Virus record (IMG/VR): IMGVR_UViG_3300036945_000242
Span: 1 to 64,000 of that record
Origin: a virus
Lineage: Duplodnaviria > Heunggongvirae > Uroviricota > Caudoviricetes
Direction: 5' to 3' (one strand)
Length of the DNA stretch: 64,000 bases
In this document: positions 1-64,000 of the stretch, one piece after another
How positions within the stretch are numbered: the first letter of the stretch is position 1
How the letters are laid out: every line of letters begins with the position of its first letter
The notes under the pieces: model-generated
The model's input: the letters and a program-made list of their open reading frames with translations, nothing else
What the model was told of the DNA's origin: nothing
The model's database searches: none
Made by a program: the position numbers and the translations under genes

Positions 1-27
1 AAAGCTACCCAAGCGAGCGTTGCTATC

Positions 28-102
28 TGGCACCGCTTACAGGAATCGAACCCATATTCACTCTTTAGAAGAGAGTTGTATTATCCGTTATACGAAAGCG
101 AT
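28..102 (-). tRNA. tRNA-Arg (anticodon TCT)
   Basis: Cloverleaf folded by hand on minus strand: acceptor ATCGCTT/AAGCGGT, D-stem GTAT/ATAC, anticodon stem ACTCT/AGAGT with loop CTTCTAA, T-loop TTCGATT, 3' CCA encoded. Confidence 0.6.
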
Positions 103-108
103 AAAACT

Positions 109-183
109 TGGTGGGTCAGGTGAGAATTGAACTCACGGTCAACCGATTATGAGTCGGACGCTTTACCATTAAGCTACTGACCC
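109..183 (-). tRNA. tRNA-Met (anticodon CAT)
   Basis: Acceptor GGGTCAG/CTGACCC, D-arm GCTTAATGGTAAAGC, anticodon loop CTCATAA, T-arm GTGAGTTCAATTCTCAC, CCA encoded. Confidence 0.6.
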
Positions 184-189
184 TAAAAC

Positions 190-277
190 TGGCGGATAGT
201 ATAGGATTCGAACCTATGCGCCCCTTTCGGAACGTCAGTTTAGCAAACTGATGCCTTAACCGCTCGGCCAACTATCC
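190..277 (-). tRNA. tRNA-Ser (anticodon GCT), long variable arm
   Basis: 88 nt. Acceptor GGATAGT/ACTATCC, anticodon stem TCAGT/ACTGA with loop TTGCTAA, long variable arm, T-arm ATAGGTTCGAATCCTAT, CCA encoded. Confidence 0.55.
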
Positions 278-285
278 TAAAACTA

Positions 286-360
286 TGGTAACGCATAGCG
301 GAATCGAACCGCTCTTGCTGGGATGAAAACCCAGTGTCCTAACCGATAGACGAATGCGTC
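286..360 (-). tRNA. tRNA-Glu (anticodon TTC)
   Basis: Acceptor GACGCAT/ATGCGTT, D-stem GTCT/GGAC, anticodon stem CTGGG/CCCAG with loop TTTTCAT, T-arm AGCGGTTCGATTCCGCT, CCA encoded. Confidence 0.55.
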
Positions 361-369
361 ACTAATACC

Positions 370-1011
370 TTATAAACTATTAACTTTTCTACCCCTAACC
401 CAACCGTCTAATATAGGGGCATCTTTCTTAATTTTTTTATTATCAATTCCGTTAGTAATCCACATAGTACCATATTGGGAATTATTTAGTGGGTTACTTA
501 ATCTTTCTTTTGCTTTATCAGAAACTTTCTTTTTAGTTTCTTCTGTATGATGTTTACCTAAAAAACTTATTTTACCAGCAGATAAAAATTCCTTTGGTGT
601 TCCGTGTAATTCATACGCTTTACGACCACCCTTTTTAGCCCATTCTTTTAATAAATTCGGATATCTATCATTCGTAGTTTTTCTAGCCTTTTTGTTTTTC
701 AATATACGAGCTTCTACATCGTTATTGATATAATCCCAACACCCTTGTCCTCCAGGTTTAAGGTTATACGTGCTACTATTAGCAACAAATTCTTCATTAA
801 CAATCTCTACTTCTTTCAAATACATTTCTTCAGGATTGTCAAATATGAATAATATTTCTTTAGTAAAATTTTCAATACCATATTTTAATATGTCACTTTT
901 TAGTTTTTTACTCGAACCCATATACGAGTCGTGTATATTGTCTGTTTTATGAACTCCTACGTAGATTCTTCCATCAATATTATTTGTTATTTTATATGTC
1001 GTATAAAACAT
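370..1011 (-). CDS. GIY-YIG homing endonuclease (Seg-like) inserted in tRNA cluster
   Basis: N-terminal GIY-YIG motifs (YKITN...GRIYVGVH...YMGSS). Located between tRNA genes as T4 segB is. C-terminal basic NUMOD-like region. Confidence 0.6.
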   Translation of the reverse strand: MFYTTYKITNNIDGRIYVGVHKTDNIHDSYMGSSKKLKSDILKYGIENFTKEILFIFDNPEEMYLKEVEIVNEEFVANSSTYNLKPGGQGCWDYINNDVEARILKNKKARKTTNDRYPNLLKEWAKKGGRKAYELHGTPKEFLSAGKISFLGKHHTEETKKKVSDKAKERLSNPLNNSQYGTMWITNGIDNKKIKKDAPILDGWVRGRKVNSL

Positions 1012-1035
1012 ATCACCTCAAAACGTATAAAGGAT

Positions 1036-1106
1036 AGCGGATAGGGAGAATCGAACTCCACTCTGCACAGCTTGGAAGGCTGGCGACACACCTTGTGCTT
1101 ATCCGC
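1036..1106 (-). tRNA. tRNA-Gly (anticodon TCC)
   Basis: Acceptor GCGGATA/TATCCGC, anticodon stem CAGC/GCTG with loop CTTCCAA, T-loop TTCGATT. No CCA encoded. Some non-canonical pairs. Confidence 0.5.
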
Positions 1107-1179
1107 AAAAACTAATCATACCCAACAAAGTCTCTACGAGTTTAACCGTAAAGGGGAGGGTATTATAAAATAAAAAGAG

Positions 1180-1251
1180 TCTGAGAGGCAGGAATCGAAC
1201 CTGCACTTCTGGTTTCCAAAACCAGATGACTAACCGTTATCCTACTCTCAG
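1180..1251 (-). tRNA. tRNA-Pro (anticodon TGG)
   Basis: Acceptor CTGAGAG/CTCTCAG, anticodon stem CTGGT/ACCAG with loop TTTGGAA, T-arm GCAGGTTCGATTCCTGC. Confidence 0.55.
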
Positions 1252-1258
1252 AAAAACT

Positions 1259-1337
1259 TGGTTGCCAAGGTAGGATTCGCACCTACGATCTCCAGCTTAT
1301 GAGACTGGCGGGGACGACTAGACTCCCCTACTCGGCG
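1259..1337 (-). tRNA. tRNA with CAT anticodon (Ile2-lysidine type or second Met)
   Basis: Anticodon stem CCAGT/GCTGG with loop CTCATAA, T-arm GTAGGTGCGAATCCTAC, CCA encoded. Acceptor stem has one mismatch. Confidence 0.45.
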
Positions 1338-1345
1338 ATAATAAT

Positions 1346-1424
1346 TGGCTCCGTATCTGGGAATCGAACCCAGCTAATCATTGATTAACAGTCAAGTCCT
1401 TGCACCATGCTTGGATTCTACGGA
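1346..1424 (-). tRNA. tRNA-Asn (anticodon GTT)
   Basis: Acceptor TCCGTAG/ATACGGA, anticodon loop CTGTTAA, T-arm CTGGGTTCGATTCCCAG, CCA encoded. Confidence 0.5.
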
Positions 1425-1580
1425 ATAAAATTTGTATTAAGAACTATACTACCAAAACGTCCTTAGCTTGTTTTACAATACCCGAACCTAGCATCTTTAC
1501 GACCCAGACGTAATATCTTTACAACGCTCGACTTTAATGTCTACCCGATTGTGCACGTAGTATAGTTTTTAATATAAATT

Positions 1581-1656
1581 TGGCATCGCAGGTAGGAATC
1601 GAACCTACAACCTTCGGTTTTGGAGACCGACGCTCTGCCAATTGAGCTACTGGGAT
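1581..1656 (-). tRNA. tRNA-Trp (anticodon CCA)
   Basis: Acceptor ATCCCAG/CTGCGAT (one mismatch), D-stem GCTC/GAGC, anticodon stem TCGGT/ACCGA with loop CTCCAAA, T-arm GTAGGTTCGATTCCTAC, CCA encoded. Confidence 0.6.
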
Positions 1657-1696
1657 ACATATAAACTATTTGGAGCGACACAACTATAATACATAT

Positions 1697-2221
1697 CTAT
1701 GTAGATAACTTTCCAACAACACCTTTACCACACCACGTGTCTGTCTGAGAATGGCAGTTTGGACACATAAGTCTTAAATTGTGTTTTCTATGGTCAGAGT
1801 TATCGCCATTAATATGATCAAGTTGTAAAGAAAGTTCTTTACCTTGCCAATTACTAATACTACAAATAGAGCACTTATAGTCAATAACTGATTCTTTAAT
1901 CATCCTTTTCTTTAGCTTCAGTGTTTGATAATAGGGATGCAGACCATCAAGAATCTCATCAAGAGGTATCTTTGGTTGGTTACCGCCACCACTTCCAAAT
2001 TCTAAACCTAAAACCTTACATTTTCTCCATATTTGTATTATTGGAACTTTGAATTTAGCAGACAGTTTACCTAGATGCTTTTCTTCAGTATAAGCAGCAA
2101 TCAATTCTATATCTGTAAACTTGTTTCTAACTTGTTTCATTTTAACCACTCCCCCATCTATCCAATAAAAACCATATAAAAACACACTACCAAGAGCACC
2201 CCGATTAGTTATGTCGGTCAA
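1697..2221 (-). CDS. HNH homing endonuclease
   Basis: C-terminal HNH motif LQLDHINGDNSDHRKHNLRLMCPNCHSQT. Sits inside the tRNA cluster. Confidence 0.6.
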   Translation of the reverse strand: MTDITNRGALGSVFLYGFYWIDGGVVKMKQVRNKFTDIELIAAYTEEKHLGKLSAKFKVPIIQIWRKCKVLGLEFGSGGGNQPKIPLDEILDGLHPYYQTLKLKKRMIKESVIDYKCSICSISNWQGKELSLQLDHINGDNSDHRKHNLRLMCPNCHSQTDTWCGKGVVGKLST

Positions 2222-2265
2222 ACGCTCACTCAGGTAACTACATCCTAAGGGAATGTGTTTTTATA

Positions 2266-2339
2266 TGGTGCCCCTCGACAGAATCGAACTGCCATAATCG
2301 GATTACAAAACCGACGTAATACCATTATACGAGAGGGGC
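2266..2339 (-). tRNA. tRNA-Thr (anticodon TGT)
   Basis: Acceptor GCCCCTC/GAGGGGC, D-arm GTATAATGGTATTAC, anticodon loop TTTGTAA, T-arm GGCAGTTCGATTCTGTC, CCA encoded. Confidence 0.55.
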
Positions 2340-2523
2340 GAATATACCTAAAAAAGAAGTATGTTACCCGAAACAGGTAACATACAAATAGAATAGGTCA
2401 TTAACAAAATAAAAGAAGCTAGCGAATTTAAAGAACGTTTAATTAGTTAGACGATACTAACTAATATCATTACACTTATTATACCGCAAAACTCTTTGAG
2501 AGTCAAGCGATATTTTAGATATA

Positions 2524-2558
2524 ATAAAAAAGCCCTAAAGGGTTTAGTCTTTAGGGCT
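2524..2558 (-). terminator. Rho-independent terminator (minus strand)
   Basis: Perfect 10-bp stem AGCCCTAAAG/CTTTAGGGCT with 8-nt loop, followed on the minus strand by TTTTTT. Confidence 0.6.
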
Positions 2559-2687
2559 CAGCATAGGAATAGAGTTAAATCAATTCAAATACCGAAGCCC
2601 ATGTTCATCATAAAAGGCGGTCGCATGCGTTGGTCTATTTGACCAACTAATTTGCGAGTAGCTATTATATGAAGCGTTAGACATAAG

Positions 2688-2720
2688 TTATTATAACCTA
2701 ATAAAGTTTGAAAGTAAAGC
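2688..2720 (-). promoter_or_regulatory. Early sigma70-type promoter cassette, repeat family ttattataacc-N-ttgaaagtaaag
   Basis: On minus strand TTTACT-N17-TATAAT. Direct repeat of 2811-2843 and related to 22851-22884. Confidence 0.45.
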
Positions 2721-2810
2721 GATTATTCATCGTACTTTATATTTAGTAAACTTTACACGATAAAAAGTCAAATAATTTAAAATAAATCATACTTTTTATC
2801 AACTTAAGAC

Positions 2811-2843
2811 TTATTATAACCTAGTAAAGCTTGAAAGTAAAGC
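2811..2843 (-). promoter_or_regulatory. Early sigma70-type promoter cassette (second copy)
   Basis: Minus strand TTTACT-TTCAAGCTTTACTAGGT-TATAAT with exact 17-nt spacer. Confidence 0.45.
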
Positions 2844-2913
2844 TTTATTTTAGAAAACGAAGATATTTTTTCTGGCTCTATAGAATTCTTCGTAAGTCTG
2901 GGGTTCCAAGAGC

Positions 2914-3390
2914 CTACGCTTTTTTTGCTACAGCCTTTCTAGGGGCTTTAACTTTAGGAGCTGGATCCGCTGCAACTGGTTCTACTACGGGTAACGGTTT
3001 AAGGAAACCCGCTTTCTCGCCTAACTCTCTAGTTAGGTTAGGGTAAAGGCGTGTAAGGTCTTGGTCTTTAATAGCTAACATTAAATCCGCCTCGGAGGGG
3101 TGGATATTCTCTAGTAAGCTAATAAAAATAGACTCACGTTTTAAAGAGGGTAAATCCGCTCTGCAAAACACATAGAAACGTCTAAACTCTTGATGTACAT
3201 TTCCTGGAGTCATACCAATAGGAGCTTCGTCTTTTTTATAAGGCGGTACTCCTTCGGGTAGAATAAACTTCTTTGCTGGGTCGTAAGCGTATTCATACAC
3301 AATACGCAACCCAGCGTTAGCCATGTGTTTAGCGAGTAACTCGGGGTTATCGTTAATTTCTTTTAAAACTTCGGTAATATATTTTGCCAT
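2914..3390 (-). CDS. hypothetical protein
   Basis: 158-aa ORF immediately downstream of rnh in the same orientation. No motif recognised. Confidence 0.4.
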   Translation of the reverse strand: MAKYITEVLKEINDNPELLAKHMANAGLRIVYEYAYDPAKKFILPEGVPPYKKDEAPIGMTPGNVHQEFRRFYVFCRADLPSLKRESIFISLLENIHPSEADLMLAIKDQDLTRLYPNLTRELGEKAGFLKPLPVVEPVAADPAPKVKAPRKAVAKKA

Positions 3391-4280
3391 TAAAATTCCT
3401 CTAACTCAGATAATAGTAAACGACAGCGGTTTTCAATCAAGTAATTCATGATTGACATTTTATCGCCGACAACGTTATAATTTTGGTAAGCGTCTACGAT
3501 TTTAGAACTTACTTCTACAGGTATATAGTCAAAATCAATTAACCTTACATTACGAGACCAATTACGTCGTTCTTCGTCATTAGCACAAGCTTCAAAACCC
3601 TTCTCCATAAACTCAGCTAAGCGTTTAGCGGTAACGGGTTTTTGACGCTCGCCCTTTACAAATACATCATCCGCTGACAAGATATTAGGAATACCGTCAT
3701 CCCCCGCCTTTACCACGTGAGTAATGTACTTTTCGTGTAACTGGGCTTTGTTAGCTGTTAAGCGTTTCTTCATATAGGGCGAGTACTGATCAACGTTCGA
3801 GAACTTTTGTAATTGAATAAAGTCAGCGTCCGAAGATAAGATAATAACCTTTTGCGGTTCAGATTCTAAACCAACTTGGATTAAATTGTTATCTTGTGAC
3901 CACTTAGCTAATACCGCAATCACATCATCCGCTTCGGCTTCGTTAATGTGAATAACCTTATAAGGAAAGTGTTTTTGTAAATCATCACGAATCTCCGATA
4001 GCGTATCAAAGATAAGTTTCCAATTTAAATCAGACTGTTCTCTGGACTTTTTACGCCCAGCCTTATAGTGTTCAAACACTTCTTTACGCCAGTATTTTCT
4101 ACCGTCGCAACAAATAACCAATTCACCGTATTCTTTACCGTATTTTTTCTTATACGCTTTTAGAGTTGATAAAATTGAGTGACGGATAAGGTTCTTAACC
4201 TCACTCTCCGTACCTTGTAATTCTCGTTTGAAAGAAAGTATAGACGCCAAGGCTACTTGGCTATAATCTGCTAATATCAT
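3390..4280 (-). CDS. rnh: RNase H / 5'-3' flap exonuclease
   Basis: Matches remembered T4 RNase H (DYSQVALASIL vs DFSQIALSTAL; EADDVIAVL vs EADDHIAVL). Size 296 aa vs 305 aa. Confidence 0.8.
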   Translation of the reverse strand: MILADYSQVALASILSFKRELQGTESEVKNLIRHSILSTLKAYKKKYGKEYGELVICCDGRKYWRKEVFEHYKAGRKKSREQSDLNWKLIFDTLSEIRDDLQKHFPYKVIHINEAEADDVIAVLAKWSQDNNLIQVGLESEPQKVIILSSDADFIQLQKFSNVDQYSPYMKKRLTANKAQLHEKYITHVVKAGDDGIPNILSADDVFVKGERQKPVTAKRLAEFMEKGFEACANDEERRNWSRNVRLIDFDYIPVEVSSKIVDAYQNYNVVGDKMSIMNYLIENRCRLLLSELEEF

Positions 4281-4465
4281 TTAAGACCTTTTAAGTGTTC
4301 AGGAAGTTCGCTTTTAATAAACGCAAATCCTTCGTTTTCTAAGAAATATTCATACATCCCCTGTATATAGGTTATGTGAGCGATAGCTTCTAGTATAAGA
4401 GCTTCGTTATGTTCTTCATACTTAAGTCTCTCAATCAACGATTTAGCACGTTCACATTTAATCAT
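4277..4465 (-). CDS. hypothetical small protein
   Basis: 62-aa ORF with ATGA overlap to rnh. Confidence 0.3.
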   Translation of the reverse strand: MIKCERAKSLIERLKYEEHNEALILEAIAHITYIQGMYEYFLENEGFAFIKSELPEHLKGLK

Positions 4466-4468
4466 AGT

Positions 4469-5569
4469 TTAAAAGGCTCCAATAATAATACAATCCTCAG
4501 ACACTCGACCGTTAGGTACGGAGGCTTTGGTTTTTAACGCTGTTAAAGAGGCGTTCAACTCTCGCTTAGAAGTTACATTGAATGTAAAATAAGTCTCTGG
4601 GTTACGAATAGTATATTGGGTAGATGTTTTAATATCGAAGCCAATAATAGAGGAGTTCTTAACGGATAAGCGAGTACCCTTTTCTGCGCAATAGATTTGT
4701 ACTTTACGGGCTTTGGTATTATATACCCAAACCTCAGTAGAATCTACAATACGGGTAGAAGGCACGGACTTAAGTTTCAACTCATCAAACACTCTCATAT
4801 AATTCATCTTAGCCACTAACTTAGCAGGGGTTTGCGGCTTCTTAGCCACTACCCTTTGAGACTTAGCGGTAACGATTTGTTGGGTACAATCGGATACAAT
4901 AGTTGTAACAAACGCTAGTAACGCTCTTAGCTGACGCTTGTTAAAGTTACGATAACCCTCGCTCAACTGAGCGTCTTTACCCTCCACCGCTTCAGTAAGT
5001 TCTTTTACTAAAGAAGTGTAGAAAGAAGCGATATGCTTAGCGACGGGGGCTGATACGTTGTTGGCTAATAGGTAATTCTTAGCCGAGAAGTCGGAAGTCT
5101 TCAAAGCACAGAACTCGTCAATAGCGTAATCAAACTCAGCACCGTGTAGGTGAGCTAGGGCTTCAATACGTTCTTGAACGTTCACTACGGGAGCAGCGAC
5201 AGTTAAAGTAGATTTAGTTTTAACAGGAGCGGGAGCGGTTAGACGAGCCTTTAATTCGGATAACATAGTATCGAATTTATTTTGCTCAGTAGTTTGGAGC
5301 GAAGTGCCACCCTCAATCAATCTGGCTAGAATACCAGCGTGACGGAAGTGGCGTTCGTCAATTTTCAATAAGCCTGCAGCGGTACGCTTATCGGTCTTAG
5401 CTACGTAACCGATTAACCACTTCTTCTTATCGAGGTCGGTGTTGTTGATATTATAATAGTTTAACGCACGAATGAGATCCGCCTTATAGTTCTCTGGGCG
5501 AATAGTACGTTCAACGCCTTTAGCTAGACGTTCGGCTTTTTCAATGATAGCGGTTCTTTTATCTGACAT
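4469..5569 (-). CDS. hypothetical protein
   Basis: 366-aa ORF preceded by a promoter cassette and SD GGAGG. Confidence 0.45.
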   Translation of the reverse strand: MSDKRTAIIEKAERLAKGVERTIRPENYKADLIRALNYYNINNTDLDKKKWLIGYVAKTDKRTAAGLLKIDERHFRHAGILARLIEGGTSLQTTEQNKFDTMLSELKARLTAPAPVKTKSTLTVAAPVVNVQERIEALAHLHGAEFDYAIDEFCALKTSDFSAKNYLLANNVSAPVAKHIASFYTSLVKELTEAVEGKDAQLSEGYRNFNKRQLRALLAFVTTIVSDCTQQIVTAKSQRVVAKKPQTPAKLVAKMNYMRVFDELKLKSVPSTRIVDSTEVWVYNTKARKVQIYCAEKGTRLSVKNSSIIGFDIKTSTQYTIRNPETYFTFNVTSKRELNASLTALKTKASVPNGRVSEDCIIIGAF

Positions 5570-5589
5570 AGGTACTTACCTCCAAGTTA

Positions 5590-5626
5590 TAGTATATTAT
5601 ACTATATTAATGGTTGTAAGTAAAGC
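5590..5626 (-). promoter_or_regulatory. Early sigma70-type promoter (ttgtaagtaaag family)
   Basis: Minus strand TTTACT-N17-TATAAT, then GGAGG SD and ATG of the 366-aa gene. Confidence 0.5.
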
Positions 5627-5627
5627 T

Positions 5628-5945
5628 TTATTTTTTTTCATTAAAATGTTGAACCGAACCCCAGCTGAAGGAACGCCACCCATTATATTGTAAGTCGAAT
5701 ACACGAACAATATCTGGCGGACCTCCAGCCCCAGTACCTTTGGGCTTTGCGTGGGGCGGAATTAGTGAGTCGTTAAGGGTACATAGCATATATCTAGTGC
5801 CGTTTGTGGTCTTTTTAGTAAAGGTCACATAAACCCCTTTCGGGGATTCCGTCAGTAAGGGGTAAACCCGTTGCTGCATAAAATCGGCTCTAGATTGTTT
5901 CATTTTTTTAGTTTTCTTTAACGATTGAATCGTACAATTCCACAA
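5628..5945 (-). CDS. hypothetical small protein, paralog of 7251-7550
   Basis: Shares VTF.K..G..R.L.CTLN..LIP...PK...WRSF.W.S with the ORF at 7251-7550. Real start probably M15 near 5903. Confidence 0.4.
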   Translation of the reverse strand: MWNCTIQSLKKTKKMKQSRADFMQQRVYPLLTESPKGVYVTFTKKTTNGTRYMLCTLNDSLIPPHAKPKGTGAGGPPDIVRVFDLQYNGWRSFSWGSVQHFNEKK

Positions 5946-6168
5946 ACTCTTCGTGGTCTTGTAAATCTTGCATCAGACTTTGCTTATGGAAAGTTCTGGC
6001 AATCTTATTTAGCGTTTTCTTAGGAATCTGATGTTCCTTGTGTAAGTCGCCGATAATTTCTTTAATCAAGTCACGCTCAGCTTCAGCACGAACGAAAGCA
6101 TTACTGATTTCAGACATTGCGGCTTTGATCTTTTTGCGGTCATCTGGGCTAATTGTAATCATACTCAA
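5908..6168 (-). CDS. dsbA: DsbA-like dsDNA-binding protein (late transcription enhancer)
   Basis: 86 aa. Position just upstream of rnh as in T4 (33-dsbA-rnh). Recalled similarity IPKK..N.IAR..HKQ. Confidence 0.45.
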   Translation of the reverse strand: MSMITISPDDRKKIKAAMSEISNAFVRAEAERDLIKEIIGDLHKEHQIPKKTLNKIARTFHKQSLMQDLQDHEEFVELYDSIVKEN

Positions 6169-6186
6169 TATATCTTTCTAAAAAAA

Positions 6187-7062
6187 TTACTTAACGTTAA
6201 TCATAGGCATAGTGGAACCAGTTACTTGCGGTAACTTACCGTCCCAGCGTTGAGCCTTAGTATATTCTACTAACTCATTAGTCAAACTAGCTTGAAGCAA
6301 ACGGTTAGCGTCAGCCTCACCCTTGGCGGCAATTAACATAGCATCGGCTTCACCACGGGCTTTTTCACGTTCAATTTCCGCTTGAGCTTTAGCGGTTTGT
6401 AATTCGTTTTCACGTTGTTGAGCCTTTTGAGTAGCTTCGATTTTACTATTGATAGCTGAGGTAATGGTTGGCGGTAAACGCATAGCACCGATCCAAGAGA
6501 TTTTCTCAACTACAATACCAATATCGCCTACTTCTTTTTGTACACGTTGGGTGACCTTATTCATTAAGGGTTCTTTACCAGCACCGTAAATTTCAGCTAC
6601 ATCCATAGTAGAGGTTTCGCTATTGATAGCGTCACGAACCATATTACGAATGTAAATATCGGTAATCTCGTCAATACCTTTACGATACTTCTGGAACACC
6701 AAGTCGGCTTTATCGGCTTTAATAGCGTAAGTAATACCTACGTCAGCGTTGATTTGTGTACCTTCACGGTCTTGAAAGGTAATAGATTCGTCTTGAACGC
6801 CAAGAGCTTTACCCCAAACAGCGGTTTGAGCGAAAGTAGGGAATAAGTACAATTCTTCATTCATACCTAACCAATACTTACCAGGACCGACTACTTCGCC
6901 AGTAACGCCTTTATCACCACCATATAAGTCGAACTTAACACCCACATTACCCGCTGGAACTTTAGAACAAGCTGATACGGCTAACAAAGCACTTACGGCT
7001 AAAGCTAATTTAATTTTACGCATATTATCTTTCAAAAATTTATTTACTATCGTCCATGTCAT
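6187..7062 (-). CDS. SPFH/band-7 (prohibitin/HflC-like) lipoprotein
   Basis: Signal peptide and lipobox LAVSAC (likely start M14 near 7023). SPFH-like core followed by a long Ala/Glu-rich coiled coil. Confidence 0.55.
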   Translation of the reverse strand: MTWTIVNKFLKDNMRKIKLALAVSALLAVSACSKVPAGNVGVKFDLYGGDKGVTGEVVGPGKYWLGMNEELYLFPTFAQTAVWGKALGVQDESITFQDREGTQINADVGITYAIKADKADLVFQKYRKGIDEITDIYIRNMVRDAINSETSTMDVAEIYGAGKEPLMNKVTQRVQKEVGDIGIVVEKISWIGAMRLPPTITSAINSKIEATQKAQQRENELQTAKAQAEIEREKARGEADAMLIAAKGEADANRLLQASLTNELVEYTKAQRWDGKLPQVTGSTMPMINVK

Positions 7063-7243
7063 TTAAAAATGCAGCCATACACCAAGAAGCATACGCTACA
7101 CCACCCAATACAATTAAAACGCCGAGGGCTACGGCGAAAGTGCTCTTAGCAGAGAACAAGAAGGGTAAAATAAACCCAACAAGTATGCCTAAACATACTA
7201 CCAAAGCTACAACCAATAAGAATTTAGTTTTACTCATATACAA
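7040..7243 (-). CDS. small two-TM membrane protein
   Basis: 67 aa, two hydrophobic helices. Overlaps the SPFH gene start. Confidence 0.3.
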   Translation of the reverse strand: MYMSKTKFLLVVALVVCLGILVGFILPFLFSAKSTFAVALGVLIVLGGVAYASWCMAAFLNDMDDSK

Positions 7244-7250
7244 AAACGCC

Positions 7251-7550
7251 TTAATGATAAGAAATAATAGAATCCCAACGGAACGAACGCCACTCTTGTA
7301 AACTTTGTACGAATACTTTAGCGGTAGGCGAAGGAGCGGAATCCTTATTATACGCTACTTGGGTTTTAGGAGCTTTATCTTCGGGAATTAAATCGCCGTT
7401 TAACGTACAATCTAAAACTCGAATAGAACCGTCTACCTTAGCAAACGTTACATGAACGATACCCTTTTGGAGTTTGACATTTACGTCTTCGCGAAGATCG
7501 GTACTGTCGTTTAATTTAATTTGGTTAAAATTAGTCTTCGATTGCATCAA
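7251..7550 (-). CDS. hypothetical small protein, paralog of 5628-5945
   Basis: Shared CTLNGDLIP...WRSFRW motif. Confidence 0.4.
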   Translation of the reverse strand: MMQSKTNFNQIKLNDSTDLREDVNVKLQKGIVHVTFAKVDGSIRVLDCTLNGDLIPEDKAPKTQVAYNKDSAPSPTAKVFVQSLQEWRSFRWDSIISYH

Positions 7551-7818
7551 TAAAACCTTTCAAATCATTAGAAAATTCACCCATTAAAGCTTTAAAGCTT
7601 TTCTTGGATAGCATAATACCACTGGTCACATCAAGAATAGGCTTATCGGGTTTACCGCTAGCCATAAATTTGGTAATACGAAGCTCAACGCAGTCGTAGT
7701 CATATTCAATAAAATCAAGGGTCACTTCGTAACCGCTTTCTTTTTTAATAGAATACTGTTTACTAAAAACCTTATTCGTCATAATCGACTTTTCCTTTAT
7801 GTTTTGGATTACGTTCAT
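7531..7818 (-). CDS. hypothetical protein
   Basis: 95-aa ORF in an operon-like array. Confidence 0.3.
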   Translation of the reverse strand: MNVIQNIKEKSIMTNKVFSKQYSIKKESGYEVTLDFIEYDYDCVELRITKFMASGKPDKPILDVTSGIMLSKKSFKALMGEFSNDLKGFIDAIED

Positions 7819-7960
7819 ACGCTACCTTAGAATCAACTACTCGCATACGATATTTCGGAGAACGTAAGTCCTTGGCGATTAAGTTCTTAGGCTTAAGCTT
7901 AATATCGTACTTCATTTTTGAGATAGCTTCGTAAATCTCGTCATCTACATCGTATTTCAT
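7772..7960 (-). CDS. hypothetical small protein
   Basis: 62-aa ORF directly downstream of the promoter cassette at 8004-8035. Confidence 0.3.
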   Translation of the reverse strand: MKYDVDDEIYEAISKMKYDIKLKPKNLIAKDLRSPKYRMRVVDSKVAYERNPKHKGKVDYDE

Positions 7961-8003
7961 ATAATATACCCTTAGATACTTTTCGTCCCCATATAAGAAT
8001 TAT

Positions 8004-8035
8004 ACCCTAAACTTAGTTGTAAGTAAAGGGTATTT
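8004..8035 (-). promoter_or_regulatory. Early promoter cassette, identical copy of 41226-41257
   Basis: Minus strand CCTTTACTTACAACTAAGTTTAGGGTATAAT. The 32-mer is identical at the two loci. Confidence 0.5.
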
Positions 8036-8044
8036 TTAAATTAT

Positions 8045-9112
8045 TTACATTAAAACACGTTTAGACTTAGGCTTTTCAGGCGGTAGCTCAACCGCTAAAT
8101 CGTCTTCCAGTCTAATATCTTCTACAAACTGTAAGTCGTAGTGTTTCTTTTTCTTTTTCGGTCTATTGAAGAATGAGTCAATAAGGTCTTGAGATTCTTC
8201 AGGAATAGTTGGTACTTCTTCCTTCGGTTTCGGTTTAACAATTTCCTCAACAGTTTCTTCAGGCTCATTCACCACTTCAGGAATAGGAGCGGGAGTAACC
8301 TTTAAAGGCTCTTCCTTAACTACCGCTGGAGCTTCTGTCGGTGTAACGTTAGCTAAAGCTTCTTCTTTGGATACTCGTAATTGCCAATTCGCTGCCACTA
8401 ACATCAATACAGCTAAAGGGTCAAATACAAATACAATTAACAATATAACTATACGAACCGCTTTCTCTAATAAATTAGAGTCAGGGTTATCGCCATAGAT
8501 TAGAGCTGCGATGTATTTGATTGGTCCAACTTCGGCTTCGATTTTACGGTTTTCGGCAGCGAGGGGTGCTCTTTCTTTATTGAGTTCTTGGATCTTGGCG
8601 ATAGAGGCTTGGATTTGGTCGTTAAGAGTTTTTCGCTCTGCGGTTTGACTTCTTCTAAGGTTGGCGGATTTACTGGCTCCTGCGGTGTCCGTAGATCGGG
8701 CAAGCGTTTGATCAACTGCAGCATCCAATTGAGAAAGCGATTTACGAGATTCATCTATGATTTCCTTTTCTATTTTAATTTTGCTATCGACAAATTCGAT
8801 TTTAGCAATAACGTCCCCAGCGGGAACGGCTTGGTCTAAGTGAGCTTTGGACAGGTATCCAAAAATTCCCATAGAAGTTAAAAACATCAATACAATTAAT
8901 GCTGTTAAAAAATAAGACTTCATCAGAAAAGGAATCTTTTTCCAAGAACGATAAAGCCACGAAGCTACTACTAGCTTGGATACCTCAAGTAGAGAACCCA
9001 TAACTAGAATAGGTATAACGGCTGCAGCAAAGATAGCCGTCAATCCCATAATAGAATAGAAAGCTGCTACCGCAGATAATGCTAATGCTGTTGCGAAAAG
9101 TATATATGTCAT
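8045..9112 (-). CDS. membrane protein with coiled-coil and Pro/Glu-rich C-terminus
   Basis: N-terminal TM helices, central coiled coil, second hydrophobic block, acidic and K-rich tail. Confidence 0.4.
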   Translation of the reverse strand: MTYILFATALALSAVAAFYSIMGLTAIFAAAVIPILVMGSLLEVSKLVVASWLYRSWKKIPFLMKSYFLTALIVLMFLTSMGIFGYLSKAHLDQAVPAGDVIAKIEFVDSKIKIEKEIIDESRKSLSQLDAAVDQTLARSTDTAGASKSANLRRSQTAERKTLNDQIQASIAKIQELNKERAPLAAENRKIEAEVGPIKYIAALIYGDNPDSNLLEKAVRIVILLIVFVFDPLAVLMLVAANWQLRVSKEEALANVTPTEAPAVVKEEPLKVTPAPIPEVVNEPEETVEEIVKPKPKEEVPTIPEESQDLIDSFFNRPKKKKKHYDLQFVEDIRLEDDLAVELPPEKPKSKRVLM

Positions 9113-9534
9113 AATTTATTTTTAATATGTGAACCGTGTATTCTACACATGATGTTATTATTATAATAAGCATCACTTTCCAATACTCTATGAGCGAATT
9201 GTTCCCTTGCTTCCACGTAAGAACATTCGGATTTAGACTTACAAAAAAACAAAATCTCTCGAGTAAATTTATCTACACCGAGAGATTCTATATCTTTGGT
9301 TAGTTCTAAGGATGACCCGTAATAGGTCATCCAATCAGAATCAATTTTACTTTTAATCTTTTTCTTTTTCTTAGTTCCGTTTTTCAATGTAACAGTTTTA
9401 ACCGTTGTCTTGGAAAACTTCGCTAATTTCTTACCGATATACTTACGACCGCTAGTCGTATTTTCAATAAGGTAAACGAACCCCACACAATCGTCGGGTA
9501 ATTCGTTTACCTCAGTTCCTTGATAAAACCACAT
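9109..9534 (-). CDS. denA: GIY-YIG endonuclease, EndoII (DenA)-like
   Basis: GFVYLIEN...KYIGKK GIY-YIG core. 141 aa vs 136 aa for T4 EndoII. Adjacent to the nucleotide-metabolism genes as denA is in T4. Confidence 0.5.
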   Translation of the reverse strand: MWFYQGTEVNELPDDCVGFVYLIENTTSGRKYIGKKLAKFSKTTVKTVTLKNGTKKKKKIKSKIDSDWMTYYGSSLELTKDIESLGVDKFTREILFFCKSKSECSYVEAREQFAHRVLESDAYYNNNIMCRIHGSHIKNKL

Positions 9535-9565
9535 TTTAAATTTATAAAGAGTTGATACCCTCTAC

Positions 9566-9721
9566 TTATTCAGGTTTATCTAAGTCCTCTTCTTCCTCGT
9601 AGATATCAGCCGAACAAACGGGGCAGTAAACTATATCTTCAGTAGAAAGGTCATTATCCGATTTTACTGTAATCTTGCCATGAGATTGGCAAGATGAACA
9701 TTCAAAATATTTTGTAGCCAT
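9566..9721 (-). CDS. small Cys4 zinc-ribbon protein (not in ORF track, 51 aa)
   Basis: Hand-translated: MATKYFECSSCQSHGKITVKSDNDLSTEDIVYCPVCSADIYEEEEDLDKPE. Fills the gap between the EndoII-like and RNR genes. Confidence 0.35.
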   Translation of the reverse strand: MATKYFECSSCQSHGKITVKSDNDLSTEDIVYCPVCSADIYEEEEDLDKPE

Positions 9722-9732
9722 CTTGCTTCTCC

Positions 9733-11658
9733 TTATAAGGTTACTTCACAAGCACCGCCTGCGCAAGCTACTTGGTCGTTTAAATTGGTATTGTCTTCTA
9801 ACTCAAGAACTAAGTCTAAGTTAATATCGTGTAAATGGGTAAGCATTGATTCAAATACTTCTTTAGTACAGTCCTCAAACGGGGCTTGTACGTAAGTACC
9901 GTTATCATAAGGAAGTACAGAAATACCCGTATATGAATCACGGTTATCCCACATCCACTCACCCACAGTTTCCCACTCGGTATCTCTTACGGAAATTGTA
10001 CAAGATACGTTATGGTGGTTTGAACCTGAGCGATACCCGTTATGAACCCAATCAATATTAAAACGTTTAACCCTTTCTAATAGGCTTAAGGCTGGCTCGG
10101 TACGTAAAATTGAACCAATAGGAGCAGCTTGAGGGAAACTCATTACCGCTTCTAGATGAGGCTTAAATTTACAATCTTCAATAAGGCTTGGGAAATTGTC
10201 GTTCATATATTTGAAGAGCGGTTCGTTTTTACCGACACGCATTCTACGAATATAATAATCGTTATGCCAAGCATGGATACCTGAAGCTGAACCTACCGTC
10301 AAGGAAGAAGTACCAGAAGGCTTAATACAAGTAGTACGAACCGCTGGGTTGATACCGATTAAGGCTGCAACTCTAGCATTTTCTTCTTTAACAATTTCAG
10401 CAGCTTGAACTAAATCAAACGGTAATACCTTACCTGAACCAATACCCGTTAAACCAACACCAATCAAAGCGTCTTCTTCCGTATTTTCACGCCATTGTGG
10501 ACGTAAATAATGGAAGTTAGTATAACCCGCTTGTAAAGTACCTAAGAACGATGCAGCTTTAACTCTAGCATTTAAATCTTCTTGACTCTTAACGTCATCA
10601 ACGTTGGTTTCAGTCAAGTTACAAAACTGCATATTCTTAAGCGAAATTTCACAACAAGGGTTAGTACCAATATCGTAGTCGTTAGTCCAGAAGAATCCTG
10701 GCTCGCCAGAACCTGAATCTTTCACTCGTTGCCAAATATCTTTGAACTGGTCTTCGCTAACTACACCACGCTTTAATACTACTGAGTTATTGGCACGACC
10801 ACGTTGTGGGTTTAATTCCCACCAAGCACCCGATTTACAACCCAACATATCCATATCTTCAATACTGAATAAGGAGATTAAAGCCGCACGTCTAATACCG
10901 CCCGATAAAACAGCGTCCGCTACGTGACACATGATATCGTGGGCTTCTAGTGAACTCAACTTACGACCTACCGAATTATTCAATACCGCACGAATGTGGT
11001 CAAGACAAATACGCAACGGGTCAGGTCCAGGAGCTTTACCACCGCTGGTAATAAGGCGTGAACCTTTTTGTCGAATATCACGGAAGTCAAACTCAGGGTC
11101 AGATTTACCTTCAAAATAGGCACGTACCAAAATACGAACCGCATCAGCCCAACCCTCAATAGAATCGCCTACTAGGTAACGTCTAGAGCGTTTAATAGGT
11201 CCAACCACTAAAGGAAGCTTATCTACGTGAGGTTTCTGAACTGAAAAACCAACGCCTGAACCGCCTAGTAAAAGGAACATAGCTTCCCAAAAAGCCGCAG
11301 GATTATCTACCGCTACGTAAGCGCAGTTAAACATTCGGTTATTGGCTAACTCAATAGGGCGACCACCGAATTGCATAGAACGCATAGACGGTAATACTTT
11401 TTTAGTCTTAACGAAGTCGGTGTATAATTGTTTAATTTCTTTTTCTAGATGCGGGTATTTTAAAATATGCATACTAGCGTTACGGTCACACAAATCGTCC
11501 CAGTTTTCTCTACGGTTTAATTCTGGGATAAATTTAGCATACTTATTGAATACGGTAATATTAGATAAAATTCTTTGCGATACATCCATTTTTATTTTAG
11601 CTTTCTTGTTTGTTAATGTTGTTGATAATAGGAAATAACTTTGCGATAACCTTAGCAC
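9733..11658 (-). CDS. ribonucleotide reductase catalytic subunit, probably class II (adenosylcobalamin-dependent)
   Basis: Finger-loop motif TNPCCEISL, C-terminal redox Cys pair (ACAGGACE), about 620 aa with no ATP-cone. Likely start M24 near 11589. Confidence 0.65.
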   Translation of the reverse strand: MLRLSQSYFLLSTTLTNKKAKIKMDVSQRILSNITVFNKYAKFIPELNRRENWDDLCDRNASMHILKYPHLEKEIKQLYTDFVKTKKVLPSMRSMQFGGRPIELANNRMFNCAYVAVDNPAAFWEAMFLLLGGSGVGFSVQKPHVDKLPLVVGPIKRSRRYLVGDSIEGWADAVRILVRAYFEGKSDPEFDFRDIRQKGSRLITSGGKAPGPDPLRICLDHIRAVLNNSVGRKLSSLEAHDIMCHVADAVLSGGIRRAALISLFSIEDMDMLGCKSGAWWELNPQRGRANNSVVLKRGVVSEDQFKDIWQRVKDSGSGEPGFFWTNDYDIGTNPCCEISLKNMQFCNLTETNVDDVKSQEDLNARVKAASFLGTLQAGYTNFHYLRPQWRENTEEDALIGVGLTGIGSGKVLPFDLVQAAEIVKEENARVAALIGINPAVRTTCIKPSGTSSLTVGSASGIHAWHNDYYIRRMRVGKNEPLFKYMNDNFPSLIEDCKFKPHLEAVMSFPQAAPIGSILRTEPALSLLERVKRFNIDWVHNGYRSGSNHHNVSCTISVRDTEWETVGEWMWDNRDSYTGISVLPYDNGTYVQAPFEDCTKEVFESMLTHLHDINLDLVLELEDNTNLNDQVACAGGACEVTL

Positions 11659-12271
11659 ATACTAGGGCTACTTGGCGGTGTTCTTCTTGGGTACTTTCAT
11701 CGGTACGAACTTCACAGTAGTGAATCCATGAGCGGAGCGAACCTTTCATGTACATACGACTAGCCGTTAGACCTTCGGGGAGAATAGCCCTAGCTTGTTC
11801 TTTAGCGATACCTAAAGATAAGGCTTGGGAATAAACGTCTCTTACATTGGCAATTAACTTACGCTGTTCATCTTCCCACCAACGAATAAGTTCTTTATCA
11901 TCAGTAGGTAAACTCTTTTGGCGGTTAGTTGGGTCTTGTAAGCGAGTTTCACGAATAACAAATTCTAACTCTTTAACAGGGTCAGCGTATCGTTGGCTAA
12001 ACTCTTGGAACACAAAGCTTTTGTGTCTTATAGCTTGGCGAGCGATATCTCTGGTAGTATTGATTTCAAGCGTTAAATCCACCATTTCTAACGGGCTAAA
12101 GTGTTTATGTCTTAGTAAATAATTTACTAACTTATCAGCAGTCTCATGATTCATTTGGTTGCTGGGGTTACTTACCCTAGCGCAATAGGCGATAAGTTCA
12201 TGGGGAAGGGTTAAACCCTCAGCCACTAATTCCGCCGATGGGGTGGTATATGATATAAGTCTTACTTGCAT
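11597..12271 (-). CDS. thyX: flavin-dependent thymidylate synthase ThyX
   Basis: ThyX signature RHKSFVFQEFSQRY (RHR-X7-S...SQRY). 224 aa. Confidence 0.75.
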   Translation of the reverse strand: MQVRLISYTTPSAELVAEGLTLPHELIAYCARVSNPSNQMNHETADKLVNYLLRHKHFSPLEMVDLTLEINTTRDIARQAIRHKSFVFQEFSQRYADPVKELEFVIRETRLQDPTNRQKSLPTDDKELIRWWEDEQRKLIANVRDVYSQALSLGIAKEQARAILPEGLTASRMYMKGSLRSWIHYCEVRTDESTQEEHRQVALVCAKVIAKLFPIINNINKQES

Positions 12272-12287
12272 TAACTTTCCTTTTGGT

Positions 12288-13331
12288 TTAACATTTCCGC
12301 CAAGTGGCGAATTTCAATTTAGCTTCTATTCCTGTAAAGGTATTCGTATTTATAAGGTTTATAATCTCATCTGACGTATAACCTAATAATATTAAATCGT
12401 TAATATCCTTAGCATCAACGCTATCCGGAAACATACAAACTTTATAATCCGAGTCAATATATTTCTTTAACTGTTTTACAATATCCTTATTTCTAGGCTC
12501 ATTATCCATAACCAATGTACAATTAGCTTTTAAGCTCCTAATTATAGGGGTATCAAAACTAGCACCCGAAACCGCAATAGCGTTAGGTAAAAATAACGAA
12601 TCAATTGGTCCTTCAACTACATAAATTGGTTTAGCGTAGTTTACTATATCTAAACCGTAAATCTTTTCTTGTACGTCGTCAATCTTTACAGTAAGATACT
12701 TAGGCGTTTCATCCCCATACGCTCTACCCTGATAGGCGAATACCTTACCGTGATTATTATAAAAGGGAATAATCATCCTAGGGTGTTCAAATTGAATCGG
12801 CTCAGGAAAGGTTTTTTTACCCGTCGACCAATTTACATAAGCCTTAAACTTAGGCGCAAAATACAACCGACCCCAAGCACTCTTAGGTATTTTACGCTTC
12901 TCTACGTACTTAACCGCAGGGTGCGTTGGGGGTAGCTCCGCTATACATACTAAAGGGTCTAGTAAGTCATCGCTAAGTTCTACTTCAACAGGGGGAGTTT
13001 CTACCGTTGTGGGTTCGGTAGTTGGGGTGATGTGGAGTACGTTGCTTTTATACTTCTCAAAAACGTATTCCTTATACAAATAAGAATCTAAATGTTTGAT
13101 TAAGTTTCCAAGATTATTAACGTATCCGCAGTTGTGACATTTAACAAAAAGGTCGCCATTTGACTTATAGATAAAAGCCCTAGCTTTGGTTTTATTAGTA
13201 GAACTATCCCCGCAAATTGGGCAAGAAAAGTTCCACAAATAATCATTTTTTTGCTTAAAGTTTCTAAGCCTATTCGCTATCATACTAACGAATTTCAAAT
13301 CTATATGCATCATATAAAGCCTTAACCTCAA
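12288..13331 (-). CDS. 61: DNA primase gp61-like
   Basis: N-terminal zinc ribbon CPICGD...CHNCGY plus Toprim motif VVEGPIDSLFL. Likely real start MMHIDLKF near 13313 downstream of the promoter. Confidence 0.7.
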   Translation of the reverse strand: MRLRLYMMHIDLKFVSMIANRLRNFKQKNDYLWNFSCPICGDSSTNKTKARAFIYKSNGDLFVKCHNCGYVNNLGNLIKHLDSYLYKEYVFEKYKSNVLHITPTTEPTTVETPPVEVELSDDLLDPLVCIAELPPTHPAVKYVEKRKIPKSAWGRLYFAPKFKAYVNWSTGKKTFPEPIQFEHPRMIIPFYNNHGKVFAYQGRAYGDETPKYLTVKIDDVQEKIYGLDIVNYAKPIYVVEGPIDSLFLPNAIAVSGASFDTPIIRSLKANCTLVMDNEPRNKDIVKQLKKYIDSDYKVCMFPDSVDAKDINDLILLGYTSDEIINLINTNTFTGIEAKLKFATWRKC

Positions 13332-13362
13332 GTAGTTATAACACTTATTATAGCGTAAGGAT

Positions 13363-13380
13363 AGCTGTAAGTAAAGTATT
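13363..13380 (-). promoter_or_regulatory. Early promoter for primase (minus)
   Basis: Minus strand TTTACT-TACAGCTATCCTTACGC-TATAAT upstream of ATGATG. Confidence 0.5.
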
Positions 13381-13408
13381 ATATTTCGTAAAGATTAGGT
13401 AAAGTCGC

Positions 13409-13437
13409 TTGACTTACAAGGCGTACCTTAGTATAAT
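13409..13437 (+). promoter_or_regulatory. Consensus sigma70 promoter on plus strand (TTGACT-17-TATAAT)
   Basis: TTGACT at 13409-13414, 17-nt spacer, TATAAT at 13432-13437. Oriented against all neighbouring genes. Confidence 0.45.
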
Positions 13438-13444
13438 ACCTTTA

Positions 13445-13560
13445 GGTTCTGACTTAACGTTAGTTAAGGCACTGCGTAGCAGTATCTAAGTGAATGTATT
13501 AAACGTATGTATAACAAAACTAAGTCTGTGAGCCTTTGGCTCACCTGCCCGTAGGGCAGT
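13445..13560 (+). ncRNA. candidate structured small RNA / antisense transcript
   Basis: Downstream of the plus promoter. Conserved hairpins CTTAAC-gtta-GTTAAG, CTGC-gta-GCAG, GTGAGCC-ttt-GGCTCAC, CTGCCC-gta-GGGCAG. Duplicated at 48021-48140 with a loop substitution in hairpin 1. Confidence 0.25.
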
Positions 13561-13576
13561 AAGTAAGTGTATAGGG

Positions 13577-14050
13577 TTAGTTGAATAGCTTTGAGAAAGT
13601 GTTAAGGTTACTGAAAAGGAATAGTATAACTGCTACTCCGCCCAGAATATACCAACGCCAAACTTCCAATACGGTAACTCTAGCGTCTAGGGCTTTAAAG
13701 CTATCTTTGTTAGATTTTTCAATATTAAGTATATCGTTCTTAATTTCATTTTGTATTTCTTTGTGTTGCTCTCGAGAAGCTACTGAATTCTCAGCCATTT
13801 TAATTTCAATACCCATTTCCATATCATCTATTTTAGATAATATTTCTTTAGTCTGGGTAGCAATACGAGCATTGATATCTTTTACATCGTCAGTACGTAT
13901 ATCACTTTCTTTTACCAATTGAGTAATTTTAGCGTCATGTACTGCTAACAACTTTCCAATATCGTCGCTCACTTGGGATATCTTTTCCAGTGATTGGTCT
14001 AATTTATTAACTACGCTTTTTAATACTTCTACTTCTGTCTCGAGTGCCAT
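13577..14050 (-). CDS. coiled-coil protein with C-terminal TM anchor
   Basis: 157 aa, heptad-rich, C-terminal hydrophobic helix. Confidence 0.35.
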   Translation of the reverse strand: MALETEVEVLKSVVNKLDQSLEKISQVSDDIGKLLAVHDAKITQLVKESDIRTDDVKDINARIATQTKEILSKIDDMEMGIEIKMAENSVASREQHKEIQNEIKNDILNIEKSNKDSFKALDARVTVLEVWRWYILGGVAVILFLFSNLNTFSKLFN

Positions 14051-14063
14051 TGTATTTTCTCTC

Positions 14064-14657
14064 TTATTGTTCTTGTATTTCTTTTTGAGTTCTATACCAC
14101 TCCTGCCACTGCATAACCAAATCCCTTAACTCGTAGTAGGTTAAGTAATTTTGGGTTATAACGTCTAGGGCTTCACTTGCTTTAACATCGGAGGCGGTTT
14201 CAGCATCTGGGATGGTACTTGGGGGAATGATTGCTTGACTGGCACTGTCGTGGAGCACGACGAAAGAATTAGACAACTCGCAAGTAGCGTTGATAGCGTC
14301 AGTGTTTTTAACGACTGCTTTAGTAGTTTCATTTCGTTTTTCCTTAATGATTTGCTTTTGTATAACTATCTTTTCAACGATTTTAACGTTAGCTTCCTTA
14401 GAGGCTTCTTCCTTTTTAGCTACTACCGTTTCGGCTTCTTTGACTTTAGTTTCCCAACGGGTTTGGTTTTCTACCCCGCCCATTAAATAACAACAAGAAG
14501 CTATTACCGCAATACCCACTACTTCTAACCCTAGGTTTACAAGAGTGTAAGGGAATATGGCGAACGAAGGGAAAAATCTAGCGTATAAGAATAACGCTAA
14601 CCCGCTAACTGCTATAACGTATATACTCCAAACTGGTAAAAAATCTAATAGAAACAT
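14064..14657 (-). CDS. membrane protein (multi-TM N-terminus plus coiled coil)
   Basis: 197 aa. Two or three TM helices then a K/E-rich helix. Confidence 0.35.
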   Translation of the reverse strand: MFLLDFLPVWSIYVIAVSGLALFLYARFFPSFAIFPYTLVNLGLEVVGIAVIASCCYLMGGVENQTRWETKVKEAETVVAKKEEASKEANVKIVEKIVIQKQIIKEKRNETTKAVVKNTDAINATCELSNSFVVLHDSASQAIIPPSTIPDAETASDVKASEALDVITQNYLTYYELRDLVMQWQEWYRTQKEIQEQ

Positions 14658-14671
14658 TTTATATTATCCCT

Positions 14672-15229
14672 TTATTTTGTAGGCGGTGAGCCTACGATTA
14701 GTTTTGGAGCAGACCTACGAGCCAAGCTACGATATTTTTTAATATCTTTTTTACCAATCTTTGGTTCCAACACCGAAGCTCCGGATACGTTATTGGTTGG
14801 TGCTCCGCCAACCGCCCCTTCCCCTTCCTCAGAGAAGAAGTCAATTAACACTTTATACTCCGGATATGTTGTAATATCTTGTTCAGTTATCATAGACTGA
14901 AAATCTTGAAAATTACTTTCCATTAACGGTATAGCGGTATCGTCTGAGTTATTATACGCTTCACGTACCAATACCATTGCAGCAACCATATTACGTAACT
15001 TAGCGTCTTCGCCAGGAAGTTTATTTATAATACGCTTCATATTAAACACAAGACGCACTAGGTAGTTATAAGCGTCCTTTTCGGCTGGGGATCTTAACGT
15101 AGATGCTTTACGTAATACTTTACCCTTATCGTCCACGATTCCGTGTTTAAACGCATCCGATTCTCCGAAAGGCGTAACTAGAAGCTTTAAAATTCTTAAA
15201 GCAATAGCGTTATCTACTAATGCGCTCAT
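14672..15229 (-). CDS. hypothetical protein
   Basis: 185-aa ORF in a tight array. Confidence 0.35.
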   Translation of the reverse strand: MSALVDNAIALRILKLLVTPFGESDAFKHGIVDDKGKVLRKASTLRSPAEKDAYNYLVRLVFNMKRIINKLPGEDAKLRNMVAAMVLVREAYNNSDDTAIPLMESNFQDFQSMITEQDITTYPEYKVLIDFFSEEGEGAVGGAPTNNVSGASVLEPKIGKKDIKKYRSLARRSAPKLIVGSPPTK

Positions 15230-15603
15230 ATTTTTCTCAACCTATCTATAATGTTTTGGTCTAAAGGTATTTCTGAAGCTACTATTGAATAGTTCGGAAC
15301 CGTTTCGGGCATTCTTTCTAGGTAAGTTAAGAATGTAATTAACATTGGCCAATACTCTTCATCTATTTTGAAGAATAACATATTAGTGGCAGCTTCATTA
15401 AATAAATTATATATTATGATAATATGATTTAATATTAAACGTTCCTTCAATTCATTATCCCTAGAATACCTAGAGAGTAACTTCTTTAAATATAAAAATT
15501 TCTTTAAATCTTGGTCGAATTCCTCGACAGTTTGACATTGTGGGTTGTCGTAGTGCTTCATAGCATACAACATGAAATTGGAGTCGTTTAATCTTTCTTG
15601 CAT
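15226..15603 (-). CDS. hypothetical protein
   Basis: 125-aa ORF. Confidence 0.3.
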   Translation of the reverse strand: MQERLNDSNFMLYAMKHYDNPQCQTVEEFDQDLKKFLYLKKLLSRYSRDNELKERLILNHIIIIYNLFNEAATNMLFFKIDEEYWPMLITFLTYLERMPETVPNYSIVASEIPLDQNIIDRLRKI

Positions 15604-15641
15604 TATTTATTTATATGGGGCTTATTCAGCCCCATTTTTAA

Positions 15642-16208
15642 TTATGCTTCAGCGTCTGGTAATACAGCGTCGTCAGAACGGTCGCCAGTAGTTTCGGGAA
15701 CTAATGCGGTATTAGCCCCTTGCATAGCCACTAAACACTCGGCTTGGTGTTGAACTGAGCCGTCAGCGTTAGTCCAAGTTTTATATGACCACCATCCTGG
15801 ACACTTAATACCTTTAGCTCTAGTGGTAGAGATTGTAGCTTCCACCGAGTCCACAAAGTAGATATTAGCGGGGGAGTGTTGTAGGGTGTGAGCCACGCCT
15901 ACCCCAACCGCTGTAATATCAATAGCCGTACCCGCTAAAGCGTTAGCTTCAGAGGTGGCTAATTTGAGTACGAATGAATCAATACGGATAGCGTAGTAAA
16001 GCGTACCTGTAGTTAAACCAGCAATAGCCGTTCCACCACCTGCGCTGTAATATACTGGCATGCCAGTAGTATAACCGTGACCATCGGCGATAGTAATAGT
16101 ATTAGCCGTAACGCCTACAACTGCAGTTGAAGCTCCGCTAAAAATATTGATTCTTGTATTATTTTTTGGTGCTGATGCTAAAGCGTCAGTAATTCCCCAT
16201 AAACTCAT
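15642..16208 (-). CDS. hypothetical Gly/Ala/Thr-rich protein
   Basis: 188 aa, low-complexity beta-rich composition. Confidence 0.3.
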   Translation of the reverse strand: MSLWGITDALASAPKNNTRINIFSGASTAVVGVTANTITIADGHGYTTGMPVYYSAGGGTAIAGLTTGTLYYAIRIDSFVLKLATSEANALAGTAIDITAVGVGVAHTLQHSPANIYFVDSVEATISTTRAKGIKCPGWWSYKTWTNADGSVQHQAECLVAMQGANTALVPETTGDRSDDAVLPDAEA

Positions 16209-16228
16209 TCTAGTTTCCTCTTTTTTAA

Positions 16229-17326
16229 TTATTCGAATAATTGACCAGCTAACGCTAAGGCTACATTTTCTTCAATATACTCAGCGTCTTCGTCGGATAT
16301 ATATACTTCTCCGTCGATATAGGTAGCGATAACATCATCGCTAAATTCTTCAGACAAATATAATTCTTCTTGTTCGTCTACGCAAACAAAAACTGCTTGT
16401 CCACTTTCAATACTTTCCTGAATAGCTTGTTCGGCTAAAGATTGTAAGCTTTCTAAAATAAAGTAAGCTCTGCTTTCCGCTTCTTCATTAACCTTCTTTT
16501 CCATACGGTCTTCAGCTTTTTCTAGACCTCTTATTCTATTAGTAATCTTATCGGCAGTTTTTACGCTAACCTTACGAGTACGAGCTACGTCGCCTAATTT
16601 TTTATTTAAATCGACTTTAGCCTTACTTGAATAAGATTTAAGCGTATCATAGTTTAACTCATTAATGATTGCGCTTTTGTCTAATTGGAGACCGTCTTCC
16701 AACACCATTTCTCCGTCTACGTACGCTGCTATTGTATCTTCGTTGTATTCTTCGGAGATGTATATATTTTCATCATCATCCACACACAGGAAAAAAGCTA
16801 GGTCTTCAACCAAGCTTAACTCTGCAGCGTATTCTGCTAATTGTTTTAAATCCGTCATTTCTAATCCTTCGTTTTGTGATTTTGTTTTATCGCCCATATA
16901 TGCAGCGATCGCCATCTCAGCCCTCTTTTTACTAGATTTACCTTTAAATTGAGGGGCTGTAGATTTTTTGAAGTCTTTAACGTATTCGCCCGCCCCCATA
17001 GATGGGTCTAAGGTTTCGTCCATACGCTTTTTCTCTTGTCTTTGCGCTTTTCGTACAGCTGCTCGTTGCTTAGATATAACCGCTTTAGCGGTAGGACTCT
17101 TCTTTACAACAGGCATTTTATACAGATAGGGCGATCCAGGATCGCCTAAGTCCACCGTGGGTTTAACGCCTTGAAGCAGATTATTAGCGAACGTAATTCG
17201 GTTTGGGCGAATACGTCTAGTTCTAGTTTTTCCCGTAACCTTATCTACCCATTTTCTTATAGAAAATTCGGCGGCATATACGTCTTCTTTTATATTACTC
17301 ATTTTGTTAAAGCGGTAAGCATCCAT
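16229..17326 (-). CDS. acidic protein with internally duplicated domain
   Basis: Two copies of a motif like FFLCVDDDENIYISEEYNEDTIAAYVDGE / VFVCVDEQEELYLSEEFSDDVIATYIDGE. Confidence 0.35.
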   Translation of the reverse strand: MDAYRFNKMSNIKEDVYAAEFSIRKWVDKVTGKTRTRRIRPNRITFANNLLQGVKPTVDLGDPGSPYLYKMPVVKKSPTAKAVISKQRAAVRKAQRQEKKRMDETLDPSMGAGEYVKDFKKSTAPQFKGKSSKKRAEMAIAAYMGDKTKSQNEGLEMTDLKQLAEYAAELSLVEDLAFFLCVDDDENIYISEEYNEDTIAAYVDGEMVLEDGLQLDKSAIINELNYDTLKSYSSKAKVDLNKKLGDVARTRKVSVKTADKITNRIRGLEKAEDRMEKKVNEEAESRAYFILESLQSLAEQAIQESIESGQAVFVCVDEQEELYLSEEFSDDVIATYIDGEVYISDEDAEYIEENVALALAGQLFE

Positions 17327-17736
17327 CTATGTTTATTATGAACGTCTAATCTACTCGCAGCAAAATCCGCTAACCCTTGTTTATTTTGGGCGGTAGCGGT
17401 AGTAAATAATTTATTTAACGATTGTATTAGAGTATCATTATCGGCAATAAGAGTATTTATCATCAACAAAGAACTCATCTTTTCATCGCCACATTGCTCA
17501 ATAGTAGCTAGGTCTAAGATAGTTTGTAGGCTAGATGGAGCGAATTCGTCTATCGCTCTAATTTCCTCAGCTATAACGTCAACCGCATCGTGTACTTCTT
17601 CGTATAAATCGCCGAAGAATCCGTGAAGCTGAATAAAGTCTATACCAGTAACATTCCAATGGAAAGAGTGAGTCTTGTAGTAAAACGCAAACATATCCGC
17701 TAGAACAATTTTAGCCGTGATTTTTAATTCATCCAT
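17299..17736 (-). CDS. Dps-like ferritin (DNA protection during starvation family)
   Basis: 145 aa. Ferroxidase-site pattern YKTHSFHWNVTG...FIQLHGFFGDLYEEVHDAVDVIAEEI typical of Dps. Confidence 0.55.
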   Translation of the reverse strand: MDELKITAKIVLADMFAFYYKTHSFHWNVTGIDFIQLHGFFGDLYEEVHDAVDVIAEEIRAIDEFAPSSLQTILDLATIEQCGDEKMSSLLMINTLIADNDTLIQSLNKLFTTATAQNKQGLADFAASRLDVHNKHRWMLTALTK

Positions 17737-17746
17737 TTATATACCT

Positions 17747-18421
17747 TTATTCCGTTTGCTGACGAATACGTTGTATTCTAGCCGTGTTATTCATTTTACT
17801 AGGCGGGTAGCTAATACCACCCACTGCGGTCATATCTAACTCAGCGGTGTTTAAATCTTCTGGGTCTTTAGGGCTAGTGATTTTACCGCTAGCCATAGCA
17901 GACAACTTCATATAGTCTTTAAACCCTAAGTTACTCTTACCAATATTGAATTTACTATTAGTATTAACTACTGGCGATTCAACTTTAGGTGATTTGATTT
18001 TTGTCGATTCTGACATTTCAGCTCCCGCTGTTTGTGGATTATATTTTGTTTCCATATTATCTATCTCGTGTTTGTGTGCATGCCAGTAGTCCATATGGTG
18101 AAGAAATTCTCCTACGCTTTCTAACCACTCCCTAGCCTTACCGTGATTAAACCGCCATACCGCTAATTCCTCATCATCAGGAGCTTTACCTTGTTCAAGG
18201 TGTAGGTCGTTCAACTTCATATAGTTATCCGTAGCTTTTAAAGCGTTTAATACCGCTACTGGGCTAGAATGACCTACTCGTTGAATCGTTTGTTGGAAAG
18301 CTCTAACAGCGTCCTCTGAGTGATGTAGATTTTTAGTTTTATATCCTCTAAACGTAAGTTCTGCTGGAGCGTAACCTACTGGGATATCTTCATAAAGGCG
18401 TTTTTTCATTTTGTATCCCAT
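17747..18421 (-). CDS. hypothetical protein
   Basis: 224-aa ORF. Confidence 0.35.
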   Translation of the reverse strand: MGYKMKKRLYEDIPVGYAPAELTFRGYKTKNLHHSEDAVRAFQQTIQRVGHSSPVAVLNALKATDNYMKLNDLHLEQGKAPDDEELAVWRFNHGKAREWLESVGEFLHHMDYWHAHKHEIDNMETKYNPQTAGAEMSESTKIKSPKVESPVVNTNSKFNIGKSNLGFKDYMKLSAMASGKITSPKDPEDLNTAELDMTAVGGISYPPSKMNNTARIQRIRQQTE

Positions 18422-18432
18422 TTATTTAGGGG

Positions 18433-19194
18433 TTATACTGGCGTTACGGTTATGGTAGCACTAGGTATGGCTGGTCTGACGTAAGGGGTAGTTTGAGCTG
18501 GAGTGTATTCTAAGCTTATACCAGAAACATTATTTACAGCGAATTTTACTTCTATATAGTCATTAGCGGATACGTTATCTAAAACCCATTGTTTAGACAT
18601 TAATTGATAAGCGTCTGTACCACCACCTTGTTTTATTTCAACTTTAACACAAGTTTCAGCTACATCAGAACCATTTTTAGCTAACCAGATATAAGCTTCT
18701 CTATTAGCGGAAACGGTATTTTTAATCTGCATTTCTAGAAATACAGTGTAAATTCCTGCAGTTGAAATGGAAATTCTACTAGGATTAGCTGACGTTACGG
18801 TAACGCCTCTAGTGTTTATGTGTGGCGTAGCGTCGGTGTACCAATCAAACGCATATACAGTATCAGCAACTGGTGCCGTTATGTTAGCTAATTTATGGAA
18901 ACATCCTTTACTCGATGTAATTCCGCCGACCTTTACTCCATCTGATAATCTAAGTTCTCCAGTATCTTGATTATAGAAAAGGTCGCCTTTAACGCCTATG
19001 TATTCGGAAGCCGAAGTTCCGCCCATTTTATCGGCAAATAGTTTGAAAGTGGTTGTCATTTTTATTATTCTTCGTTTATTATTCTTCGTGACCCATACTT
19101 TTACGTAGAGTATGGAATAGAGCGGTTCTGTGTCTTTCGGGCATTTTAGAAGGTAAATTAGCGTGGAAATTTTCTTTATCTCCAGACGCTGCAT
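18433..19194 (-). CDS. hypothetical beta-rich protein
   Basis: Likely starts at MTTTFKLF near 19059 to avoid overlap with the upstream gene. Confidence 0.35.
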   Translation of the reverse strand: MQRLEIKKISTLIYLLKCPKDTEPLYSILYVKVWVTKNNKRRIIKMTTTFKLFADKMGGTSASEYIGVKGDLFYNQDTGELRLSDGVKVGGITSSKGCFHKLANITAPVADTVYAFDWYTDATPHINTRGVTVTSANPSRISISTAGIYTVFLEMQIKNTVSANREAYIWLAKNGSDVAETCVKVEIKQGGGTDAYQLMSKQWVLDNVSANDYIEVKFAVNNVSGISLEYTPAQTTPYVRPAIPSATITVTPV

Positions 19195-19696
19195 ATTCCC
19201 TCATCTTAGTACCCGATACGCCTGAAGTATCATCAGCGTCCGGATCCCTATCGCCAGCTGAGTGTACGGTAATTTTATTGAAGTTATAGCTACCGTGTTT
19301 CCCTGGAACTCCGTTATATTTATGTAACAACTCACTCATAGTCCCCACCCTATCTGACCCCGCTATAACGTGGAGGTGGGTTATCCCGCTATCCGACATA
19401 TCCGAAGCGTGGTGTAAGATGGTGGGACTCGCCTTAGAGGAAGCTTTGATGTTAGTTCCTGGAAATGCCGCTTTAGCGAACTTAACTTTATCCTCGGGGG
19501 ATAAGGGGTTTTTCTTAGCGTCGTGGGAATGAGATAAAACCACTACGTGATCAGCGTTGTGTTTAGCTGCCACCTCGTGTACTTTATCTATTACTTTTTC
19601 GTGTCCAGCGGTGGGCGGGTTCATACGCCCATAAACTAAAACCCCGTGAGTATCGGGCTTGGCCGATTCGATTAGGTATTGAAAGAACGATTTCAT
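19079..19696 (-). CDS. nucleotidyltransferase, NMN/NaMN adenylyltransferase-like (cytidylyltransferase fold)
   Basis: H/TxGH motif YGRMNPPTAGH and C-terminal SGTKMRE (ISSTxIR-like). 205 aa. Confidence 0.5.
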   Translation of the reverse strand: MKSFFQYLIESAKPDTHGVLVYGRMNPPTAGHEKVIDKVHEVAAKHNADHVVVLSHSHDAKKNPLSPEDKVKFAKAAFPGTNIKASSKASPTILHHASDMSDSGITHLHVIAGSDRVGTMSELLHKYNGVPGKHGSYNFNKITVHSAGDRDPDADDTSGVSGTKMREYAASGDKENFHANLPSKMPERHRTALFHTLRKSMGHEE

Positions 19697-20886
19697 TATT
19701 TTCCGAACCTTAACATATTAGAACGAGCAAACTCGGCTCGGTTTACTAGCTTGGTAGGCTTACCTTCGTGATGAACTACAAAGCCCTCTGGTTTTGATTT
19801 AGTACCGTTAATGCTATGGTCTAGACCGCCTTCGTGTTGTTCTAGCGTAGATACTAAAACGTTCTTAGCTTTTTGTAAGTGGTCGTGCATCTTTAGTAAA
19901 TTATTATAGTGCTCTTTATTATTTTCGATATGGTGGATATCGTCGTGTAACGCTTGAGACTTAGCGTTTTTACTCTTTTCTGTCTTAACCTTAGCTATTT
20001 CTTTTTCGGCTTTTGCTGCGATATGACCTTGTAACCCTTTGTGAGTAGGGGTTTCGCCTGTTCTTACGGTGTGGTTAATGTAGGCTTTTAACGCTCCACC
20101 CTCGCCATGGTGCTTCTCGGTAGCGTCGTACATCTTATCACCGTGTTTAGCGTGAATTGATTTAGCGGCGTCTAAGTGACCTTTAAACTCTTTACTAGCC
20201 GCAGGCGTTAAGGCTACTTTACTGGTATCGTGCTCGGCGGTTTTATGGAATACGTCTTTGTGTTTACCGAAACCGCTAGTATCTGGATGTGGACTAGCTT
20301 TCATATCCGTAATATCGTTACCGTGATATTGGGTATGGGTTACTAAGCCTAATTTAGCGTGTTTAACCGCTTCGGCTTCTTTTCCTTTAGCGGTGTAGGT
20401 AATTGTGTTTGGCGTAAAGGAAGCGTTACCGTTATCGTGGTGGTGGACGTCGCCGTGAGTAAACATAACGTCGCCCTGATATACCCCGTGTTTAGGAGCT
20501 ACCTTGGGTAAGTGGTGGAGGGCGGATTTAAGCTTTTCTACCAATCCAGGAGCGTGTCCGTGGTTAGCTTCAATATCTTCGTTAGAGTAGTTTATTTTCG
20601 GAGTCTTGTTGAAAGCCGATTTAGTTGCTACGAAGAACTTATTATTCTCGGGGTGGTGGCCATACACTAAGCTAGGCGACCCGTCATACTTCATTGAAAG
20701 GTCAGTGCTATGCGCACCTGCTTTAACGTGGTCGTGAGCTTTTTGTAGAACGCCAAAAGCGTGAACCGCCCCTTTATACCCCGAGTTTAACGGGTGGTCT
20801 TCAGCGTGTTCAATATGTTTTAGCTTATCGTCGCTGGAGGCTTCCGCAGCCTCCATAAGCATTTTAAATTCTTTAAAATTAAGCAT
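19696..20886 (-). CDS. His-rich RNA ligase-like nucleotidyltransferase (Rnl1-type motifs)
   Basis: Motif I MKYDGSPSLV (T4 Rnl1 has TKEDGSLVS). Motif IV/V EGFVVHHEGKPTKL (T4 has EGYVAV...HFKIK). About 12% His. Confidence 0.45.
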   Translation of the reverse strand: MLNFKEFKMLMEAAEASSDDKLKHIEHAEDHPLNSGYKGAVHAFGVLQKAHDHVKAGAHSTDLSMKYDGSPSLVYGHHPENNKFFVATKSAFNKTPKINYSNEDIEANHGHAPGLVEKLKSALHHLPKVAPKHGVYQGDVMFTHGDVHHHDNGNASFTPNTITYTAKGKEAEAVKHAKLGLVTHTQYHGNDITDMKASPHPDTSGFGKHKDVFHKTAEHDTSKVALTPAASKEFKGHLDAAKSIHAKHGDKMYDATEKHHGEGGALKAYINHTVRTGETPTHKGLQGHIAAKAEKEIAKVKTEKSKNAKSQALHDDIHHIENNKEHYNNLLKMHDHLQKAKNVLVSTLEQHEGGLDHSINGTKSKPEGFVVHHEGKPTKLVNRAEFARSNMLRFGK

Positions 20887-22423
20887 TTACGTTTTCTCTG
20901 ATTAGGGTTGTTATATATCTAACTTGCTCAGTCGTTAAGCGTCTATTTCGAGTTTGCTCTAGATTGAGTGAAGATTGGTTAGCGGTAGGTATAGGGGTTA
21001 CTGGATTGGCTACCTTCTTTTTAGCTCTAGTCTTTTTCGGAGCATTAGGATCCTTCTTAGCTCTAGGCTTTTTCGGAGCGTCAGGATCCTTCTTAGCTCT
21101 AGGCGTTTTAATTTTAATCTCTTTACCAGAAGATACCATAGAAGACTGCGGGTCGCTTTGTGAGCTAAACTTCATATCTTGTCTAGCGATTTCGCGATGG
21201 GTATCATTTCCGTCCTTATCCTTTTCCTTTTTAGAGAAAACTACGCTACCACCTCTAGCCTCAATGTGTAATTTTTCTGGTTCTGACGTATGGTTTTCGT
21301 AATGTTTTTCCACATCTGTTATAAGGTGGTGTTTTATATTATCGCCTGAACCGTATGTTACGTGTCTATAATGTTCGTGTGTATCAGTAGATCCTGGATA
21401 TATGGGTTGATTATGCATAGGCGGATTTTTAGCACTTAACAAATGAACCAATTTAGCTTGTCTTTCTTCGTGCGTCGAATCCTCTCTATTTAAATGGTCG
21501 GCGAGGTCTTTAGCGGTCTTATGTAAAACGGTAGTATTTTTACGTTTAATGTCCGCTTTGACTTCTTCGGGTTGAGCCTTAAGCCAATCTTTTCTCTTTT
21601 CAGCCCCATGAACCTTAACTTTTCCCTTAGAGTTAGTGTAGGTCGTAGGCATCGTAGGATGAGCGTCTACAACGGATTTTCTATGAGCGATTAAATTCCC
21701 TTTAGCGTTTGGACCAGAATGTTCTATCCCAGGATTAGCTAATGGCACTTCGGGGCTATTTTTATCAGTCTTCTTTAAACTAATACCAGTAAATTTTGTA
21801 TGCTTTTTCTCATCATCTTTATGGTGAGAATGTACTACGATATCCGATGGGTCTTCATTTTGAGATGAATTGAATTTACCGCCAGTAGCACGTCCGATAT
21901 CTCCAGACTTTGAAGTCCAAACAACGTGCTTAATTACATGACCTTTGCCGTCAAAATGTTGCTTAATATCTGAGGCTGCAGATTTAGCTCTAGCCGCAGT
22001 TCTTGCGTACTCTCCAGGATGATTTTTTTCTAAGGTATCTTTAAGCTTATCGTGAGCTTCTTCGGGAGAATCACCTTCTATGTTAGGATGTTTTTCCATG
22101 TGTTTACCGCCATTAAGGTGGTAACCGACTAGAAGCTCGTGTAACTTTCCAGTTAAATCGGCTTTAGAAACCTTTTTCTTTTTCTCTTCTTCGGATTCTT
22201 CTTCTGGTTCTTCATCCGGATCTTCTTTAGATTCGTAGACGTACTTTGCTACGAGGATTTCCTCGCCATCTTCGTTCTCATCTACAATCCAATTAGTTAT
22301 ATTGTCTTGTTCTTGTTGTTCTCTCATAAGAGAGTCGATATATATACGCTCTTCTTGTTTACCGCTTAGGTACTGACTAAAGTTAATCATCATTTCCCCT
22401 ATATTCTTGTTTAACAGTTCCAC
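20879..22423 (-). CDS. His-rich protein with acidic tract and C-terminal basic tandem repeats
   Basis: 514 aa. Repeats PRAKKDP[DN]APKK near the C-terminus. No catalytic motif recognised. Confidence 0.35.
   Translation of the reverse strand: MELLNKNIGEMMINFSQYLSGKQEERIYIDSLMREQQEQDNITNWIVDENEDGEEILVAKYVYESKEDPDEEPEEESEEEKKKKVSKADLTGKLHELLVGYHLNGGKHMEKHPNIEGDSPEEAHDKLKDTLEKNHPGEYARTAARAKSAASDIKQHFDGKGHVIKHVVWTSKSGDIGRATGGKFNSSQNEDPSDIVVHSHHKDDEKKHTKFTGISLKKTDKNSPEVPLANPGIEHSGPNAKGNLIAHRKSVVDAHPTMPTTYTNSKGKVKVHGAEKRKDWLKAQPEEVKADIKRKNTTVLHKTAKDLADHLNREDSTHEERQAKLVHLLSAKNPPMHNQPIYPGSTDTHEHYRHVTYGSGDNIKHHLITDVEKHYENHTSEPEKLHIEARGGSVVFSKKEKDKDGNDTHREIARQDMKFSSQSDPQSSMVSSGKEIKIKTPRAKKDPDAPKKPRAKKDPNAPKKTRAKKKVANPVTPIPTANQSSLNLEQTRNRRLTTEQVRYITTLIRENVNA
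21000..21112. repeat. About 42-bp tandem repeat (2.5 copies) inside the CDS, encoding PRAKKDPxAPKK
   Basis: ggatccttcttagctctaggctttttcggagc repeated in tandem. Coding, not CRISPR. Confidence 0.6.
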
Positions 22424-22791
22424 TTACGCAAAGCTAGGGCTTTACGGGTAGGTCTTCCTCGTTCGTCTTTCATTGGACCGTCCACACCACTCATACGTGC
22501 GCAAAAGCTTTTACGTCGTTTAGCGTCTTTACTATCGGGGTCTAATTTTGAGGGTTCTTTCGTTACCGCCATCTTTAAATTTCCGCCAGTCTTAGCATTA
22601 TAAGCGTCTACGCCTTTTTGAGTTAAACCGCCTGTAGAACTTTTATGTCCTTTAGCGTCTATTGCGTATTCTAATAAACCTTCGTCTACGGGTACACAAT
22701 TAGGTACAGTTTTACCTTTTTTATTTTTCATGCCTAGTTGCTTATAGCCTGTCCAACAAGCTTCTTCGATGTATTCCGTAAATTTTAGCAT
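22411..22791 (-). CDS. hypothetical protein
   Basis: 126-aa ORF downstream of the promoter cassette at 22851-22884. Confidence 0.3.
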   Translation of the reverse strand: MLKFTEYIEEACWTGYKQLGMKNKKGKTVPNCVPVDEGLLEYAIDAKGHKSSTGGLTQKGVDAYNAKTGGNLKMAVTKEPSKLDPDSKDAKRRKSFCARMSGVDGPMKDERGRPTRKALALRKWNC

Positions 22792-22850
22792 AGTTTGTCC
22801 AAATAAATTCTTTCGTTTACTTATTTATTTAAAATAAAAACCCGCCTAAT

Positions 22851-22884
22851 TTATTATAACCTATAAAACTTTGCAAGTAAATAG
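22851..22884 (-). promoter_or_regulatory. Early promoter cassette (ttattataacc family)
   Basis: Minus strand TTTACT-TGCAAAGTTTTATAGGT-TATAAT. Flanked by direct repeats ataaaa(a)cccgcc at about 22833-22846 and 22895-22906. Confidence 0.45.
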
Positions 22885-22898
22885 TTTTAGACGAAATA

Positions 22899-22918
22899 AA
22901 ACCCGCCGAAGCGGGTTG
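22899..22918. terminator. Hairpin terminator (AACCCGC-ttcg-GCGGGTT) with T-rich flanks on both strands
   Basis: 7-bp GC-rich stem with UUCG tetraloop on minus, followed by TTTATTT. Ends the operon 22923-28008. Confidence 0.55.
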
Positions 22919-22922
22919 TTTA

Positions 22923-23465
22923 TTAAATACCTAGATTAGAATTTATATATTGTAAAATGGTAGCTTGGTGTTCTAACGTACAATTATCAAACTCTTGGGT
23001 AAACGCCATATATTCAAAGTTAGAAAGAATATTAGATATTTTAGTATCCCTACCCTTTAAGAACGTTTCCGATTGGTTAGATCCTCTATCTATATACCGC
23101 TGTTTTAAAACGGATTGCGGAGCCTTTAACGCTACGATATTAAATTCGCAATTTGGTAAGGAATACAGGTGGTCGTAGAATTTACCGTTAGTTAGGCGGT
23201 CACCTTCAAAGATAACATTAGAAGTAGTTTCCCGCATAAACTTTTCAGCATTAGGTTGCACACTCATACCCAACCTATCAGTACCCGCAAAAACCTCACC
23301 CTCCTCATACTTACCCAAAACGTATAAGTCTAACGCTTCGCAGTACATAGCGTGAATCATAGGCTCGGGTTCAACCGATTGCCAAGTTTTACCCTCCATA
23401 AATTTACGGAATAACGTAGTTTTACCAGTACCTGGAACGCCACAAACAGCAATAATTTTTCTCAT
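22923..23465 (-). CDS. P-loop kinase (Pnk-kinase/AAA_33-like); candidate DNA or nucleotide kinase
   Basis: Walker A AVCGVPGTGKTT (T4 Pnk has TIGCPGSGKST). Walker B VIFEGD. 180 aa. Last gene of the operon. Confidence 0.5.
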   Translation of the reverse strand: MRKIIAVCGVPGTGKTTLFRKFMEGKTWQSVEPEPMIHAMYCEALDLYVLGKYEEGEVFAGTDRLGMSVQPNAEKFMRETTSNVIFEGDRLTNGKFYDHLYSLPNCEFNIVALKAPQSVLKQRYIDRGSNQSETFLKGRDTKISNILSNFEYMAFTQEFDNCTLEHQATILQYINSNLGI

Positions 23466-24481
23466 GTAAACATCTCCAATCCTATTAGTTGTGCTTCCTC
23501 GTCGCTAAACATCCACTCTAACTTTTCAAATTTACCTGTTGCTAGAAATAGCGGATACTTTTCTTTCATAATTCCACGCTTTACGTCTAAGCGGTTATTG
23601 ATACTTTCGTTTCTAGCTTGCCATAAAACTTCCCAATCAATACCATACCAACCGTCTTGCCCGCAACGCTGAATTTCTTCCGCTTGTCGGTCTAGGTAAT
23701 ACCCTAGATAACGACCGTTGGTCGTTCGGAATAGTTTCTTATACGAACATAGACAAGTTTCCATAGTAAAGTAATCAATCTGACTAGCCAACTCAGGGAA
23801 TCGGCTACGCATTTCAATAAGAATATCCTCACCAAACGATTCAAGATTATTATATTCTTGTACGCTTAACTTCTTATCATAATCCTCATCCCTACCCGAA
23901 GCTAATAATAAGCCGTTACGATGCGAACGAGAACCGTCATAATCGCTTAACATTAAAGAACTAGGCTCAACGTCAATACCAGCGGTGTGCTTTAAGTGTT
24001 GCATATAAAACCATGTAGAGTACCTACCAAACTTGTGTAAATTAGTTTTAAGGGCTACCCATAAAGAATCAAAGTTCTCCTTAGAATCTCCTACGTAGAA
24101 CTGCTCAAGCCGTTCACGTTGAGAACTTTGACCGATAAACTTTTGATACGATTCAAACATTGACGGTAAATGACCTTTGTTCCACTTGGTATCGGTTTGG
24201 TATCGGAGTCGCTTATAATTTTCCGTATTCCACTTCTCGATTCTATCTACCGTTGCTAACTCAAAATCTGGGAACTCGTTCATAAGAACCCAAGAAGTTG
24301 GTAAATAGTACGTATTACCGTAAAACCACGCTAACCAAAGTCTTTGCTCGTCGTTGTGTTCGTAACGGGTATTCAAATAATTAGTCGCCCATACCGCTGG
24401 GTCGCAGTCGTTAAATTTCAACGACCACGCATACCAACGAATAAATCCTTCTCTACGATTTTCTTTTAAACGATAATCCAT
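23462..24481 (-). CDS. W/Y-rich all-helical protein; candidate base-modifying transferase (aGPT-Pplase-like?)
   Basis: 339 aa, no catalytic motif recognised. ATGA-coupled to the kinase. Confidence 0.3.
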   Translation of the reverse strand: MDYRLKENRREGFIRWYAWSLKFNDCDPAVWATNYLNTRYEHNDEQRLWLAWFYGNTYYLPTSWVLMNEFPDFELATVDRIEKWNTENYKRLRYQTDTKWNKGHLPSMFESYQKFIGQSSQRERLEQFYVGDSKENFDSLWVALKTNLHKFGRYSTWFYMQHLKHTAGIDVEPSSLMLSDYDGSRSHRNGLLLASGRDEDYDKKLSVQEYNNLESFGEDILIEMRSRFPELASQIDYFTMETCLCSYKKLFRTTNGRYLGYYLDRQAEEIQRCGQDGWYGIDWEVLWQARNESINNRLDVKRGIMKEKYPLFLATGKFEKLEWMFSDEEAQLIGLEMFT

Positions 24482-24484
24482 ATA

Positions 24485-25033
24485 TTAAAATTGTGTTAGC
24501 GAAGCTATCTTATTTACGCTAGCGGTATCAAAGATTTCAACACACCCACCCTTTCCCTTTTTATTAACTGCATTATAGATAACCGAATCAGTATAATCGT
24601 ATTCGCACTCAGAGAACGAATCACTGGTTATACGGAAAATGCTTAACTGGCAACCCGATTTTTGTTTACCCCAAAACTTGAATCCTATTTTCTCATAGAA
24701 ACCAACCGCAGATGGTTCAGACGATACTCGAAAGAAAGAAACGCCACGATTTTTCATATCGCTTAGCGAATTTTCACATAGAACTCTAGCCGCACCCTTA
24801 CCCCTGTGATTAGCGAAAGTATGTAAAAGTTGTAAGTTAGCTACATGAGGCTTTCGTTTAGATACGGTAGTGATGATGGCTGCCATCAATTGCGTACCCT
24901 CAAAAACGCCCCAACACTCGTCCCACTGCTTTTGCATATCCGCCTTAGCGACAAACGTTTTAGCAAACTTATCAGCGGGGTCGGTACTAATAGCAGAGAT
25001 AAATTCTTCTCTGGAACATTTACACAACTTCAA
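24485..25033 (-). CDS. GNAT family N-acetyltransferase
   Basis: GNAT motif A HRGKGAARVL and FYEKIGFKF. Confidence 0.55.
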   Translation of the reverse strand: MKLCKCSREEFISAISTDPADKFAKTFVAKADMQKQWDECWGVFEGTQLMAAIITTVSKRKPHVANLQLLHTFANHRGKGAARVLCENSLSDMKNRGVSFFRVSSEPSAVGFYEKIGFKFWGKQKSGCQLSIFRITSDSFSECEYDYTDSVIYNAVNKKGKGGCVEIFDTASVNKIASLTQF

Positions 25034-25898
25034 CGAACGTTCTCACTTTCTTACCACGGCTATCGTCGTGTTTGGTATTATTCCAGCCAATAAATTGAGC
25101 TAAGTCCCACTGCATTGGAGGGAACTTATAACCGTTAGCCGAAATAAGCTCATTAACGTCTGGACCATCGTTTAACGCTGCGTAGAGGAAATCTTGAACA
25201 AAGCGGAAACACGACTCAAGCTCTTCCCTATCAAGAGTACCACGGAAAAGGCGGAACTCAATTGTATCAATATGCTTAAGAGCGTACATATTTATAGCGT
25301 AGCGGAATGGGCGACCCATAGATACACCGTCCTTACCTGCAGCGTGCATTTTGATAAAAGAATCAAAATCGGTAGCTAGGTTCAAAATATTATCGCTCAT
25401 ATAATCGGGCATAGCTCGACCGCCATCAAACTTCAAATACATCTTGGAACCCTTAGCCCCTTTCATTTGATTGTGTTCAAAGAAACCATAAACACGGTCA
25501 ATAGTATCGGCTTGATTCTTCTTAATATAAGCGGTTAGACGCTTCAAAGCGTCAATATCATCCCGTAGTCCTGGAACTCGACAATGAATATGGGTATGAG
25601 CTGTAACACCAACCGTTGGCGAATGACCCGCATCGGTGAATAATTTTCGCAGCTCAAAGTAGCGATCTACCTGCTCCGCCCAAGTTTTAGTTGGCTTAGT
25701 GTTTATCTCTCCGCCGAAAGGAGGGTCTATACCTAGAGGGTCAGCGCATACGTTTTTATGTGGGTCTCGGAGGTTGATAATATCTCGTTCCGAATATTCC
25801 CAAGCACCCAGATTAACTGGGATTTCAAACGAGCGGGGAATATCGCCCCACTCAATTTCCATACCGTATGTAAATTTATCAGACGGATATTGTTTCAT
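25020..25898 (-). CDS. GCS2/glutamine-synthetase-like amidoligase (Amidoligase_2-type)
   Basis: N-terminal YGMEIEW and IEFRLFRGTLD (E.R motif) typical of carboxylate-amine ligases. Overlaps the GATase gene end. Confidence 0.5.
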   Translation of the reverse strand: MKQYPSDKFTYGMEIEWGDIPRSFEIPVNLGAWEYSERDIINLRDPHKNVCADPLGIDPPFGGEINTKPTKTWAEQVDRYFELRKLFTDAGHSPTVGVTAHTHIHCRVPGLRDDIDALKRLTAYIKKNQADTIDRVYGFFEHNQMKGAKGSKMYLKFDGGRAMPDYMSDNILNLATDFDSFIKMHAAGKDGVSMGRPFRYAINMYALKHIDTIEFRLFRGTLDREELESCFRFVQDFLYAALNDGPDVNELISANGYKFPPMQWDLAQFIGWNNTKHDDSRGKKVRTFVEVV

Positions 25899-26598
25899 AT
25901 TTTACCTTTTGTAAGTCTTTAGCCTCAATACTTATTCGTTCAACAGTAACCGTTAGATTCTTGTCGATTTTGTGATAAGCGTTCATATCAACTTCAACAG
26001 TTTCGCCCTTTAGGTTAGCTCTGCGTGGAATATCCCTAGTAGAAGTAATTATACTACCATTTTCAATGGAAGTAAAGTATAAAGGGCGTTTACCGTTACG
26101 ATAATACGTTATAGATTTAGTATCTTTACCCAATTCACATACCGCCATTGAAGCGTCTTGAAACTCTTCCAAAGGCGATAACGAATGTAATACTAATTCG
26201 CTATCGTTCCTAGTGGCGCACGTATAACCGTAATTACTTTCCCATTGGCTAGGATCCTCTTGAGTAATAACCCCGTTATGGGCGATTGAAGTTGTTTCGT
26301 TTGAAATAGGCTGATTATACAATAGGTCAGAAGTAGAATATCTACAATGACCTATTAAATACAAGTTACCGTCAGCGTTCACTAAATCCGATAATTTATC
26401 ATCCGTTAAATGGATATCGACAAATTTATCTGCTGATATAGAATCCGAGATAGTAACAATATCAGCCGACCACCATGGTAGAAAGGAAATACCCGTAGCG
26501 TGTTTACCCCTAATCATAGACTCGGTAAACACTTTTCGTAGGAGAGCTAAGTCTCCTACGGTCGGATTCAATATAATGCTTCCAACGATTGCGCACAT
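25879..26598 (-). CDS. stand-alone class-II (Ntn) glutamine amidotransferase domain protein
   Basis: Protein starts MCAIVGS (Cys2 nucleophile as in MCGIVG of PurF/GlmS/AsnB). 239 aa, no synthetase domain. Its ATG abuts the TAA of the upstream gene. Confidence 0.6.
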   Translation of the reverse strand: MCAIVGSIILNPTVGDLALLRKVFTESMIRGKHATGISFLPWWSADIVTISDSISADKFVDIHLTDDKLSDLVNADGNLYLIGHCRYSTSDLLYNQPISNETTSIAHNGVITQEDPSQWESNYGYTCATRNDSELVLHSLSPLEEFQDASMAVCELGKDTKSITYYRNGKRPLYFTSIENGSIITSTRDIPRRANLKGETVEVDMNAYHKIDKNLTVTVERISIEAKDLQKVKYETISV

Positions 26599-28008
26599 TT
26601 AGAAAAAATCCTCTAAGCTAGATTGTTTAACAGACTCGGGATGGTTTTTAAGCATCTCTTCATAACCAATTTTACTGGCGCAATAATCGTACCAAGCTTG
26701 CTCAGTCCACATTCCAGGAGAAATACCGTTCCAACGTAAACGCTGTAAAGGGTGTGATTTATCTAATCGGCGACTCTCCACATACTCAAACCTAGCGTTC
26801 TCATACTCATAAGAACCCAAGTTCAACATACCCTCACGTAAATAACAAACTAACGAAATACGCTCAGCTTGCTCATCGTGTAAAGTAATTTCGGTATTAC
26901 CGTGAAGAACTTCGTGGTTATTGATTAACAGTAAATCTCCAGGACGTACATTAACCGCAATTCTATATTCTGGGGCTACTAAGTAACCGCCTGTATAGTT
27001 ACCGTTATTAGATAATACTAATAGGTTAGATAAGCCCTGAGTATAATCGCCAGCGTCATAATGAGCAGCAGTTCTAAAGGTTCTATTAACAGTAAGCGTA
27101 GTGAATGGCGTTCCAGGAACTCTAAATCTATGATCAATAGTTTCAGCAGCACGCATTTGGTTACCATAACGCCATGGTAATAGGTCTTTAAAACCAGTAG
27201 CCAAGGTTTGTAAAAACGGGTAAGCCCTAGCAAATAACTCAGGATTATCCCGTGTATAGTTAGTAGTTCTACCGTAAGGAATACGTGGATAACGGTCAAA
27301 CCAACCAGCAATACCCGAATATACACCAATACCATAAGTCGTAGTGCTCATAATGGTAGAGATTCTATCCGCAGAGTCAGCCCTAGCCTCACGACTTAAC
27401 GGTTTAATACTATCGACCCATGAGTCAAAATCAAAGCCGTTAGTAAAGCCATGCTCAGGGAAACGGTCAATAACCCATACAAAGTTCTTACCACCACCAC
27501 CCGCTAACTTACGATCTTCTTGAGTAGGGTACTTAGAACGAACCGTGTCAATAACGTCCTCAACTTCAAGAGCTGCTAATCGGGCTGACTTTAACTCGGA
27601 TAACATATCGTATTGGTAGTTAGTAACCCAAATACGAGTATCGTCCGTAACCGTAACGCCCTCTTTAATACCTGAAGCTAAACCTCGATTTTCGGTTCGG
27701 GTAGCAGCTTGACGTAAACCAATATACGCTTCGTCTTGAATTTCTTTAGGGAAAAAGTTCTTACGGAATTTAAAGGCGATTTTTAATTCGTTAGTACCCA
27801 TATGACAAGAAGAACAATCTCTAGGCGTATCGCAGGTACTTTGAGTTACTACGTCGCAGTCAGGAGGCATATACACATCACAATCTTCGTTAATAAGCGT
27901 ATCATAGTGTGATTCGTTTAAGAACATACCAATTAAGTGTTCACAATCGTGTTTAGTATCTGCTACAATAACTCTAACGTTTCTATCTTTTTCTTTAATA
28001 ATCGCCAT
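26599..28008 (-). CDS. 2OG-Fe(II) dioxygenase (HxD...H) with N-terminal Cys/His cluster; TET/JBP-like candidate
   Basis: Cys cluster HDCEH...CDVYMPPDCDVV..CDTPRDCSSCH. Facial triad AHYDAGD about 50 aa before HEVLHG, then RISLVCYLR. Confidence 0.5.
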   Translation of the reverse strand: MAIIKEKDRNVRVIVADTKHDCEHLIGMFLNESHYDTLINEDCDVYMPPDCDVVTQSTCDTPRDCSSCHMGTNELKIAFKFRKNFFPKEIQDEAYIGLRQAATRTENRGLASGIKEGVTVTDDTRIWVTNYQYDMLSELKSARLAALEVEDVIDTVRSKYPTQEDRKLAGGGGKNFVWVIDRFPEHGFTNGFDFDSWVDSIKPLSREARADSADRISTIMSTTTYGIGVYSGIAGWFDRYPRIPYGRTTNYTRDNPELFARAYPFLQTLATGFKDLLPWRYGNQMRAAETIDHRFRVPGTPFTTLTVNRTFRTAAHYDAGDYTQGLSNLLVLSNNGNYTGGYLVAPEYRIAVNVRPGDLLLINNHEVLHGNTEITLHDEQAERISLVCYLREGMLNLGSYEYENARFEYVESRRLDKSHPLQRLRWNGISPGMWTEQAWYDYCASKIGYEEMLKNHPESVKQSSLEDFF

Positions 28009-28023
28009 ATAATACCTCTTTGT

Positions 28024-29427
28024 CTAAAATTTAAAATCACTAAATCCGCCTGCGGAACGTTCGCCACCAATATCTGTTTTACTAAAAGCAGCTGGGTCAG
28101 CTTCCCACGGGGCAGTGTTACCTACTCCGGATAAATCGTCTTGAGCCGAATCTTCAACATCATATAAGGTCATCTTCGAGCGGTCAATACCAATAATAAA
28201 ACGCTTATAATTATCCACACTAGCGTAGCGATTCTTTAGCTGTTTTACCATAATCTGACCCATACTTTCTAATTGTTCATTAGAAACTAAAGCAAACATA
28301 AAGTCAGCCGTAGCGGGTAAGCCAAAAGATTCTGAAGTATCTTCTAATCCAGGATCCGAATTAGTAAAACCGCTTCTAGTGGTTTGGGTAGCTGAAATAA
28401 TAGGAACATTATACTCTACCGCTAAACCCCTAAGTTCCTCAGCAATCGCTTTAATGTAAGTATAAGAATTTACGCCACCACTCATTTTAACCCTTTGACT
28501 TGAACAAATATTCAAGTAGTCAATCATAACAATATCGGGCGTAAAATTACGCTTAACCTTTAACTCTTCCAGTAACGCCCTAAAGTGACCCGCATGAGCC
28601 GAAGAAGTCGGATACTCTTTAACAATCAATTTACCATTAGTCTTTTCCGTTACCTTTTTAATACGAGATAAGAAAACCTCTTTACTCATAGAGCCTAACT
28701 TATCCATACTAATATTTAGAATGTTAGCGTCAATACGTTCTGCGATACGCTCTTCAGCCATCTCCATGGTAATATATAGAACGTTTCTACCCTCAATCAA
28801 ATTACCCGCAGCTACGTGACACATGAATAAGGATTTACCAACACCAGTACCCGCTAAAGCAATATTTAGAGTCTTTTTAGGTAAACCGCCTTTAGTAATT
28901 TTATTAAAGAAATCTAAGTTAAATCCGATACGCTCCTCGACTCGATTGTAATAATCGTATCGAGTTTCCGCATCCTCAAAGTAATCATGACCAACGTGAT
29001 TATCGAAAGTAATAGATAACGCTTGAGTAAGAATACTGGGAATTGCGTCCTGTGTATTCTTACTATCCTTTCCTTCAATAATCTTAATAGAATTTAAAAT
29101 AGCGTTATACACCGCACGGTCTTTACAGAACTTTTCAGTTTTCTCTAATAACCACTCGGTGTTACTTTCGGTAACAGTTAGAGATTTTGAATAATCACTA
29201 AACTCAGAAACCTCTTTATCAGAGATTCCTGGATAGTTAGATATTTCAATCTCAAGAATATCGTGAGAAATAGGCTTGTTATAAGTATCGAAAAACTTAG
29301 ATATGATAGAAGATATAACCGATTCTTTACGGTCGGTGAAATAGCTCTTATCAATATAAGGTACTACCTTGCGGCAGTAGTCCTCATTCTGAATCAGATT
29401 CGATAATATCAAGCTTTCTATTCTCAT
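28024..29427 (-). CDS. 41: replicative DNA helicase gp41 (DnaB-like)
   Basis: Walker A NIALAGTGVGKS, RecA-like C-domain, 467 aa (T4 475 aa). Synteny with gp61, gp40 and uvsX. Confidence 0.8.
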   Translation of the reverse strand: MRIESLILSNLIQNEDYCRKVVPYIDKSYFTDRKESVISSIISKFFDTYNKPISHDILEIEISNYPGISDKEVSEFSDYSKSLTVTESNTEWLLEKTEKFCKDRAVYNAILNSIKIIEGKDSKNTQDAIPSILTQALSITFDNHVGHDYFEDAETRYDYYNRVEERIGFNLDFFNKITKGGLPKKTLNIALAGTGVGKSLFMCHVAAGNLIEGRNVLYITMEMAEERIAERIDANILNISMDKLGSMSKEVFLSRIKKVTEKTNGKLIVKEYPTSSAHAGHFRALLEELKVKRNFTPDIVMIDYLNICSSQRVKMSGGVNSYTYIKAIAEELRGLAVEYNVPIISATQTTRSGFTNSDPGLEDTSESFGLPATADFMFALVSNEQLESMGQIMVKQLKNRYASVDNYKRFIIGIDRSKMTLYDVEDSAQDDLSGVGNTAPWEADPAAFSKTDIGGERSAGGFSDFKF

Positions 29428-29734
29428 CAGTTCCCCCAGTATAAATTAGCGAATTGTCTCTTACGCCCTCTTCCAATAACTCAATTAGAATTTCACCTAA
29501 ACGAGATTCTAAGTCTTCATCTAAGAACGTAAGCCCACCGTCATCATGTAAAGCATATTCAAATTTTAGAACCGCTACTTCATTATCAACATCTTCTCGA
29601 ATTTCATCAAACGCAACTTTACCATAAGAAATAATAACCCCAGTGAACGGTTCATCTAAAAGTTGAATAGCTACTTTACCGCTAATTTTAGATTCTAACG
29701 CTTTGATATTATACTTCGGCATTGTCCAACTCAC
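29384..29734 (-). CDS. 40: gp40-like small protein
   Basis: 116 aa between uvsX and gp41, as T4 gene 40 (114 aa). Call by position and size only. Confidence 0.3.
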   Translation of the reverse strand: MSWTMPKYNIKALESKISGKVAIQLLDEPFTGVIISYGKVAFDEIREDVDNEVAVLKFEYALHDDGGLTFLDEDLESRLGEILIELLEEGVRDNSLIYTGGTDENRKLDIIESDSE

Positions 29735-30806
29735 TTTCGATTTGAATAACTTTAGCTAACTCAGCATCCACTTCGTCATCCGTAATAACCTCACCGTTAG
29801 ATACTTGGTAGCGGTCAGCTACGAACGCATGGAACGTTTTATCGGTTAAGATAGGTTGCCAAAAATCTTTAGACTCAGTATCCTTCAAACGAAACTTCTT
29901 AGCCTCAATCTCACCGCTAGTTTTATCGACCCTAGAATACCAACCGTTTGACGGTTTAATAACGTGACCTGATTCTAAAGACATATCCAATAAACCAGAC
30001 CAACGAGAAATACCACCCTCAAATTTAACCGTAACAGGAATCTTAGACTTCTCACGGGTATATCGGGACTTCTCAACGTTAATGATAAAGTTGTGACCGA
30101 TTAAGTCAGTACCGTCTTTTTCTTGCTGACGACCAATTACGAAAATCGTATCGCTAGATAAGTAAATGCCAGTACCACCCGAAATAATAGCTTTAGGGTA
30201 CATACCCTGTTCCATGTAAATGTGGTTTACCGCTACCATAGGAATATCCAACTTATTTAAATAAGGGGTAATCATACGGAAAATAGACTTCATCTGCTTA
30301 GCTCGAGACATATCCGCAACGGTTTTACCCTCTTTAGCGTCTTCAACTTCTTTCTTAGAAGCCATATTACCTAAAGAGTCAATAACGAAAATAACTCGGT
30401 CACCACGGGTCAATCCTTCTAATTGAGCAATAGCGTCAATTTTAAATTCTTCCATATTCATAATGGGAATATGTACAATTCTAGAAGTATCCATCTTTAA
30501 CGATGTAAAGTAGGCTTCAGGCGTACCAAACTCACAGTCATAAAATACCATAACCGCATCGGGATACTTATCCATATAAGATTTGGCCATTAACAAACTA
30601 AACATAGATTTAAAATGTTTACTTGGACCACACCATAAAGTAAGCCCAGGAACAAAGCCCCCGTCTAACGAACCCGATAACGCTACGTTAATAGCGGGAA
30701 TAGGCGTTTGAATCATATCCTTCTTAGTAAAATACTTAGAAGCGTTAAGAATGGAAGCGTCTTTAATGGTAGTAGTTTTACGGATTTTATCTAATAATGC
30801 GGACAT
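29709..30806 (-). CDS. uvsX: UvsX recombinase (RecA-like)
   Basis: Colinear with remembered T4 UvsX (GPSKHFKS vs GPSKSFKS; YPDAVMVFYDCEFG vs YPDAVCLFYDSEFG; VVFIDSLGNLASKKE). Confidence 0.85.
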   Translation of the reverse strand: MSALLDKIRKTTTIKDASILNASKYFTKKDMIQTPIPAINVALSGSLDGGFVPGLTLWCGPSKHFKSMFSLLMAKSYMDKYPDAVMVFYDCEFGTPEAYFTSLKMDTSRIVHIPIMNMEEFKIDAIAQLEGLTRGDRVIFVIDSLGNMASKKEVEDAKEGKTVADMSRAKQMKSIFRMITPYLNKLDIPMVAVNHIYMEQGMYPKAIISGGTGIYLSSDTIFVIGRQQEKDGTDLIGHNFIINVEKSRYTREKSKIPVTVKFEGGISRWSGLLDMSLESGHVIKPSNGWYSRVDKTSGEIEAKKFRLKDTESKDFWQPILTDKTFHAFVADRYQVSNGEVITDDEVDAELAKVIQIESELDNAEV

Positions 30807-31108
30807 TACTCACCCTTTACAAAGTTAATATATTCTTTTGCGGTCATCATCAAACCGACTTTACGTCTAACTTCATTACCCTCATCATCTACGATAACGC
30901 AAGTCGGTACGCCTCGAATACCAAATTTAATAGCTACCTCACGTTGAGCCTCAATATCAATATTCTCTACTTCGATTAAATCTTTATCGGTAGATTCGAT
31001 AATGGTAGATAACATTTTACACGGAGCACACCAAGTAGCGTGAAATTTTAATAGTTTCATATTATTCCTTAAACATTTTATTGAGACGGTTTCTAGCCGA
31101 AGTAGCAT
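30806..31108 (-). CDS. thioredoxin
   Basis: WCAPCK active site. 100 aa. Confidence 0.65.
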   Translation of the reverse strand: MLLRLETVSIKCLRNNMKLLKFHATWCAPCKMLSTIIESTDKDLIEVENIDIEAQREVAIKFGIRGVPTCVIVDDEGNEVRRKVGLMMTAKEYINFVKGE

Positions 31109-31331
31109 ACGCCGACCAGTTACCCATTTTATCTTCCGTACGTAATAAATTACGACAAGTATATGCGATATCCGCTTGACTACGACATACCGCTTCTTGA
31201 TTTATCTCACCGTTAGTATATACTCTACAATGGTATTTACCATCAATACACGTTACCTTTACTTCGTGGGTACAGTGTTTGAGCATAAATTGTCTTACGG
31301 TTAAAACCATCTTATACCTATTCATAATCAA
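31062..31331 (-). CDS. small Cys-rich protein
   Basis: Probably starts MNRYK near 31325 after GGAGG. Six or more Cys. Confidence 0.3.
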   Translation of the reverse strand: MIMNRYKMVLTVRQFMLKHCTHEVKVTCIDGKYHCRVYTNGEINQEAVCRSQADIAYTCRNLLRTEDKMGNWSAYATSARNRLNKMFKE

Positions 31332-31339
31332 CCCTCCTT

Positions 31340-31376
31340 ATAGGTATATTATACTATAAAAAGGGTTGTAAGTAAA
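31340..31376 (-). promoter_or_regulatory. Early promoter (ttgtaagtaaag family)
   Basis: Minus TTTACT-TACAACCCTTTTTATAG-TATAAT then GGAGG SD. Confidence 0.5.
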
Positions 31377-31379
31377 GTG

Positions 31380-31916
31380 TTATTTATGCGGTACGTCAAA
31401 TACGAAAGTAATTCTAACCACATCGCCCGTGTTTTTAGTACCGTGCGGTAACTTGTTATTAAACCAAAGTAAATCGCCCGCTTTAACGCTAACCGTCTCG
31501 TCTCCAACGGTATAGTCGTATTCGCCTTGGATAGCTAGGTGATACCTATCCCTAGTTTGGTAATAATTACCAATGTCAATATGCGTACCAACCTCACCGC
31601 CAACGGGTAGCGATAAGAACCCGCAACGGGAGTAGGTTTTAAAGTGGCGTTTCATAAAGCGAATAACTTCGGTATGGCGTTCTACTGCGGACGTTGGAAT
31701 ACAAATATCCGTATCGCCCACGTATTGATCCATACTTGTTACGCCACCCATAACCAACTGCAGCACCCCCGCTTTTACCTCGGGGAAGCCGTAGCTTAGC
31801 ATAGATTTAGCCCCATCCGCCCTAGTTTGAACGCCCCAATCTTCGGGGTTATCTTCTAGTTGTTTAAGAATCTTAGAGACGTTAATCCCCCGCTTAATCA
31901 ATTTAATATTATCCAA
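31380..31916 (-). CDS. cupin-type 2OG-Fe(II) oxygenase (Asp/Asn beta-hydroxylase-like)
   Basis: GTHIDIG (HxD) and LPHGTKN (distal His). 178 aa. Confidence 0.4.
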   Translation of the reverse strand: MDNIKLIKRGINVSKILKQLEDNPEDWGVQTRADGAKSMLSYGFPEVKAGVLQLVMGGVTSMDQYVGDTDICIPTSAVERHTEVIRFMKRHFKTYSRCGFLSLPVGGEVGTHIDIGNYYQTRDRYHLAIQGEYDYTVGDETVSVKAGDLLWFNNKLPHGTKNTGDVVRITFVFDVPHK

Positions 31917-34404
31917 AAAAGTCCTCCAATGATGAACGTTCTTCCGTATCCCAACCTAAAGGCGTTATAGTATTTTGTAACGCATCTAAAAATACCTTTT
32001 TAAATTGTAAGTCAAAATCTATATAACGCTCTAAACCAAACTCACTAGGCAACTTCTGTGTAAAGGAAATAACGTCCTCATGGAACGGGTTAGGCTTCCT
32101 TACATAGATAAACTTAATCTTATCACCGTCCCTAATAGGTTTATACTTCTTATCTAAACCCAAACGTTTCAAGTGGTGGTTATGTAATAAGGAACCTCGG
32201 ACGTGAATCGGAGTACCCTTAGCGTATATCGGCGAACCAACATACTTAACCATACCAGAAACGCCTCGGGGTGAGGCGATACTTTCAATAGGAAGTTTAT
32301 TAAACTCAGTTCTAAACTTAGAAACGAATTTATGTAATTCCTGCTCATTACCCGTTAGAATAACGCTAATAGATTCCTTTAACTTATCACGAATAACCTT
32401 TGGAGTTGAGGATTTAACCATCTCCAAACCGCTCACTTTAATTTTCGGCTTAGCGTATTGAACACCCTCTGAGTTGTGGACGTTTAGAATATAACGCTTC
32501 TTGGCAATCCAAATAGCGGTATCAGCTAACACCTCACGTTTCATACGCATCTTCTGAGCGTAAGCGTTCATATACACAGCTAAATCGCTATACGTCTTAT
32601 TCATGAAAGGTTGGAATTTATCTTCACAAACTTTATCCATGAACTTGATTTTCTGCTCATCAGTTTTATTGATACAATACTTTTCAACTAAATCGCCCAT
32701 ACGTAAGTAAATAGAATCGGTATCACTAGCTACAACGTAATCTACGCCTTTGCTTTGTACAATCTCATTCATCAACTTATTATACGCATTAGCAATCCAA
32801 CGAATACTCAACTGACCGCTAGCGGTAATACTCTCCGCCATACGTAAGTCAAAATATCGAAAGTATGGGTTACCAATAGCACCATAAGCCGAGTTCAAAG
32901 CAATCTTCATAGCCATTTGTAGGTTATTAAGCCTTGAAATTTCTTTAAGTAAATGCTTCTTAGATTTATCTAACTCATACTCTTGTTGAAACGCTAACAT
33001 TTGCTTCTTGAACTTAGAACGACTAGCGTACATATCTTCCATCAGCTCAGGTAAAAAGCCCTTAACGTCTTTACGATAACACCACCCGTTCGCAGCCATA
33101 GATAAATTCAATTGCTTGGCTAGCGAAGTATCCGCCTTACCATCGACTAAATCATCAATCGTGCACGATATCTTATACTCGGTTAAAGTTTCAGGCGAAA
33201 TATTATATTGCATAATCAAATGCGGATATAACGAATCCAAGTCAAAAGAAGCTAAAAACTTATGTACACCAACGATAGGATCTTTAACGTAAGCCCCCAT
33301 AAATTGCTCAGACTTAGCCGAGAAACTTTTAATTGGTATAACTACGTTTTTATTCTGTAACGTATTATAGATAATAGAATCCCACATACGAACTGGCGAA
33401 AACACGTCGTCAAAGTTGATTTTAGCGTTATACGCCATAGTATAACACAACTCGATTAAACGCATTTTATCTTCTAACTCAACCACTAACCTAACGTCAA
33501 TAATATTGTATTCGACAAACTTCTGAGGATCGTTAGTGTAAAAGTCTTTAAATGAAGCGTATTCCGAGTGATCGACTTTAGTTTTACCTAACTCATACTC
33601 AGCAATATAGTCTAAAGCGTAGGACTCTTGTTTAGTATAAGTAAACTTCTTATAAAGCTCAAGGTAATCTAAATCGGCAATACCCAAAATATCATAATGT
33701 AACTCTTCACTACCTTTGATAGTAGTTTTACGCTCGTTCACTTTACCCCAAGGCGATAACATATTAGCATACGACTCGCCTAGTTCCCTAGAGATACGGC
33801 GAACCAAATACACAACGTCGAAGAATTTAGTATTCCAACCCGATACCGCATCAGGGTAATTAGAAGCCCAACTAGCTACAAATTCCCGTAACATAGAACG
33901 CTCATCCGTAAAGAACTTGAAATCTACGTCTTCGTGAGTATTATTAAACGGTAAACAACTAAATGTAGTAAACCGTTTAGTCTTACTATTATATTGGGTA
34001 ATAAGGGTGATAGCTTCGTTGGCGGTATTGATATCAGGGAACCCATATTCAGTTTCGGTTTCAATATCGACTAAAGCAGTATGGATTCTATCAATATCCC
34101 AATCTACAGTACCCCTATAATTATCGCTAATGTATTGGATATTATAATTGGTATTACCGTAGATTTCAAACCCGTTTACGTCTTCGTACTGTTTTACGAA
34201 CTCCCTAGTTTCTCGAATACTTCCTGGCTGTACCTCATCTACGGTAGAGCCGTGTAAAGTAGTCCAAGGAGATTGTTTCTTGGACTTGATATACATTGTC
34301 GGGCGATAATCCGCTTTAGACATATACGGGCGACCTTGAGGGTCAATACCTCTTACGAGGATACGATCGCCCATAGTGACAACGTTCGTATAGTATTCTG
34401 ACAT
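31909..34404 (-). CDS. 43: DNA polymerase gp43 (family B)
   Basis: Exo motif VDIETE, polymerase motifs including VVASDTDSIYL (T4 has IAAGDTDSVYV). 831 aa. Confidence 0.9.
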   Translation of the reverse strand: MSEYYTNVVTMGDRILVRGIDPQGRPYMSKADYRPTMYIKSKKQSPWTTLHGSTVDEVQPGSIRETREFVKQYEDVNGFEIYGNTNYNIQYISDNYRGTVDWDIDRIHTALVDIETETEYGFPDINTANEAITLITQYNSKTKRFTTFSCLPFNNTHEDVDFKFFTDERSMLREFVASWASNYPDAVSGWNTKFFDVVYLVRRISRELGESYANMLSPWGKVNERKTTIKGSEELHYDILGIADLDYLELYKKFTYTKQESYALDYIAEYELGKTKVDHSEYASFKDFYTNDPQKFVEYNIIDVRLVVELEDKMRLIELCYTMAYNAKINFDDVFSPVRMWDSIIYNTLQNKNVVIPIKSFSAKSEQFMGAYVKDPIVGVHKFLASFDLDSLYPHLIMQYNISPETLTEYKISCTIDDLVDGKADTSLAKQLNLSMAANGWCYRKDVKGFLPELMEDMYASRSKFKKQMLAFQQEYELDKSKKHLLKEISRLNNLQMAMKIALNSAYGAIGNPYFRYFDLRMAESITASGQLSIRWIANAYNKLMNEIVQSKGVDYVVASDTDSIYLRMGDLVEKYCINKTDEQKIKFMDKVCEDKFQPFMNKTYSDLAVYMNAYAQKMRMKREVLADTAIWIAKKRYILNVHNSEGVQYAKPKIKVSGLEMVKSSTPKVIRDKLKESISVILTGNEQELHKFVSKFRTEFNKLPIESIASPRGVSGMVKYVGSPIYAKGTPIHVRGSLLHNHHLKRLGLDKKYKPIRDGDKIKFIYVRKPNPFHEDVISFTQKLPSEFGLERYIDFDLQFKKVFLDALQNTITPLGWDTEERSSLEDFFG

Positions 34405-34412
34405 TTAATTCC

Positions 34413-34985
34413 TTATTGTTTAATAACGCTTTTACCGTATAAAAGCATCATAATGTCTAGTGCGCAATCATGTACTGGGTGATGTTTAGATACCATCGAA
34501 TCTCTAAAGGTTGGATGCTCTACTTTACAATACCCGTTAGTTGTACCGTACATAATATCAATAGCGGTACGCACATCCCTCCACTTATTATACCCCGTAA
34601 TAGGTTGTACGTCAAGCTTTTTAGCTAGTGAATCAATAGCCATTTGGTCTAATGAACCCCTAGCCCACATAGTTTGTTCTTTACCGTTGTACTTATCCAC
34701 ATATTCAGTAAGCTGCTGTATTCCCTCCTCGGCAGATACGTCCATACGACTAGGAACAAACGCTAACTTACGAACGTATTCGGGTTGCTCATTCCACCAC
34801 TTAAGCGTATTTTTATCAATAGACCGCTTTAACCTAGTGACTTGGTCTTTGCTATCAAATTTAACGCAAAGAGCCTTATTCAATAAGTCGTCATACGAGG
34901 GGTTATCTTCTGGATTAAAGTGAATAATAGCAGCAGATAAAATAACGGTATTAGACTCAACACCAAGAGTTTCTACATCGAACAT
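34413..34985 (-). CDS. dexA: DexA-like 3'-5' exonuclease (DEDD family)
   Basis: Starts MFDVETLG like T4 DexA (MFD..IDFETMG). Exo III-like HHPVHDCALD. Confidence 0.6.
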   Translation of the reverse strand: MFDVETLGVESNTVILSAAIIHFNPEDNPSYDDLLNKALCVKFDSKDQVTRLKRSIDKNTLKWWNEQPEYVRKLAFVPSRMDVSAEEGIQQLTEYVDKYNGKEQTMWARGSLDQMAIDSLAKKLDVQPITGYNKWRDVRTAIDIMYGTTNGYCKVEHPTFRDSMVSKHHPVHDCALDIMMLLYGKSVIKQ

Positions 34986-34992
34986 TAAAATT

Positions 34993-35274
34993 TTAATTCC
35001 CCTTAATAAATTTACCGCTTCTAATCGAGTTCAAAGGTTGATCAGGCAGCTTTAACATCTTACGAATAAGCTTATCCTTAATCATATCAGGCACAGAAGA
35101 ATAAGGATATTCTAACTCAAACGGGCAACCACCCGCACCCCAACCGTTATTGATCATAAATTCTTTAAACATAGCCACGTCAGCTCTGTTTCTGATATTA
35201 AATGTACGACGGTGTTTTAAGTTTTCGAGTAAAATCATATTAAATATCTTTCGCTTCAAAATAATTATTGCCAC
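34993..35274 (-). CDS. hypothetical protein
   Basis: 93-aa ORF. Confidence 0.3.
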   Translation of the reverse strand: MAIIILKRKIFNMILLENLKHRRTFNIRNRADVAMFKEFMINNGWGAGGCPFELEYPYSSVPDMIKDKLIRKMLKLPDQPLNSIRSGKFIKGN

Positions 35275-35593
35275 TATGAGTAGATCTGTTATAAACTACG
35301 TTAGATTCCGTATGAATCTCTTCATCGAACAAGTCGTCGTATTTATTGTCAGGGAAGTAGTAGTCAACTATATCCGCAATTAAGCTATAAACAAAAGACA
35401 ATAACCAACGTACAAAGAGTAATACGCAAACTAATATTAAAGATAGAAACGCATACGCAACTATTACTGGAAACATAAATGCCAAGGCTACCATACTAAA
35501 GAATAACGCTACGCACACATTTACGGTAGTACGCTTGTTCTTTCTAATATACAAAGAGGATTTAGCCCGTAAAGCTTTTAACCACGCTATCAT
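35240..35593 (-). CDS. small membrane protein
   Basis: 117 aa, two TM helices. Confidence 0.3.
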   Translation of the reverse strand: MIAWLKALRAKSSLYIRKNKRTTVNVCVALFFSMVALAFMFPVIVAYAFLSLILVCVLLFVRWLLSFVYSLIADIVDYYFPDNKYDDLFDEEIHTESNVVYNRSTHSGNNYFEAKDI

Positions 35594-35784
35594 AATTTTC
35601 CTTTCAACTCTTTAAAGGTGCGGTTTCTAGTTTCTAACGTCATAGGCGTTTTCAACCGAACTACACGTTTAGTCACCACATTAAAGTAAGCGAATAACTT
35701 TTTACGACTATCATCTACATAGTAGATATGGTTGGGGGTATTACCAGCCCATTTAGTAGTTTCCTGTAACGCTTTCATATTCAA
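35590..35784 (-). CDS. hypothetical small protein
   Basis: 64 aa, after a promoter and AGGAG. Confidence 0.3.
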   Translation of the reverse strand: MNMKALQETTKWAGNTPNHIYYVDDSRKKLFAYFNVVTKRVVRLKTPMTLETRNRTFKELKGKL

Positions 35785-35804
35785 CTCCTATTTACTTCTA
35801 TACC

Positions 35805-35841
35805 TATATTATACCCTAAAGCGAGTTGTAAGTAAAGCTAT
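35805..35841 (-). promoter_or_regulatory. Early promoter (ttgtaagtaaag family)
   Basis: Minus TTTACT-TACAACTCGCTTTAGGG-TATAAT. Confidence 0.5.
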
Positions 35842-35848
35842 AAATGAG

Positions 35849-35872
35849 AAAAGCCCTCCGAAGAGGGCTTTT
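35849..35872 (-). terminator. Hairpin terminator after the Hsp20 gene
   Basis: AAAGCCCTC-ttcg-GAGGGCTTT on minus, followed by a U-rich tract. Confidence 0.5.
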
Positions 35873-35886
35873 ATTTAATCTACCGT

Positions 35887-36411
35887 TTAGTCGTTTAGAA
35901 ACGATGGGGTAGATTTAGTTTTGATATCAATCTTAGTAGATTTTTTAACTTCTACAATTTTCTCCAAAGAGATGTATAACATACCGTCAACCATTTCGGC
36001 AGAGGTTACTTTGATATCAGTATCGGTTGCGAATCGTCTTACAAAAGCACGATTAGCGATACCCTTAACCAAATACTTAGGTTCTTCAGCCTCATCGACC
36101 GTTTTATTAGCAGATACTACTAAAATAGAGTCTTCGATATCAACGTTGATATCGCTAACGCTGAAGCCAGCTAACGCTACTTCAATCGTGTAAGAGGTTT
36201 CGCTTACTTGTTTAACGTTGTAAGGAGGGTAAGAAGTGGGCGATTGGGGTGATGCGATTTTCTTACCAACGAAGTTACCGAAAACGTTAATTTCAGGCTG
36301 AACGGGATAAGATTTATCAACACGACGAGCGGTATCTAAAATATTTTTTGACCACTGTGTGTCATTTAACATAGACATAGCATCAACGAGCGAACGATTA
36401 AAGTTTTTCAT
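35887..36411 (-). CDS. small heat-shock protein (Hsp20/alpha-crystallin)
   Basis: ACD pattern YTIEVALAGFSVSDINVDIEDSILVVSA...GIANRAFVRRFATDTDI..MVDGMLYISLEK. Confidence 0.7.
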   Translation of the reverse strand: MKNFNRSLVDAMSMLNDTQWSKNILDTARRVDKSYPVQPEINVFGNFVGKKIASPQSPTSYPPYNVKQVSETSYTIEVALAGFSVSDINVDIEDSILVVSANKTVDEAEEPKYLVKGIANRAFVRRFATDTDIKVTSAEMVDGMLYISLEKIVEVKKSTKIDIKTKSTPSFLND

Positions 36412-36432
36412 ATTTTCTCCAAAGAGCGAGAT

Positions 36433-36461
36433 TAAAAAACCGCTACCTTAAAGCGTAGCGG
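36433..36461 (-). terminator. Rho-independent terminator
   Basis: CCGCTAC-gctttaag-GTAGCGG followed by TTTTTT on minus. Confidence 0.55.
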
Positions 36462-36475
36462 GGTTGGTTTCCCAT

Positions 36476-36643
36476 TTACTGAACAAAAGCTTCAGGTTGG
36501 GAACTAGGTTGTTGATCAAGCTGGCTTTCGCCCTGCTTTTTAATTTTTACAATAAGTTCGGCTACTTCAACAAACGGTTGAGTACCTAAACATTTTAATA
36601 CGGTATTTATTTCATTAACTGTTAAATTTAAAGTAATATTCAT
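36476..36643 (-). CDS. small ORF translationally coupled to regA (ATGA overlap), 55 aa
   Basis: Hand-translated MNITLNLTVNEINTVLKCLGTQPF.... Its start overlaps the regA stop. Confidence 0.3.
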   Translation of the reverse strand: MNITLNLTVNEINTVLKCLGTQPFVEVAELIVKIKKQGESQLDQQPSSQPEAFVQ

Positions 36644-37065
36644 TTTTTTCCAATAGTGTATTTAGGGACTAATTCCCATTTAGATTTTTCTTTAAACGAT
36701 ACAATTTTAATTTGAGATAGCGGAGATTTATCTACGTTTATTACGGTTTTAGGGTCGATAGTTAATAAACCCCATTCCTTTAATAAAACGGCGATAGCAT
36801 CCCTACGCTCAATATCGCTTACGCTAATATTAGAAGGCTTACCGTCTAAAGCGAATAACTCTTTAAAGTGTACGATGTAATACCTACCTTGTTTATGTAA
36901 GATATGACAAGATTGAAATAACCGCATTTCTTTTCTAGAAGCTATCCCAATACGAGTAAGCGTTTCCCTAACCTTTAAAAAGTTATCAGGCTCTGGTAAC
37001 CCTACCTCAAGCATTGACGCAGGAGCCCAATTATACAAGTTTGTATCCATATTATTTACCGCCAC
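36640..37065 (-). CDS. regA: RegA translational repressor
   Basis: Strong match to T4 RegA (FLKVRETLTRIGIA, QSCHILHKQGRYYIVHFKE, WELVPKYTIGK). Likely start MLEVGLPEP near 37014. Confidence 0.8.
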   Translation of the reverse strand: MAVNNMDTNLYNWAPASMLEVGLPEPDNFLKVRETLTRIGIASRKEMRLFQSCHILHKQGRYYIVHFKELFALDGKPSNISVSDIERRDAIAVLLKEWGLLTIDPKTVINVDKSPLSQIKIVSFKEKSKWELVPKYTIGKK

Positions 37066-37432
37066 AATAGTATTTTTGTTCTATTTCTTTCAATTGATTA
37101 GCAGTCAGAAGTCCAAGAACTTCTTCAGCTCGCTTAGATGAATAACCGTAGTGCTTCATCACCAGTTGAAGGTTTTTGGAATCAGAATCTTTTTTGACCC
37201 ACTTAGAAAACCGCTTCTTTCTGGTAACGGTATTTAGTAGGAACTTAAATTGCCAATCTTTAGGAATAGTGGGGCAGGTATTCATCTCATTCGCTAGAAA
37301 CAACGTATCATGAAAATAAGATAAACCACGATTTACCATAAAGGGCGAATAATCTTTATTCGCCTGAGGATCTTCAAATAAATCTTTTTTCGTATCGTTA
37401 ATAGCGTTAATAAAATCAAACGGACTTGCCAT
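37052..37432 (-). CDS. 62: clamp-loader subunit gp62
   Basis: KDYSPFMV and RKKRFSKWVK match T4 gp62 (KDYSKFMV, RGKRYGKWAK). Position between gp44 and regA. Confidence 0.6.
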   Translation of the reverse strand: MASPFDFINAINDTKKDLFEDPQANKDYSPFMVNRGLSYFHDTLFLANEMNTCPTIPKDWQFKFLLNTVTRKKRFSKWVKKDSDSKNLQLVMKHYGYSSKRAEEVLGLLTANQLKEIEQKYYCGGK

Positions 37433-37784
37433 GGTTAAGTACCTTTTCTAAATCTTGCTTTTTAATAGCTAATACACGTTTAGGAAAGCGGGTTTGGATA
37501 ACTTCAGCTAATTCTTCAAAAGTTTTACCTTGAGCAATAAACTCATCACCTACCTCAGTGTACAAGTAGATAATACCGTCTTTAATATCTACCCGCATAT
37601 TTTCAGCGTTAGCTGCAGCTGTGCGATAATCGTAGTCATTACCCGATTTATCACGAACAGATTTTAAAGTAGATAAAGTTTCTTTAATAGCGTAGATATA
37701 ACCTATTCTAAAAAAGGTTCTAGCAATTAAATATACTAAAATAATAAAACCGACTGCGCTCAAAACTATTGTTAATGAATCCAT
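37416..37784 (-). CDS. hypothetical TM-anchored protein inserted between gp44 and gp62
   Basis: 122 aa with an N-terminal TM helix. No T4 counterpart at this position. Confidence 0.35.
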   Translation of the reverse strand: MDSLTIVLSAVGFIILVYLIARTFFRIGYIYAIKETLSTLKSVRDKSGNDYDYRTAAANAENMRVDIKDGIIYLYTEVGDEFIAQGKTFEELAEVIQTRFPKRVLAIKKQDLEKVLNHGKSV

Positions 37785-37819
37785 AATATACCTCTTTAAT
37801 TAAAATCAATGTTTAGAAA

Positions 37820-38791
37820 TTATTTAAACTTTACGTTAGCCATAATTTCGGTTAAAGCTGCCATAGTATTTAACTCGTGGTCAGCAACAAAAGCTGCCTT
37901 ATATTGATAATCGGCTAGAATCAAAATCAATTGAGGTACGCTAGCAGGTTCAATAATATTAACAGAAGAATCGTAAAACATACGGAACAAAGCTACTGAA
38001 TCGGAATCGGAGTTCTTACCTACCCATTTACGAACTTCGCCAAAGTTCTTATCACGCATAAATTTAAACAACTCACGATACGTTTCTTCGCCTACGTTTA
38101 GTAGAATACCGCTATCAATTTTACCAGATACCGAATAACGTTGTAACTCGTTTAATACTCTACGATAATCAGGAAAGTGTTTAGAAACTACCTGAGCCAC
38201 TACTTTAGGATCGTACTCGATACCCTCAGCAACTAAAATCTGAATAGCACGTTTAAAGAATAAACCCGCTAATTCGCTTTTTTGCTTATTATCAATTTTA
38301 AATTCGATAACGGAGCAACGGCTATGTAAAGGCTCAATAATACGGTTTTTATAGTTACAAGTAAAGATGAAACTACAATTATTAGAGAACTCTTCAATAA
38401 AGGCACGTAACGCTGGTTGGGTAGAGTTAGGGTTTAAATAATCAGCCTCGTCAATGATAACTACTTTATGAGCATCGGTTAGGGAAACTGAGGAAGCGAA
38501 GGACTTAATCTTAGTACGTAAAACGTCAATACCTGATTCTTCCGAACCGTTAATGAATAGGTATTCAGCCCCTACTTCATTACACAAAGCTTTAGCGACG
38601 GTAGTTTTACCAACACCCGCACCACCCGCAAATAAGAAAGTAGGAATCCTACCGCCTTTAATGTAGTCTTGAAATGTGCTTTTCAAAGACTCGGGTAAAA
38701 TACATTCGTTAATTTTAGTAGGGCGGTATTTCTCTACCCAGATGAATTCATTAGAATTAGATGTAATTTCAGCCATATCAATATTCTCCAT
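37820..38791 (-). CDS. 44: clamp-loader ATPase gp44 (RFC-like AAA+)
   Basis: Walker A GGAGVGKTT, KYRP box, DEAD box IDEADYL, SRC motif. Colinear with T4 gp44. Confidence 0.8.
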   Translation of the reverse strand: MENIDMAEITSNSNEFIWVEKYRPTKINECILPESLKSTFQDYIKGGRIPTFLFAGGAGVGKTTVAKALCNEVGAEYLFINGSEESGIDVLRTKIKSFASSVSLTDAHKVVIIDEADYLNPNSTQPALRAFIEEFSNNCSFIFTCNYKNRIIEPLHSRCSVIEFKIDNKQKSELAGLFFKRAIQILVAEGIEYDPKVVAQVVSKHFPDYRRVLNELQRYSVSGKIDSGILLNVGEETYRELFKFMRDKNFGEVRKWVGKNSDSDSVALFRMFYDSSVNIIEPASVPQLILILADYQYKAAFVADHELNTMAALTEIMANVKFK

Positions 38792-38834
38792 AAAAAATAG
38801 AGGGGCGATTAAGCCCCAGATTCACAATACCGTA

Positions 38835-39512
38835 TTAAGCGTCAAAGGTAGAGTCCGATTCAACCGCTACGTAATAAACTAATTCTTGATTTACCGCTTT
38901 AAAGCGTGAGATACGCTTACTAGAAATACTAACCGCATAATCACCATGAATCATCTTAAGGTTATCTACCTTTAAGTTAATACGGAAGTTTTTATCCGTT
39001 ACGCCTACCGCTGAAAGATAGGTATTACCTGTATCGTTTTTCTTATCACCTACTTGTAAAGAGATATTAGCACCATCACCGATAACCGATAAATCGGAAG
39101 CTCGTAATACGGAAGCCGTTTTCTGAATCATAGCTAAAGTATGAGCGGTGAGTGTAAAGTCAATATCTGAGGCGGGGAATACGATAGGCTTTGTAGGTAT
39201 AACTAGAACGTCTTTAGAACCAGCGTAGAACTTAATAGAAGAACTACCCTCTTTAATAAGTACGTACTTTTCTCTAAATTCTAATTCAGGGTCGCTGAAT
39301 AATGACATAGCACCTAAAAACTCATTCAAGTCATAGATACCAAACTCTACGGGGAAGTGCTCAGCCACGGTAGTATCTGCCATAACGTTTTTATGAGTCG
39401 AGATAGTAGAGATACCTGAACCCTCTTTCAATAGTAAGTTGCTATTGATTCCAGCAAAGTTTTTAATTAGGGCTACTGTTTCTTTTGATAATTTCATATT
39501 TTTCCTATACAA
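38835..39512 (-). CDS. 45: sliding clamp gp45
   Basis: MKLSKETVALIKNFAGINSNLLLK vs T4 MKLSKDTTALLKNFATINSGIMLK. Real start at MKLSK near 39497. Confidence 0.85.
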   Translation of the reverse strand: MYRKNMKLSKETVALIKNFAGINSNLLLKEGSGISTISTHKNVMADTTVAEHFPVEFGIYDLNEFLGAMSLFSDPELEFREKYVLIKEGSSSIKFYAGSKDVLVIPTKPIVFPASDIDFTLTAHTLAMIQKTASVLRASDLSVIGDGANISLQVGDKKNDTGNTYLSAVGVTDKNFRINLKVDNLKMIHGDYAVSISSKRISRFKAVNQELVYYVAVESDSTFDA

Positions 39513-39561
39513 TAATAAAACGCTTATTTATATTATACTTAAATAAGCGTTGCGAGTCAAC

Positions 39562-39885
39562 CTATTTAGTGGGGGCGTTATCCCACTCATTGTCGATATC
39601 TTTTTCCAATAAGAATAAAACACAACACATAACGTGGGCTAAGTGGTTTAAACCAGTTTCGGGATCGAAACGCTCACCCCTAATCCAAGCCCAAAGGTGT
39701 CTCATCGCAGCGGAGAAATATCGTCGTTTACCGTCCGCAACGTGTTTCCAATTATCTGGGGCGTATTTCTTAGCACCAAAAGTTAAAACTTTAACGGTTT
39801 CTTCTAAAGCACGAGAAGGGACTAAATCATACTCAGGCTTACCGCCATCATACTTCATTCCCAGTGGTTTAACTTCTTTGTCCAT
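39562..39885 (-). CDS. hypothetical all-alpha protein (possible MazG-like NTP pyrophosphohydrolase)
   Basis: 107 aa. Weak resemblance only. Confidence 0.25.
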   Translation of the reverse strand: MDKEVKPLGMKYDGGKPEYDLVPSRALEETVKVLTFGAKKYAPDNWKHVADGKRRYFSAAMRHLWAWIRGERFDPETGLNHLAHVMCCVLFLLEKDIDNEWDNAPTK

Positions 39886-39893
39886 AGGTTATA

Positions 39894-40169
39894 TTAACGT
39901 GAAAAAATACTAGAACCTGCCGCTTTATACGCTTCGCGAACCATACGCTTACTCGGCTTACCTAGGCGATATTGTACATTACGGTCACCCGCTACTCGGT
40001 TAGAGTAAATAGCGTAACCCTGTTTTCGTAAATCGTAAATAGAATCACGGGGACTTTTCGCACCGAAACGTTCAACGATATCTTTATTGGTAATGGATTC
40101 ACCAGACAAAAGGGCTTCTAAAACTAATTGATTTACTGACATAATATTCCTTAATATAATAATCGCCAA
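39894..40169 (-). CDS. hypothetical protein (possible winged-helix)
   Basis: 91-aa ORF. Confidence 0.3.
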   Translation of the reverse strand: MAIIILRNIMSVNQLVLEALLSGESITNKDIVERFGAKSPRDSIYDLRKQGYAIYSNRVAGDRNVQYRLGKPSKRMVREAYKAAGSSIFSR

Positions 40170-40216
40170 AACAAAAAAGGTAAGAGTCGGGCGGTCAACT
40201 CTTACCTATACACAAT

Positions 40217-41179
40217 TTAGAACTCGAACGCTTCACCGACAGTTACGGTAACAACTTTCTTAGGCTTAGAAGCTTCAGCCGCAGCTGCAGCCTTAGCAGC
40301 TAATTCTTCAGCAGTTGGCTCTGGAACACACAATTTATCGAATAAGTCAATAAACGAAGCACGGGTAGCTTCATCAAAGCGGTTACAGCACAACTCTACA
40401 GCTTTCTTTCTGTCTTTAAAGATAGAAAAAGCTTTAACAATATGAACCATACGACGTGTAGTGATAGTTTCATCAGCACCACCGCTATCGAATGTTTTAC
40501 GAACAGCATCAGCCCACTTAACTAAGGCGGAAGCGAATACGTCATCTAAACAACTTTCAGCGGTCATTAAGTTTTTAACAATCTTAAGCTCGATAGAAGC
40601 GGATGGATATTCTTGGTTAAAGGTAATAGCGAAACGCTCTAAGAAAGCTTCGTTCAATACGTTAGTACCGATATAACGACCGTCATCACTACCTTTACCT
40701 TTAGTATTAGCGGTGGCGATAATATTGAAACCAGACTTAGGATAGATAAGCTCATTCTTTAACTTGAAGTAATAAGGCTTACCCTCTAAGATAGGTTGTA
40801 AACACAATAAAGTATTAGCAGCACCCGCATCAATCTCGTCAAGTAACAAAGTAGTACCGTTACGCATAGCGATAAGGACTGGACCTTCCACAATTTCAAC
40901 GTTACCGTCTACGAGCGTTTTAGAACCGATAAGTTGGTCTTCATCGGTCATAGCGTTTAAGTTTACACGAATTAAAGGCTTGGCTAACTTAGCACAGATT
41001 TGTTCTACCATAGTAGATTTACCGTTACCAGTTGGACCAGAGATATAGGTAGGATAGAACACACCAGATTTGATGATCAATTCCATATCTTTAAAATTAC
41101 CGAAAGGAACGAAGTTAGCGTCTTTTTTAGGTACTAAAGAGAAAGCGTCAGAAGATAAGTTAGTCATAGTAAAATTCAA
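40217..41179 (-). CDS. cobS: CobS-like MoxR-family AAA+ ATPase
   Basis: Walker A YISGPTGNGKST, Walker B LLLDEID. About 320 aa as in aerobic cobaltochelatase CobS. Confidence 0.65.
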   Translation of the reverse strand: MNFTMTNLSSDAFSLVPKKDANFVPFGNFKDMELIIKSGVFYPTYISGPTGNGKSTMVEQICAKLAKPLIRVNLNAMTDEDQLIGSKTLVDGNVEIVEGPVLIAMRNGTTLLLDEIDAGAANTLLCLQPILEGKPYYFKLKNELIYPKSGFNIIATANTKGKGSDDGRYIGTNVLNEAFLERFAITFNQEYPSASIELKIVKNLMTAESCLDDVFASALVKWADAVRKTFDSGGADETITTRRMVHIVKAFSIFKDRKKAVELCCNRFDEATRASFIDLFDKLCVPEPTAEELAAKAAAAAEASKPKKVVTVTVGEAFEF

Positions 41180-41225
41180 AGTTAGTTTAACAAAATTTAA
41201 GAGTTATCACTCTATACAGGTATTA

Positions 41226-41257
41226 TACCCTAAACTTAGTTGTAAGTAAAGGGTATA
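41226..41257 (-). promoter_or_regulatory. Early promoter cassette, identical copy of 8004-8035
   Basis: Minus CCTTTACTTACAACTAAGTTTAGGGTATAAT. Confidence 0.5.
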
Positions 41258-41266
41258 ATATAATTT

Positions 41267-43429
41267 TTACGCAATCAATTCAACAAAGCGGTTTAATAAA
41301 ATCTTATTTTTGATTTTATTAGCCATAGAAGCCGTAAATGCAGAAGCCACATCTTCAACAGAATCTTCGGTATCGACCTCAATATTCGATTCGCTAGTGT
41401 TAGATTTAGCTAACGCATCGCTAGGAATATAGAAGAACTCGTCATGCGGGGAACCGCTAACCGATACGTATTGATTCTTAGCGTATTGTTCCACGGCTTC
41501 TTTATATGTAGTAAAAGTTCTCTCATAACGCTTCAATTCGTTATAACCTCTACCACAATTAGAAGTTAAGACATTACTCTCAAAAAAGTCCTTACTAGCT
41601 AAGCTACCACCGATATAAAAGCCAATACTAGGACATTTATATCTATCTTTAATCATTTTAATTAAAGAGAAAGTTTGTACTGCCGAAGAACCCATAGGAT
41701 ATTCGATTTTAGTCTTTTGGTCTCTAAGAATAACCTCTCTCTTATAACCACCGTTATTGTAATATACTGAAGTAGATTCGCCGTCAGTTAAAGTGATAAA
41801 AGAGAACTTTTCCACTTTAGTAGAAGCTAAAAAATGATCAATATATTCGGTCATATAAGCCAAAGAATTATTCAGCGGAGTAGAACCAGTGTCAAAACCC
41901 TCAATTCTACGGAAAGGACGAGTTCTAAACAAACGCTTAGCCATAGTCTTGAATTCAGAAGAACTCATCTCATTAGAGAAAAATTCCAATAATCTAAACT
42001 CAGAACACTCATTAGTCAGCATACCATCATTTCTGTGTAGATTAGTGCTAGCTGCAGCTCTGTGGTCTCTGATTTGAGAGGTAGTAGTGGTATTATCGCT
42101 GAACGCTAATACTTTATACTTAATCTGGTTTTTATGACAGAAGTAAGCTAAAGGAATAAGTTGAGCCATAGTATCGTCTAACATATCATTCATAGAACCA
42201 GACCAATCTAGCAAGAAAATCATACCATGGTTCTTACCGTTAGGTAATGTAGTAATGCTCTTGAATAAGTCTTCTTTTAACTTATAAGCGTAAAGCTTAC
42301 GAGTGTCTAAAGCACCGCTCTTAGAAACTTGGGCACGTTTGTATTGAGTGGCACTCTTACGCATCTCGAACTCTTTAGTCAAATAAGACACCGCACTATT
42401 CATAGAGGTGTAAAACTTATCAAACGCACGAGGGCTTTCAGCAACAGTTTTAGTTTTAGCTAAAATTTCCTGATAACCCATAACACGTTCTAGTAAAACG
42501 TTTTCGTCTACTTTGGTATAGGCGTAGTCAATACCGTTATCTACACCAACGTTATCTTTAATAGCGTTTAAGGTTTTAGATTCTAAAGCCGATTCATCTA
42601 GAGGGGAAGGCTTGTTACCGCTTTTGCTAGAGCCATTATTTTGACCTTCGGCGTCTTGGTTGTCTTCGCCATCTTCATCACCGTCGGAAGAGTCACTTTC
42701 AGAATCGTTATCATCTTCATCATCACTTTCTTGGTCAGATTTATCGGAGTCGCTTGTATCATTGTCGCTAGAGGGCGTACCACTCTGGCTACCGTTAGAT
42801 TTACCCTTTGAATCTTTATCAGATTCGCCTTTATCCTTACCGTCGCCATCCTCACCTTCCTCACCGTCGTCAGACTGAGGTTCTTGTTGTTTCTTAGAGT
42901 ATTCTAAGATTTCACGAGCAATTCGATTAACGTCATCTTCAGAAACGCAAGCCTCTACCGCATCATACAAATCACGCTCTTCAGCCGTAAAACTGACGCC
43001 AGCGTTATGACCTAACTTAGAATATAAGTTAATGCGGTCAATTAAGTTGAGTTGAGAAAACGATACCTTTTTACCAAAAATACCCTTATCTGAAAGCTCA
43101 GAATAACCGATAGAGAAGTCTTTAGCGATACCTGGATACTTACGCTTCACCAACTTCTCAACACGGATATTATCTACAACTTTAGAATATTGGTTTAGCA
43201 ACTTATCGTTACCGACTAAAGTTTTTAGCTTTGAGGTAGTATAAAGGGCGTGACCTACTTCTTGACCGATTAAAGCGGTCTCAGCCTGTTTAGAAATACC
43301 CTTCCACTGGGGAAGTACCAAAGTACGGGTTTTGATGTCGAACTTTGATTCATTAACCTTTTTACGAAAAATATTGATATTTTCGGTAGCTAATAATTTA
43401 GCGGTAAGGTCTAACACGTTTTGTTTCAT
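41267..43429 (-). CDS. cobT: CobT-like protein: long acidic D/E/S tract plus C-terminal vWA domain (MIDAS DxSxS)
   Basis: vWA MIDAS FLLDWSGSM. Acidic low-complexity region at about 42604-42883. Partner of the upstream MoxR ATPase. Confidence 0.6.
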   Translation of the reverse strand: MKQNVLDLTAKLLATENINIFRKKVNESKFDIKTRTLVLPQWKGISKQAETALIGQEVGHALYTTSKLKTLVGNDKLLNQYSKVVDNIRVEKLVKRKYPGIAKDFSIGYSELSDKGIFGKKVSFSQLNLIDRINLYSKLGHNAGVSFTAEERDLYDAVEACVSEDDVNRIAREILEYSKKQQEPQSDDGEEGEDGDGKDKGESDKDSKGKSNGSQSGTPSSDNDTSDSDKSDQESDDEDDNDSESDSSDGDEDGEDNQDAEGQNNGSSKSGNKPSPLDESALESKTLNAIKDNVGVDNGIDYAYTKVDENVLLERVMGYQEILAKTKTVAESPRAFDKFYTSMNSAVSYLTKEFEMRKSATQYKRAQVSKSGALDTRKLYAYKLKEDLFKSITTLPNGKNHGMIFLLDWSGSMNDMLDDTMAQLIPLAYFCHKNQIKYKVLAFSDNTTTTSQIRDHRAAASTNLHRNDGMLTNECSEFRLLEFFSNEMSSSEFKTMAKRLFRTRPFRRIEGFDTGSTPLNNSLAYMTEYIDHFLASTKVEKFSFITLTDGESTSVYYNNGGYKREVILRDQKTKIEYPMGSSAVQTFSLIKMIKDRYKCPSIGFYIGGSLASKDFFESNVLTSNCGRGYNELKRYERTFTTYKEAVEQYAKNQYVSVSGSPHDEFFYIPSDALAKSNTSESNIEVDTEDSVEDVASAFTASMANKIKNKILLNRFVELIA

Positions 43430-43444
43430 AGCAAATTTCTCCTT

Positions 43445-43480
43445 ATAGTATATTATAAACTAAAAGGCTTTGTAAGTAAA
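43445..43480 (-). promoter_or_regulatory. Early promoter (ttgtaagtaaag family)
   Basis: Minus TTTACT-TACAAAGCCTTTTAGTT-TATAAT then GGAG SD. Confidence 0.5.
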
Positions 43481-43499
43481 GCCTTTTAGTAGATATTTT

Positions 43500-45212
43500 T
43501 TAGTTCACCATAACAGAAAAGTCGTTTCGTTTTTCAAACTTAATAACGGAACGGAACTTATCGAATAACACGTCTTGTTTATGGGTTATCACAAATACGT
43601 TTGAATCCGCAAACTGATCCAACACACCCATTAACAAATCGGTAGAACTAGAGTCTAAGGAAGAATCGAAGATTTCGTCCATAAACAATAGGTTAGTATT
43701 TACCGAGTTTTTCATTTTAGCGATATGTCTCCACGTGAATAGTATTGCTAAGTCAATCTTCTGTTTCTCACCCTCAGAAAAGCTATCGTAAGTGAATTTA
43801 TCTCGGAACCTAGATTTAATAGTTTCATTAAAAGATTCGTCAAGCTCAAAGTGAATATACGTATCCATAGCGTTCAAATACTTGTTAATCAATTTATTCA
43901 TAACAGGTAGGTATTGCTTAATAATAGCGGTTTTAATACCCGTATCTTTAAGCAAGATAGAAGCTACGTCCTCTAGCGATTTACGCTTATCCAACATCAA
44001 CCTTTCCGCCATCTTGTCTTTGGTTTCCTTAGCCATAACCCGTAGTTTATCACGCTCAACTTCGATATCACCACCGCTACCGTTTATAGAAGCAATCTCT
44101 CGCTTAATGGTATCAATCTCCTTAATCATATAGTTCTTACTATGATTCTTGACTTGGATTTCATTAAACACAGTTACTAACTTATCGCTAGTGGCTTTAA
44201 AGTCTAAATTAAGCTTAGACAAAGTAGCTAGGTCATTAGACAGCTTGGACTTCTTAGCTGAGGTAGCCTCTACCTCAAGAATCAACTCATGCATAACGGT
44301 ATCGTAGTGCGTTTTAGGGATTTCTTGAGAGCAAGTCGGACAGGAACTGTTCTCATGGAAAAACTTAGACTTATTACTACAAGTAGCTAAATTTTGGTCA
44401 AGCTTGGATATAGAAGATTGAAGTTTAACAATACCGCTTTGAAGCCTATCGGAATCTTTAAGTTTGTCTTTAAGTTTCTCGGAAGCTTGTAAATCCTCGG
44501 TAATTTGTGCGTCTAAATCGGCAATATTCGCTTCATGTTCGGCTATCTTTTCTTCCAGCTTGCGAATATTAGAATCTTTAACATCAGTAAGCGTTTTCAT
44601 AATAGCTAGCTGGTGTTGGACTTGCGTTTTAGATATACGTATATCCGAATCCAACTGAGCCATTTGTTGGCGGGTTTCTGATACCTTATTCTTCAATACG
44701 CTATTCATAGTAGAGAAGATTTTAATATCTAAAATATCTTCAATTACTTCTCTACGTGAATTAGTCGATAACTGCATAAAGGGTTCGTACGAAGCTGAGC
44801 CCAAGATAACCACTTGGGTAAAGGTACGGTAGTTTAAACCAAGAATTTGTTGCTCTAGGACTTTCTGATAATCTTTAGAAGCGGCATCTTGGTTTAACAT
44901 AGTACCATCTACCCAAATCTCAAATACGTTGGGGGAAATACCCCTAACGACTTTATACGATTTATTATCAGCGTCAAACTCAATAGTAACCGTACAATTC
45001 TTACCGTTAATACTATTCACTAATAAGTTCTTTTTAATATTCCTAAACGGTTTACCGAAAAGAGCAAAGCAAATAGCATCCAAAATTGTACTCTTACCGT
45101 CTCCGTTCTTACCGCTAATTAACGTAGTAGAAGAACGGTTTAATAATACTTTAGTGGGGGAGTTACCCGTTGAGAGTAGATTTTTCCATTCGATAGATTT
45201 AAATACGACCAT
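43500..45212 (-). CDS. 46: recombination nuclease subunit gp46 (Rad50/SbcC-like)
   Basis: Walker A NGDGKSTILDAICFALFGK, long coiled coil with CPTC zinc hook, C-terminal signature and D-loop region. Confidence 0.75.
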   Translation of the reverse strand: MVVFKSIEWKNLLSTGNSPTKVLLNRSSTTLISGKNGDGKSTILDAICFALFGKPFRNIKKNLLVNSINGKNCTVTIEFDADNKSYKVVRGISPNVFEIWVDGTMLNQDAASKDYQKVLEQQILGLNYRTFTQVVILGSASYEPFMQLSTNSRREVIEDILDIKIFSTMNSVLKNKVSETRQQMAQLDSDIRISKTQVQHQLAIMKTLTDVKDSNIRKLEEKIAEHEANIADLDAQITEDLQASEKLKDKLKDSDRLQSGIVKLQSSISKLDQNLATCSNKSKFFHENSSCPTCSQEIPKTHYDTVMHELILEVEATSAKKSKLSNDLATLSKLNLDFKATSDKLVTVFNEIQVKNHSKNYMIKEIDTIKREIASINGSGGDIEVERDKLRVMAKETKDKMAERLMLDKRKSLEDVASILLKDTGIKTAIIKQYLPVMNKLINKYLNAMDTYIHFELDESFNETIKSRFRDKFTYDSFSEGEKQKIDLAILFTWRHIAKMKNSVNTNLLFMDEIFDSSLDSSSTDLLMGVLDQFADSNVFVITHKQDVLFDKFRSVIKFEKRNDFSVMVN

Positions 45213-45221
45213 AATTTACCT

Positions 45222-46280
45222 TTATACAACTTCCTCATTTAACGCTTCGGTGTAAAGCGTTTTCATAAACGTTTTAATATCTTCTTTATCATCTTCGTTG
45301 GCTACCGAATCTACGTAATTAGCCAACACAGACATAGTATCTTCTAAATCAACAGCTTCATCTACCGTACCCTCGCTATACTCAGATAGGTCTTCCATAA
45401 TTTTGATTTCAAAGCAACCCTTTGTGTAAAGTTTCTGAATGAATTTATCAAACATATAGAAGTCAGTTTTGTGAGTTACCACTACCCGAACGAAACAATC
45501 TTTTAAGTTTAAAGCGTCTAAATCAGGAACTTCACCCGTATCATCGTATTCCAATCTACAGAAAATAGTATTTGGATTTTGTACAAATTCTAATTCTCTT
45601 GTTTCAGGGTTGAATAGGTGAAACCCCCTAGGGTCAGCAAAGTCTTGCCAAGTAAGCTCGTACGGATTACCCAAATAGTGAATATGACCCGAGCTAGACT
45701 TGTGGTGATAGTGACCGCTGAATACCGTATCGAACTTGTCAAATATAGAAGGGTTTAAACCTTCATGACTTTCCATACCACGGTACATAGCGAAACCCGC
45801 TATCTCAAAGTGACCCATACAAATATCAGCGTTAGTATCTCTAATAAAATCAAAGCTCTCAACGCTATTATCCGCACAAATCCAAGGCATCATAGCAATA
45901 GTAACATTATTGATAACAATATTGGTAGGTGAATCAATAACGTTTACATTGTTATATTCTTGTAATAGTAACTTAGGGGAATTAACCGAATTAGTATTTT
46001 TGAAAGCGGTATCGTGATTACCCGCAATCATGTTAATATAAATTCCACGTTTCTCCGCTTCGTCAAAGAAAATACGTTTAGCGTGGTGTAGGGTTACGTG
46101 GCTAGTGTATTTTCTTCGGTCAAAGGTATCTCCCAACATTAAAATATTAGTAACGCCCTCAGCTTCTAACCGAGGGAAGAAAGTACCCTTATAAAACTCC
46201 TCAAAGAATTTAATAAAAAGAGGGCTATCATTTCTAGCCCCCCAATGCGTATCCGTGATTATAGCTACTTTACGACTCAT
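45222..46280 (-). CDS. 47: recombination nuclease subunit gp47 (Mre11/SbcD-like)
   Basis: Phosphoesterase motifs IITDTHWG, GDTFD, GNHD, GHYH. Confidence 0.8.
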   Translation of the reverse strand: MSRKVAIITDTHWGARNDSPLFIKFFEEFYKGTFFPRLEAEGVTNILMLGDTFDRRKYTSHVTLHHAKRIFFDEAEKRGIYINMIAGNHDTAFKNTNSVNSPKLLLQEYNNVNVIDSPTNIVINNVTIAMMPWICADNSVESFDFIRDTNADICMGHFEIAGFAMYRGMESHEGLNPSIFDKFDTVFSGHYHHKSSSGHIHYLGNPYELTWQDFADPRGFHLFNPETRELEFVQNPNTIFCRLEYDDTGEVPDLDALNLKDCFVRVVVTHKTDFYMFDKFIQKLYTKGCFEIKIMEDLSEYSEGTVDEAVDLEDTMSVLANYVDSVANEDDKEDIKTFMKTLYTEALNEEVV

Positions 46281-47380
46281 ACAAATCCCATGGTTTTCTT
46301 ACGGTTAATACCTTTTTCGGAAGGCTCTAAGTTGGTTTTAGAATTAAAAATCTCAGCAATAGAATAAGGTTTCGATTCATCGGAACGCTCAAATAGCGGG
46401 ATACCTAATTTATCGGCTAATACTTTAGCTTGATCAACGGTTAGGGGCTTAAACTCTAACACGTCGTGGCAACGTCCAGGACGTACCAAAGCAGCGTCTA
46501 CATCAGTGATAGAGGGTAGGTTGGTTGAGAAAATTAGTTTCTTTGAAGAAGAAGCTACCAAACCATCACCAACATTCAAAAACTTATGCATCATTGTATT
46601 ACCTTCAGTTCTTGAACTTAGGAAGTTGTCCGAATCTTCAAGAACCATAACGTTAGTATCAGATTCCAAAAAGCTAGCAAAGAAATTATCTTTAGATAAA
46701 ATATTTGGGTCATAAGTAACGGAAGCCGAAGTTTTACTATGAGCCAATAACCCACGAATAAAGCTAGTTTTCCCAGTTCCAGGAGGTCCGATTAACAACA
46801 AGATATTAGAACTGGAATTCATAAACCTATCGTAATACTCAGTTAAAGGCTCACCTAAAAACGGATACATCTCATCAATAGGTAAACGCTCTACGTTTAA
46901 CGGTGAAGGGAAGTATTCACCGTACTCGGAATATACCCAACGAACCGTAGAACCAACAACATCAAAATCGTTGGTAAACTTAGCTAACGTTTTATGAACC
47001 CAAGAAGGTGTACCAGTAATAGAGATTTTGGAGATTTCATTAGACGATTGAAACGCAATCATTTCAGTACAACCGTTATCTCCGTCAATATTAACAAACC
47101 CCGCAAAATCGCTAGTGAACATAAGCATACTATTTTCATATCGCTTTTCAATATAATCTCGCATAACTTCCTTACTAGAAACCAACTCAACAGTTCGGTT
47201 AATAGTAGGGGTTTTACTAGCTAGACGAGTTTCTAAAACCTTGTTTCTAGCGTACTTGTCGAATACTTCATTGGCTAAGTGTATATTTTGATTGGTCATA
47301 TTATTAAGTGGTAATGATTTAGAAAGTTGTAAAGAACTTTCGTTTGCAAGGTCAGCTATAAGTTTATCAATTTTATTCAA
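46277..47380 (-). CDS. AAA+ ATPase of unknown role inserted between gp55 and gp47
   Basis: Walker A LLIGPPGTGKTS, Walker B VMVLEDSD. 367 aa. No T4 equivalent at this position. Confidence 0.5.
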   Translation of the reverse strand: MNKIDKLIADLANESSLQLSKSLPLNNMTNQNIHLANEVFDKYARNKVLETRLASKTPTINRTVELVSSKEVMRDYIEKRYENSMLMFTSDFAGFVNIDGDNGCTEMIAFQSSNEISKISITGTPSWVHKTLAKFTNDFDVVGSTVRWVYSEYGEYFPSPLNVERLPIDEMYPFLGEPLTEYYDRFMNSSSNILLLIGPPGTGKTSFIRGLLAHSKTSASVTYDPNILSKDNFFASFLESDTNVMVLEDSDNFLSSRTEGNTMMHKFLNVGDGLVASSSKKLIFSTNLPSITDVDAALVRPGRCHDVLEFKPLTVDQAKVLADKLGIPLFERSDESKPYSIAEIFNSKTNLEPSEKGINRKKTMGFV

Positions 47381-47892
47381 ACAAACTCCCCTAGGTCAGT
47401 TATTTGTTGAGTACGCTTTTTACGTTTAACAGCGGGAGCTTCTTGTGGAGGGTTATTTTGCATATACTCAATATAAGTATTTTGAAACACCCCGCCCTCA
47501 TCGTGTTCCTGAAGCTCAAATAAATCAAACGACATATCTTGTATTAGTTTACTTCTAATATAAGATTGTCGTTTTTCTTTGTTTATTCTACGTATAAAAG
47601 CGAAGAATATAACTTGTGTAAAATACGCAAAGGGGTTATCAGACTTATCAGGGTCAAAACTACTAATATATTGAATACAATTTTCAATACCATCGGAAAT
47701 CATTTCATCCCGATAGGAATAGTTTATAAAGTTAGGGCGATAGGAAACCCTAGTTGCTATTAAAAGAATACACTCCCCAATATAATTATTGAGGCGGGGT
47801 TTGCGTAAACCCGCTTCCTCAGCTTCTTTACACTTAAGCTTATATTCTTTTAACGCCTCCAAAAAATCTTTGTTATCTACGTAGTGTGCCAT
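47377..47892 (-). CDS. 55: late-transcription sigma factor gp55
   Basis: NPFAYFTQVIFFAFIRRINKE vs T4 gp55 [21 protein letters not shown]. Confidence 0.75.
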   Translation of the reverse strand: MAHYVDNKDFLEALKEYKLKCKEAEEAGLRKPRLNNYIGECILLIATRVSYRPNFINYSYRDEMISDGIENCIQYISSFDPDKSDNPFAYFTQVIFFAFIRRINKEKRQSYIRSKLIQDMSFDLFELQEHDEGGVFQNTYIEYMQNNPPQEAPAVKRKKRTQQITDLGEFV

Positions 47893-47984
47893 TTTAAAAC
47901 CTTTTATACTTTAATTACCTTTATTATAGTATAAAGTTTATTGTAAGTAAAGTATTATATTTCGTAAAGATTAGGTAAAGTCGC

Positions 47985-48013
47985 TTGACTTACAACCGCT
48001 ATCGCGATATAAT
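47985..48013 (+). promoter_or_regulatory. Consensus sigma70 promoter on plus strand (TTGACT-17-TATAAT)
   Basis: TTGACT 47985-47990, TATAAT 48008-48013. Confidence 0.45.
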
Positions 48014-48020
48014 ACCTTTA

Positions 48021-48140
48021 GGTTGTATTTTATGACTTAACTTTAGTTAAGGCACTGCGTAGCAGCGTTAGAAATAACTGAGTACTAGACTAATAAAAAC
48101 TAAGTCTGTGAGCCTTTGGCTCACCTGCCCGTAGGGCAGT
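48021..48140 (+). ncRNA. candidate structured small RNA / antisense transcript (copy B)
   Basis: Same four hairpins as copy A. Hairpin 1 loop is ttta instead of gtta. Confidence 0.25.
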
Positions 48141-48150
48141 AAGTGAGTGT

Positions 48151-48528
48151 CTAGTGTACTATACGGGGTTGGGTATCTGAAGGTTCTTCTTCTAAGCTTT
48201 CTTCCGTAACGTAACCTTGACTATCTACTGTGGCTGTAACCTTGGTTTCAAACGCTTTAACTAGGTTTAAGTAATGGTCAAGCAACGCTGAGTGTAAATC
48301 TTCCATTATAATAATATGATTAAAGGATATTGTATATTTCTTGGTAGCTGAATATTCACACCAAGGGTTAGCCGATACGGACGGAACTAAATTACCATCT
48401 TCATCTTCCGTATGAAATACCCTAATTAACATAGGATTAGATATTACAACGGTTTCTGAAGGTTTGTTCTCAAGGGTAGCCAATAACTCTTCACCCGTTA
48501 CTAATTTTAAAACAACATATTTATTCAA
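48151..48528 (-). CDS. hypothetical protein (UvsW.1-like position)
   Basis: 125 aa, overlaps the end of uvsW. Confidence 0.3.
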   Translation of the reverse strand: MNKYVVLKLVTGEELLATLENKPSETVVISNPMLIRVFHTEDEDGNLVPSVSANPWCEYSATKKYTISFNHIIIMEDLHSALLDHYLNLVKAFETKVTATVDSQGYVTEESLEEEPSDTQPRIVH

Positions 48529-50008
48529 GATTCACTCCTAATAGTTTAACATTAAATTGCTCTTCAGCGTATATTTTATAACGCTCCGCAGCGTGTCTAA
48601 GCGTATGGTTAGCGTTCTTTTTCCACTGTAAATCATCCGCTATATCATACAGATTACAAATAGTCTTACCGTTATTAAGCCTCAACCCACGCCCAATACT
48701 TTGTAAGTTACGAATTTTACCCTTGCTAGGCGAAGCAAATACAATATTCTCAATAGAAGGAATATTGATACCCGTTGAGAATGTGCCGAAACTAGCTACA
48801 ATAATAGCATTAGTTTCCTTTGCGCATAGTGCTCTAATTTCTTCTCGTCTAGCGGTATCTGTACCCCCGTGTACAAAGAATACTTTCCTACCGTCCTCAA
48901 CCCCCTCCTCTATCATTTTATGTAACACCTTACCGTGTTTTTCTACGAATTGGAATAACACTAAACTATTCCCCTCACACTTCAACACTAGGTCGGTAAT
49001 GTATTGGTTTCGTTTATGGTTAGTTACAACGAAGTCTAATTCGGTTTGATAGTCCGACTTATTCATTTCTTTACGAATAGCTTCGGGGTACTTTAAAACA
49101 ACGCAAGTGATAGCTAATTGGGTTAAGCTACCTTGATCCATTAGTTTCTTAGTTGTGGTAACACGGTGTATTGGTCCAAAAATACCTTCCAAAACTAGCT
49201 GATGTACTTTTTTATTATCTAAAGTACCCGTTGTTCCAATACGATACTTAACGTCCGCCATTTTCTCCATAACCGAAGTCAGCGACTTAGCTTTGAACTG
49301 GTGGGCTTCGTCCCCAAATATAACGTCAAACTGGTTAAACCAAGATTTAGGTTGTAAGTAAATAGATTGCCAAGTCGTGATTAAAACGTTACTAGCGATA
49401 ACCTTAGAGAAGCCTGAATATAACTTTTGACAATGTTTATCAACGTCAAACCCGTTTACCGAGGAATACTCTCTAAAGTCAGACTGTAACTGCTCAACCA
49501 AAGACGTAGTAGGTACTATAATAATACACTTACGCTTTTTAGATAAATGCCACATCATTGTTAAGTAAATAATGAACGATTTACCAGAAGCCGTAGGCGA
49601 TAGTAATAGCACACGACTACGCTCTAAAGCGGTTTGAACCGCCTCTAGTTGATAATCCCTAATCTCAATAGGTTCCCCACGGCTGTGCGGTTTCAACTTA
49701 GTAGAAAAGGCTAAAATATCCTCAGCGGAAACTTCCGTCTTTTCTAGTATAGGCGTTACGTATTCTACCGTATCGCCATTTTCGTTGGCGAATCGCTCCA
49801 CATACGAAACTAGACCTAGGTATAACGTTTTACGGATTGGGTCGTAAAGCCGAACCTTTCCGTCCCATAACCTAGCCCTAAATTGAGGAGTGAACTTGGC
49901 TCCAGGATATTCATAAGTGAAAAAATCGCATAATTCTTTTTCCGTAGAGGGTTCAGAATATATGCGAATAAAAACTTCGTCTAATTTTTCAATATGTATT
50001 ACAGCCAT
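48521..50008 (-). CDS. uvsW: UvsW SF2 DNA helicase
   Basis: Helicase motifs LLSPTASGKS and FGDEAHQF. 495 aa. Adjacent to uvsY. Confidence 0.75.
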   Translation of the reverse strand: MAVIHIEKLDEVFIRIYSEPSTEKELCDFFTYEYPGAKFTPQFRARLWDGKVRLYDPIRKTLYLGLVSYVERFANENGDTVEYVTPILEKTEVSAEDILAFSTKLKPHSRGEPIEIRDYQLEAVQTALERSRVLLLSPTASGKSFIIYLTMMWHLSKKRKCIIIVPTTSLVEQLQSDFREYSSVNGFDVDKHCQKLYSGFSKVIASNVLITTWQSIYLQPKSWFNQFDVIFGDEAHQFKAKSLTSVMEKMADVKYRIGTTGTLDNKKVHQLVLEGIFGPIHRVTTTKKLMDQGSLTQLAITCVVLKYPEAIRKEMNKSDYQTELDFVVTNHKRNQYITDLVLKCEGNSLVLFQFVEKHGKVLHKMIEEGVEDGRKVFFVHGGTDTARREEIRALCAKETNAIIVASFGTFSTGINIPSIENIVFASPSKGKIRNLQSIGRGLRLNNGKTICNLYDIADDLQWKKNANHTLRHAAERYKIYAEEQFNVKLLGVNLE

Positions 50009-50010
50009 AA

Positions 50011-50469
50011 CTAATTACCTGCTAAAAATTGTTTCCACATAATACCGTTTTTAATATCCCAACCTCGGGATTTAATTTGGTTCATGACGGATTCTAAAAA
50101 ATATATCATTGTGTATAAGTATTCTAATCGTATTTGCATCTTGTTTAAATCTTCATCACCCGATAGAAACTCTTCCATATCGGATTTTAAAGGTTTAACG
50201 CCTTGCCACTGTTGCCAGCCTAGGGCGGTTAATTCTTCCCTAGAAAGCTCGCCCCTATAATATCTAAATTTTGTTTTTCGTAATACGCTTATATCAGCTT
50301 TTAATTTAGTAGCTTTAAGCTTTACGCCTATTAGTAGTCGGAGGTATTTGGCGTGAAGTTTAGGGGTTTCGGTTGAATGTTCCCCTAATTTATTATCGTC
50401 AATAACGCAATCGACTTCCCACATATCCTGCATTTCTTCTAAATTCATAATTTTCCTTAAACACTTCAA
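50011..50469 (-). CDS. uvsY: UvsY recombination mediator
   Basis: MNLEEMQDMWEVDCVIDDNKL vs T4 MRLEDLQEELKKDVFIDSTKL. C-terminal QIKSRGWDIK vs AIKSRGFAIK. Confidence 0.55.
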   Translation of the reverse strand: MKCLRKIMNLEEMQDMWEVDCVIDDNKLGEHSTETPKLHAKYLRLLIGVKLKATKLKADISVLRKTKFRYYRGELSREELTALGWQQWQGVKPLKSDMEEFLSGDEDLNKMQIRLEYLYTMIYFLESVMNQIKSRGWDIKNGIMWKQFLAGN

Positions 50470-50487
50470 TTACCTAATATAGCGTAT

Positions 50488-51033
50488 TTATTTAAGTTTA
50501 AAGCTAGTGTATTTGAACGTAACCTTACCGATAACGTAATTAACGTCCCTAGAGGTAGAAGTAAAGTTAATAGAAGATAGTGATATAGGAAATAAATCTA
50601 CAAAATATAAATCGGCTAAGGGCGTATTTGAAGAACTTAAAATACTTAAAACCCCGTCTGAGTAGTTGGTGATGGTTTCGGCTGCGAAACTAGAGGGGTT
50701 GTAAGATTCTCTAACAAATGTAGCGTATTGTTCCCACCCATCAGGGAAACCTAAGCCCTCTAACCAATTTAATATAGCTCGGTAGTTTTCCATTTTAGAA
50801 TCTACAATAAAATCTAATTCTAGGCTACCGTAATTAAGTTTTTCTCCTGGGATATGAATATCTACAAAAGGCGTATTCTGTGTTATATCACCTAAACCTA
50901 CGCTCGGAATACTAGCTTCTTGGCAGAAGAACTGAAGTGAGGGTAGTTTTTGAATAGAAAGCCGATACCCGTTAGGTGATAGTGGGGATAGGTTTTCGGG
51001 TATAGGGCAGGTAATAGTTCGGGGAAAGGTCAT
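50488..51033 (-). CDS. tail-tube-fold paralog (gp19/gp3-like)
   Basis: 181 aa. Pattern FFCQEASIPSVG resembles the tube protein at 57632-58189. Confidence 0.35.
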   Translation of the reverse strand: MTFPRTITCPIPENLSPLSPNGYRLSIQKLPSLQFFCQEASIPSVGLGDITQNTPFVDIHIPGEKLNYGSLELDFIVDSKMENYRAILNWLEGLGFPDGWEQYATFVRESYNPSSFAAETITNYSDGVLSILSSSNTPLADLYFVDLFPISLSSINFTSTSRDVNYVIGKVTFKYTSFKLK

Positions 51034-51046
51034 TATAATACTCCAA

Positions 51047-51069
51047 TGAAAAAGGGAGCCGAAGCTCCC
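51047..51069 (-). terminator. Hairpin (GGGAGC-ttcg-GCTCCC plus TTTTT) after the capsid gene
   Basis: Lies between a TATAAATA box and the next start codon. May act as a terminator or as a 5'UTR stabiliser. Confidence 0.45.
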
Positions 51070-51098
51070 TAAAATTTATACCGCTTCTTACGTCGGTT

Positions 51099-51106
51099 TA
51101 TTTATA
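51099..51106 (-). promoter_or_regulatory. T4-type late promoter box TATAAATA
   Basis: Exact TATAAATA on the minus strand, about 65 nt upstream of the 181-aa gene start. Confidence 0.4.
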
Positions 51107-51118
51107 CTTAACTCAATA

Positions 51119-52411
51119 TTACATTAAGTTAGTAACAGCAACTCTACGATAGTAGTAGTTCTTATCAGCAGTCAAGCTACCAACTGTACCAGAACCGTCA
51201 TCCAAATCAACGAATGGGTTAGCTACTAAGCCGTAACGAGTCTTGAAACCAATTTTAGGTTGGAAGCTGTTAGGGTCTACAGCACGAACCATTTGTAACG
51301 GTACGTATGGGCAGTAGAATAAACCAGCGTCAAAAGCGGAAGTACCTTTGTAACCAACTGTGAAGAACTGTGTAGCACCTTGGTTAGCTGAATATGGATC
51401 AACATAAACTTTGTACTTACCGTTCAATACACCAGCGAAAGTAGTAGAAGCTTCATCAACATTCAAACCAGTTTTCAAAGCTGGAGCGTAGTCAAGAACA
51501 CCTGCCATTGCGAACGCAGAAGCTACGTCAGAAGAACAGATAATAAAGTTACCACGACCACGACGTGTTTGTTGGGCGATAGCATTAGCTTCACGCTCTA
51601 ATTGGAACAACATACCTTTGAATTTCTCTACAGACCAACGACCGTTAGAGTCAACGTCTAAGTCGAAAGTACCAGCAGTAGCAGTACCAACTTGAGCACC
51701 AACTTTAGCTGTTTTGTAGATAGTACGGATAACTTCACGGTTCATTTCAGCTAAGATTTCTGTAGAAAGAATCTTGCTCAATTCGCCTTCAGCGTCAAGA
51801 CCGTGAACTGATTTCATATCTTGAGCTAATTCAACTGAGTATTCAGCTTTCAAAGCACGTGTTTGAGCAGTTACGGATGTTTTCTCGATAGAGAAACCCA
51901 TTTGACCGAAAGTACCGTCACCAGAACCGCCTTGACCTAAACGCTCGGCAGCAGCTGTGGACATACCAGTACCAGTAGTGTAAGTACCATCAACTGGGTT
52001 ACCACCAGCGTGAGTACCTGTACCTGAGAAGTCAGTATCGGCTTCGTTAAACAAAGCTTCTGTACCACCCATTGAAGTGTAGCGTGATTTCATAGCGAAA
52101 ATCAAGCCAGTAGGTTGAGTCATTGGTTGAACACCAGCAACGTCATACGCAATAAGTTGTGGCATAGCACGACGTACTAAACTGACCAATACTGGGTCAA
52201 ATTTAGCCATACCACCCGCATCAGGGTAGCTACCAACTGAGTTAGTTGGGGCGGTTTCAAATAACGCTTGGCGTTGCTTGCGCATTTCTACTTCTTGGTT
52301 TTCCAAGAGAGTAGCGGTAACTTCACGGCGATACGTGTCAGTAATAGCAGGTGAACCATCGTGGTCCAATACTGGAGACCATTTTTCTACGAGTTGTTGA
52401 CGACTTAACAT
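51119..52411 (-). CDS. 23: major capsid protein gp23
   Basis: LVRRAMPQLIAYDVAGVQPMTQPTGLIFAM vs T4 MVRRAIPNLIAFDICGVQPMNSPTGQVFAL. Also ALKAEYSVELAQDMKSVHGLDAE. Confidence 0.9.
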   Translation of the reverse strand: MLSRQQLVEKWSPVLDHDGSPAITDTYRREVTATLLENQEVEMRKQRQALFETAPTNSVGSYPDAGGMAKFDPVLVSLVRRAMPQLIAYDVAGVQPMTQPTGLIFAMKSRYTSMGGTEALFNEADTDFSGTGTHAGGNPVDGTYTTGTGMSTAAAERLGQGGSGDGTFGQMGFSIEKTSVTAQTRALKAEYSVELAQDMKSVHGLDAEGELSKILSTEILAEMNREVIRTIYKTAKVGAQVGTATAGTFDLDVDSNGRWSVEKFKGMLFQLEREANAIAQQTRRGRGNFIICSSDVASAFAMAGVLDYAPALKTGLNVDEASTTFAGVLNGKYKVYVDPYSANQGATQFFTVGYKGTSAFDAGLFYCPYVPLQMVRAVDPNSFQPKIGFKTRYGLVANPFVDLDDGSGTVGSLTADKNYYYRRVAVTNLM

Positions 52412-52442
52412 TTAGTTATTTTCCTTTTTAATTAAATTTAAT

Positions 52443-53393
52443 TTACAAATTTACGCTACGATCTAACGCACTAACATACGCTGACATAGTTTCGCTAGTT
52501 TCTTCATTCAAAGAACTTACGTTACTATCGGCATAGTATGGTTGGTACATAGACTCAGTTAAGCGGTTGTTTCTGCTAGAGAAGAAATTCTCTCGAATAA
52601 CGGCTACTTTTTCTTCAAAGATCTCTGCGCTTTCAAAAGCGATCTCTTCAGTTAAAGCATAGAATTTATCTACTTCGGTTTGAGCCAAACCTTCAGTATA
52701 TTCGCTTACGATGTCAAATCTTACGCTCTCCATTAAGGCTGCATTCAATTCAATATTATTACGAACTTCTTCGTCTAATTCTTTTTCCAACTCTTCGATT
52801 TGGCTTGCCATTTCGTCTACGATATCTACTTCGCTATCTGCGACATTGATATAGTGTTGTTCGAATAGACCTTTGATACCGTGCATAAAGCTTTCCATAA
52901 CTTCTACTTTAATGCCACGCTCTACAGCTAATTGGTTTTCTTCCATCCACTGTTCAACGACGTAATTTAAGTAGCCATCAATATGCTCTACCAATTCCAT
53001 CATGTTTTCTTGTACAGCTTCTTGAAGTTGTTCTTCGAAGATTTCAGCGTAGTGTTCGTCGAGGGCTTCAATTTCTTCAGCAACACGACCTAACACGGCA
53101 GCTTCAAAAATAGTAGCTGCTTTAGCTTTAAAGTCTTCAGAAAGGTTTTCACCGTTTACTAAAGCGTCTAAACCTTCCTTCATCGAACTTCCTTTTAAAT
53201 GGTTAGCCTCTGGAGCTGATGCGCCTTTAGTAGCACGGTTAGCTTTTTTACTTGTACCGCCTGTGGCGATATCTTGGCGATCAACGTTATTTCTAGCGTT
53301 ATCTGGGTTTTGTGTATATGCTGGCGGTTTAGCTTCTTCTTCGTTTAAACGACCTTCGGCTAAAATTTCAGCGATCTTTTGTTCAATTGACAT
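52443..53393 (-). CDS. 22: prohead scaffold protein gp22-like (acidic coiled coil)
   Basis: 316 aa, highly acidic and helical. Sits between gp21 and gp23. Confidence 0.5.
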   Translation of the reverse strand: MSIEQKIAEILAEGRLNEEEAKPPAYTQNPDNARNNVDRQDIATGGTSKKANRATKGASAPEANHLKGSSMKEGLDALVNGENLSEDFKAKAATIFEAAVLGRVAEEIEALDEHYAEIFEEQLQEAVQENMMELVEHIDGYLNYVVEQWMEENQLAVERGIKVEVMESFMHGIKGLFEQHYINVADSEVDIVDEMASQIEELEKELDEEVRNNIELNAALMESVRFDIVSEYTEGLAQTEVDKFYALTEEIAFESAEIFEEKVAVIRENFFSSRNNRLTESMYQPYYADSNVSSLNEETSETMSAYVSALDRSVNL

Positions 53394-53448
53394 TCTTTTC
53401 TCCTAACTGGGATAGTTCTATATTTATTTAGTATTTATGCGATTTCTC

Positions 53449-54105
53449 TTAGAAACTTATATGTCGTAGAAACTTAGCAAATTCTAACATCATAGCTTCA
53501 TCTAAATTTCTAGACGAAGTTTTTCTTATATTAGCCCTAGCTTCTTCGATATGACGTTCAACGTATTTACCGTCTACAAACGTCCATTCCTTGTTTTCCA
53601 TAATACCACGTACGAAAGCGTCTGGTGCTGAAGGGTCGGCTACGATATCCGCAGCAGTAGATAACATAAAGTCGTCTTGTACAATCTGTACGCCCTCATT
53701 ATTCGGTGCTAAAGTACCTAAAGCCCTACTAGAAACGCCTAAGTTAGCTCCGCCATCTAAAAGACCACGAGCAATATTTCCCATGGGGGTTTCTAAAATC
53801 TTAGCTCTACCAACGTAATTAGTACCCTCTTTACGGAGGTTAGTAATTATGTGAGAGACTCTATCTAAATTGATAGAGGGATTAGATGGGTGACCTAACT
53901 CGCCGTAAGCTCTATTCTTCTGTACCGATTCCATCATGTAACGGTTTACTTCTCTATCCATGATATGTTCAGGATACATTCTACCGTTACGATTCTTTAG
54001 CTCAGATTGTAAGAAAACGCCTTCAATGAAGTAATTTTTCTTGCCATTCGCCGAAGCCTCAGTAATTAAGTTCACCGTTTCGTGAACTTCTCTAATAAGT
54101 TTCAT
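53449..54105 (-). CDS. 21: prohead core protease gp21
   Basis: GELGHP, GVSSRALGTL and VADPSAPDAFV match T4 gp21 (GELNHP, GVSSRGLGSL, VWGPSAPDAWV). Confidence 0.8.
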   Translation of the reverse strand: MKLIREVHETVNLITEASANGKKNYFIEGVFLQSELKNRNGRMYPEHIMDREVNRYMMESVQKNRAYGELGHPSNPSINLDRVSHIITNLRKEGTNYVGRAKILETPMGNIARGLLDGGANLGVSSRALGTLAPNNEGVQIVQDDFMLSTAADIVADPSAPDAFVRGIMENKEWTFVDGKYVERHIEEARANIRKTSSRNLDEAMMLEFAKFLRHISF

Positions 54106-54110
54106 CTTAT

Positions 54111-54560
54111 TTATACCTTATCTGGACTACCGCTTAGAGTGGTGCTAGCACCGATTCTAGTTGGATCGTCATAAGCTCCATATGTAGCATTTTCTACTTT
54201 AGGAGCGTAACCACTGGCTTTTCTCAAAGTCATGTATAGTTGAGCGTTGGCTCCGGAAATAGCTACTACAATGTCGCTAGTGTTTGATGTGGACTCTATA
54301 AAACCTTCACCGATAAAGTTAATAGTACCTTCACCCTCGGCTGAGAAAGAAGAAACTACCACTGAATTGCGTGTGACGGTAATTACTGAGGATGCTAAAC
54401 CTGAGTACCGCATTGCTACGATATTCACGGTTTGTGTGCTACCAGATAGTGCTTGACTATCCGATAAGACGTCCGTTGCGATACCGATGGTTTCGGTGCC
54501 GATACCCGTAATTTTCACTACGGATTCTTGAACTGTGTTTTTTAAGATAGTCTTAGCCAT
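54111..54560 (-). CDS. hypothetical Ser/Thr-rich structural protein
   Basis: 149 aa, in the prohead-core gene region. Confidence 0.3.
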   Translation of the reverse strand: MAKTILKNTVQESVVKITGIGTETIGIATDVLSDSQALSGSTQTVNIVAMRYSGLASSVITVTRNSVVVSSFSAEGEGTINFIGEGFIESTSNTSDIVVAISGANAQLYMTLRKASGYAPKVENATYGAYDDPTRIGASTTLSGSPDKV

Positions 54561-54563
54561 ATT

Positions 54564-54896
54564 TTATGTTGGGCGAACCATAGCTCCTGGGATTTTCTTA
54601 GCTACGTTTTCAGCGTGAGCCTTAGTGCCAAATTCTTTCCAACGCTTACCGTTTATATGTACAGCGTGAGGTCTATTTGGGTCATTTCGTTTCTGTTCTA
54701 ATTGTTTCATTAGCGCAGCATGAATAGCTTTAGCTTCTTCTGGAGTATTGTAAGAATTATCGTCGTTAGGATCGTTCTTATCCATTTTACGCAACTTACT
54801 AGCAGCTGCCGGAGAACCCGAAGCACGGAATCCAGCTTCGTCTAAGCGTTCGCCGTAGAAACTCATTTTTTCTAAAAATTCGTTTAATTGGATCAT
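54564..54896 (-). CDS. hypothetical protein (prohead core region)
   Basis: 110-aa ORF. Confidence 0.3.
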   Translation of the reverse strand: MIQLNEFLEKMSFYGERLDEAGFRASGSPAAASKLRKMDKNDPNDDNSYNTPEEAKAIHAALMKQLEQKRNDPNRPHAVHINGKRWKEFGTKAHAENVAKKIPGAMVRPT

Positions 54897-54997
54897 TTAT
54901 TATCTTCTCTGTTAAATAAGTTTGAGGTTTGGCGAGTGACCCGCCAAACTTGTAAACTATTATCTGTTATATATTACAGTTGACCAGCTGGACTTTC

Positions 54998-56011
54998 TTA
55001 CTGTCCGTCTGTGGCACCCTTACGACGAGCTTGAGCTGCTCCGGCAAATCTTTTCTTAGATAAGTCGGCTAAACGTTTAGATTCTCCTGGGCTGTAGTTG
55101 AAATCTTTATATGGAACATTAGTTCTTTCATTTTTACCAGCTCTAGATAAAGCTGAGCTATCTGAAGCGTTAGCAGTAGCACCAGCTTTATTAGCCATCG
55201 CTAAAGCTTTACTACGATAACTATTTAAAGTGCTTTTATTTAATTCGTTTAATTCGATTTCTTCAGCGATACGTAAACGAGCGTGTAACATAGCGTGTTC
55301 AATTCGGTGCGCTACAGCTTCGTTAAAAGCGTGCTTAATATCGGTAGAATTACCTTCCATTAAAGAATCCAATAACGGAATAACAGTGTAACGGTAGTCT
55401 AAATCTTCGTAATATTCTTCGCCGAATACACGTTTCTTTAAAGAACTTAAACCAGATTTGGCAGCAGAATATCCTTTTTTAGCTACGTCTTTAACGCCTT
55501 TAGCCATATCTTTAACGGTATCTACTGCTGAGATATCTTTCATCTTATCTTTAGCTTGCCTTATTTGTTCAGAGTCTAAACTTTTTTTACTATGTTCAGT
55601 TCCTGAGAGGGTAGCTTGTTGAGCTAAGTTTCTAATTTTATCTTTATTAGATATTGCTCTATCAACAGCACTACCTTGGTATTCGCCCCTGCGATCCTTA
55701 TACCCTTTAATTTTGCTTCGAACGTCGTTCTTAGCTTTTTCGCCTTCTGGAGAATCGCTAAACTTAGCCTGAAATTTTTTATTAGCTTGCTCAACTCCAG
55801 CTTTTCTTTTACTAGATTCTCTCTCGTTATCTGAACGAGCTTGGCGATTTAAACGAGCTTGATCGCTTTCCTTTCCCCATGTAGAGTCAATACTACCTTG
55901 GTTTTTGCTTCTAGTAGCCGATATTTTATCTCGTCTTGTAATTTCTGAGTTAGCTTTTCTTGCATAATTAGCTAGCGTTTGCGCGTCTAATTCATTTAAT
56001 TGTTTGGACAT
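54998..56011 (-). CDS. Lys/Ser/Ala-rich helical protein (prohead core/internal protein candidate)
   Basis: 337 aa between portal and protease genes, where T4 encodes the core proteins gp67/gp68. Confidence 0.3.
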   Translation of the reverse strand: MSKQLNELDAQTLANYARKANSEITRRDKISATRSKNQGSIDSTWGKESDQARLNRQARSDNERESSKRKAGVEQANKKFQAKFSDSPEGEKAKNDVRSKIKGYKDRRGEYQGSAVDRAISNKDKIRNLAQQATLSGTEHSKKSLDSEQIRQAKDKMKDISAVDTVKDMAKGVKDVAKKGYSAAKSGLSSLKKRVFGEEYYEDLDYRYTVIPLLDSLMEGNSTDIKHAFNEAVAHRIEHAMLHARLRIAEEIELNELNKSTLNSYRSKALAMANKAGATANASDSSALSRAGKNERTNVPYKDFNYSPGESKRLADLSKKRFAGAAQARRKGATDGQ

Positions 56012-56063
56012 TTTCTTTCCTTTTATGGTGGTTATTTTATTTAGTTAAAACCTAACCTTGCGG

Positions 56064-57584
56064 TTATTGTTTGGGCGGAGGTTCTCCACCACCCATTTGT
56101 TGCTGTTGTAAAGCTTGCTGAGCTTCTAGCTCTTGCTGCTTAATCAAGTCTTGTTCCATCTCTTTATCAATCTCTTTCATTTCTTCTGGAGATTGTAATA
56201 ATAAATTCTTACGTATCCAATCAGTAGAATAATACTTACCGACAAATGGATCAATAGTTTGTAGTATATTTATACGGTTTTGTAACAACTCGGCATTCTT
56301 CAACTCGTTGAAGTGGTTGTCTTGTTGGTAGTCGTATGTAATATCTATTTCAATATCTTCCCAATCATCTGGGGTTATAATACCCTTACAGATTAGTTGG
56401 ATTCGTAGAGCAGATGAAAATAGTAAAGAAAAGCGTTTACGCAAACGAGCGATAAACTTACTGAATTTAATCTCATCTCGAGTAATTTCCGAGGCTCTAC
56501 CCATACTAAAGCCTTGAGAAGCCTCAAGCCTAGACATAGGAACGTTTAACGCTTGATAAAGTTTCTTCTGGAAATACTCAATATCTTTAATATCACCTAG
56601 ATTTTGGCCAGCGGGTAGCGTAGTAATTTCAGTACCTTTACCGCCTTCTCGACGAGGCATCCAAAAGTCTTCCATCATACTCAAGTGACGACGGTCGTCA
56701 CGAGTCTCACCCGTAGTAGCGTCATAAACGATTTTATTACGAAACTTGTTCATAATCTCGTTTACGTATTGCTCGGCTTTTAATTTCGGTAAGTTACCCA
56801 CGTCCACGTAAAACACTCTACGCTCTGGGGCACGGCTAATACGATAGATAACTACCGCATCCTCAATCATTTTTAACTGATTGACGGGTTTAATAGCCTT
56901 GTGTAACGCTGATAACATCATACCATTGTCAGCGTCTTGAATGCCAGATGGACAAAAAACTACTGATTCTATCGGTAGTTTTATACCTTGTGTTGAGTTA
57001 GCTACAATACCCTTATCATTATACAGAAAGAACTCTTCAATCTGTTTAACGACTTCTACGCCTTTTGATGAGCGAGCTTTATCTACGTTTTTAATTCTAC
57101 GAATCTTACGTGGGTCAATGTAACGTAATTCTTGAATACCCTTTTTCTTATCGGTTTCATCGACAAGAATCTGATAATACGCTCTACCGTCAATATACCA
57201 CTGTTTAAAAATATCATGACCTTTTAAGTCAAATTTATACAGTCTTAATATATTAGCGTGTTCTTCACGTATTTTCTTTTTAACTGATTCTGAAACTTTT
57301 ACGTTATCGAGATTGATTTTAACTGGGATTTCAAATCCGTCAGATATAATAGCCTCGTTTACGATATCGTCAATTGCGCCATCGCAATCAGCGTATTTCG
57401 CCGTATCGCGATAGCGTTTAATCAGCTCGTTCTCGTTCTTTACGATACCTTCAACGTCTAATACTGTACCATAGTGTGCGCCCGTCGAAACGACAGTGCT
57501 TCCGTCATCCATAGGGGGAGTTACTACGCTCCCCATTACGGATTGTGGCTTTTTCTTCTTTATTTCAAATCCAAAAACGTCCAA
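56064..57584 (-). CDS. 20: portal protein gp20
   Basis: 506 aa. Sits between tube gp19 and the protease gene. Called by size and synteny. Confidence 0.7.
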   Translation of the reverse strand: MDVFGFEIKKKKPQSVMGSVVTPPMDDGSTVVSTGAHYGTVLDVEGIVKNENELIKRYRDTAKYADCDGAIDDIVNEAIISDGFEIPVKINLDNVKVSESVKKKIREEHANILRLYKFDLKGHDIFKQWYIDGRAYYQILVDETDKKKGIQELRYIDPRKIRRIKNVDKARSSKGVEVVKQIEEFFLYNDKGIVANSTQGIKLPIESVVFCPSGIQDADNGMMLSALHKAIKPVNQLKMIEDAVVIYRISRAPERRVFYVDVGNLPKLKAEQYVNEIMNKFRNKIVYDATTGETRDDRRHLSMMEDFWMPRREGGKGTEITTLPAGQNLGDIKDIEYFQKKLYQALNVPMSRLEASQGFSMGRASEITRDEIKFSKFIARLRKRFSLLFSSALRIQLICKGIITPDDWEDIEIDITYDYQQDNHFNELKNAELLQNRINILQTIDPFVGKYYSTDWIRKNLLLQSPEEMKEIDKEMEQDLIKQQELEAQQALQQQQMGGGEPPPKQ

Positions 57585-57631
57585 GACATTCTCCTAATAT
57601 TTTACAAATTACTTTGTTATTTAGGCGAATA

Positions 57632-58189
57632 TTAGCTAGTTCTAGAATTGTCTTGGTCAGTAGACTCAGACGTAAAGTAGTTGTATTGGAATGTAATTCC
57701 GAACGACTCAATCTGATTATCTGAAGCGTAATTCAATTGAATAGCGTCAATTACTGTAGGGAATGCGTCTTTGAAGATGTAAGTCTTCAATACCGCACCA
57801 TTACGATCTAATTGTTCAACACGCATATCTGACTGATAAGATACGGGATTAGTAACACCGTTAGTAGCAGCGTAGTTTTGTACTTTACCTTGCCACTCTT
57901 CCATAGCGTTTCTAATATCGAAGTCTACGTCGGTATATACTGTAACGTTCCAAGGTTGGAAACTACGTTCGCCCGCAAAGTTTACTGTACGTCCTCTATA
58001 AGCTACTGCTACGTTAGAGATACTAGATCCTGGAAGGGAGGTAGCACTACACAAAAACTCAGCTTTCTTAGCAGCAAAAACGCCAGTAGAAATACTAAGG
58101 TCTGCTGGAAAACTTAAAATAACACGAAATTGGTTGGGGCGTGCGCCCCCGCCCAACATAAGTGATTTAAAATCGTTGATATTTGCCAT
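57632..58189 (-). CDS. 19: tail tube protein gp19
   Basis: ARPNQFRVIL and AGERSFQPWNVTV vs T4 gp19 ARPNLFQVEI and AGDRTFDDWTVTV. Confidence 0.7.
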   Translation of the reverse strand: MANINDFKSLMLGGGARPNQFRVILSFPADLSISTGVFAAKKAEFLCSATSLPGSSISNVAVAYRGRTVNFAGERSFQPWNVTVYTDVDFDIRNAMEEWQGKVQNYAATNGVTNPVSYQSDMRVEQLDRNGAVLKTYIFKDAFPTVIDAIQLNYASDNQIESFGITFQYNYFTSESTDQDNSRTS

Positions 58190-58216
58190 TATTTTCTTTC
58201 TTTAATTTGTCTTTAA

Positions 58217-60427
58217 TTAAGCGTTAAGCTCGCTGAAGGAAATACCAGAACGAGTAGCGATAAAGTTCAAAGTAATGAAGTTGATAGCACGGTTCGGTTT
58301 TACGAAAATATCAGCGATAAATTCGTTACGGTCAATAACTTCACCAGTATTGTTACTAGCATCACAACGAACCAAGAACTCAGTAATACCTCTACGACCT
58401 TGTACATCACGTAAGAACGGTTCAACCAAATTCTTAAATTGAGCACGAGTAAACGAATCGTTAAACTCGAATAATTGATACTTAGAAGCGGTAGCGATAG
58501 CTTTTTCTAATACAATAAACAATCTACGAACGTTGATACGATCAAAGGCGGAAGGTTTAGACAAGAGAGTCTTATCACCAAACAATACAGTACCTTGTCC
58601 TGGAAATGTAACCACAGGGTTTACACCGTTTTTATAGAGATTGTCTCTATCGGTTTTTCTAGGATTGTGTGATAACTTGACTACGTTCTTGATTTGACCA
58701 CGGTTTAAACCTCCTGGAGAGAACCAAGGATCGTTAGTGAAGTCGGTACGAGCACATAAACCAGCTACGTCGCCATTTAACGGAACCCAGCGGTATTTGT
58801 CGTTATAACGGTCGTATTGGTATTTGAATCCAGAGTCCATAACCGCATAAGATGTACTTGGTAATTCGTTACGGAAGGCGATGATTTGGTCGGTAGCGTC
58901 AGAACCAGAACCGATGATAATTTCGTTGCTCTCGCTTACAGGGGAAACAAATGCTACGCAATCTTTACGAGCTTCAACCACATTATTGATAATGTAGATA
59001 GCCACAGTAGAAGATACTTTACCCATAGGTAATAAGCTAATATCGTAAAGGCTGTCGTCCGCAAAAGGAGCCCAAGCGTTTTGTAAGTTACCGTCAGTAA
59101 CAGTAAAATCGTCCACACCACCAACTAAAGAACGGCTGATAGCGGTAGTTGCTGATTTAAAGGTAACGCTATTTGCTTCAGAACCCCAAGCTGTACCGCT
59201 AGTCGATAACACTGGGTGATCCATCCACCAAATATACTTAGAACGAGCGTTAAGTACGTTTTTGTAGTAGTTGTTAGTACCGTCAGATTGTCTAGCGTCA
59301 GAAGCTTTAGATACGAATGCGAACTTTTCTAAGATACTACCTCTAGTGCCAGTCCATACACCATCTTCGTCGATAACAATGATATGTAATTCGTCATTAG
59401 AACCGCCAACCGTACTCGCATACTCAGAAGTATTAGGAGCGGTATCGAATTCGTCTCTATAAGCCCATGTAGCGAAACTAGCAGAATCTGCCATAGAAAC
59501 ACGTAAAGAGTTTCCTAAAGTTCCTGGATACTTAGCAGCGAATTCGCCAATTAAGGCTGAACCGTTGATAAAGTTAGTTTCGTAGTCGTCGCTATTTTTA
59601 ATCTTAATACCAACAACAGACGAGATAGTTGCTACGGCTGTAGCTTGCGTAGAAGCTCCACCACCAGCAATCGTAACAGTTGGAGCAGTAGCGTAACCAG
59701 TTCCTGGAGTAACAATAGTAACGCCAGTAATAGTTGAAGTGCCAATAGTAATTGTGCCTGCTGCTGCATTAGATCCGCCTGAGCCAGCATTATTAAAAGT
59801 AACGGTAGGGGCTGAAGTGTAGCCTGAACCGCCATTATCTACGGTGATAGAAGTAACTTGACCTAAAGTCGGGCTTCCTACTGTAGTATCTACAACAGCT
59901 GTACCCGTAGCCGTAACGCCACCCGCTACTTGAGGTGCGCTGAACGTAATAGTTGGGGCTGAAGTGTAACCTGTACCGCCATTCGCAACAGCAACGGTTA
60001 ATACTGGAGCACCAGAACGTACAGCCGTACCAGTAGCATTAACGCCACCATCAGCGTCCGGAGCACTAAAAGTTACGGTCGGTTGGCTAGTATAGCCTGA
60101 ACCCGCTGTACTCATAGTAACACTAGCTACAGAACCAGTTAAAAGCGAAACCGCATTGCGTTGGTTTGTAGTATCGGCACGAGATACTAAAAGGCTATTA
60201 GAGTAAGCTAAGAAATTCGCTGCAGTAAAGAAAGATTGAGCGGTAGCGTCGTTCGGTTTACCGAAACGTTGTACTAATTCATTTTCAGAAGCGATAATTG
60301 TAGGATCCATAACAGGACCCCACTGAAAAGCACCAGCATAAGCACCATTAGAAGTAGAAACGGCTGGGACGATTGACGTCAAGTCCTTTTCTACAATGGC
60401 TACTCCTGGAGATAATTGAAACGGCAT
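58217..60427 (-). CDS. 18: tail sheath protein gp18 with Ig-like repeat insertion
   Basis: N-terminus LSPGV...AFQWGP (T4 has LSPGI...KFQWGP). 736 aa vs 659 aa in T4. Extra length is four ~40-aa repeats GG(S/T)GYTSAPT(V/I)TFSAP. Confidence 0.8.
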   Translation of the reverse strand: MPFQLSPGVAIVEKDLTSIVPAVSTSNGAYAGAFQWGPVMDPTIIASENELVQRFGKPNDATAQSFFTAANFLAYSNSLLVSRADTTNQRNAVSLLTGSVASVTMSTAGSGYTSQPTVTFSAPDADGGVNATGTAVRSGAPVLTVAVANGGTGYTSAPTITFSAPQVAGGVTATGTAVVDTTVGSPTLGQVTSITVDNGGSGYTSAPTVTFNNAGSGGSNAAAGTITIGTSTITGVTIVTPGTGYATAPTVTIAGGGASTQATAVATISSVVGIKIKNSDDYETNFINGSALIGEFAAKYPGTLGNSLRVSMADSASFATWAYRDEFDTAPNTSEYASTVGGSNDELHIIVIDEDGVWTGTRGSILEKFAFVSKASDARQSDGTNNYYKNVLNARSKYIWWMDHPVLSTSGTAWGSEANSVTFKSATTAISRSLVGGVDDFTVTDGNLQNAWAPFADDSLYDISLLPMGKVSSTVAIYIINNVVEARKDCVAFVSPVSESNEIIIGSGSDATDQIIAFRNELPSTSYAVMDSGFKYQYDRYNDKYRWVPLNGDVAGLCARTDFTNDPWFSPGGLNRGQIKNVVKLSHNPRKTDRDNLYKNGVNPVVTFPGQGTVLFGDKTLLSKPSAFDRINVRRLFIVLEKAIATASKYQLFEFNDSFTRAQFKNLVEPFLRDVQGRRGITEFLVRCDASNNTGEVIDRNEFIADIFVKPNRAINFITLNFIATRSGISFSELNA
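59654..60115. repeat. Four tandem ~120-bp coding repeats (Ig-like domains) inside the sheath gene
   Basis: Repeated motif GSGYTS(A/Q)PT(V/I)TFSAP...GGV(N/T)ATGTAV. Confidence 0.6.
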
Positions 60428-60515
60428 AAAGTTTCTCCTTGTTTTGTTTATTCGATAGGGTATTTAATTGTGTATTAACCCCTACAATGTATAATATTTA
60501 GTCGTTTAACGTTTT

Positions 60516-62114
60516 CTAAAAGTCTAATAAAACTTCAGTCTGAGGCGACCCATCGCTATAATTACCGAATGGTGTAAGCTCGTCCTCAATCAATTGCATC
60601 TGCTTTTTATACATAATATCTCTAAGATTTACGTTATTCAAGTCTTTAAAGTAAGGGTTAATAGTAAGCCACGAAAATAACACTAGACACATAACAATAT
60701 CGTCGTGGTATCCTTCGTCGGCTTGATAAGAACCCCTATTTTCGATAAACGTAGATATCTCGGATATAGCATCCGCATCTTGTATTATCAGATTATTTTC
60801 TTCTACCAAAGATTTAAAGTTTTGACAACCAAGACGTTTTACTTGTTTGTCGGTAGTAACACCCAGCTGAGTTTTAGTACCCGAACGACCGAAACCGCCC
60901 GTAATAGCTTGAGACCCAGTACCCATATTACCACGGCTTACATATAAAATATTCTCATATTCTAGTTCCGATTGTAAAATGTACGGTACTTGTTCGCTGG
61001 AGTTTAACTCAATTAACACATGAGCGTTATTATATTGCTTTCCTAATTGGTAAATCATATTAGGATATAATAACGGACTAATTTTATTATTTCTATACTT
61101 ACCTACCATTTTATATGGAGTTTCAGTAATATCTATAATAACCAAACACGAATAGTCGCCACCCACACCCTTAGACGTATCCGCAACTATAACGTAATTA
61201 TTATCTTTCTTAGGTAACTCGTATAAATCTATACCCTCGGCATTAGTGTAAACTGGAGTCGCCAAAGACATTCTAGCGATAGTATCCGCACCAATCAAAG
61301 TTAAAGAAGAACCTAGGAAGTTACATAAAATCTCTTGGTTAAATTTAACTTCACCCAGAGTGCTTTTCTGTTCGTCCGCCCATTCTTTCGTACGTCCTGG
61401 GATTTCCCAATAAGGGATAAACAAATTAACAAATCCATTACGCTTATTCTCCGCATCAGTCCAAAGCTTCCAAAAGTGATTATACCCCATCGGAGTAGAA
61501 CTTAATAAGATTTTAGTAGTATTACCAGCGGAAATAGTAGGCGTGATAGAAGCGAAGAATTGGTCGGCTAGGGTATTAGGGATAATAGCGGTTTCGTCCA
61601 CATAAAGCATATTAACCGATTTACCCCGAATACCTGAAGCCGTAGTGGGTGAGGTGAATACTTTAGAATTGTTTTCTAAAATAATATCACCCTTATTCCA
61701 ACCCGTAATACCTTGTTGCATCCAACTAGGCAGTTCTTCGTACATCAATTGGTAACGGGAAAGTACCTCTCTAGCCGAGGTAGCTTTATTCGCTAAAATA
61801 GCAACGGTTTTATCTTCCTGAAACAACGTGTACCACAAAATATACGCTGCCGAAGTAGTGGTTTTACCTTGTTGGCGACCTTCCATAAGAATAACTTTCC
61901 TATTCTCGTGGATAATCTTAACCTTCTTTTTCTGACAATCGTATAGTTTAAAGGGTATTAAACCGTGGTCAAGAGAAATAATTTTACAATACGTTTCAAT
62001 AAAGTAAATCGGATCCTCTTGACACTTTAAATACTCTACTAATTGGGGTTTAGTAAAGGATTGTTTAATGCCGATTGATTTTAATTTCGGGTTTGAGTTG
62101 TATAATCTAGCCAT
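60516..62114 (-). CDS. 17: terminase large subunit gp17
   Basis: ILMEGRQQGKTTTSAAYILWY...VAILANKATSAREVL and GWNKGDIILENNS match T4 gp17 (SRQLGKTTVVAIFLAHF...VGILAHKGSMSAEVL). Confidence 0.85.
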   Translation of the reverse strand: MARLYNSNPKLKSIGIKQSFTKPQLVEYLKCQEDPIYFIETYCKIISLDHGLIPFKLYDCQKKKVKIIHENRKVILMEGRQQGKTTTSAAYILWYTLFQEDKTVAILANKATSAREVLSRYQLMYEELPSWMQQGITGWNKGDIILENNSKVFTSPTTASGIRGKSVNMLYVDETAIIPNTLADQFFASITPTISAGNTTKILLSSTPMGYNHFWKLWTDAENKRNGFVNLFIPYWEIPGRTKEWADEQKSTLGEVKFNQEILCNFLGSSLTLIGADTIARMSLATPVYTNAEGIDLYELPKKDNNYVIVADTSKGVGGDYSCLVIIDITETPYKMVGKYRNNKISPLLYPNMIYQLGKQYNNAHVLIELNSSEQVPYILQSELEYENILYVSRGNMGTGSQAITGGFGRSGTKTQLGVTTDKQVKRLGCQNFKSLVEENNLIIQDADAISEISTFIENRGSYQADEGYHDDIVMCLVLFSWLTINPYFKDLNNVNLRDIMYKKQMQLIEDELTPFGNYSDGSPQTEVLLDF

Positions 62115-62120
62115 AATACG

Positions 62121-62870
62121 TTATAGTGTACTTTCCCAACCTTCGTTGGTTATTTGTCCTGTGGCAGCATCGCCATGAGCGGTATAAGTTTCTTGTATTT
62201 CGCCCGTACTTTTGGTACTTAGGTTAGCTATAACTGTCTCAATAATGCCAGTACCCGTATTATGTACCATACCGTATAGGTTCATTTTAATTGTGAAACT
62301 TAGCGTATGTGTAACAAAGCGTCTTTCCTCGAAGCTACCATCATACTCATCGTTCACCGATATACTATTAAGCACCACGGGTACGTCCTGCACAATAGAC
62401 ATAGACGGTATAATACCTAAAGCGAGCGTATATTCGGGTGAGAATGTGGGTAGTATTTGTTCTATAATCTGGAAAGCGTCTTCCTGAGTTTTAGTAACTA
62501 CGTAAAGCTTTATATCTATATTATAGGGTACGGGCGATTGTACGTAAGAAACCGTACCATCACTCTTACCGCAAGTTATAGTGTTATTTCTATTAAGCTT
62601 CCTAGAGGTGTCGTAGTTGTAGCCCGTTATTTCAAACGACATTCTAGGTAGTGTGGTGTAAGTTGATTTTGTTAAATCTGGGTCAGAATCTGTCCTCACT
62701 AACCACTTCTCTTTAGGAGCGTAGCTAATTGGTACTTGAAGGCGTTGAACGGTGGTTCCCGTTACCGAGTCGCCCTGTTTTCGGTCTATATAAATGGAGC
62801 TAAACAAAGCCCCAAAAGACACAATAGTTTTACGGATTAGTCCGTGGTAGAATACGCTTCCCGATAACAT
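62121..62870 (-). CDS. 15: tail sheath stabiliser / tail terminator gp15
   Basis: FGALFSSIYIDRKQ...VPISYAPKE and AFQIIEQILPTFSPEY vs T4 gp15 MGDLFSNIQIKRQ...VPITYASKE and MFQIVEQILPYFQPHF. Confidence 0.65.
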   Translation of the reverse strand: MLSGSVFYHGLIRKTIVSFGALFSSIYIDRKQGDSVTGTTVQRLQVPISYAPKEKWLVRTDSDPDLTKSTYTTLPRMSFEITGYNYDTSRKLNRNNTITCGKSDGTVSYVQSPVPYNIDIKLYVVTKTQEDAFQIIEQILPTFSPEYTLALGIIPSMSIVQDVPVVLNSISVNDEYDGSFEERRFVTHTLSFTIKMNLYGMVHNTGTGIIETVIANLSTKSTGEIQETYTAHGDAATGQITNEGWESTL

Positions 62871-62872
62871 TG

Positions 62873-63526
62873 TTAAATATCTCCTTGCGGATTATTAGTA
62901 TCTACCACAAAAGAAGAAGCTTGGTCTTTGAAGGAGTTATTATCCCCGTAAGATTCTACTACATCTATATCTGGAGTTTGGTTTACATCGTAAGTTTTCA
63001 ACGACTCAAAAACATCAATAGCGGGCACATCAGTTTCCATTCGTTCAGAAGCATATTGAAACAATTCAATTTGTAGCTTATAGACGTATAGTTTACCTAA
63101 TTGGTAAAAAGGGTCTTTATGTTCAACGAATTTAATTTCAAATAAACCGCCCGTAAGTGGGAAATAGATTAAATCGCCCTCGTTAGGTCTAGTTGGAATG
63201 GTAGTTGTACCGTGTACGCCTATAAGCTGTTCCCAACGTTTACGAGCGACGATTAGGGTAGCGGTTTGTTCAATCATTAAACTAACCTTTTGTATAAAAG
63301 ACCCTTGACCGCCGAAACCATCTACGTTCTCGAAATACATCTCAATAGGGTAAGCGTGTTGAAAACGGCTAAGCCTATCCTCGCCTAAAATCTCGTCTTT
63401 GGAGGCTAAACTTCTAGGAATATATTGAACATCATTCCCATACATCTTCAAAGACTCAATAATCATAGCTTCTACTAGATTTTGTTCGTTTGAAGTACCG
63501 TGGGTAAAATAAGGATTTGTAGCCAT
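62873..63526 (-). CDS. 14: neck protein gp14-like
   Basis: 217 aa directly upstream of gp15. Assigned by synteny. Confidence 0.35.
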   Translation of the reverse strand: MATNPYFTHGTSNEQNLVEAMIIESLKMYGNDVQYIPRSLASKDEILGEDRLSRFQHAYPIEMYFENVDGFGGQGSFIQKVSLMIEQTATLIVARKRWEQLIGVHGTTTIPTRPNEGDLIYFPLTGGLFEIKFVEHKDPFYQLGKLYVYKLQIELFQYASERMETDVPAIDVFESLKTYDVNQTPDIDVVESYGDNNSFKDQASSFVVDTNNPQGDI

Positions 63527-63531
63527 AAGTC

Positions 63532-63930
63532 TTAACCCAAGAAGAACTCTAGTGGGGCAGACTTTGTAAGCATATCGCGTTCTAAATCGCCAATTTCAGC
63601 TAACGCCTCAGCGTACAATTTATCTCCGTCTAGCGTAACCCCGCCAGGAAGCTGGATACCCGAGAATTTCTTAATATTGGTAGCCCATTGTTTCTTGAAC
63701 AACGCTGTAACGTAATGCTTAAGCCACGGCTCGTTAAACATCTTGGTAAAATCGACTGGATTTAACGCTCTATACGCTTCTACTACCATATAATCGCCAA
63801 GAGGAATATCGGTTTCCCAGTTAATATCCAAATACAGCCTATTAGTTAAACGGTTAAACCTGTAAGTCGGATGCCCATTGAGCTCAAGGTCTAACATAGC
63901 CAAGTGGCTCATAACGGTTTTATAATACAC
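63532..63930 (-). CDS. structural protein (possibly gp13-like neck protein), may extend past the window end
   Basis: ORF reaches the window edge. Position upstream of gp14. Confidence 0.25.
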   Translation of the reverse strand: MYYKTVMSHLAMLDLELNGHPTYRFNRLTNRLYLDINWETDIPLGDYMVVEAYRALNPVDFTKMFNEPWLKHYVTALFKKQWATNIKKFSGIQLPGGVTLDGDKLYAEALAEIGDLERDMLTKSAPLEFFLG

Positions 63931-64000
63931 AATAGACGTAGAGGCTAAATCGTAAAGGTCGTTTAACCGTAATTGATATTGAACGTCAAAAAGGTTTTTA

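Follow-up and report, generated by a model that had tools for sequence, protein, structure and literature searches.

Genomic setting of the cassette

The 64-kb stretch of DNA analysed here, to which we refer as the window, belongs to an uncultured, Kyanoviridae-like T4-like myovirus. Every gene called in it lies on the minus strand (hereafter the gene strand), and its A+T content is 61%. The closest phages in GenBank are Melnitz, Mosig and HTVC008M, with a primase identity of 47% at most, and a DNA-level similarity search against GenBank phages returned no matches. An apparent gap of 501 nt at 19195-19695 was rejected as a gene-caller artefact, the region being coding.

Two intergenic gaps of the window are filled entirely by copies of a cassette of about 230 bp (the range over all cassettes is 230-260 bp). 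Copy A (13343-13577) runs from the stop codon (13577) of a gene for a DUF7201 coiled-coil protein to the primase gene, and copy B (47919-48153) from the stop codon (48151) of a gene for a 125-aa protein, which comes after UvsY and UvsW, to gp55. The neighbouring genes confirmed the position beside uvsW/uvsY that had been assigned to copy B; the 125-aa protein itself gave a weak Sm-like match. Behind copy A lies a four-gene cluster (13577-15603, minus strand) encoding DUF7207, a 185-aa protein, an Rz-like spanin candidate and the DUF7201 protein, and upstream of copy B another one (48151-51033, minus strand) encoding a tail-tube-like protein, UvsY, UvsW and the 125-aa protein. The operon after copy A is primase-ThyX-Nrd, and that after copy B is gp55-AAA ATPase-gp47. 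Both clusters are headed by the motif TATAAATA, at 15615-15608 and at 51106, respectively, which occurs eight times on the gene strand of the window and never on the other; at 15615 it is merely 12 nt from the start codon. Clusters headed in this way are probably delayed, late units, an assignment made from the motif alone. With such a cluster before it and an early promoter after it, each cassette would stand where a late unit ends and an early operon starts.

The two-copy cassette was confirmed as genuine and beyond chance. The initial annotation had reported identical or near-identical blocks of 54, 17, 34 and 47 nt; pairwise alignment and an exact-match scan bore this out, with exact blocks of 54 nt (13366-13419 = 47942-47995), 17 nt (13432-13448 = 48008-48024), 23 nt (13460-13482 = 48043-48065, or 33 nt with a single mismatch in the loop of hairpin 1) and 49 nt (13516-13564 = 48096-48144, or 62 nt at 95%). 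The same alignment shows the copies to have no relationship in the promoter spacer, in an insertion of 7 nt and in a middle segment of about 35-45 nt. For the 32-nt hairpin blocks shuffling gives an expectation of 0.00; the window contains exactly two occurrences, and covariance models detected no further copy in the 64 kb. In Logan assemblies, contigs of this phage end 35-42 nt beyond the upstream stop codons of both copies, where a genuine repeat would make them break.

Scanned as exact patterns, the hairpin and promoter blocks were missing from IMG/VR, JGI metagenome contigs and GTDB genomes, two IMG/VR matches inside a transposase-like coding sequence being attributed to chance. A blastn-short search with the cassette against 160 IMG/VR relatives (57-72% protein identity) gave no homologue, and covariance models R1 and R2 gave nothing on 80 gp55 loci; in distant relatives the primase gene usually begins 34-41 nt after its upstream gene. 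Homologues in protein databases reach 77-99% identity for the DUF7201 neighbour and 74-82% for the primase. Orthologous cassettes were obtained from contigs of relatives, on the copy A side (L165-L184) and on the copy B side (L185 and L186). At fourfold-degenerate sites of the DUF7201 gene the window shares only 51-70% identity with the cassette-bearing relatives, whose neighbouring protein is 77-96% identical, so that the conserved non-coding blocks reflect constraint and not recency. In one relative the neighbouring gene reaches 96% identity with its window counterpart and the primase 82%.

The promoters and their ancestry

Each copy had been described as holding a minus-strand early promoter that feeds the downstream gene together with an inverted version of it on the plus strand, and both elements proved to be present in both copies. 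The sense promoter, TTTACT-N17-TATAAT, lies on the minus strand at 13347-13375 in copy A, where it would feed the primase gene (likely start ATGATG at 13313), and at 47923-47951 in copy B, where it would feed gp55, the late sigma factor (start 47892). It belongs to an early-type family, CTTTACTTACAA-N-TATAATA, with about 15 copies, and the copy A promoter is kept in three relatives (L172, L174 and L177). The antisense promoter, TTGACT-N17-TATAAT, lies on the plus strand at 13409-13437 (predicted start ~13444) in copy A and at 47985-48013 (predicted start ~48020) in copy B. These two, GCTTGACTTACAA...TATAAT, are the only plus-strand members of the family in the 64 kb, all others being on the gene strand. 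In copy A the promoters are separated by a block (13376-13408) that is 71% A+T and has the same sequence in both window copies, and within one copy the predicted start sites lie back to back at a distance of about 105 bp.

Seven full-length cassettes from five phage lineages were used to evaluate selection on the antisense promoter. In all seven the -10 element is invariant and the spacing is exactly 17 nt, and the -35 element reads TT(G/T)ACT, with five of its six positions invariant. The 12 central positions of the spacer are all variable, and the TACAA extension never changes. Of the first 22 transcribed plus-strand bases about half are invariant, and five of the seven cassettes are identical there. 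Fixed hexamers at a fixed distance around a freely varying spacer core are the signature of a working promoter under purifying selection, and we predict on this pattern that the antisense promoter fires.

The distance between the two -35 elements is also held, at 33 nt in six of the seven cassettes. This would suit a module acting on the gene strand only, that is, an enlarged terminator/promoter unit of the PeSL type in which the hairpins attenuate the upstream mRNA at its 3' end or make that end more stable, perhaps with an RNase E cut in the U-rich linker, and the sense promoter restarts transcription. The antisense promoter would then matter as DNA, either as a roadblock to read-through or by enhancing the sense promoter through divergent supercoiling, and its RNA product would have no function. 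We consider this unlikely, and the conservation of the first ~20 transcribed plus-strand bases is one of the facts that it leaves unexplained.

The antisense promoter extends well beyond the cassette-bearing clade. Of 57 distinct distant relatives, 40 have a strict TTGNNN-N17-NATAAT promoter in antisense orientation upstream of gp55, where shuffling gives an expectation of 1.8; without exception the spacing is 17 nt and the distance from the end of the site to the upstream stop codon 26-34 nt, and a conserved box, AAC(C/G)(A/G)TGT(C/T)(G/A)GGTTTGA, comes next. Cultured phages, cyanophage and pelagiphage among them, have it at the gp55 junction as well: HTVC008M carries TTGACA-N17-TATAAT, cyanophage S-RIM8 TTGACA-N17-TAGAAT together with the conserved box, and Melnitz TTGCTT-N17-TATATT. 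In the distant relatives a gene-sense terminator sits between the divergent promoters and its two arms supply both -35 hexamers, an arrangement that again favours a role on the gene strand. These relatives have the antisense promoter without the hairpins behind it, and on this comparison the promoter predates the hairpins. In a second lineage (L038 and L039) a module of the gp55-type box plus antisense promoter has been placed independently upstream of primase, and L044 and L045 probably share it. The promoters at distant gp55 junctions, together with this independent primase-side module, indicate that the position of copy B is ancestral, that of copy A is secondary and the module is portable.

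Structural conservation of the hairpins

All four hairpins proposed in the initial annotation are present in both copies as perfect palindromes. In copy A, hp1 (13453-13468, extendable to 13450-13471) and hp2 (13472-13482) make up a hairpin region at 13450-13482, and hp3 (13528-13544, with a stem of 7 bp) directly abuts hp4 (13545-13559). In copy B, exact and covariance-model matches place hp1 at 48036-48051, hp2 at 48055-48065, hp3 at 48108-48124 and hp4 at 48125-48139. The only difference between the copies in hp1, G versus T at 13459, is indeed confined to the loop. Folded as RNA, hp3 and hp4 together reach -20 kcal/mol, with a fold z-score of -5.5 to -6.

The covariation analysis across related phages, suggested at the outset, showed that the four stems are retained in the orthologous cassettes and the loops are free to vary. 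In gene sense, the loops read TAAC, TTC, TAC, AAA or TAAA in hp1, TAC, TAAC or TAAA in hp2, AAA, GAA or TTT in hp3, and TAC, AAG, GTA or TGC in hp4. For hp1 and hp2, 99.1% of the alignment cells are paired and three pairs changed on both sides, against just 16-34% paired in every one of the slid controls. The consensus fold adds a two-pair extension to hp1, whose outer pair is compensated in L177, and gives compensatory changes in five predicted pairs overall. There are also two whole-pair indels: the hp3 stem has 7 bp in the window versus 6 bp in relatives, and hp4 of L183 has an additional A-T pair inside the stem. The half-site spacing of hp3 goes from 3 bp to 5 bp, and in hp4 the added pair lies within an arm, changes that a hairpin tolerates and that should disrupt the binding of a dimer. 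We therefore rejected the palindromes as operators of a dimeric protein; the indels point to a folded nucleic acid.

As to the strand of action, the consensus energies are nearly equal (-25.5 kcal/mol in plus sense versus -25.2 kcal/mol in gene sense), and the sole strand-specific event is in hp4 of L185, where a U.G pair in plus sense corresponds to a C.A mismatch in gene sense. Single-sequence folds are more significant in gene sense (z-scores of -2.8 and -3.7) than in plus sense (-1.0 and -1.8), which favours a unit working on the gene strand. The hairpins are thus conserved as structures, as had been claimed, but the accompanying assumption that they act as plus-strand RNA did not stand, the data singling out neither strand. 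Two further candidates were discarded: a fifth, G.U pair in hp2 as a sign of gene-sense RNA was withdrawn since the same T belongs to the compensated hp1 extension, and a possible long-range interaction in which the AGACTTAG box would pair with the 3' arm of hp1 is not kept in L177 or L185. Some loops are inverted between relatives (TAC to GTA in L177 versus L182, AAA to TTT in L174/L185), which shows that the palindromes fold as DNA during replication; such folding need not be their function.

A conserved promoter followed by four covarying hairpins might also specify two paralogous trans-acting sRNAs of about 115-130 nt, with hp1-2 as a 5' module, the variable middle as the targeting part and hp3-4 as a 3' module. 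The middle varies in sequence and is constant in length, the tandem 3' hairpins, at -20 kcal/mol, could stop 3' exonucleases, and the U.G pair of L185 is in plus sense, all of which would be in keeping with such RNAs. We nevertheless judge them to be distinctly unlikely. The ancestral promoter of the distant relatives has no hairpins behind it, and the cassette matches no Rfam family: at the gathering threshold of Rfam 15 only tRNAs were found, and the best permissive matches, with E values of at least 0.29, are far under threshold. The predicted 3' end and the middle segment, considered below, argue in the same direction.

Predicted course of transcription from the antisense promoter

No U-tract adjoins any of the four hairpins on either strand, although canonical terminators of the UUCG plus U-tract type do occur elsewhere in the window (22900, 36440, 40178 and 51053). 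With an intrinsic terminator taken as a G+C-rich stem and a U-tract within ~2 nt, the hairpins do not qualify, and in the usual sense of the term they are not the bidirectional terminator that the cassette had been proposed to contain. The same absence speaks against the reading in which the cassette serves the gene strand only. It also weighs against sRNAs, as neither a terminator nor a U-tail follows hp4: an sRNA gene should have its own promoter, which the cassette has, and a terminator within a few hundred nt, which it lacks. A plus-strand transcript of ~100-130 nt, as originally predicted, is consequently unlikely, all the more since a conserved terminator is located 2.2 kb further on.

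This terminator (15615-15643, plus strand) has the form ATGGGGC-TTATTCA-GCCCCAT followed by TTTTTAATT, with 8 pairs of which 5 are G-C, and satisfies the above definition. It is placed at the far end of the four-gene cluster, 2.2 kb downstream of copy A, and has no U-tract on the gene strand; when terminators are strictly defined, no other intergenic one in the 64 kb is plus-only. Within the cassette-bearing clade it is kept with different stems in L167-L171 and L182, a conservation left unexplained if the cassette serves the gene strand only. By the same criteria an equivalent terminator exists in 1 of 38 distant relatives devoid of cassette A. Many of these relatives have a G+C-rich hairpin in the corresponding gap with no adjacent U-tract, so that the co-occurrence of cassette and terminator is suggestive only.

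For copy B there is no clean plus-strand terminator, and the first strong hairpin that a transcript would meet is a gene-sense terminator at 51053-51070. At the ancestral gp55 locus no antisense-oriented terminator was found within 4 kb (43 loci). A protein-coding role of the antisense transcript was rejected: an open reading frame opposite the DUF7201 gene is broken at differing places in relatives and absent at copy B, and this lack of conservation indicates that the predicted transcript is non-coding. A literature search of incomplete coverage found no report of an antisense transcript at the uvsW-gp55 junction.

The A+T-rich middle segment

Between the two hairpin pairs lies the fast-evolving part of the cassette. 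The middle segment of copy A (13483-13527) ends in a semi-conserved box, AAAACTAAGTCT (13516-13527); that of copy B (48066-48107) is unrelated to it and homologous to the middle segment of L183. In all variants the segment is 40-51 nt long, 66-78% A+T and T-rich in gene sense, and in L183 it is a terminator of canonical form in gene sense, AGGTCTAGA...TCTAGACCT with T7 after it. Both the T-richness and the L183 terminator count in favour of a function on the gene strand.

Complementarity of the middle segments to the rest of the window does not go beyond matches of at most 13 nt, as chance would give, so that a role as guide or seed finds no support within the window, which counts against trans-acting sRNAs. 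In one relative, moreover, copies A and B bear the same middle segment and the same unusual TTT loop (L174/L185 and L175/L186), which implies that the segment is not a guide specific to each copy. The two window copies carry different middle 'alleles', each of which is found in other lineages. The cassette therefore seems to show signs of exchange between copies and between lineages.

A segment free in sequence and bounded in length and composition also brings to mind a replication origin. The minimal origins of T4, of about 100 bp, consist of a promoter and an A+T-rich unwinding element of free sequence, and oriE uses an early promoter (PMC3016281). The cassette resembles oriF and oriG in having a promoter followed by an unconstrained A+T-rich segment and in existing in several copies, one of them beside uvsY/uvsW (PMC3016281). 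In a promoter-driven R-loop origin of this type the RNA from the plus-strand promoter would form its hybrid within the A+T-rich middle and prime the leading strand, and the palindromes would fold on the displaced DNA strand. The fast evolution of the middle within its narrow limits of length and A+T content, the presence of two copies per genome with copy B adjoining uvsW/uvsY, and the stems, which are perfect Watson-Crick triloop palindromes whose loop inversions indicate folding as DNA in replication, would agree with this proposal of the initial annotation. We found no positive evidence for it, and we regard it as very unlikely. There is no inflection of the cumulative skew at either copy, and the middle is only moderately A+T-rich; in terms of duplex stability that of copy A is merely within the least stable top 2% of the window and that of copy B is not even the least stable DNA of its cassette. 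RNA hairpins would compete with formation of the hybrid, and the conserved distal plus-strand terminator points to a full-length transcript. Furthermore, oriF and oriG have MotA-dependent middle promoters, a uvsY origin transcript in sense direction and no flanking hairpins, unlike the cassette.

A more extended version, in which the uvsW-gp55 antisense promoter of Kyanoviridae is an R-loop origin promoter and a positional analogue of T4 oriF, the palindromes hold the displaced strand open and the module has been duplicated beside primase, has in our opinion just a slim chance of being right. If true, these would be the first defined origins for this aquatic group of T4-like phages.

Discussion

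We tentatively favour, with somewhat less than even confidence, a boundary cassette in which the backward-pointing early promoter gives rise to a long antisense RNA that is non-coding and starts with a structured leader. Each copy would mark the boundary between a delayed, probably late, cluster and an early operon. Two sigma70-type early promoters would start there back to back, the minus-strand one expressing primase-ThyX-Nrd at copy A or gp55-AAA ATPase-gp47 at copy B. The plus-strand one would launch an RNA that begins with a leader of about 115 nt comprising the four hairpins and then continues antisense through the preceding four-gene cluster, to end at 15615-15643 after ~2.2 kb in the case of copy A and to extend up to ~3 kb, as far as the hairpin at 51053-51070, in that of copy B. 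As the promoter is of the early class, this RNA would be made early and might oppose expression of the spanin-like and DUF7201 genes, or of UvsW and UvsY, through polymerase collision and/or RNA duplex formation until the early promoters are shut off. Being palindromic, the hairpins would also be present at the 3' end of the sense mRNA of the cluster, where they could attenuate read-through or block 3' exonucleases.

Some points do not fit this model easily. An untranslated RNA of 2-3 kb is normally a target of Rho, and copy B lacks a clean plus-strand terminator, as do the distant relatives within 4 kb. Since the distant relatives keep the promoter without hairpins, the model also gives the hairpins no necessary role.

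The put RNAs of phage HK022 offer a comparison for such a leader: they occur in two copies, each just downstream of an early promoter, and consist of tandem stem-loops with conserved stems. An equivalent role of the cassette hairpins in antitermination in cis would help the untranslated RNA to escape Rho. However, there is no sequence or Rfam relationship to put, the hairpins are missing in distant relatives that keep the antisense promoter, and processive antitermination would also override the conserved distal terminator.

The finding belongs among known kinds of elements, namely composite promoter/terminator cassettes and cis-antisense transcription in phages. T4 makes 'anti-late' RNA, which is non-coding, produced early and opposite to late genes. 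CfrI of cyanophage S-PM2 is described as a cis-antisense RNA in a T4-like phage (PMC5931967). The predicted transcript resembles both in being non-coding and opposite to protein-coding genes of a T4-like phage. It differs from them in the setting of its promoter, which belongs to a duplicated cassette, is combined with a structured leader and, in the case of copy A, with a terminator of its own, and keeps its position at the uvsW-gp55 junction in many Kyanoviridae; the comparison is with a transcript that is here predicted only.

Transcription in marine and freshwater T4-like phages of the Kyanoviridae is understood mostly by analogy with T4, and nearly all their genes are co-directional. An antisense early promoter combined with the cassette and a distal terminator is a testable candidate for the temporal insulation of late or harmful genes, and the predicted antisense transcripts can be sought directly in infections with S-RIM8, HTVC008M or Melnitz.

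The likeness to PeSL, which had been pointed out at the start, holds in part. PeSL elements combine one or more stem-loops, an A+T-rich tract, a strong sigma70-like early promoter and a Shine-Dalgarno sequence (SD), and are repeated in the genome (PMC2839356, PMC4122927). In composition the cassette agrees with them: it has an early promoter with an A+T-rich tract upstream and an SD and start codon downstream, and this is a further argument for those who would see it as serving the gene strand. The middle segments and TTT loop shared between copies of one relative, and the middle segments of the window copies found in other lineages, may recall the behaviour of PeSL as sites of homologous exchange. 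Copy number and genomic context do not agree. PeSL are found in many copies in hyperplastic regions and flank ORFans, whereas the cassette has two copies in 64 kb and flanks the core genes primase and gp55. A PeSL measures ~100 bp, as opposed to 230-260 bp with four hairpins, and has a terminating or attenuating stem-loop; the stem-loops of the cassette are stable and none has an adjacent U-tract on either strand. The antisense promoter is an obligatory and selected part of the cassette, and the 2010 description of PeSL never uses the words 'antisense' or 'bidirectional' (PMC2839356). The cassette would add a bidirectional form to the portable promoter/terminator modules of which PeSL are the model. 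The ordinary early promoters of the window phage also resemble PeSL, with their -35 element within the loop of a stem.

Antisense promoters upstream of gp55 and primase

An antisense promoter of the sigma70 type, directed against the neighbouring genes, was found upstream of gp55 in 40 of the 57 distant IMG/VR relatives (loci L081-L160), compared with 1.8 expected. In these relatives it lies about 30 nt past the stop codon of the upstream gene; its hexamers are spaced by exactly 17 nt, and a conserved box resembling AACCATGTCGGGTTTGA comes after it. The cultured phages HTVC008M (L187, 2290-2490), S-RIM8 (L188, 2262-2470) and Melnitz (L189, 2358-2486) also carry an antisense promoter at this place, for which we found no published report in the searchable literature.

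In distant relatives (L083, L098-L100 and similar loci), a terminator hairpin oriented with the genes sits between the divergent promoters, about 60-130 nt upstream of gp55. Of its two arms, AAGGCAAA supplies the -35 hexamer of the antisense promoter and TTTGCCTT that of the sense promoter.

The gp55-type box and its antisense promoter were also present upstream of primase in a separate lineage, in two loci (L038 and L039, gap of 116 nt) and probably in two others (L044 and L045, gap of 113 nt). In this lineage the promoter at the primase junction reads TTGATT-N17-CATAAT and is followed by AACGGTGTTAGGGTTGATGA. Therefore, either the module arrived there on more than one occasion, or it is of old origin and has often been lost.

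Ordinary early promoters of the phage frequently present the -35 hexamer in a loop closed by a short stem, in which the upstream tract pairs with the spacer, as in AAAGGC-TTTACTTACA-AAGCCTTT. On the minus strand of the window such promoters lie at 43452-43480, 41222-41250, 7999-8027 and 2813-2841; this design resembles that of the promoter-early stem-loop (PeSL) cassettes of T4-type phages.

Variation within and across the cassette

Among the orthologous cassettes of closer metagenomic relatives, two hairpin loops were found inverted within near-identical surroundings: the loop of hp4 reads TAC in L177 and GTA in L182, while that of hp3 reads TTT in L174 and L185 and AAA in the others. These inversions are the trace that intrastrand template switching leaves at DNA hairpins. 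Besides, the short motif GTCTAGTAC / TCTAGAC recurs at differing places among the cassette variants. In copy B of the window, the cassette next to gp55, it forms an inverted pair (48083-48091 and 48147-48157) flanking hp3-hp4 on both sides. In L177 and L180 it is found just before hp4, being a direct repeat in L177; in L183 it lies in the fast-evolving middle segment between hp2 and hp3, where a canonical terminator has it as its stem.

In L169 and L165, two loci from run SRR29748416, the DUF7201 protein upstream of the cassette is 96% identical to that of the window, whereas identity is only 82% for the primase downstream. A differing constraint on the two proteins could explain this step, as could recombination with its breakpoint at the cassette.

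Neighbouring genes and other features

The gene directly upstream of copy B (48151-48528, minus strand) encodes a 125-aa protein with a putative RNA-binding role. Its Pfam Sm_like match scores 26.8 bits and stays below the threshold of 29.4. The protein has a further match to PHROG 471, the members of which carry the annotation 'methylamine utilization'.

The apparent 501-nt ORF-free gap at 19195-19695, which folds strongly and lies within the only stretch of positive GC skew in the window, was rejected as such: it is coding, with a nucleotidyltransferase-like ORF in another frame, and the gap was an artefact of greedy gene calling. Two repeats inside called ORFs, a tandem 36-nt repeat (21017-21088; two copies, 89% identical) and a 41-nt unit (59670-60109; four copies spaced by 126/147 nt), probably represent repetitive segments of the encoded proteins. 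Eight tRNA genes (Arg, Met, Ser, Glu, Pro, Met, Trp and Thr) are clustered at 28-2339 on the minus strand. Finally, the intein-splicing domain PF14890 is present in the gene that follows ThyX in L177 (3761-4246), an 85% relative; the homologue of this gene in the window lies at 9733-11658.

Follow-up and report, generated by a model that had tools for sequence, protein, structure and literature searches.

A predicted TET-initiated thymidine hypermodification island behind the replicative helicase gene of an uncultured T4-like phage

Here, we describe an island of six genes, predicted to hypermodify thymine, that an uncultured T4-like phage bears directly behind its replicative helicase gene. 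In the window (the whole 64 kb stretch of DNA analysed), ORF calling places all six genes on the minus strand, abutting or overlapping, from 15 nt past the stop of the gp41-type replicative helicase ORF (28024..29427, minus strand) to a strong terminator. The identical gp41 gene in L151 matches DnaB_C of Pfam. In order, the island encodes a TET/JBP-family Fe(II)/2OG dioxygenase (5-methylpyrimidine dioxygenase; 26599..28008, 469 aa), a stand-alone class II (Ntn) glutamine amidotransferase domain (GATase; 25879..26598, 239 aa), a carboxylate-amine ligase of the glutamine synthetase (GS)/GCS2/PafA fold (Amidoligase_2-like, hereafter amidoligase; 25020..25898, 292 aa), a GNAT N-acetyltransferase (24485..25033, 182 aa, TTG start), an amino-acid:DNA transferase (AADT, formerly aGPT-Pplase clade 2; 23462..24481, 339 aa), and a P-loop kinase, predicted to be a 5-hydroxymethyluracil (5hmU) DNA kinase (22923..23465, 180 aa). 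The TAG stop of gp41 is followed by a 15-nt spacer, acaaagaggtattat, with an SD-like agagg, and then by the dioxygenase ATG at 28008. The dioxygenase and GATase genes meet at TAA/ATG (26601-26596), the GATase and amidoligase genes share 20 nt (25879-25898), the amidoligase and GNAT genes share 14 nt (25020-25033), the GNAT and AADT genes are 3 nt apart, and the AADT and kinase genes join in ATGA (23465-23462). An intrinsic terminator (22900..22917, minus strand; AACCCGC-TTCG-GCGGGTT plus the T run TTATTT) closes the unit with a stem of seven pairs (22917-22900), five of them G-C. These coordinates and junctions agree with an earlier note on this DNA, which had described six packed minus-strand genes starting 15 nt after gp41 and ending at a hairpin terminator.

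The transcription unit probably starts at a promoter-like site (TTTACTTACAAC-N11-TATAAT; 31348..31376, minus strand), whose promoter function is inferred and which matches a motif enriched in the window: TTTACT-N17-TATAAT, with at most one mismatch, occurs 20 times against 2.1 expected, a count that 0 of 100 shuffles reached. From this site the unit runs through an 89-aa ORF, thioredoxin, uvsX, a 116-aa ORF and gp41 into the six island genes, and no strong terminators were found between the site and position 22917. The next promoter-like site (TTTACTTGCAA-N-TATAAT; 22853..22881, minus strand), serving the downstream DUF6321/514-aa/DUF6267 unit, marks the operon boundary. The island would be transcribed together with uvsX and gp41. 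Dozens of independent IMG/VR contigs carry the same block behind gp41, as seen in a check on conservation that the earlier note had proposed; the arrangement is therefore not due to chance. In most related loci gp41 is the conserved upstream neighbour of the island, whose make-up is modular. Our comparison set comprised 74 non-redundant related loci, 73 of which carry the AADT clade of the window; as these loci share ancestry, the counts below are not independent events.

Profile searches on the six proteins gave matches to Tet_JBP, GATase_6, Acetyltransf_10, PF18724 and Ploopntkinase3 and a sub-threshold match to Amidoligase_2; together with structure comparison, they showed that the five enzyme families recognised from the letters alone were all correct. 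The dioxygenase matches Pfam Tet_JBP with E 9.1e-28 (97 bits, cut-off 34.9), and its AF2 model (pLDDT 78) has human TET2, CcTet, NgTET1 and CMD1 as best Foldseek matches (E 2.5e-9 to 4e-7). The HYD...HEVLHG...R triad named earlier stands, with no variation of H315-x-D317, H364/H368 and R382 in 48 homologues. The N-terminal Cys cluster (C51, C59, C65, C68) is not a conserved catalytic feature, because the insertion within which it lies is missing from several homologues. Phage TET/JBP enzymes of clades C1 and C2 convert T to 5hmU (PMC13229309), and thymine in DNA, oxidised to 5hmU, is the predicted substrate here too.

The 339-aa protein, seen earlier as a W-rich helical protein without a role, is the AADT itself (PF18724 ADDT, E 3e-19, 70.1 bits, cut-off 26.2), that is, the aGPT-Pplase that the earlier note had expected and recognised nowhere. 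The protein gp46 of Pseudomonas phage PaMx11 belongs to the same family (E 1.6e-27), and the window motif ME240T241CLC244 aligns to the catalytic E243/T244/C247 of gp46 (PMC11472151) in an alignment confined to the ETxxC segment, with the substrate pocket outside the aligned part. The kinase, always found alongside the AADT in related loci, carries the Walker A motif GVPGTGKT and matches Ploopntkinase3 (E 1.7e-8, 34.6 bits, cut-off 27) as well as AAA_18 and AAA_33; it gave no match to PF18748 HMUDK_HMUD1 and, across 61 aa, shares 30% identity with PaMx11 gp49, a verified 5-HMUDK. Its reading as a P-loop kinase was right, whereas the proposed kinship to T4 Pnk is not specific, Ploopntkinase3 being a family defined for hypermodification systems. 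Because the 339-aa protein is an AADT, the locus reads as a TET/JBP, kinase and AADT cluster for thymidine hypermodification. That the six genes form such a TET-initiated cluster is, judged from sequence, highly probable, and the family assignments bear out the earlier idea of a DNA base hypermodification pathway.

A start from cytosine is very unlikely. It would need a methyltransferase encoded elsewhere to make 5mC, which TET would convert to 5hmC as the substrate of kinase and AADT. Clade A/B phage TETs do use 5mC, and phosphorylation of 5hmC by P-loop kinases has been proposed for some contigs (PMC8256090). The window is only 64 kb of a genome of probably 140-190 kb (the size range of related phages), and a C5-methyltransferase, ParB or dUMP hydroxymethylase may lie elsewhere. 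However, no C5-methyltransferase was present among the 39 window ORFs scanned or beside the island in those related loci whose neighbours were examined, characterised AADTs and 5-HMUDKs all act on 5hmU, and in L153 the AADT clade of the window adjoins thymidylate-synthase-like genes. Moreover, in 14 related loci the operon with TET also includes a ParB-like gene (PHROG ParB-like, E 1.8e-5; Noc/ParB profile, E 2.9e-5), the hallmark of the neighbourhood of T-dioxygenase clade C1 (PMC13229309).

O'Toole 2026 (PMC13229309) finds these clade C1 phage T-dioxygenases, or 5mYOX enzymes of the 'ParB-dependent subclass', 'consistently linked' to GATases, P-loop kinases and AADTs; like them, the window combines TET/JBP with these three partners and without a C5-methyltransferase. 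In contrast to them, the window operon contains no ParB homologue, nor was one found across the 64 kb; clade C1 dioxygenases without ParB were earlier inactive in E. coli (PMC13229309). Compared by published description, the window dioxygenase also differs in having ~240 of its 469 residues before the Pfam domain, whereas the last conserved Cys of the published enzymes is residue 280. At the same place in the genome, sister loci resemble base J-type systems (JBP/TET plus glycosyltransferase) in that the orthologous TET is followed only by a glycosyltransferase (L032, PF20691 TET-associated glycosyltransferase, E 4.8e-19; L009, a GT1 family enzyme); the window lacks a glycosyltransferase and has the kinase/AADT route instead.

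The GATase matches Pfam GATase_6 (E 4.7e-8, 33.6 bits, cut-off 27), and its best partial NCBIfam matches are PurF and AsnB. Membership in the PurF family was rejected, as that match (E 1e-6) is far below the cut-off. Its family forms 525 representative clusters of almost exclusively stand-alone proteins of 200-260 aa, with the N-terminal motif MC(A/G)(I/V)(I/V)G among homologues. Invariant in 26 homologues are the Cys right after the initiator Met, R29/G30, HCRYSTSD (83-90), H106-N107-G108 and N130-D131-x-E133, and we predict an ammonia donor. The GATase accompanies the AADT clade in 73/73 loci, the amidoligase in only 30; the other 43 keep the GATase without an amidoligase or any other ATP-dependent ligase. 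Forty-two loci have the ligase-free order TET-GATase-GNAT2-AADT-kinase, and the island of the closest relative (L004; UvsX 96%, TET 87% identical) consists only of TET, GATase, AADT and kinase. In distance-matrix correlations controlled for gp41, which have no valid p-value, GATase-AADT reached 0.40, GATase-kinase 0.29, and TET with any partner ~0. An in-frame GATase-AADT fusion of 588 aa (P0306), whose two parts share 38% and 40% identity with their window counterparts and whose junction has no Met, is encoded on an unrelated contig. Next to it, downstream, come a gene for a bona fide PF18748 5-hmdU DNA kinase (E 1.9e-24) and one that is thymidylate-synthase-like, and the contig has no detectable amidoligase or GNAT; like the fusion P0289 discussed below, P0306 is a single sequence on one contig. 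These patterns suggest, with odds about even or slightly better, a role of the GATase in the AADT step.

We therefore favour, at roughly 55%, post-replicative thymidine hypermodification of the phage's own DNA with GATase ammonia entering at the AADT step. The family assignments are tool results, from which we infer each catalytic step. The dioxygenase would convert thymine in DNA to 5-hydroxymethyl-dU, and the kinase would phosphorylate the hydroxymethyl group to 5-PmdU. Cys244 of the AADT would then attack C6, the phosphate would leave, and a nitrogen nucleophile would be added to the C5 methylene. This nucleophile would be ammonia freed from glutamine by the GATase, giving 5-aminomethyl-dU as common intermediate. 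We know of no demonstrated case of ammonia as AADT nucleophile. The chemistry would be analogous to PurF, where ammonia from a class II Ntn GATase displaces pyrophosphate from an activated carbon; the likeness is mechanistic only, since the window GATase lacks a phosphoribosyltransferase domain and would act through a separate AADT protein on a base in DNA. Using ATP, the GS-fold amidoligase could join a carboxylic or amino acid, by family precedent possibly glutamate via its gamma-carboxyl, to the amine as an amide, and the GNAT could then acetylate the amine still left free. This series of steps would end in an N-acyl(acetyl-aminoacyl)-5-aminomethyl-deoxyuridine. The exact roles given to amidoligase and GNAT are tentative. 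The general logic of the earlier note (oxidise, phosphorylate, transfer an amine, acylate or amidate) fits the families.

The nearest reconstituted system is PaMx11 gp46-gp49, which leads to 5-acetylaminomethyl-dU (PMC8989533, PMC11472151). The Cys mechanism derives from the gp46 structure (PMC11472151), and 5-HMUDK and then AADT chemistry, as well as GNAT acetylation of 5-NmdU, were reconstituted for PaMx11 and M6 (PMC8989533). Both loci have an adjacent P-loop base kinase, PF18724 AADT (E-T-x-x-C) and GNAT, and under the favoured model they would share a 5-aminomethyl-dU intermediate that is N-acylated. Unlike the window with its TET/JBP dioxygenase, PaMx11 makes 5hmU before replication through a thymidylate-synthase-like enzyme, and it reaches 5-NmdU via glycine and the FAD-dependent gp47, whereas the window has no FAD enzyme and a class II GATase. 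The window has in addition the GS-fold amidoligase, its kinase falls in PF18751 and not in the gp49 type, and the proteins are only 20-30% identical.

The step order of the earlier note remains a weaker contender. Here the AADT would add a free amino acid (e.g. Gly, Ser or Glu) to 5-PmdU, the amidoligase with ATP would activate the appended carboxylate, GATase ammonia would convert it to a carboxamide, much as asparagine or glutamine synthetase does, and the GNAT would acetylate the amine. The clade 2 AADTs characterised so far, as described in PMC8989533, use amino acids or polyamines, and a GS fold suits gamma-carboxylate amidation. Direct GATase-to-amidoligase coupling is still plausible because the two genes overlap by 20 nt, Amidoligase_2 adjoins GAT-II in the unrelated cassette of phages tf/LUZ24, and one protein (P0289, followed by a GNAT) fuses GATase and Amidoligase_2, although the amidoligase Met is retained at its junction, which may reflect overlapping genes read through. 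Against this, a glutaminase alone is unable to amidate a carboxylate, so the 43 of 73 ligase-free loci count against the carboxamide route; the AADT is almost the same in these loci and in the window type; and the GATase-AADT fusion lies beside a 5-hmdU kinase without an amidoligase. Conservation within the island is highest for the AADT (77% mean identity across cluster types vs 62-63% for GATase and TET), which points to a single shared substrate. That the GATase feeds the amidoligase, as first suggested, is doubtful because the GATase is universal with the AADT clade and the amidoligase optional.

The amidoligase match to Amidoligase_2 is weak (E 0.017, 15.5 bits, cut-off 22), and a 33% identical homologue in L018 clears the cut-off with 26.1 bits. 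Motifs invariant among homologues are GxExEWG, GGEIN, HxHxH and TxEFR, and the conserved residues are E13/E15, E63/N65, H102/H104 and E213/R215. Its nearest folds (GS, GCL, PafA, GmaS) each activate the gamma-carboxylate of glutamate. Among stand-alone proteins that resemble class II GATases, some (EgtC) are gamma-glutamyl amidohydrolases. A GS/GCL-fold ligase might accordingly glutamylate the base amine and the GATase-like Ntn hydrolase remove the glutamyl, a transient protecting group as in the logic of EgtA/EgtC or PuuA/PuuD; phage tf pairs Amidoligase_2 and GAT-II with gamma-glutamyl cyclotransferase. We consider such a cycle improbable, as most loci have the GATase without any amidoligase, the complete glutamine-binding residue set of true glutaminases is invariant in the GATase, and the GATase-AADT fusion would be left unexplained. 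The amidoligase elsewhere appears to function without a GATase, for example in phage Simon, where AML2-like, LMWPc, HMUDK_hel, Nmad5 and ThyA-like genes are present and no GATase match was found. The GNAT (Acetyltransf_10, E 5.5e-12; Acetyltransf_1, E 1.1e-7) accompanies the window-type amidoligase in all 25 non-redundant loci; its homologues have ATG at the position of the TTG start (MKLHKC), and it weakly resembles PaMx11 gp48, a characterised 5-NmdU acetyltransferase (24% over 58 aa, pairwise E 5e-6).

GATase, amidoligase and GNAT might also make or modify a small molecule or peptide tag, as proposed for LUZ24/phiEco32-type amidoligase cassettes, leaving only TET, AADT and kinase to modify DNA. 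The tf, LUZ24 and PaP3 cassettes (Amidoligase_2/GAT-II/ATP-grasp/gamma-glutamyl cyclotransferase) likewise have Amidoligase_2 adjoining a class II GATase in the phage early region, and they occur without AADT or TET; for these three families, action on DNA is demonstrated only for the PaMx11 GNAT. Their GATase, 25-26% identical to that of the window, is however a domain at the N-terminus of a 531-aa protein, and they lack a base kinase. A function apart from DNA has little probability: the three genes lie, with overlaps, between those for TET and AADT, the GATase has been inherited with the AADT without exception (73/73) and forms one polypeptide with it in P0306, and AML2-like ligases recur among other thymidine hypermodification clusters (L150).

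The earlier note held that this enzyme combination is not a described pathway. In metavirome contigs described by Lee 2021 (PMC8989533; Fig. 2, sequences 22-25), 5-HMUDK, aGPT-Pplase2 and Tet_JBP occur alongside 'amidoligase and glutaminotransferase domains' to which that paper assigns no function. The set of Pfam families is that of the window, and for these contigs the paper infers in situ oxidation of T to 5hmU with hypermodification to follow. With the neighbourhoods of O'Toole 2026 (PMC13229309), the combination is thus already described as metavirome clusters and is a recognised kind of pathway. From its predicted chemistry, the pathway probably yields a new base, which would likely shield the phage DNA against host nucleases.

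The combination of six genes downstream of the gp41 helicase gene had been put forward as undescribed, a claim that is refuted by the systems of Lee et al. 2021 (PMC8989533) and O'Toole et al. 2026 (PMC13229309). Given these precedents, the window holds a recognised kind of system that is biochemically unfinished. The six minus-strand ORFs are present exactly as claimed in the earlier note, in coordinates as well as junctions. In order, they encode a TET/JBP dioxygenase (26599-28008, 469 aa), a glutamine amidotransferase (GATase; 25879-26598, 239 aa), an amidoligase (25020-25898, 292 aa), a GNAT acetyltransferase (24485-25033, 182 aa, TTG start), an amino-acid:DNA transferase (AADT; 23462-24481, 339 aa) and a P-loop kinase (22923-23465, 180 aa). 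A spacer of 15 nt separates the gp41 stop from the dioxygenase gene, and the following junctions are a TAA/ATG abutment, overlaps of 20 nt and 14 nt, a gap of 3 nt and, last, an overlap of the form ATGA. The kinase gene ends 5 nt ahead of a GC-rich, 7-bp hairpin with a T run (22917-22900). Short plus-strand ORFs in the region (50-82 aa) overlap the conserved minus-strand genes and were rejected.

A promoter-like motif, TTTACTTACAAC-N11-TATAAT, has 20 matches in the window at up to one mismatch as compared to 2.1 expected, a number that no shuffled sequence reached. Examples with an extended -35 element, mostly on the minus strand, are located at 5596-5624, 7999-8027, 13347-13375, 22853-22881, 31348-31376, 35808-35836, 41222-41250, 43452-43480 and 47923-47951, and the exact matches with the extended TTTACTTACAA element are intergenic. 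The motif is probably the early promoter consensus of the phage. A further site at 26048-26076, inside the GATase gene, deviates from the extended consensus TTTACTTACAAC and was rejected. The copies at 31348-31376 and 22853-22881, together with the terminator, suggest that thioredoxin, uvsX, gp41 and the six genes form one transcription unit; the hypermodification pathway would therefore be expected to be co-expressed with replication and recombination genes.

The window covers 64 kb of the genome of an uncultured T4-like myovirus. Its major capsid protein shares 67% identity with its counterpart in Methylophilales phage Melnitz and 62% with the one in Pelagibacter phage HTVC008M; the hosts of the relatives are Methylophilales and Pelagibacter. 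SRR11805346 and JGI sample 3300043137 contain this phage as well. When 50,697 phage records were searched by megablast with the 5.3-kb region, no match was returned, i.e., the block occurs in no cultured phage in this set. Two genes for SegE-like GIY-YIG homing endonucleases are encoded on the minus strand (370-1011 and 9109-9534, the second with E 1.3e-32). The second lies directly downstream of a ribonucleotide reductase-like gene (9733-11658), whose weak Pfam matches are to the B12-dependent class.

The dioxygenase belongs to the Tet_JBP family (PF12851; 97 bits versus a curated cut-off of 34.9, E 9.1e-28), and its iron triad and 2OG-binding arginine (H315, D317, H364/H368, R382) are invariant across 48 sequences. 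Its medium-confidence structural model (pLDDT 78) displays a predicted TET-like double-stranded beta-helix fold, with human TET2, CcTet, NgTET1 and CMD1 as best Foldseek matches (probability 1.00). Oxidation of T, rather than of 5mC, in DNA is the predicted activity, because a Pfam scan of 39 window ORFs detected no cytosine C5-methyltransferase. The same scan yielded no thymidylate synthase, no dUMP hydroxymethylase and no ParB, the cognate partner that characterizes the ParB-dependent subclass of T-dioxygenases. T is converted to 5hmU by the phage TET/JBP enzymes in clades C1 and C2, and the ParB-associated T-dioxygenases of clade C1 show consistent linkage to GATases, P-loop kinases and AADTs (O'Toole et al. 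2026, PMC13229309). Some C1 members are without ParB, and these were reported to be inactive in E. coli assays (PMC13229309). A homologue of the ParB-like protein encoded in sister-locus operons was not found in the 64-kb window either (best tblastn E 3.7). The N-terminal Cys cluster mentioned in the earlier note is real, but it sits in an insertion that some homologues are without, and no correlation was found between this insertion and ParB that would mark it as a ParB substitute. Among isolates, TET homologues are distant only (39-46% identical; Stenotrophomonas DLP6, Caulobacter Cr30 and phage C48C1), and an AADT is encoded near TET in Cr30 alone. Elsewhere in the window, a ferritin/Dps-like gene (17299-17736, minus strand, E 4e-20) and a second, small cupin/Asp-Arg-hydroxylase-like 2OG oxygenase gene (31380-31916, minus strand, E 4e-8) with the DNA polymerase gene beside it were observed. 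That a phage with an Fe(II)-dependent DNA dioxygenase also encodes an iron-handling protein may not be mere coincidence.

The fifth protein, previously described as W-rich and helical, is indeed a component of the pathway, but it is itself the AADT (formerly aGPT-Pplase clade 2) that had been listed as an expected constituent. It matches PF18724 ("ADDT") with 70.1 bits versus a curated cut-off of 26.2 (E 3e-19), and the same model is matched by the reference enzyme gp46 of Pseudomonas phage PaMx11. E240 and C244 are invariant and T241 is nearly so; ME240-T241-CL-C244 aligns with the VETILC segment of gp46 (E243/T244/C247), in whose crystal structure E243/T244 are metal ligands and C247 is the cysteine that attacks C6 (PMC11472151). 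The HMM alignment with gp46 is reliable over the ETxxC segment only, and the gp46 residues for amino-acid/glycine binding (W146, K150, D24) lie outside it. The kinase, with Walker A GVPGTGKT, is assigned to Ploopntkinase3 (PF18751; 34.6 bits versus a cut-off of 27, E 1.7e-8). Its gene shares the ATGA overlap with the AADT gene, and the two co-occur in all complete loci. PF18748, the 5-hmdU DNA kinase model, gave no match to the kinase at E <= 0.1; the verified 5-hmdU kinase PaMx11 gp49 itself matches PF18748 weakly (E 0.002).

The GATase (GATase_6; 33.6 bits versus a cut-off of 27, E 5e-8) begins with MCAIVG, which places the nucleophilic cysteine right after the initiator methionine. This cysteine is invariant in 26 homologues, as are R85 (in HCRYSTSD), N107-G108 and D131, which we take to be the glutamine-binding and oxyanion residues by analogy with GlmS and PurF. 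By these motifs, the protein has all hallmarks of an active class II glutaminase. In two related loci (L151, 2382-3020; L152, 195-833), automatic annotation in the public records begins the GATase 27 codons late, from an internal methionine (212 versus 239 aa), and so drops the Met-Cys with the catalytic nucleophile; what is conserved is the longer ORF, which abuts the TET stop (TAAATG). Profile searches, as proposed in the earlier note, placed Tet_JBP, GATase_6, GNAT, PF18724 and Ploopntkinase3 above cut-off, but left Amidoligase_2 sub-threshold (15.5 bits versus 22, E 0.017). The model is matched above cut-off in relatives, namely a homologue in related locus L018 (33% identical, 26.1 bits) and a GATase-Amidoligase_2 fusion protein, P0289 (33.7 bits). 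The weak family call is settled by the structure of the AF2 model, built on 44 homologues (pLDDT 91), which has a predicted glutamine-synthetase-type fold; the expected acidic, His and Arg active-site residues are invariant. The GNAT is matched by Acetyltransf_10 (46.2 bits versus 23.6, E 5.5e-12) and Acetyltransf_1 (32.5 versus 20.7) and carries the acetyl-CoA binding motif A (R-G-K-G-A-A, residues 76-81).

Conservation of the six-gene block beside gp41, named in the earlier note as a test of its proposal, is borne out by dozens of independent contigs, and the arrangement is therefore not due to chance, though its content varies. The island downstream of gp41 is modular and is a hypervariable swap site behind one orthologous TET. 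IMG/VR contains at least 65 dioxygenase loci and 504 AADT loci, and 147 loci were examined. The lineage is abundant, with >500 AADT relatives in IMG/VR as well as >2500 dioxygenase clusters and >900 amidoligase clusters. On every T4-like contig with the upstream flank present, the island follows gp41. Our census covers 74 non-redundant TET-to-kinase regions, which are related by descent and are not independent samples. The arrangement TET-GATase-GNAT2-(REase-like)-AADT-(130-aa ORF)-kinase accounts for 42 regions. The 242-aa "REase-like" ORF, which is not in all of these cassettes, has no Pfam or PHROG match, and its label is provisional; the conserved 130-aa ORF often found between AADT and kinase in relatives is missing from the window. 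The window type, TET-GATase-amidoligase-GNAT-AADT-kinase, is found in 25 regions, 14 of which have a ParB-like gene between GNAT and AADT (PHROG E 1.8e-5; profile match to Noc/ParB N-terminal domains, E 2.9e-5). Five regions are TET-GATase-(glycosyltransferase)-amidoligase2-LMW phosphatase-AADT-kinase, one is a bare TET-GATase-AADT-kinase (L004) and one, without GATase, has TET, a 374-aa ORF with no Pfam match, a divergent AADT and the kinase. In other sister loci, the orthologous TET is followed by a glycosyltransferase only (GT1 in L009; PF20691, TET-associated glycosyltransferase/TAGT, in L032).

L004 (IMGVR_UViG_3300012667_000084) is the closest relative of the window (UvsX 96% identical) and is without the amidoligase-GNAT pair. 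Its GATase (67%) and AADT (59%) are far more diverged from the window proteins than the flanking TET (87%), kinase (82%) and gp41 (87%), a pattern suggesting that recombination replaced the segment from GATase to AADT en bloc. Further downstream of the island, a DUF6267 gene (19696-20886, minus strand, 396 aa, E 1e-98) is conserved in many related loci; its "MKYDGSP" resembles the KxDG motif I of covalent nucleotidyltransferases (DNA/RNA ligases). The adjacent gene (20879-22423, minus strand) encodes a 514-aa protein of no Pfam family that has an acidic stretch close to its N-terminus and, at the C-terminus, a tandem repeat rich in Lys and Pro (PRAKKDPDAPKKPRAKKDPNAPKKTRAKKK); it might bind DNA or be an internal protein of the virion.

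The chemistry of the pathway is decided by which enzyme receives ammonia from the GATase. In the order of steps favoured by the earlier note, the AADT adds an amino acid, which the amidoligase and GATase then amidate. The overlap of the GATase and amidoligase genes in the window is in line with this order, as is the adjacency of Amidoligase_2 and GAT-II in phages tf, LUZ24 and PaP3. Yet among 73 non-redundant loci with this AADT clade, the GATase is present in all and the amidoligase in only 30; the other 43 have no ATP-dependent ligase to activate a carboxylate. This distribution favours the AADT as the GATase partner. The AADT is also the most conserved protein of the island (mean identity 77% versus 62-63% for GATase and TET) and changes little between cluster types, which points to a single, shared AADT substrate irrespective of the tailoring that follows. 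With gp41 divergence controlled, GATase distances correlate best with those of AADT (0.40), next with those of the kinase (0.29) and not with those of TET (0.02), values for which a significance test is not valid. In a search of 1.84 billion representative proteins, the GATase family was almost always stand-alone (200-260 aa), with two exceptions, both singletons of one sequence on one contig. P0306 (588 aa; L153 250-2016, ENA ERZ27248471 k133_17121) joins GATase and AADT in frame, with 38% and 40% identity to the respective window proteins and no start codon at the junction. It is followed by a PF18748 5-hmdU DNA kinase gene (E 1.9e-24) and a thymidylate-synthase-like gene, and neither amidoligase nor GNAT was detectable on this contig. 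P0289 (L154 418-1989, ENA ERZ23499410), in which the GATase is fused to Amidoligase_2 and a GNAT is next, speaks for amidation by the GATase-amidoligase pair; it could be a read-through, as the junction keeps the methionine of the amidoligase. With the GATase-AADT fusion and the 43 amidoligase-free loci against it, we regard amidation after amino acid addition as the less likely, though still serious, alternative.

It is established that 5-HMUDK phosphorylates 5hmU in DNA, that AADTs swap the phosphate for an amine via a Cys-C6 adduct and that 5-aminomethyl-dU is acetylated by a GNAT in the PaMx11 pathway (PMC8989533, PMC11472151). From the family membership, catalytic motifs, operon structure, co-inheritance and fusions computed here, we infer the following catalytic steps. 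The dioxygenase would convert T to 5hmU, and the Ploopntkinase3 kinase would phosphorylate it to 5-phosphomethyl-dU (5-PmdU). The AADT would then use ammonia made by the GATase from glutamine, following a PurF-like logic, to form 5-aminomethyl-dU; all variants with a GATase would have this step as their shared core. The variable cassettes, i.e., GNAT2 alone, amidoligase with GNAT, or amidoligase2, would all comprise amine-acylating enzymes. In the window, the amidoligase might couple the new amine with a carboxylic or amino acid, and what is left might be acetylated by the GNAT. To our knowledge, neither delivery of ammonia from a GATase to an AADT nor amide formation by an amidoligase with glutamine-synthetase fold has ever been demonstrated on DNA. 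We tentatively propose, with a probability of about 0.4, that the product is an undescribed N-acylated, probably aminoacylated and acetylated, 5-aminomethyl-dU; that the class II GATase gives ammonia to the AADT for glutamine-dependent amination of 5-PmdU; that the amidoligase makes an amide bond on a DNA base; and that T4-like phages of aquatic bacteria use the gp41-adjacent island as a hot spot for swapping tailoring cassettes, thereby diversifying the base.

A possible cultured-sequence entry to the study of the amidoligase step is phage Simon (L150, PQ683277.1), an unannotated sewage phage with an apparent SP10-like thymidine hypermodification cluster. The cluster (6968-11531) encodes an amidoligase2-like protein (AML2), an LMW phosphatase, HMUDK_hel (aGPT-Pplase1-type), Nmad5, a ThyA-like protein and an HD phosphohydrolase; no GATase was detected in it, an observation that speaks for the AADT, and against the amidoligase, as the partner of the GATase.

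Systems of this kind were reportedly first predicted by Iyer et al. in 2009 and 2013, and the core route from 5hmU via kinase and AADT is established. Our literature search returned no paper that gives the GATase or the amidoligase a function in these clusters. What is new is a testable hypothesis for these two steps, along with the description of the island beside gp41 as a place where tailoring cassettes are swapped. Thymidine hypermodifications shield the DNA of phages against restriction and CRISPR nucleases, and they also provide new DNA-modifying enzymes. GATase and amidoligase genes accompany the core route in many metaviromes, and this lineage supplies natural "knock-outs" for every tailoring module, all at the same genomic position, so that the question of their roles can be tested directly. 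Should the GATase feed the AADT, these phages would make 5-aminomethyl-dU in one step without an amino acid, and Ntn amidotransferases would have a new use.

Follow-up and report, generated by a model that had tools for sequence, protein, structure and literature searches.

The window analysed here is a 64,000-nucleotide stretch of the genome, roughly 150-170 kb in size, of an uncultured T4-like phage (Caudoviricetes). It carries on its minus strand a module of six genes, in the order TET, GATase, amidoligase, GNAT, amino-acid:DNA transferase and P-loop kinase, followed by a terminator-like element:

26599..28008, minus strand: long-form phage TET/JBP (5mYOX) Fe(II)/2OG dioxygenase gene, 469 aa (ATG-to-stop ORF)
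25879..26598, minus strand: class II (Ntn) glutamine amidotransferase domain protein, 239 aa (Pfam GATase_6, GATase_7)
25020..25898, minus strand: divergent amidoligase (glutamine-synthetase-fold carboxylate-amine ligase), 292 aa (similarity to the gene of locus L007)
24485..25033, minus strand: GNAT acetyltransferase, 182 aa, TTG start as listed (Pfam Acetyltransf_10, _1, _7, _9)
23462..24481, minus strand: amino-acid:DNA transferase (ADDT/AADT, formerly aGPT-Pplase clade 2), 339 aa (Pfam PF18724, E 3e-19; PHROG 3271)
22923..23465, minus strand: P-loop kinase (Ploopntkinase3), 180 aa, P-loop GVPGTGKT, candidate 5-hmdU DNA kinase (Pfam PF18751)
22900..22917, minus strand: terminator-like GC-rich hairpin and T-run closing the module (7-bp stem with 5 GC pairs, then TTATTT)

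Intergenic gaps within the module are 0, -20, -14, +3 and -4 nt, the GATase start codon directly abutting the TET stop codon. The module is separated from the next gene by 131 nt containing a promoter-like site at 22881-22853; a sigma-70 promoter scan did not rise above background (33 sites against 26.9 expected), so no promoter is claimed. The preliminary description, made from the sequence alone, had called the dioxygenase the first gene of an operon. It is the first of six packed, terminator-bounded genes, but it lies only 15 nt downstream of a co-directional gp41 helicase gene and lacks a convincing promoter of its own. Its wider surroundings are nucleotide-metabolism and replication genes.

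The GATase protein begins MCAIVG and has the catalytic Cys. The 292-aa protein shares 31% identity with the Amidoligase_2 gene of L007 (E 2e-35) and matches Pfam PF12224 directly, though weakly (E 0.017). Three other identities for this gene were rejected: a ParB-like activator, in view of the L007 similarity and the Pfam match; a TET-associated glycosyltransferase, as it shows no resemblance to the L007 TAGT gene; and a methyltransferase, suggested by a DPPF motif lacking Pfam support. Full-length tblastn matches to the ADDT protein occur in 379 phage records, mostly from Salmonella, Klebsiella, Escherichia and Dickeya hosts. The P-loop kinase scores 34.6 bits against PF18751 (cutoff 27), and its pairing with ADDT recurs in Cr30 and in a mycobacteriophage group; it has no BLAST-detectable relation to the validated 5-HMUDKs of phages ViI, M6, PhiW-14 and SP10 (no tblastn match at E 1e-3). 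None of the TET, amidoligase and ADDT proteins received a name from NCBIfam.

The dioxygenase gene is real, was correctly recognised and is of a kind already described in phages. The 469-aa frame originally proposed matches the ATG-to-stop ORF exactly and lies on the minus strand, with the following parts:

27790..27867, minus strand: Insert I, residues 48-73, with the Cys4 motif C51-X7-C59-X5-C65-X2-C68, a putative structural Zn knuckle (indel pattern in homologs)
27334..27669, minus strand: Insert II, residues 114-225, a mostly helical expansion of ~110 residues (long/short-form alignment)
26833..27267, minus strand: double-stranded beta-helix (DSBH) catalytic core, residues 248-392 (Pfam match, invariant columns, CcTet/TET2 motif alignment)
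27061-27063, minus strand: Fe ligand H316
27055-27057, minus strand: Fe ligand D318
26902-26904, minus strand: Fe ligand H369
26860-26862, minus strand: 2OG-binding R383
26602..26760, minus strand: C-terminal extension, residues 417-469, missing from ~300-aa short forms (alignment A3)

The protein belongs to the family Tet_JBP (Pfam PF12851), which it matches with 97 bits (cutoff 34.9; E 9e-28) over model positions 19-164 of 164. All of the DSBH motifs first read from it, AHYD, HEVLHG and then R, are present (H316/D318; H365/H369; R383), with HEVLHG 49-53 residues after AHYD and R383 another 14-18 residues on, and the compact HxD-to-H spacing is NgTet1-like, as had been stated, and not TET2-like. 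Alignments A1, A2 and A3 show H316, D318, H369 and R383 to be invariant in long and short forms alike, the catalytic residues align motif by motif with those of CcTet and TET2, and the HxD...H motif with its downstream Arg is found in all 92 TET translations (91 related loci and the window). More than 2,280 homologs of the 469-aa dioxygenase were found, which places the gene far beyond chance. A megablast search of GenBank phages with 8 kb of sequence surrounding the gene gave no match. Pfam matches to TauD, CsiD and DUF1869 were disregarded as weak and below cutoffs.

The best matches to the predicted structure are TET-family DNA oxygenases (TET2, NgTET1, CcTet and CMD1), human TET2 giving the longest alignments (about 480-500 columns, TMq 0.45), and the DSBH fold of the model resembles TET-family structures more closely than it does those of other 2OG oxygenases. 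Protein and small-molecule hydroxylases, top similarity to which the preliminary description had named as evidence against a nucleic-acid oxygenase, scored far below the TET-family DNA oxygenases. To our knowledge there is no solved JBP catalytic domain for comparison, so the top structural matches are all 5mC enzymes. The Pfam match, the structural matches and the downstream thymidine-hypermodification genes support the original proposal of a TET/JBP-type nucleic-acid base oxygenase that starts a modification pathway.

In the loci whose flanks were read, TET lies directly behind the gp41 helicase gene, at 15 nt. Of 51 related loci that had sufficient flanking sequence, 30 have a cassette of the GATase/ADDT/kinase type and 19 have one of the GT1 glycosyltransferase type, both types behind the same TET and gp41, and GATase is the first gene after TET in every ADDT-type cassette except that of L076. 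The window and locus L008 have flanks that are 84-96% identical and different cassettes. Within this modular locus, which adjoins replisome genes (polB, UvsX and gp41), the oxygenase stays constant and the downstream cassette is exchanged. Cr30 also links TET, ADDT and kinase, and DLP6, the DNA of which is listed as restriction-enzyme resistant, encodes an orthologue with 46% identity and also carries a TAGT-like gene. The homologs in Cr30, DLP6, S-CBWM1 and HTVC112P bear the propagated label 'SNF2 DNA repair protein', a misannotation that the present results correct.

The preferred reading, given a probability of roughly 0.7, is that this long-form 5mYOX would be a post-replicative thymine-to-5hmU DNA dioxygenase feeding the five-enzyme hypermodification cassette behind it. 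Its substrate is likely thymine, as in JBP enzymes, and not 5mC, as in TET enzymes. Phage 5mYOXs oxidise T both in vivo and in vitro and have GATase, kinase and AADT genes as genomic partners (PMC13229309). The 5hmU in DNA is the substrate of AADT and 5-HMUDK, and some metavirome clusters have TET_JBP in the place of dUMP hydroxymethylase (PMC8989533). Neither the scanned window ORFs nor the 91 loci yielded a ThyA- or gp42-like hydroxymethylase, the ThyA query, like that for C5-methyltransferases, being an approximate sequence. The window does encode ThyX, so the phage makes dTMP. The Pfam scan covered window ORFs outside the structural-gene region 52443-63930 and the gene searches covered 64 kb of the genome, so a C5-methyltransferase or ParB could lie elsewhere. 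No assayed enzyme of the long-form subfamily was found in the literature.

The 469-aa protein is about 40% identical over its catalytic half to the ~300-aa phage short forms, and the N-terminal motifs HYDxxI, NRGxAxG and SGIxGxxDRY are common to both. The long form exceeds the short by about 170 residues, made up of the Cys4 loop, a bigger variable insert and the C-terminal extension, in which W426, N427, G428, W439, H456 and P457 are conserved. Insert II lies between NRGxAxG and SGIxGxxDRY, with helices in the model at 130-144, 152-159, 194-201 and 206-217. Phage T-dioxygenases have an essential 'variable insertion (vi)' domain at consensus residues 73-118 (PMC13229309), and the motif positions suggest that Insert II is its positional equivalent, about 2.7x larger in the alignment than that of the short forms.

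This architecture bears on whether the enzyme would work alone. Phage thymine 5mYOXs comprise the ParB-independent Clade C2 (5mYOX89, 97) and the ParB-dependent Clade C1 (5mYOX176) (O'Toole et al., PNAS 2026, PMC13229309; Burke et al., PNAS 2021, PMC8256090). The window protein is of the same Pfam family as both and, like them, has no adjacent C5-methyltransferase; it differs in being fixed behind gp41 in T4-like genomes. The partners of Clade C1 (GATase, P-loop kinase and AADT) are those in the window, whereas the partners of Clade C2 (glycosyltransferases) are those in the sister phages. Despite these C1-type partners, and although its dioxygenase has, like the ParB-dependent subclass, a C-terminal extension and the GATase/kinase/AADT linkage, the window module has no ParB, and no ParBc domain was found in the scanned window ORFs or among the Pfam hits listed for five relatives over their 10-kb flanks. 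Where characterised enzymes have GATase, kinase and AADT partner genes and a C-terminal extension, they require a ParB activator (PMC13229309), and some Clade C1 enzymes without ParB were reported to oxidise neither T nor 5mC in E. coli (PMC13229309, PMC8256090); dioxygenase activity may therefore depend on an unseen partner. The enzyme would then be a T-dioxygenase inactive alone on dsDNA, its ParB-like or other activator being encoded outside the cassette, whether as a replisome protein or at another site in the genome, and the fixed position of TET behind gp41 would agree with this. Such dependence is unlikely, if a serious candidate. Against it stand both the lack of ParBc in the regions searched and the size of the vi-equivalent insert: vi-domain swaps can abolish ParB dependence (PMC13229309), so the long insert may supply the activator function in cis.

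A further proposal, held tentatively and with the odds somewhat against it, is that the protein is an autonomous, replisome-adjacent T-dioxygenase in which the enlarged insert replaces the ParB needed by short enzymes with the same partners, any contribution from the Cys4 knuckle being optional, and that its cassette yields a thymidine hypermodification outside the known set. If true, one candidate product would be an aminoacyl- or aminomethyl-uracil that is amidated and/or N-acetylated, and the window and L008 would represent natural modification switching behind one constant handle-installing enzyme.

A true TET-like route, in which a phage or host C5-methyltransferase would supply 5mC for the enzyme to oxidise to 5hmC, which the cassette would then decorate, is decidedly improbable. 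The best structural matches are indeed all 5mC oxygenases, two thirds of the genome lie outside the window, and phage clades A and B use exactly such a route (PMC8256090). Characterised phage 5mYOXs also oxidise T and 5mC alike in vitro (PMC13229309), so specificity cannot be fixed from sequence alone. However, the Pfam-scanned window ORFs include no C5-methyltransferase, and no M.HhaI-like C5-methyltransferase was matched in the window or within 10 kb of TET in the 91 related loci, whereas clade A/B TETs adjoin their methyltransferase. A C5-MT co-occurs with only 6% of phage 5mYOX pathways (PMC13229309), and AADT and P-loop kinase have been characterised on 5hmU only (PMC8989533).

There is very little likelihood of a pre-replicative role or a different substrate (free thymidine nucleotides, RNA/tRNA or a small molecule), with the enzyme supplying 5hm-dUTP or a metabolite in place of modifying DNA. 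Classical T-hypermodifying phages do make 5hmU at the nucleotide level (PMC8989533), with which the location among nucleotide-metabolism and replication genes would be consistent, but all characterised TET/JBP members use nucleic-acid polymers, the phage ones DNA (PMC13229309, PMC8256090). The top fold matches are moreover DNA-bound TETs, ThyX shows normal dTMP synthesis, and the sub-cutoff TauD and CsiD matches are confined to the shared C-terminal strands.

The N-terminal region had been likened to the TET Cys-rich domain on the strength of eight or more Cys/His in an arrangement beginning C-x-C. Residues 20-69 do contain six Cys (22, 43, 51, 59, 65 and 68) and four His (20, 24, 34 and 69), but the first element is C-x-H and the only conserved cysteines are C51, C59, C65 and C68, as C22 is conserved at 83% and C43 at 69%. 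H20, H24 and H69 fall outside conserved positions, and H34, nearly invariant among long forms, is part of the HYD motif common to short forms. The four Cys, spaced C-X6-7-C-X3-5-C-X2-C across homologs, are complete in 214 of 233 long-form homologs, and the entire loop is missing from the other 19 (about 8% of homologs that are full-length in other respects) and from every ~300-aa short form. It is inserted in an N-terminal hairpin, with a model pLDDT of about 70. This all-or-none pattern marks the Cys4 loop as an optional insert, probably one that binds Zn, and not as a TET Cys-rich domain, the extra length of the protein coming from insertions. A role for the loop as determinant of the downstream pathway was also dropped, as its presence does not cleanly track cassette type. 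That the N-terminal cluster is homologous to the Cys-rich domain of metazoan TETs, buttressing the DSBH and binding DNA, is scarcely credible given that the loop is an indel, even with the strict co-conservation of four Cys and the long TET2 alignments in its favour.

The analysis establishes the family, the fold, the conserved catalytic residues, the gene linkage and the exchange of cassettes. For the preferred reading of a post-replicative thymine dioxygenase, we infer the thymine substrate, the action at the level of DNA, the sequence of reactions and the end product as follows. With iron bound by H316, D318 and H369 and 2OG by R383, the dioxygenase would act on freshly replicated phage DNA, flipping out a thymine and hydroxylating the C5-methyl group of that base to give 5-hydroxymethyluracil (5hmU), the hydroxyl of which would serve as the handle for the five putatively co-transcribed downstream enzymes. 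Phosphorylation of 5hmU would fall to the P-loop kinase, the amino-acid:DNA transferase would swap the phosphate for an amine nucleophile, and GATase, amidoligase and GNAT would then amidate or ligate, and N-acetylate, the group thus attached. The product would be a hypermodified thymidine shielding the DNA against host nucleases.

This proposed pathway shares its logic, a post-replicative route built on 5hmU, with the thymidine hypermodification clusters of phages ViI, M6, PaMx11, PhiW-14 and SP10 (Lee et al., PNAS 2018; NAR 2021, PMC8989533), with which the module has the AADT (PF18724) and P-loop kinase core pair in common, as well as an acetyltransferase in the case of PaMx11. It differs in that 5hmU would be made in DNA by the dioxygenase, whereas in ViI-type clusters it comes from 5hm-dUTP. 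The module also lacks the PLP decarboxylase, radical SAM enzyme and FAD lyase, carrying GATase, amidoligase and GNAT instead, so the final base is probably different. Metavirome contigs with unexplained amidoligase and glutaminotransferase genes have already been noted (PMC8989533).

Thymine conversion to 5hmU in DNA followed by decoration would also be common to the trypanosomatid JBP1/JBP2 route to base J, which is mirrored more fully by sister phages with GT1 or TAGT cassettes (hydroxylation, then glucosylation). Unlike JBP1/JBP2, the phage enzyme has no JBP DNA-binding domain or SWI2/SNF2 module, and decoration in the window would proceed via a kinase and an amino-acid transferase, where base J uses a glucosyltransferase. 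Identity to human TET2, Naegleria NgTet1 and Coprinopsis CcTet is 11-20%, and in contrast to eukaryotic TETs the phage enzyme lacks a TET-type Cys-rich domain, has T and not 5mC as its probable substrate, and would serve viral genome protection where eukaryotic TETs serve epigenetic regulation.

Phage thymine dioxygenases have already been published, as has the association of their genes with those for AADT, kinase and GATase (Lee 2021; O'Toole 2026), so what this locus adds to the known enzymes is a long form with an enlarged variable insert, representing a widespread, uncharacterised branch of phage thymine dioxygenases in abundant aquatic T4-like phages. DNA hypermodifications guard phages against restriction and CRISPR, and are a source of enzymes for biotechnology and epigenetic sequencing. 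In the cultured phages Cr30 and DLP6, the modification chemistry could be read directly, and the branch would offer a natural test of two points from the 2026 study, namely what may substitute for the ParB activator and why phages modify their DNA post-replicatively.

A 469-codon ATG-to-stop open reading frame occupies 26599-28008, as the preliminary description had it, and lies on the minus strand with a Shine-Dalgarno-like AAGAGG 6 nt ahead of its start codon. Its product (TET) matches Tet_JBP (PF12851) over residues 248-392 at 97 bits, compared with a Pfam gathering score of 34.9; a TauD or CsiD identity was rejected, both Pfam matches being sub-threshold. One dedicated PHROGs family, labelled as unknown function, spans the whole protein. 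The AlphaFold2 model built from 37 homologs (mean pLDDT 86.6, pTM 0.81) retrieved TET-family DNA oxygenases ahead of protein and small-molecule hydroxylases in a Foldseek search of the PDB and, in BFVD, the long forms of phages Cr30 and S-CBWM1 first, followed by ~280-aa phage 'JBP1/TET oxygenase' proteins. The catalytic motifs noticed earlier are present (AHYD at 315-318, HEVLHG at 365-370, and R383 after them), and H316, D318, H369 and R383, which correspond in alignment to the CcTet and TET2 motifs HxD, H and R, are invariant in alignments from the closest homologs through the ~300-aa short forms; H365 is common among homologs, not invariant. No hydroxylase of proteins or small molecules came out as the best match, an outcome that would have counted against the reading as a nucleic-acid oxygenase.

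The window is a single long minus-strand gene run of a T4-like phage (38.6% GC), with genes for family B polymerase, UvsX, a gp41-like helicase, gp44/62/45, UvsW, UvsY and gp23. Its capsid protein is closest to that of Methylophilales phage Melnitz (67%), then Pelagibacter phage HTVC008M (62%), and no close relative was found among GenBank phages at the DNA level. Among cultured phages, Melnitz (MZ577095-8) is thus nearest in its capsid protein; it has a homologue of the kinase described below and gave no TET match. Other genes of the window are:

370-1011 and 9109-9534, minus strand: two SegE-like GIY-YIG homing-endonuclease genes, the latter adjoining the ribonucleotide reductase and ThyX genes
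9733-12271, minus strand: ThyX (11597-12271) and a 641-aa protein with weak class II ribonucleotide reductase matches only, the two ORFs as listed overlapping by ~60 nt
17299-17736, minus strand: ferritin-like gene a few kb downstream of the iron-dependent TET, kept in related loci L005 and L008, which may be relevant to iron supply
19696-22791, minus strand: conserved block of DUF6321, a 514-aa protein and DUF6267, always flanking the variable cassette downstream
31380-31916, minus strand: cupin/Asp-Arg-hydroxylase-like gene flanked by those for DNA polymerase and thioredoxin, kept in L005, L007 and L008, a second putative oxygenase of the replication module
40217-43429, minus strand: CobS-like AAA_5 ATPase and, after it, a protein of 720 aa whose vWA match is weak; marine T4-like phages likewise have such a CobT-like pair

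TET is followed by five enzyme genes, with intergenic gaps from TET to the kinase of 0, -20, -14, +3 and -4 nt:

first after TET, minus strand: class II GATase, starting MCAIVG
second, minus strand: divergent amidoligase
third, minus strand: GNAT acetyltransferase
fourth, minus strand: amino-acid:DNA transferase (ADDT, or AADT; PF18724)
fifth, minus strand: P-loop kinase (PF18751)

A GC-rich hairpin and T-run lie directly after the kinase gene, followed by a 131-nt gap. TET, described previously as the first gene of an operon, does head the modification module, but a separate transcript is not demonstrable since the gp41 helicase gene lies only 15 nt upstream.

The most likely substrate of TET is thymine. 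No C5-methyltransferase, thymidylate-synthase-fold hydroxymethylase or ParB was found by Pfam in the larger window ORFs outside the structural module, and M.HhaI and ThyA probes had no match in the window or the 91 related loci. Phage 5mC-dioxygenase genes adjoin their methyltransferase gene (PMC8256090), whereas phage T-dioxygenases have no adjoining methyltransferase and are linked to glycosyltransferases or to a GATase/kinase/AADT set (PMC13229309), and AADT and 5-HMUDK work on DNA that contains 5hmU (PMC8989533). The missing methyltransferase neighbour, the GATase/kinase/AADT linkage and the 5hmU chemistry characterised for such partner types therefore favour thymine, with some room for doubt because the window is about one third of the genome and characterised phage enzymes oxidise both T and 5mC in vitro (PMC13229309). 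The window encodes ThyX, so dTMP is made by the phage.

With this substrate, TET, whose family and catalytic residues are those of an Fe(II)/2OG dioxygenase, would convert thymine of the phage's replicated DNA into 5hmU by hydroxylation, and the kinase would phosphorylate the 5hmU. The kinase has no BLAST similarity to validated 5-HMUDKs; it is paired with ADDT in the window lineage and Cr30. In mycobacteriophages, genes homologous to each of the two lie at the left end of the genome. The AADT would then displace the phosphate by an amine, following Lee et al., and tailoring might involve GATase-derived ammonia, ATP-dependent carboxylate-amine ligation and N-acetylation. Tailoring genes of the GATase, amidoligase and acetyltransferase types are listed as function unknown by Lee et al. 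(PMC8989533).

An exhaustive search returned 1,627 clusters of TET homologues (representatives at 50% identity), of which ~25 have the ~450-aa architecture and hundreds are ~300-aa proteins with ~40% identity to TET residues 220-410. The N-terminal motifs HYDxxI, FRKN, NRGxAxG and SGIxGxxDRY are common to long and short forms, and their alignment delimits three long-form additions:

residues 48-73: Insert I, holding C51, C59, C65 and C68
residues 114-225: Insert II
residues 417-469: C-terminal extension

The reported Cys/His richness is real, residues 20-69 holding six Cys and four His. The Cys51/59/65/68 set, spaced C-X6-7-C-X3-5-C-X2-C, is complete in 214 of 233 long forms and wholly absent in the other 19, with no partial sets; C22, C43, H20, H24 and H69 fall outside conserved positions, and almost all long forms keep H34. 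The all-or-none pattern of the four Cys argues for a small, putative structural metal site and shows that the loop is dispensable. The proposed analogy with the TET Cys-rich domain does not hold. By motif positions, Insert II lies exactly where O'Toole et al. have their 'variable insertion' (vi) domain, and it is ~2.7 times as long as in short forms; the vi domain is essential and governs ParB dependence (PMC13229309).

TET directly follows gp41 in ten metagenomic and IMG/VR loci with gene tables read (including L003-L009 and the contig of homologue P0020), and in IMG/VR loci a gp41 probe matches at a constant distance upstream. The cassette behind TET varies among the 51 loci that extend 2.5 kb or more downstream: 14 have the gene set of the window, 12 GATase, ADDT and kinase alone, one ADDT and kinase without GATase, three GATase, amidoligase, phosphatase, ADDT and kinase, 19 a GT1 glycosyltransferase cassette with or without a cytidylyltransferase, and two other content. 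The closest fully comparable relative, L008, is 96% identical to the window in UvsX, 91% in DUF6267, 87% in gp41 and polB and 84% in TET, and carries a single GT1 glycosyltransferase (L008:11469-12818) where the window has six genes (22923-26598; five enzyme genes and DUF6321). This is a clean, recent exchange of DNA-modification cassettes behind a constant oxygenase. The minimal class B cassette (L039, L046, L048, L058, L066, L081 and others) consists of GATase, a ~200-aa gene, ADDT and kinase. It occurs as often as the gene set of the window, which suggests GATase plus ADDT as the functional core, with ammonia as a possible nucleophile in the transfer.

Gene neighbourhoods in cultured phages follow the same cassette logic: in Cr30, ADDT and kinase lie no more than 9 kb from TET, sugar-nucleotide genes follow TET in S-CBWM1, and in DLP_6 the second gene upstream of TET is TAGT-like (L001:6051-6914). 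The latter, together with the listing of DLP_6 DNA as restriction-enzyme resistant (PMC8228603), suggests glycosylated 5hmU. The label 'SNF2 DNA repair protein' on TET/JBP homologs in KF301602 (Cr30), KU682439 (DLP_6), MG450654 (S-CBWM1) and MN698246 (HTVC112P) is wrong and has passed from record to record. The window kinase is matched in ~290 mycobacteriophage records as gene 1, at the genome's left end (e.g. KR781349, 25-483), under the name 'adenylate kinase' or 'terminase small subunit'; ADDT, counted separately, is matched in 27 as gene 3 (1765-2775, e.g. MT897910); no TET was seen in records matching either.

Earlier papers already describe the enzyme class and how it is linked to T-hypermodification genes (PMC8989533; PMC8256090; PMC13229309). 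The architecture of the long form (Cys4 loop, larger insert equivalent to vi, extended C-terminus), the Clade C1-type partners without ParB, the fixed place behind gp41 in aquatic T4-like phages and the cassette swap documented between near-identical phages appear to be undescribed so far.
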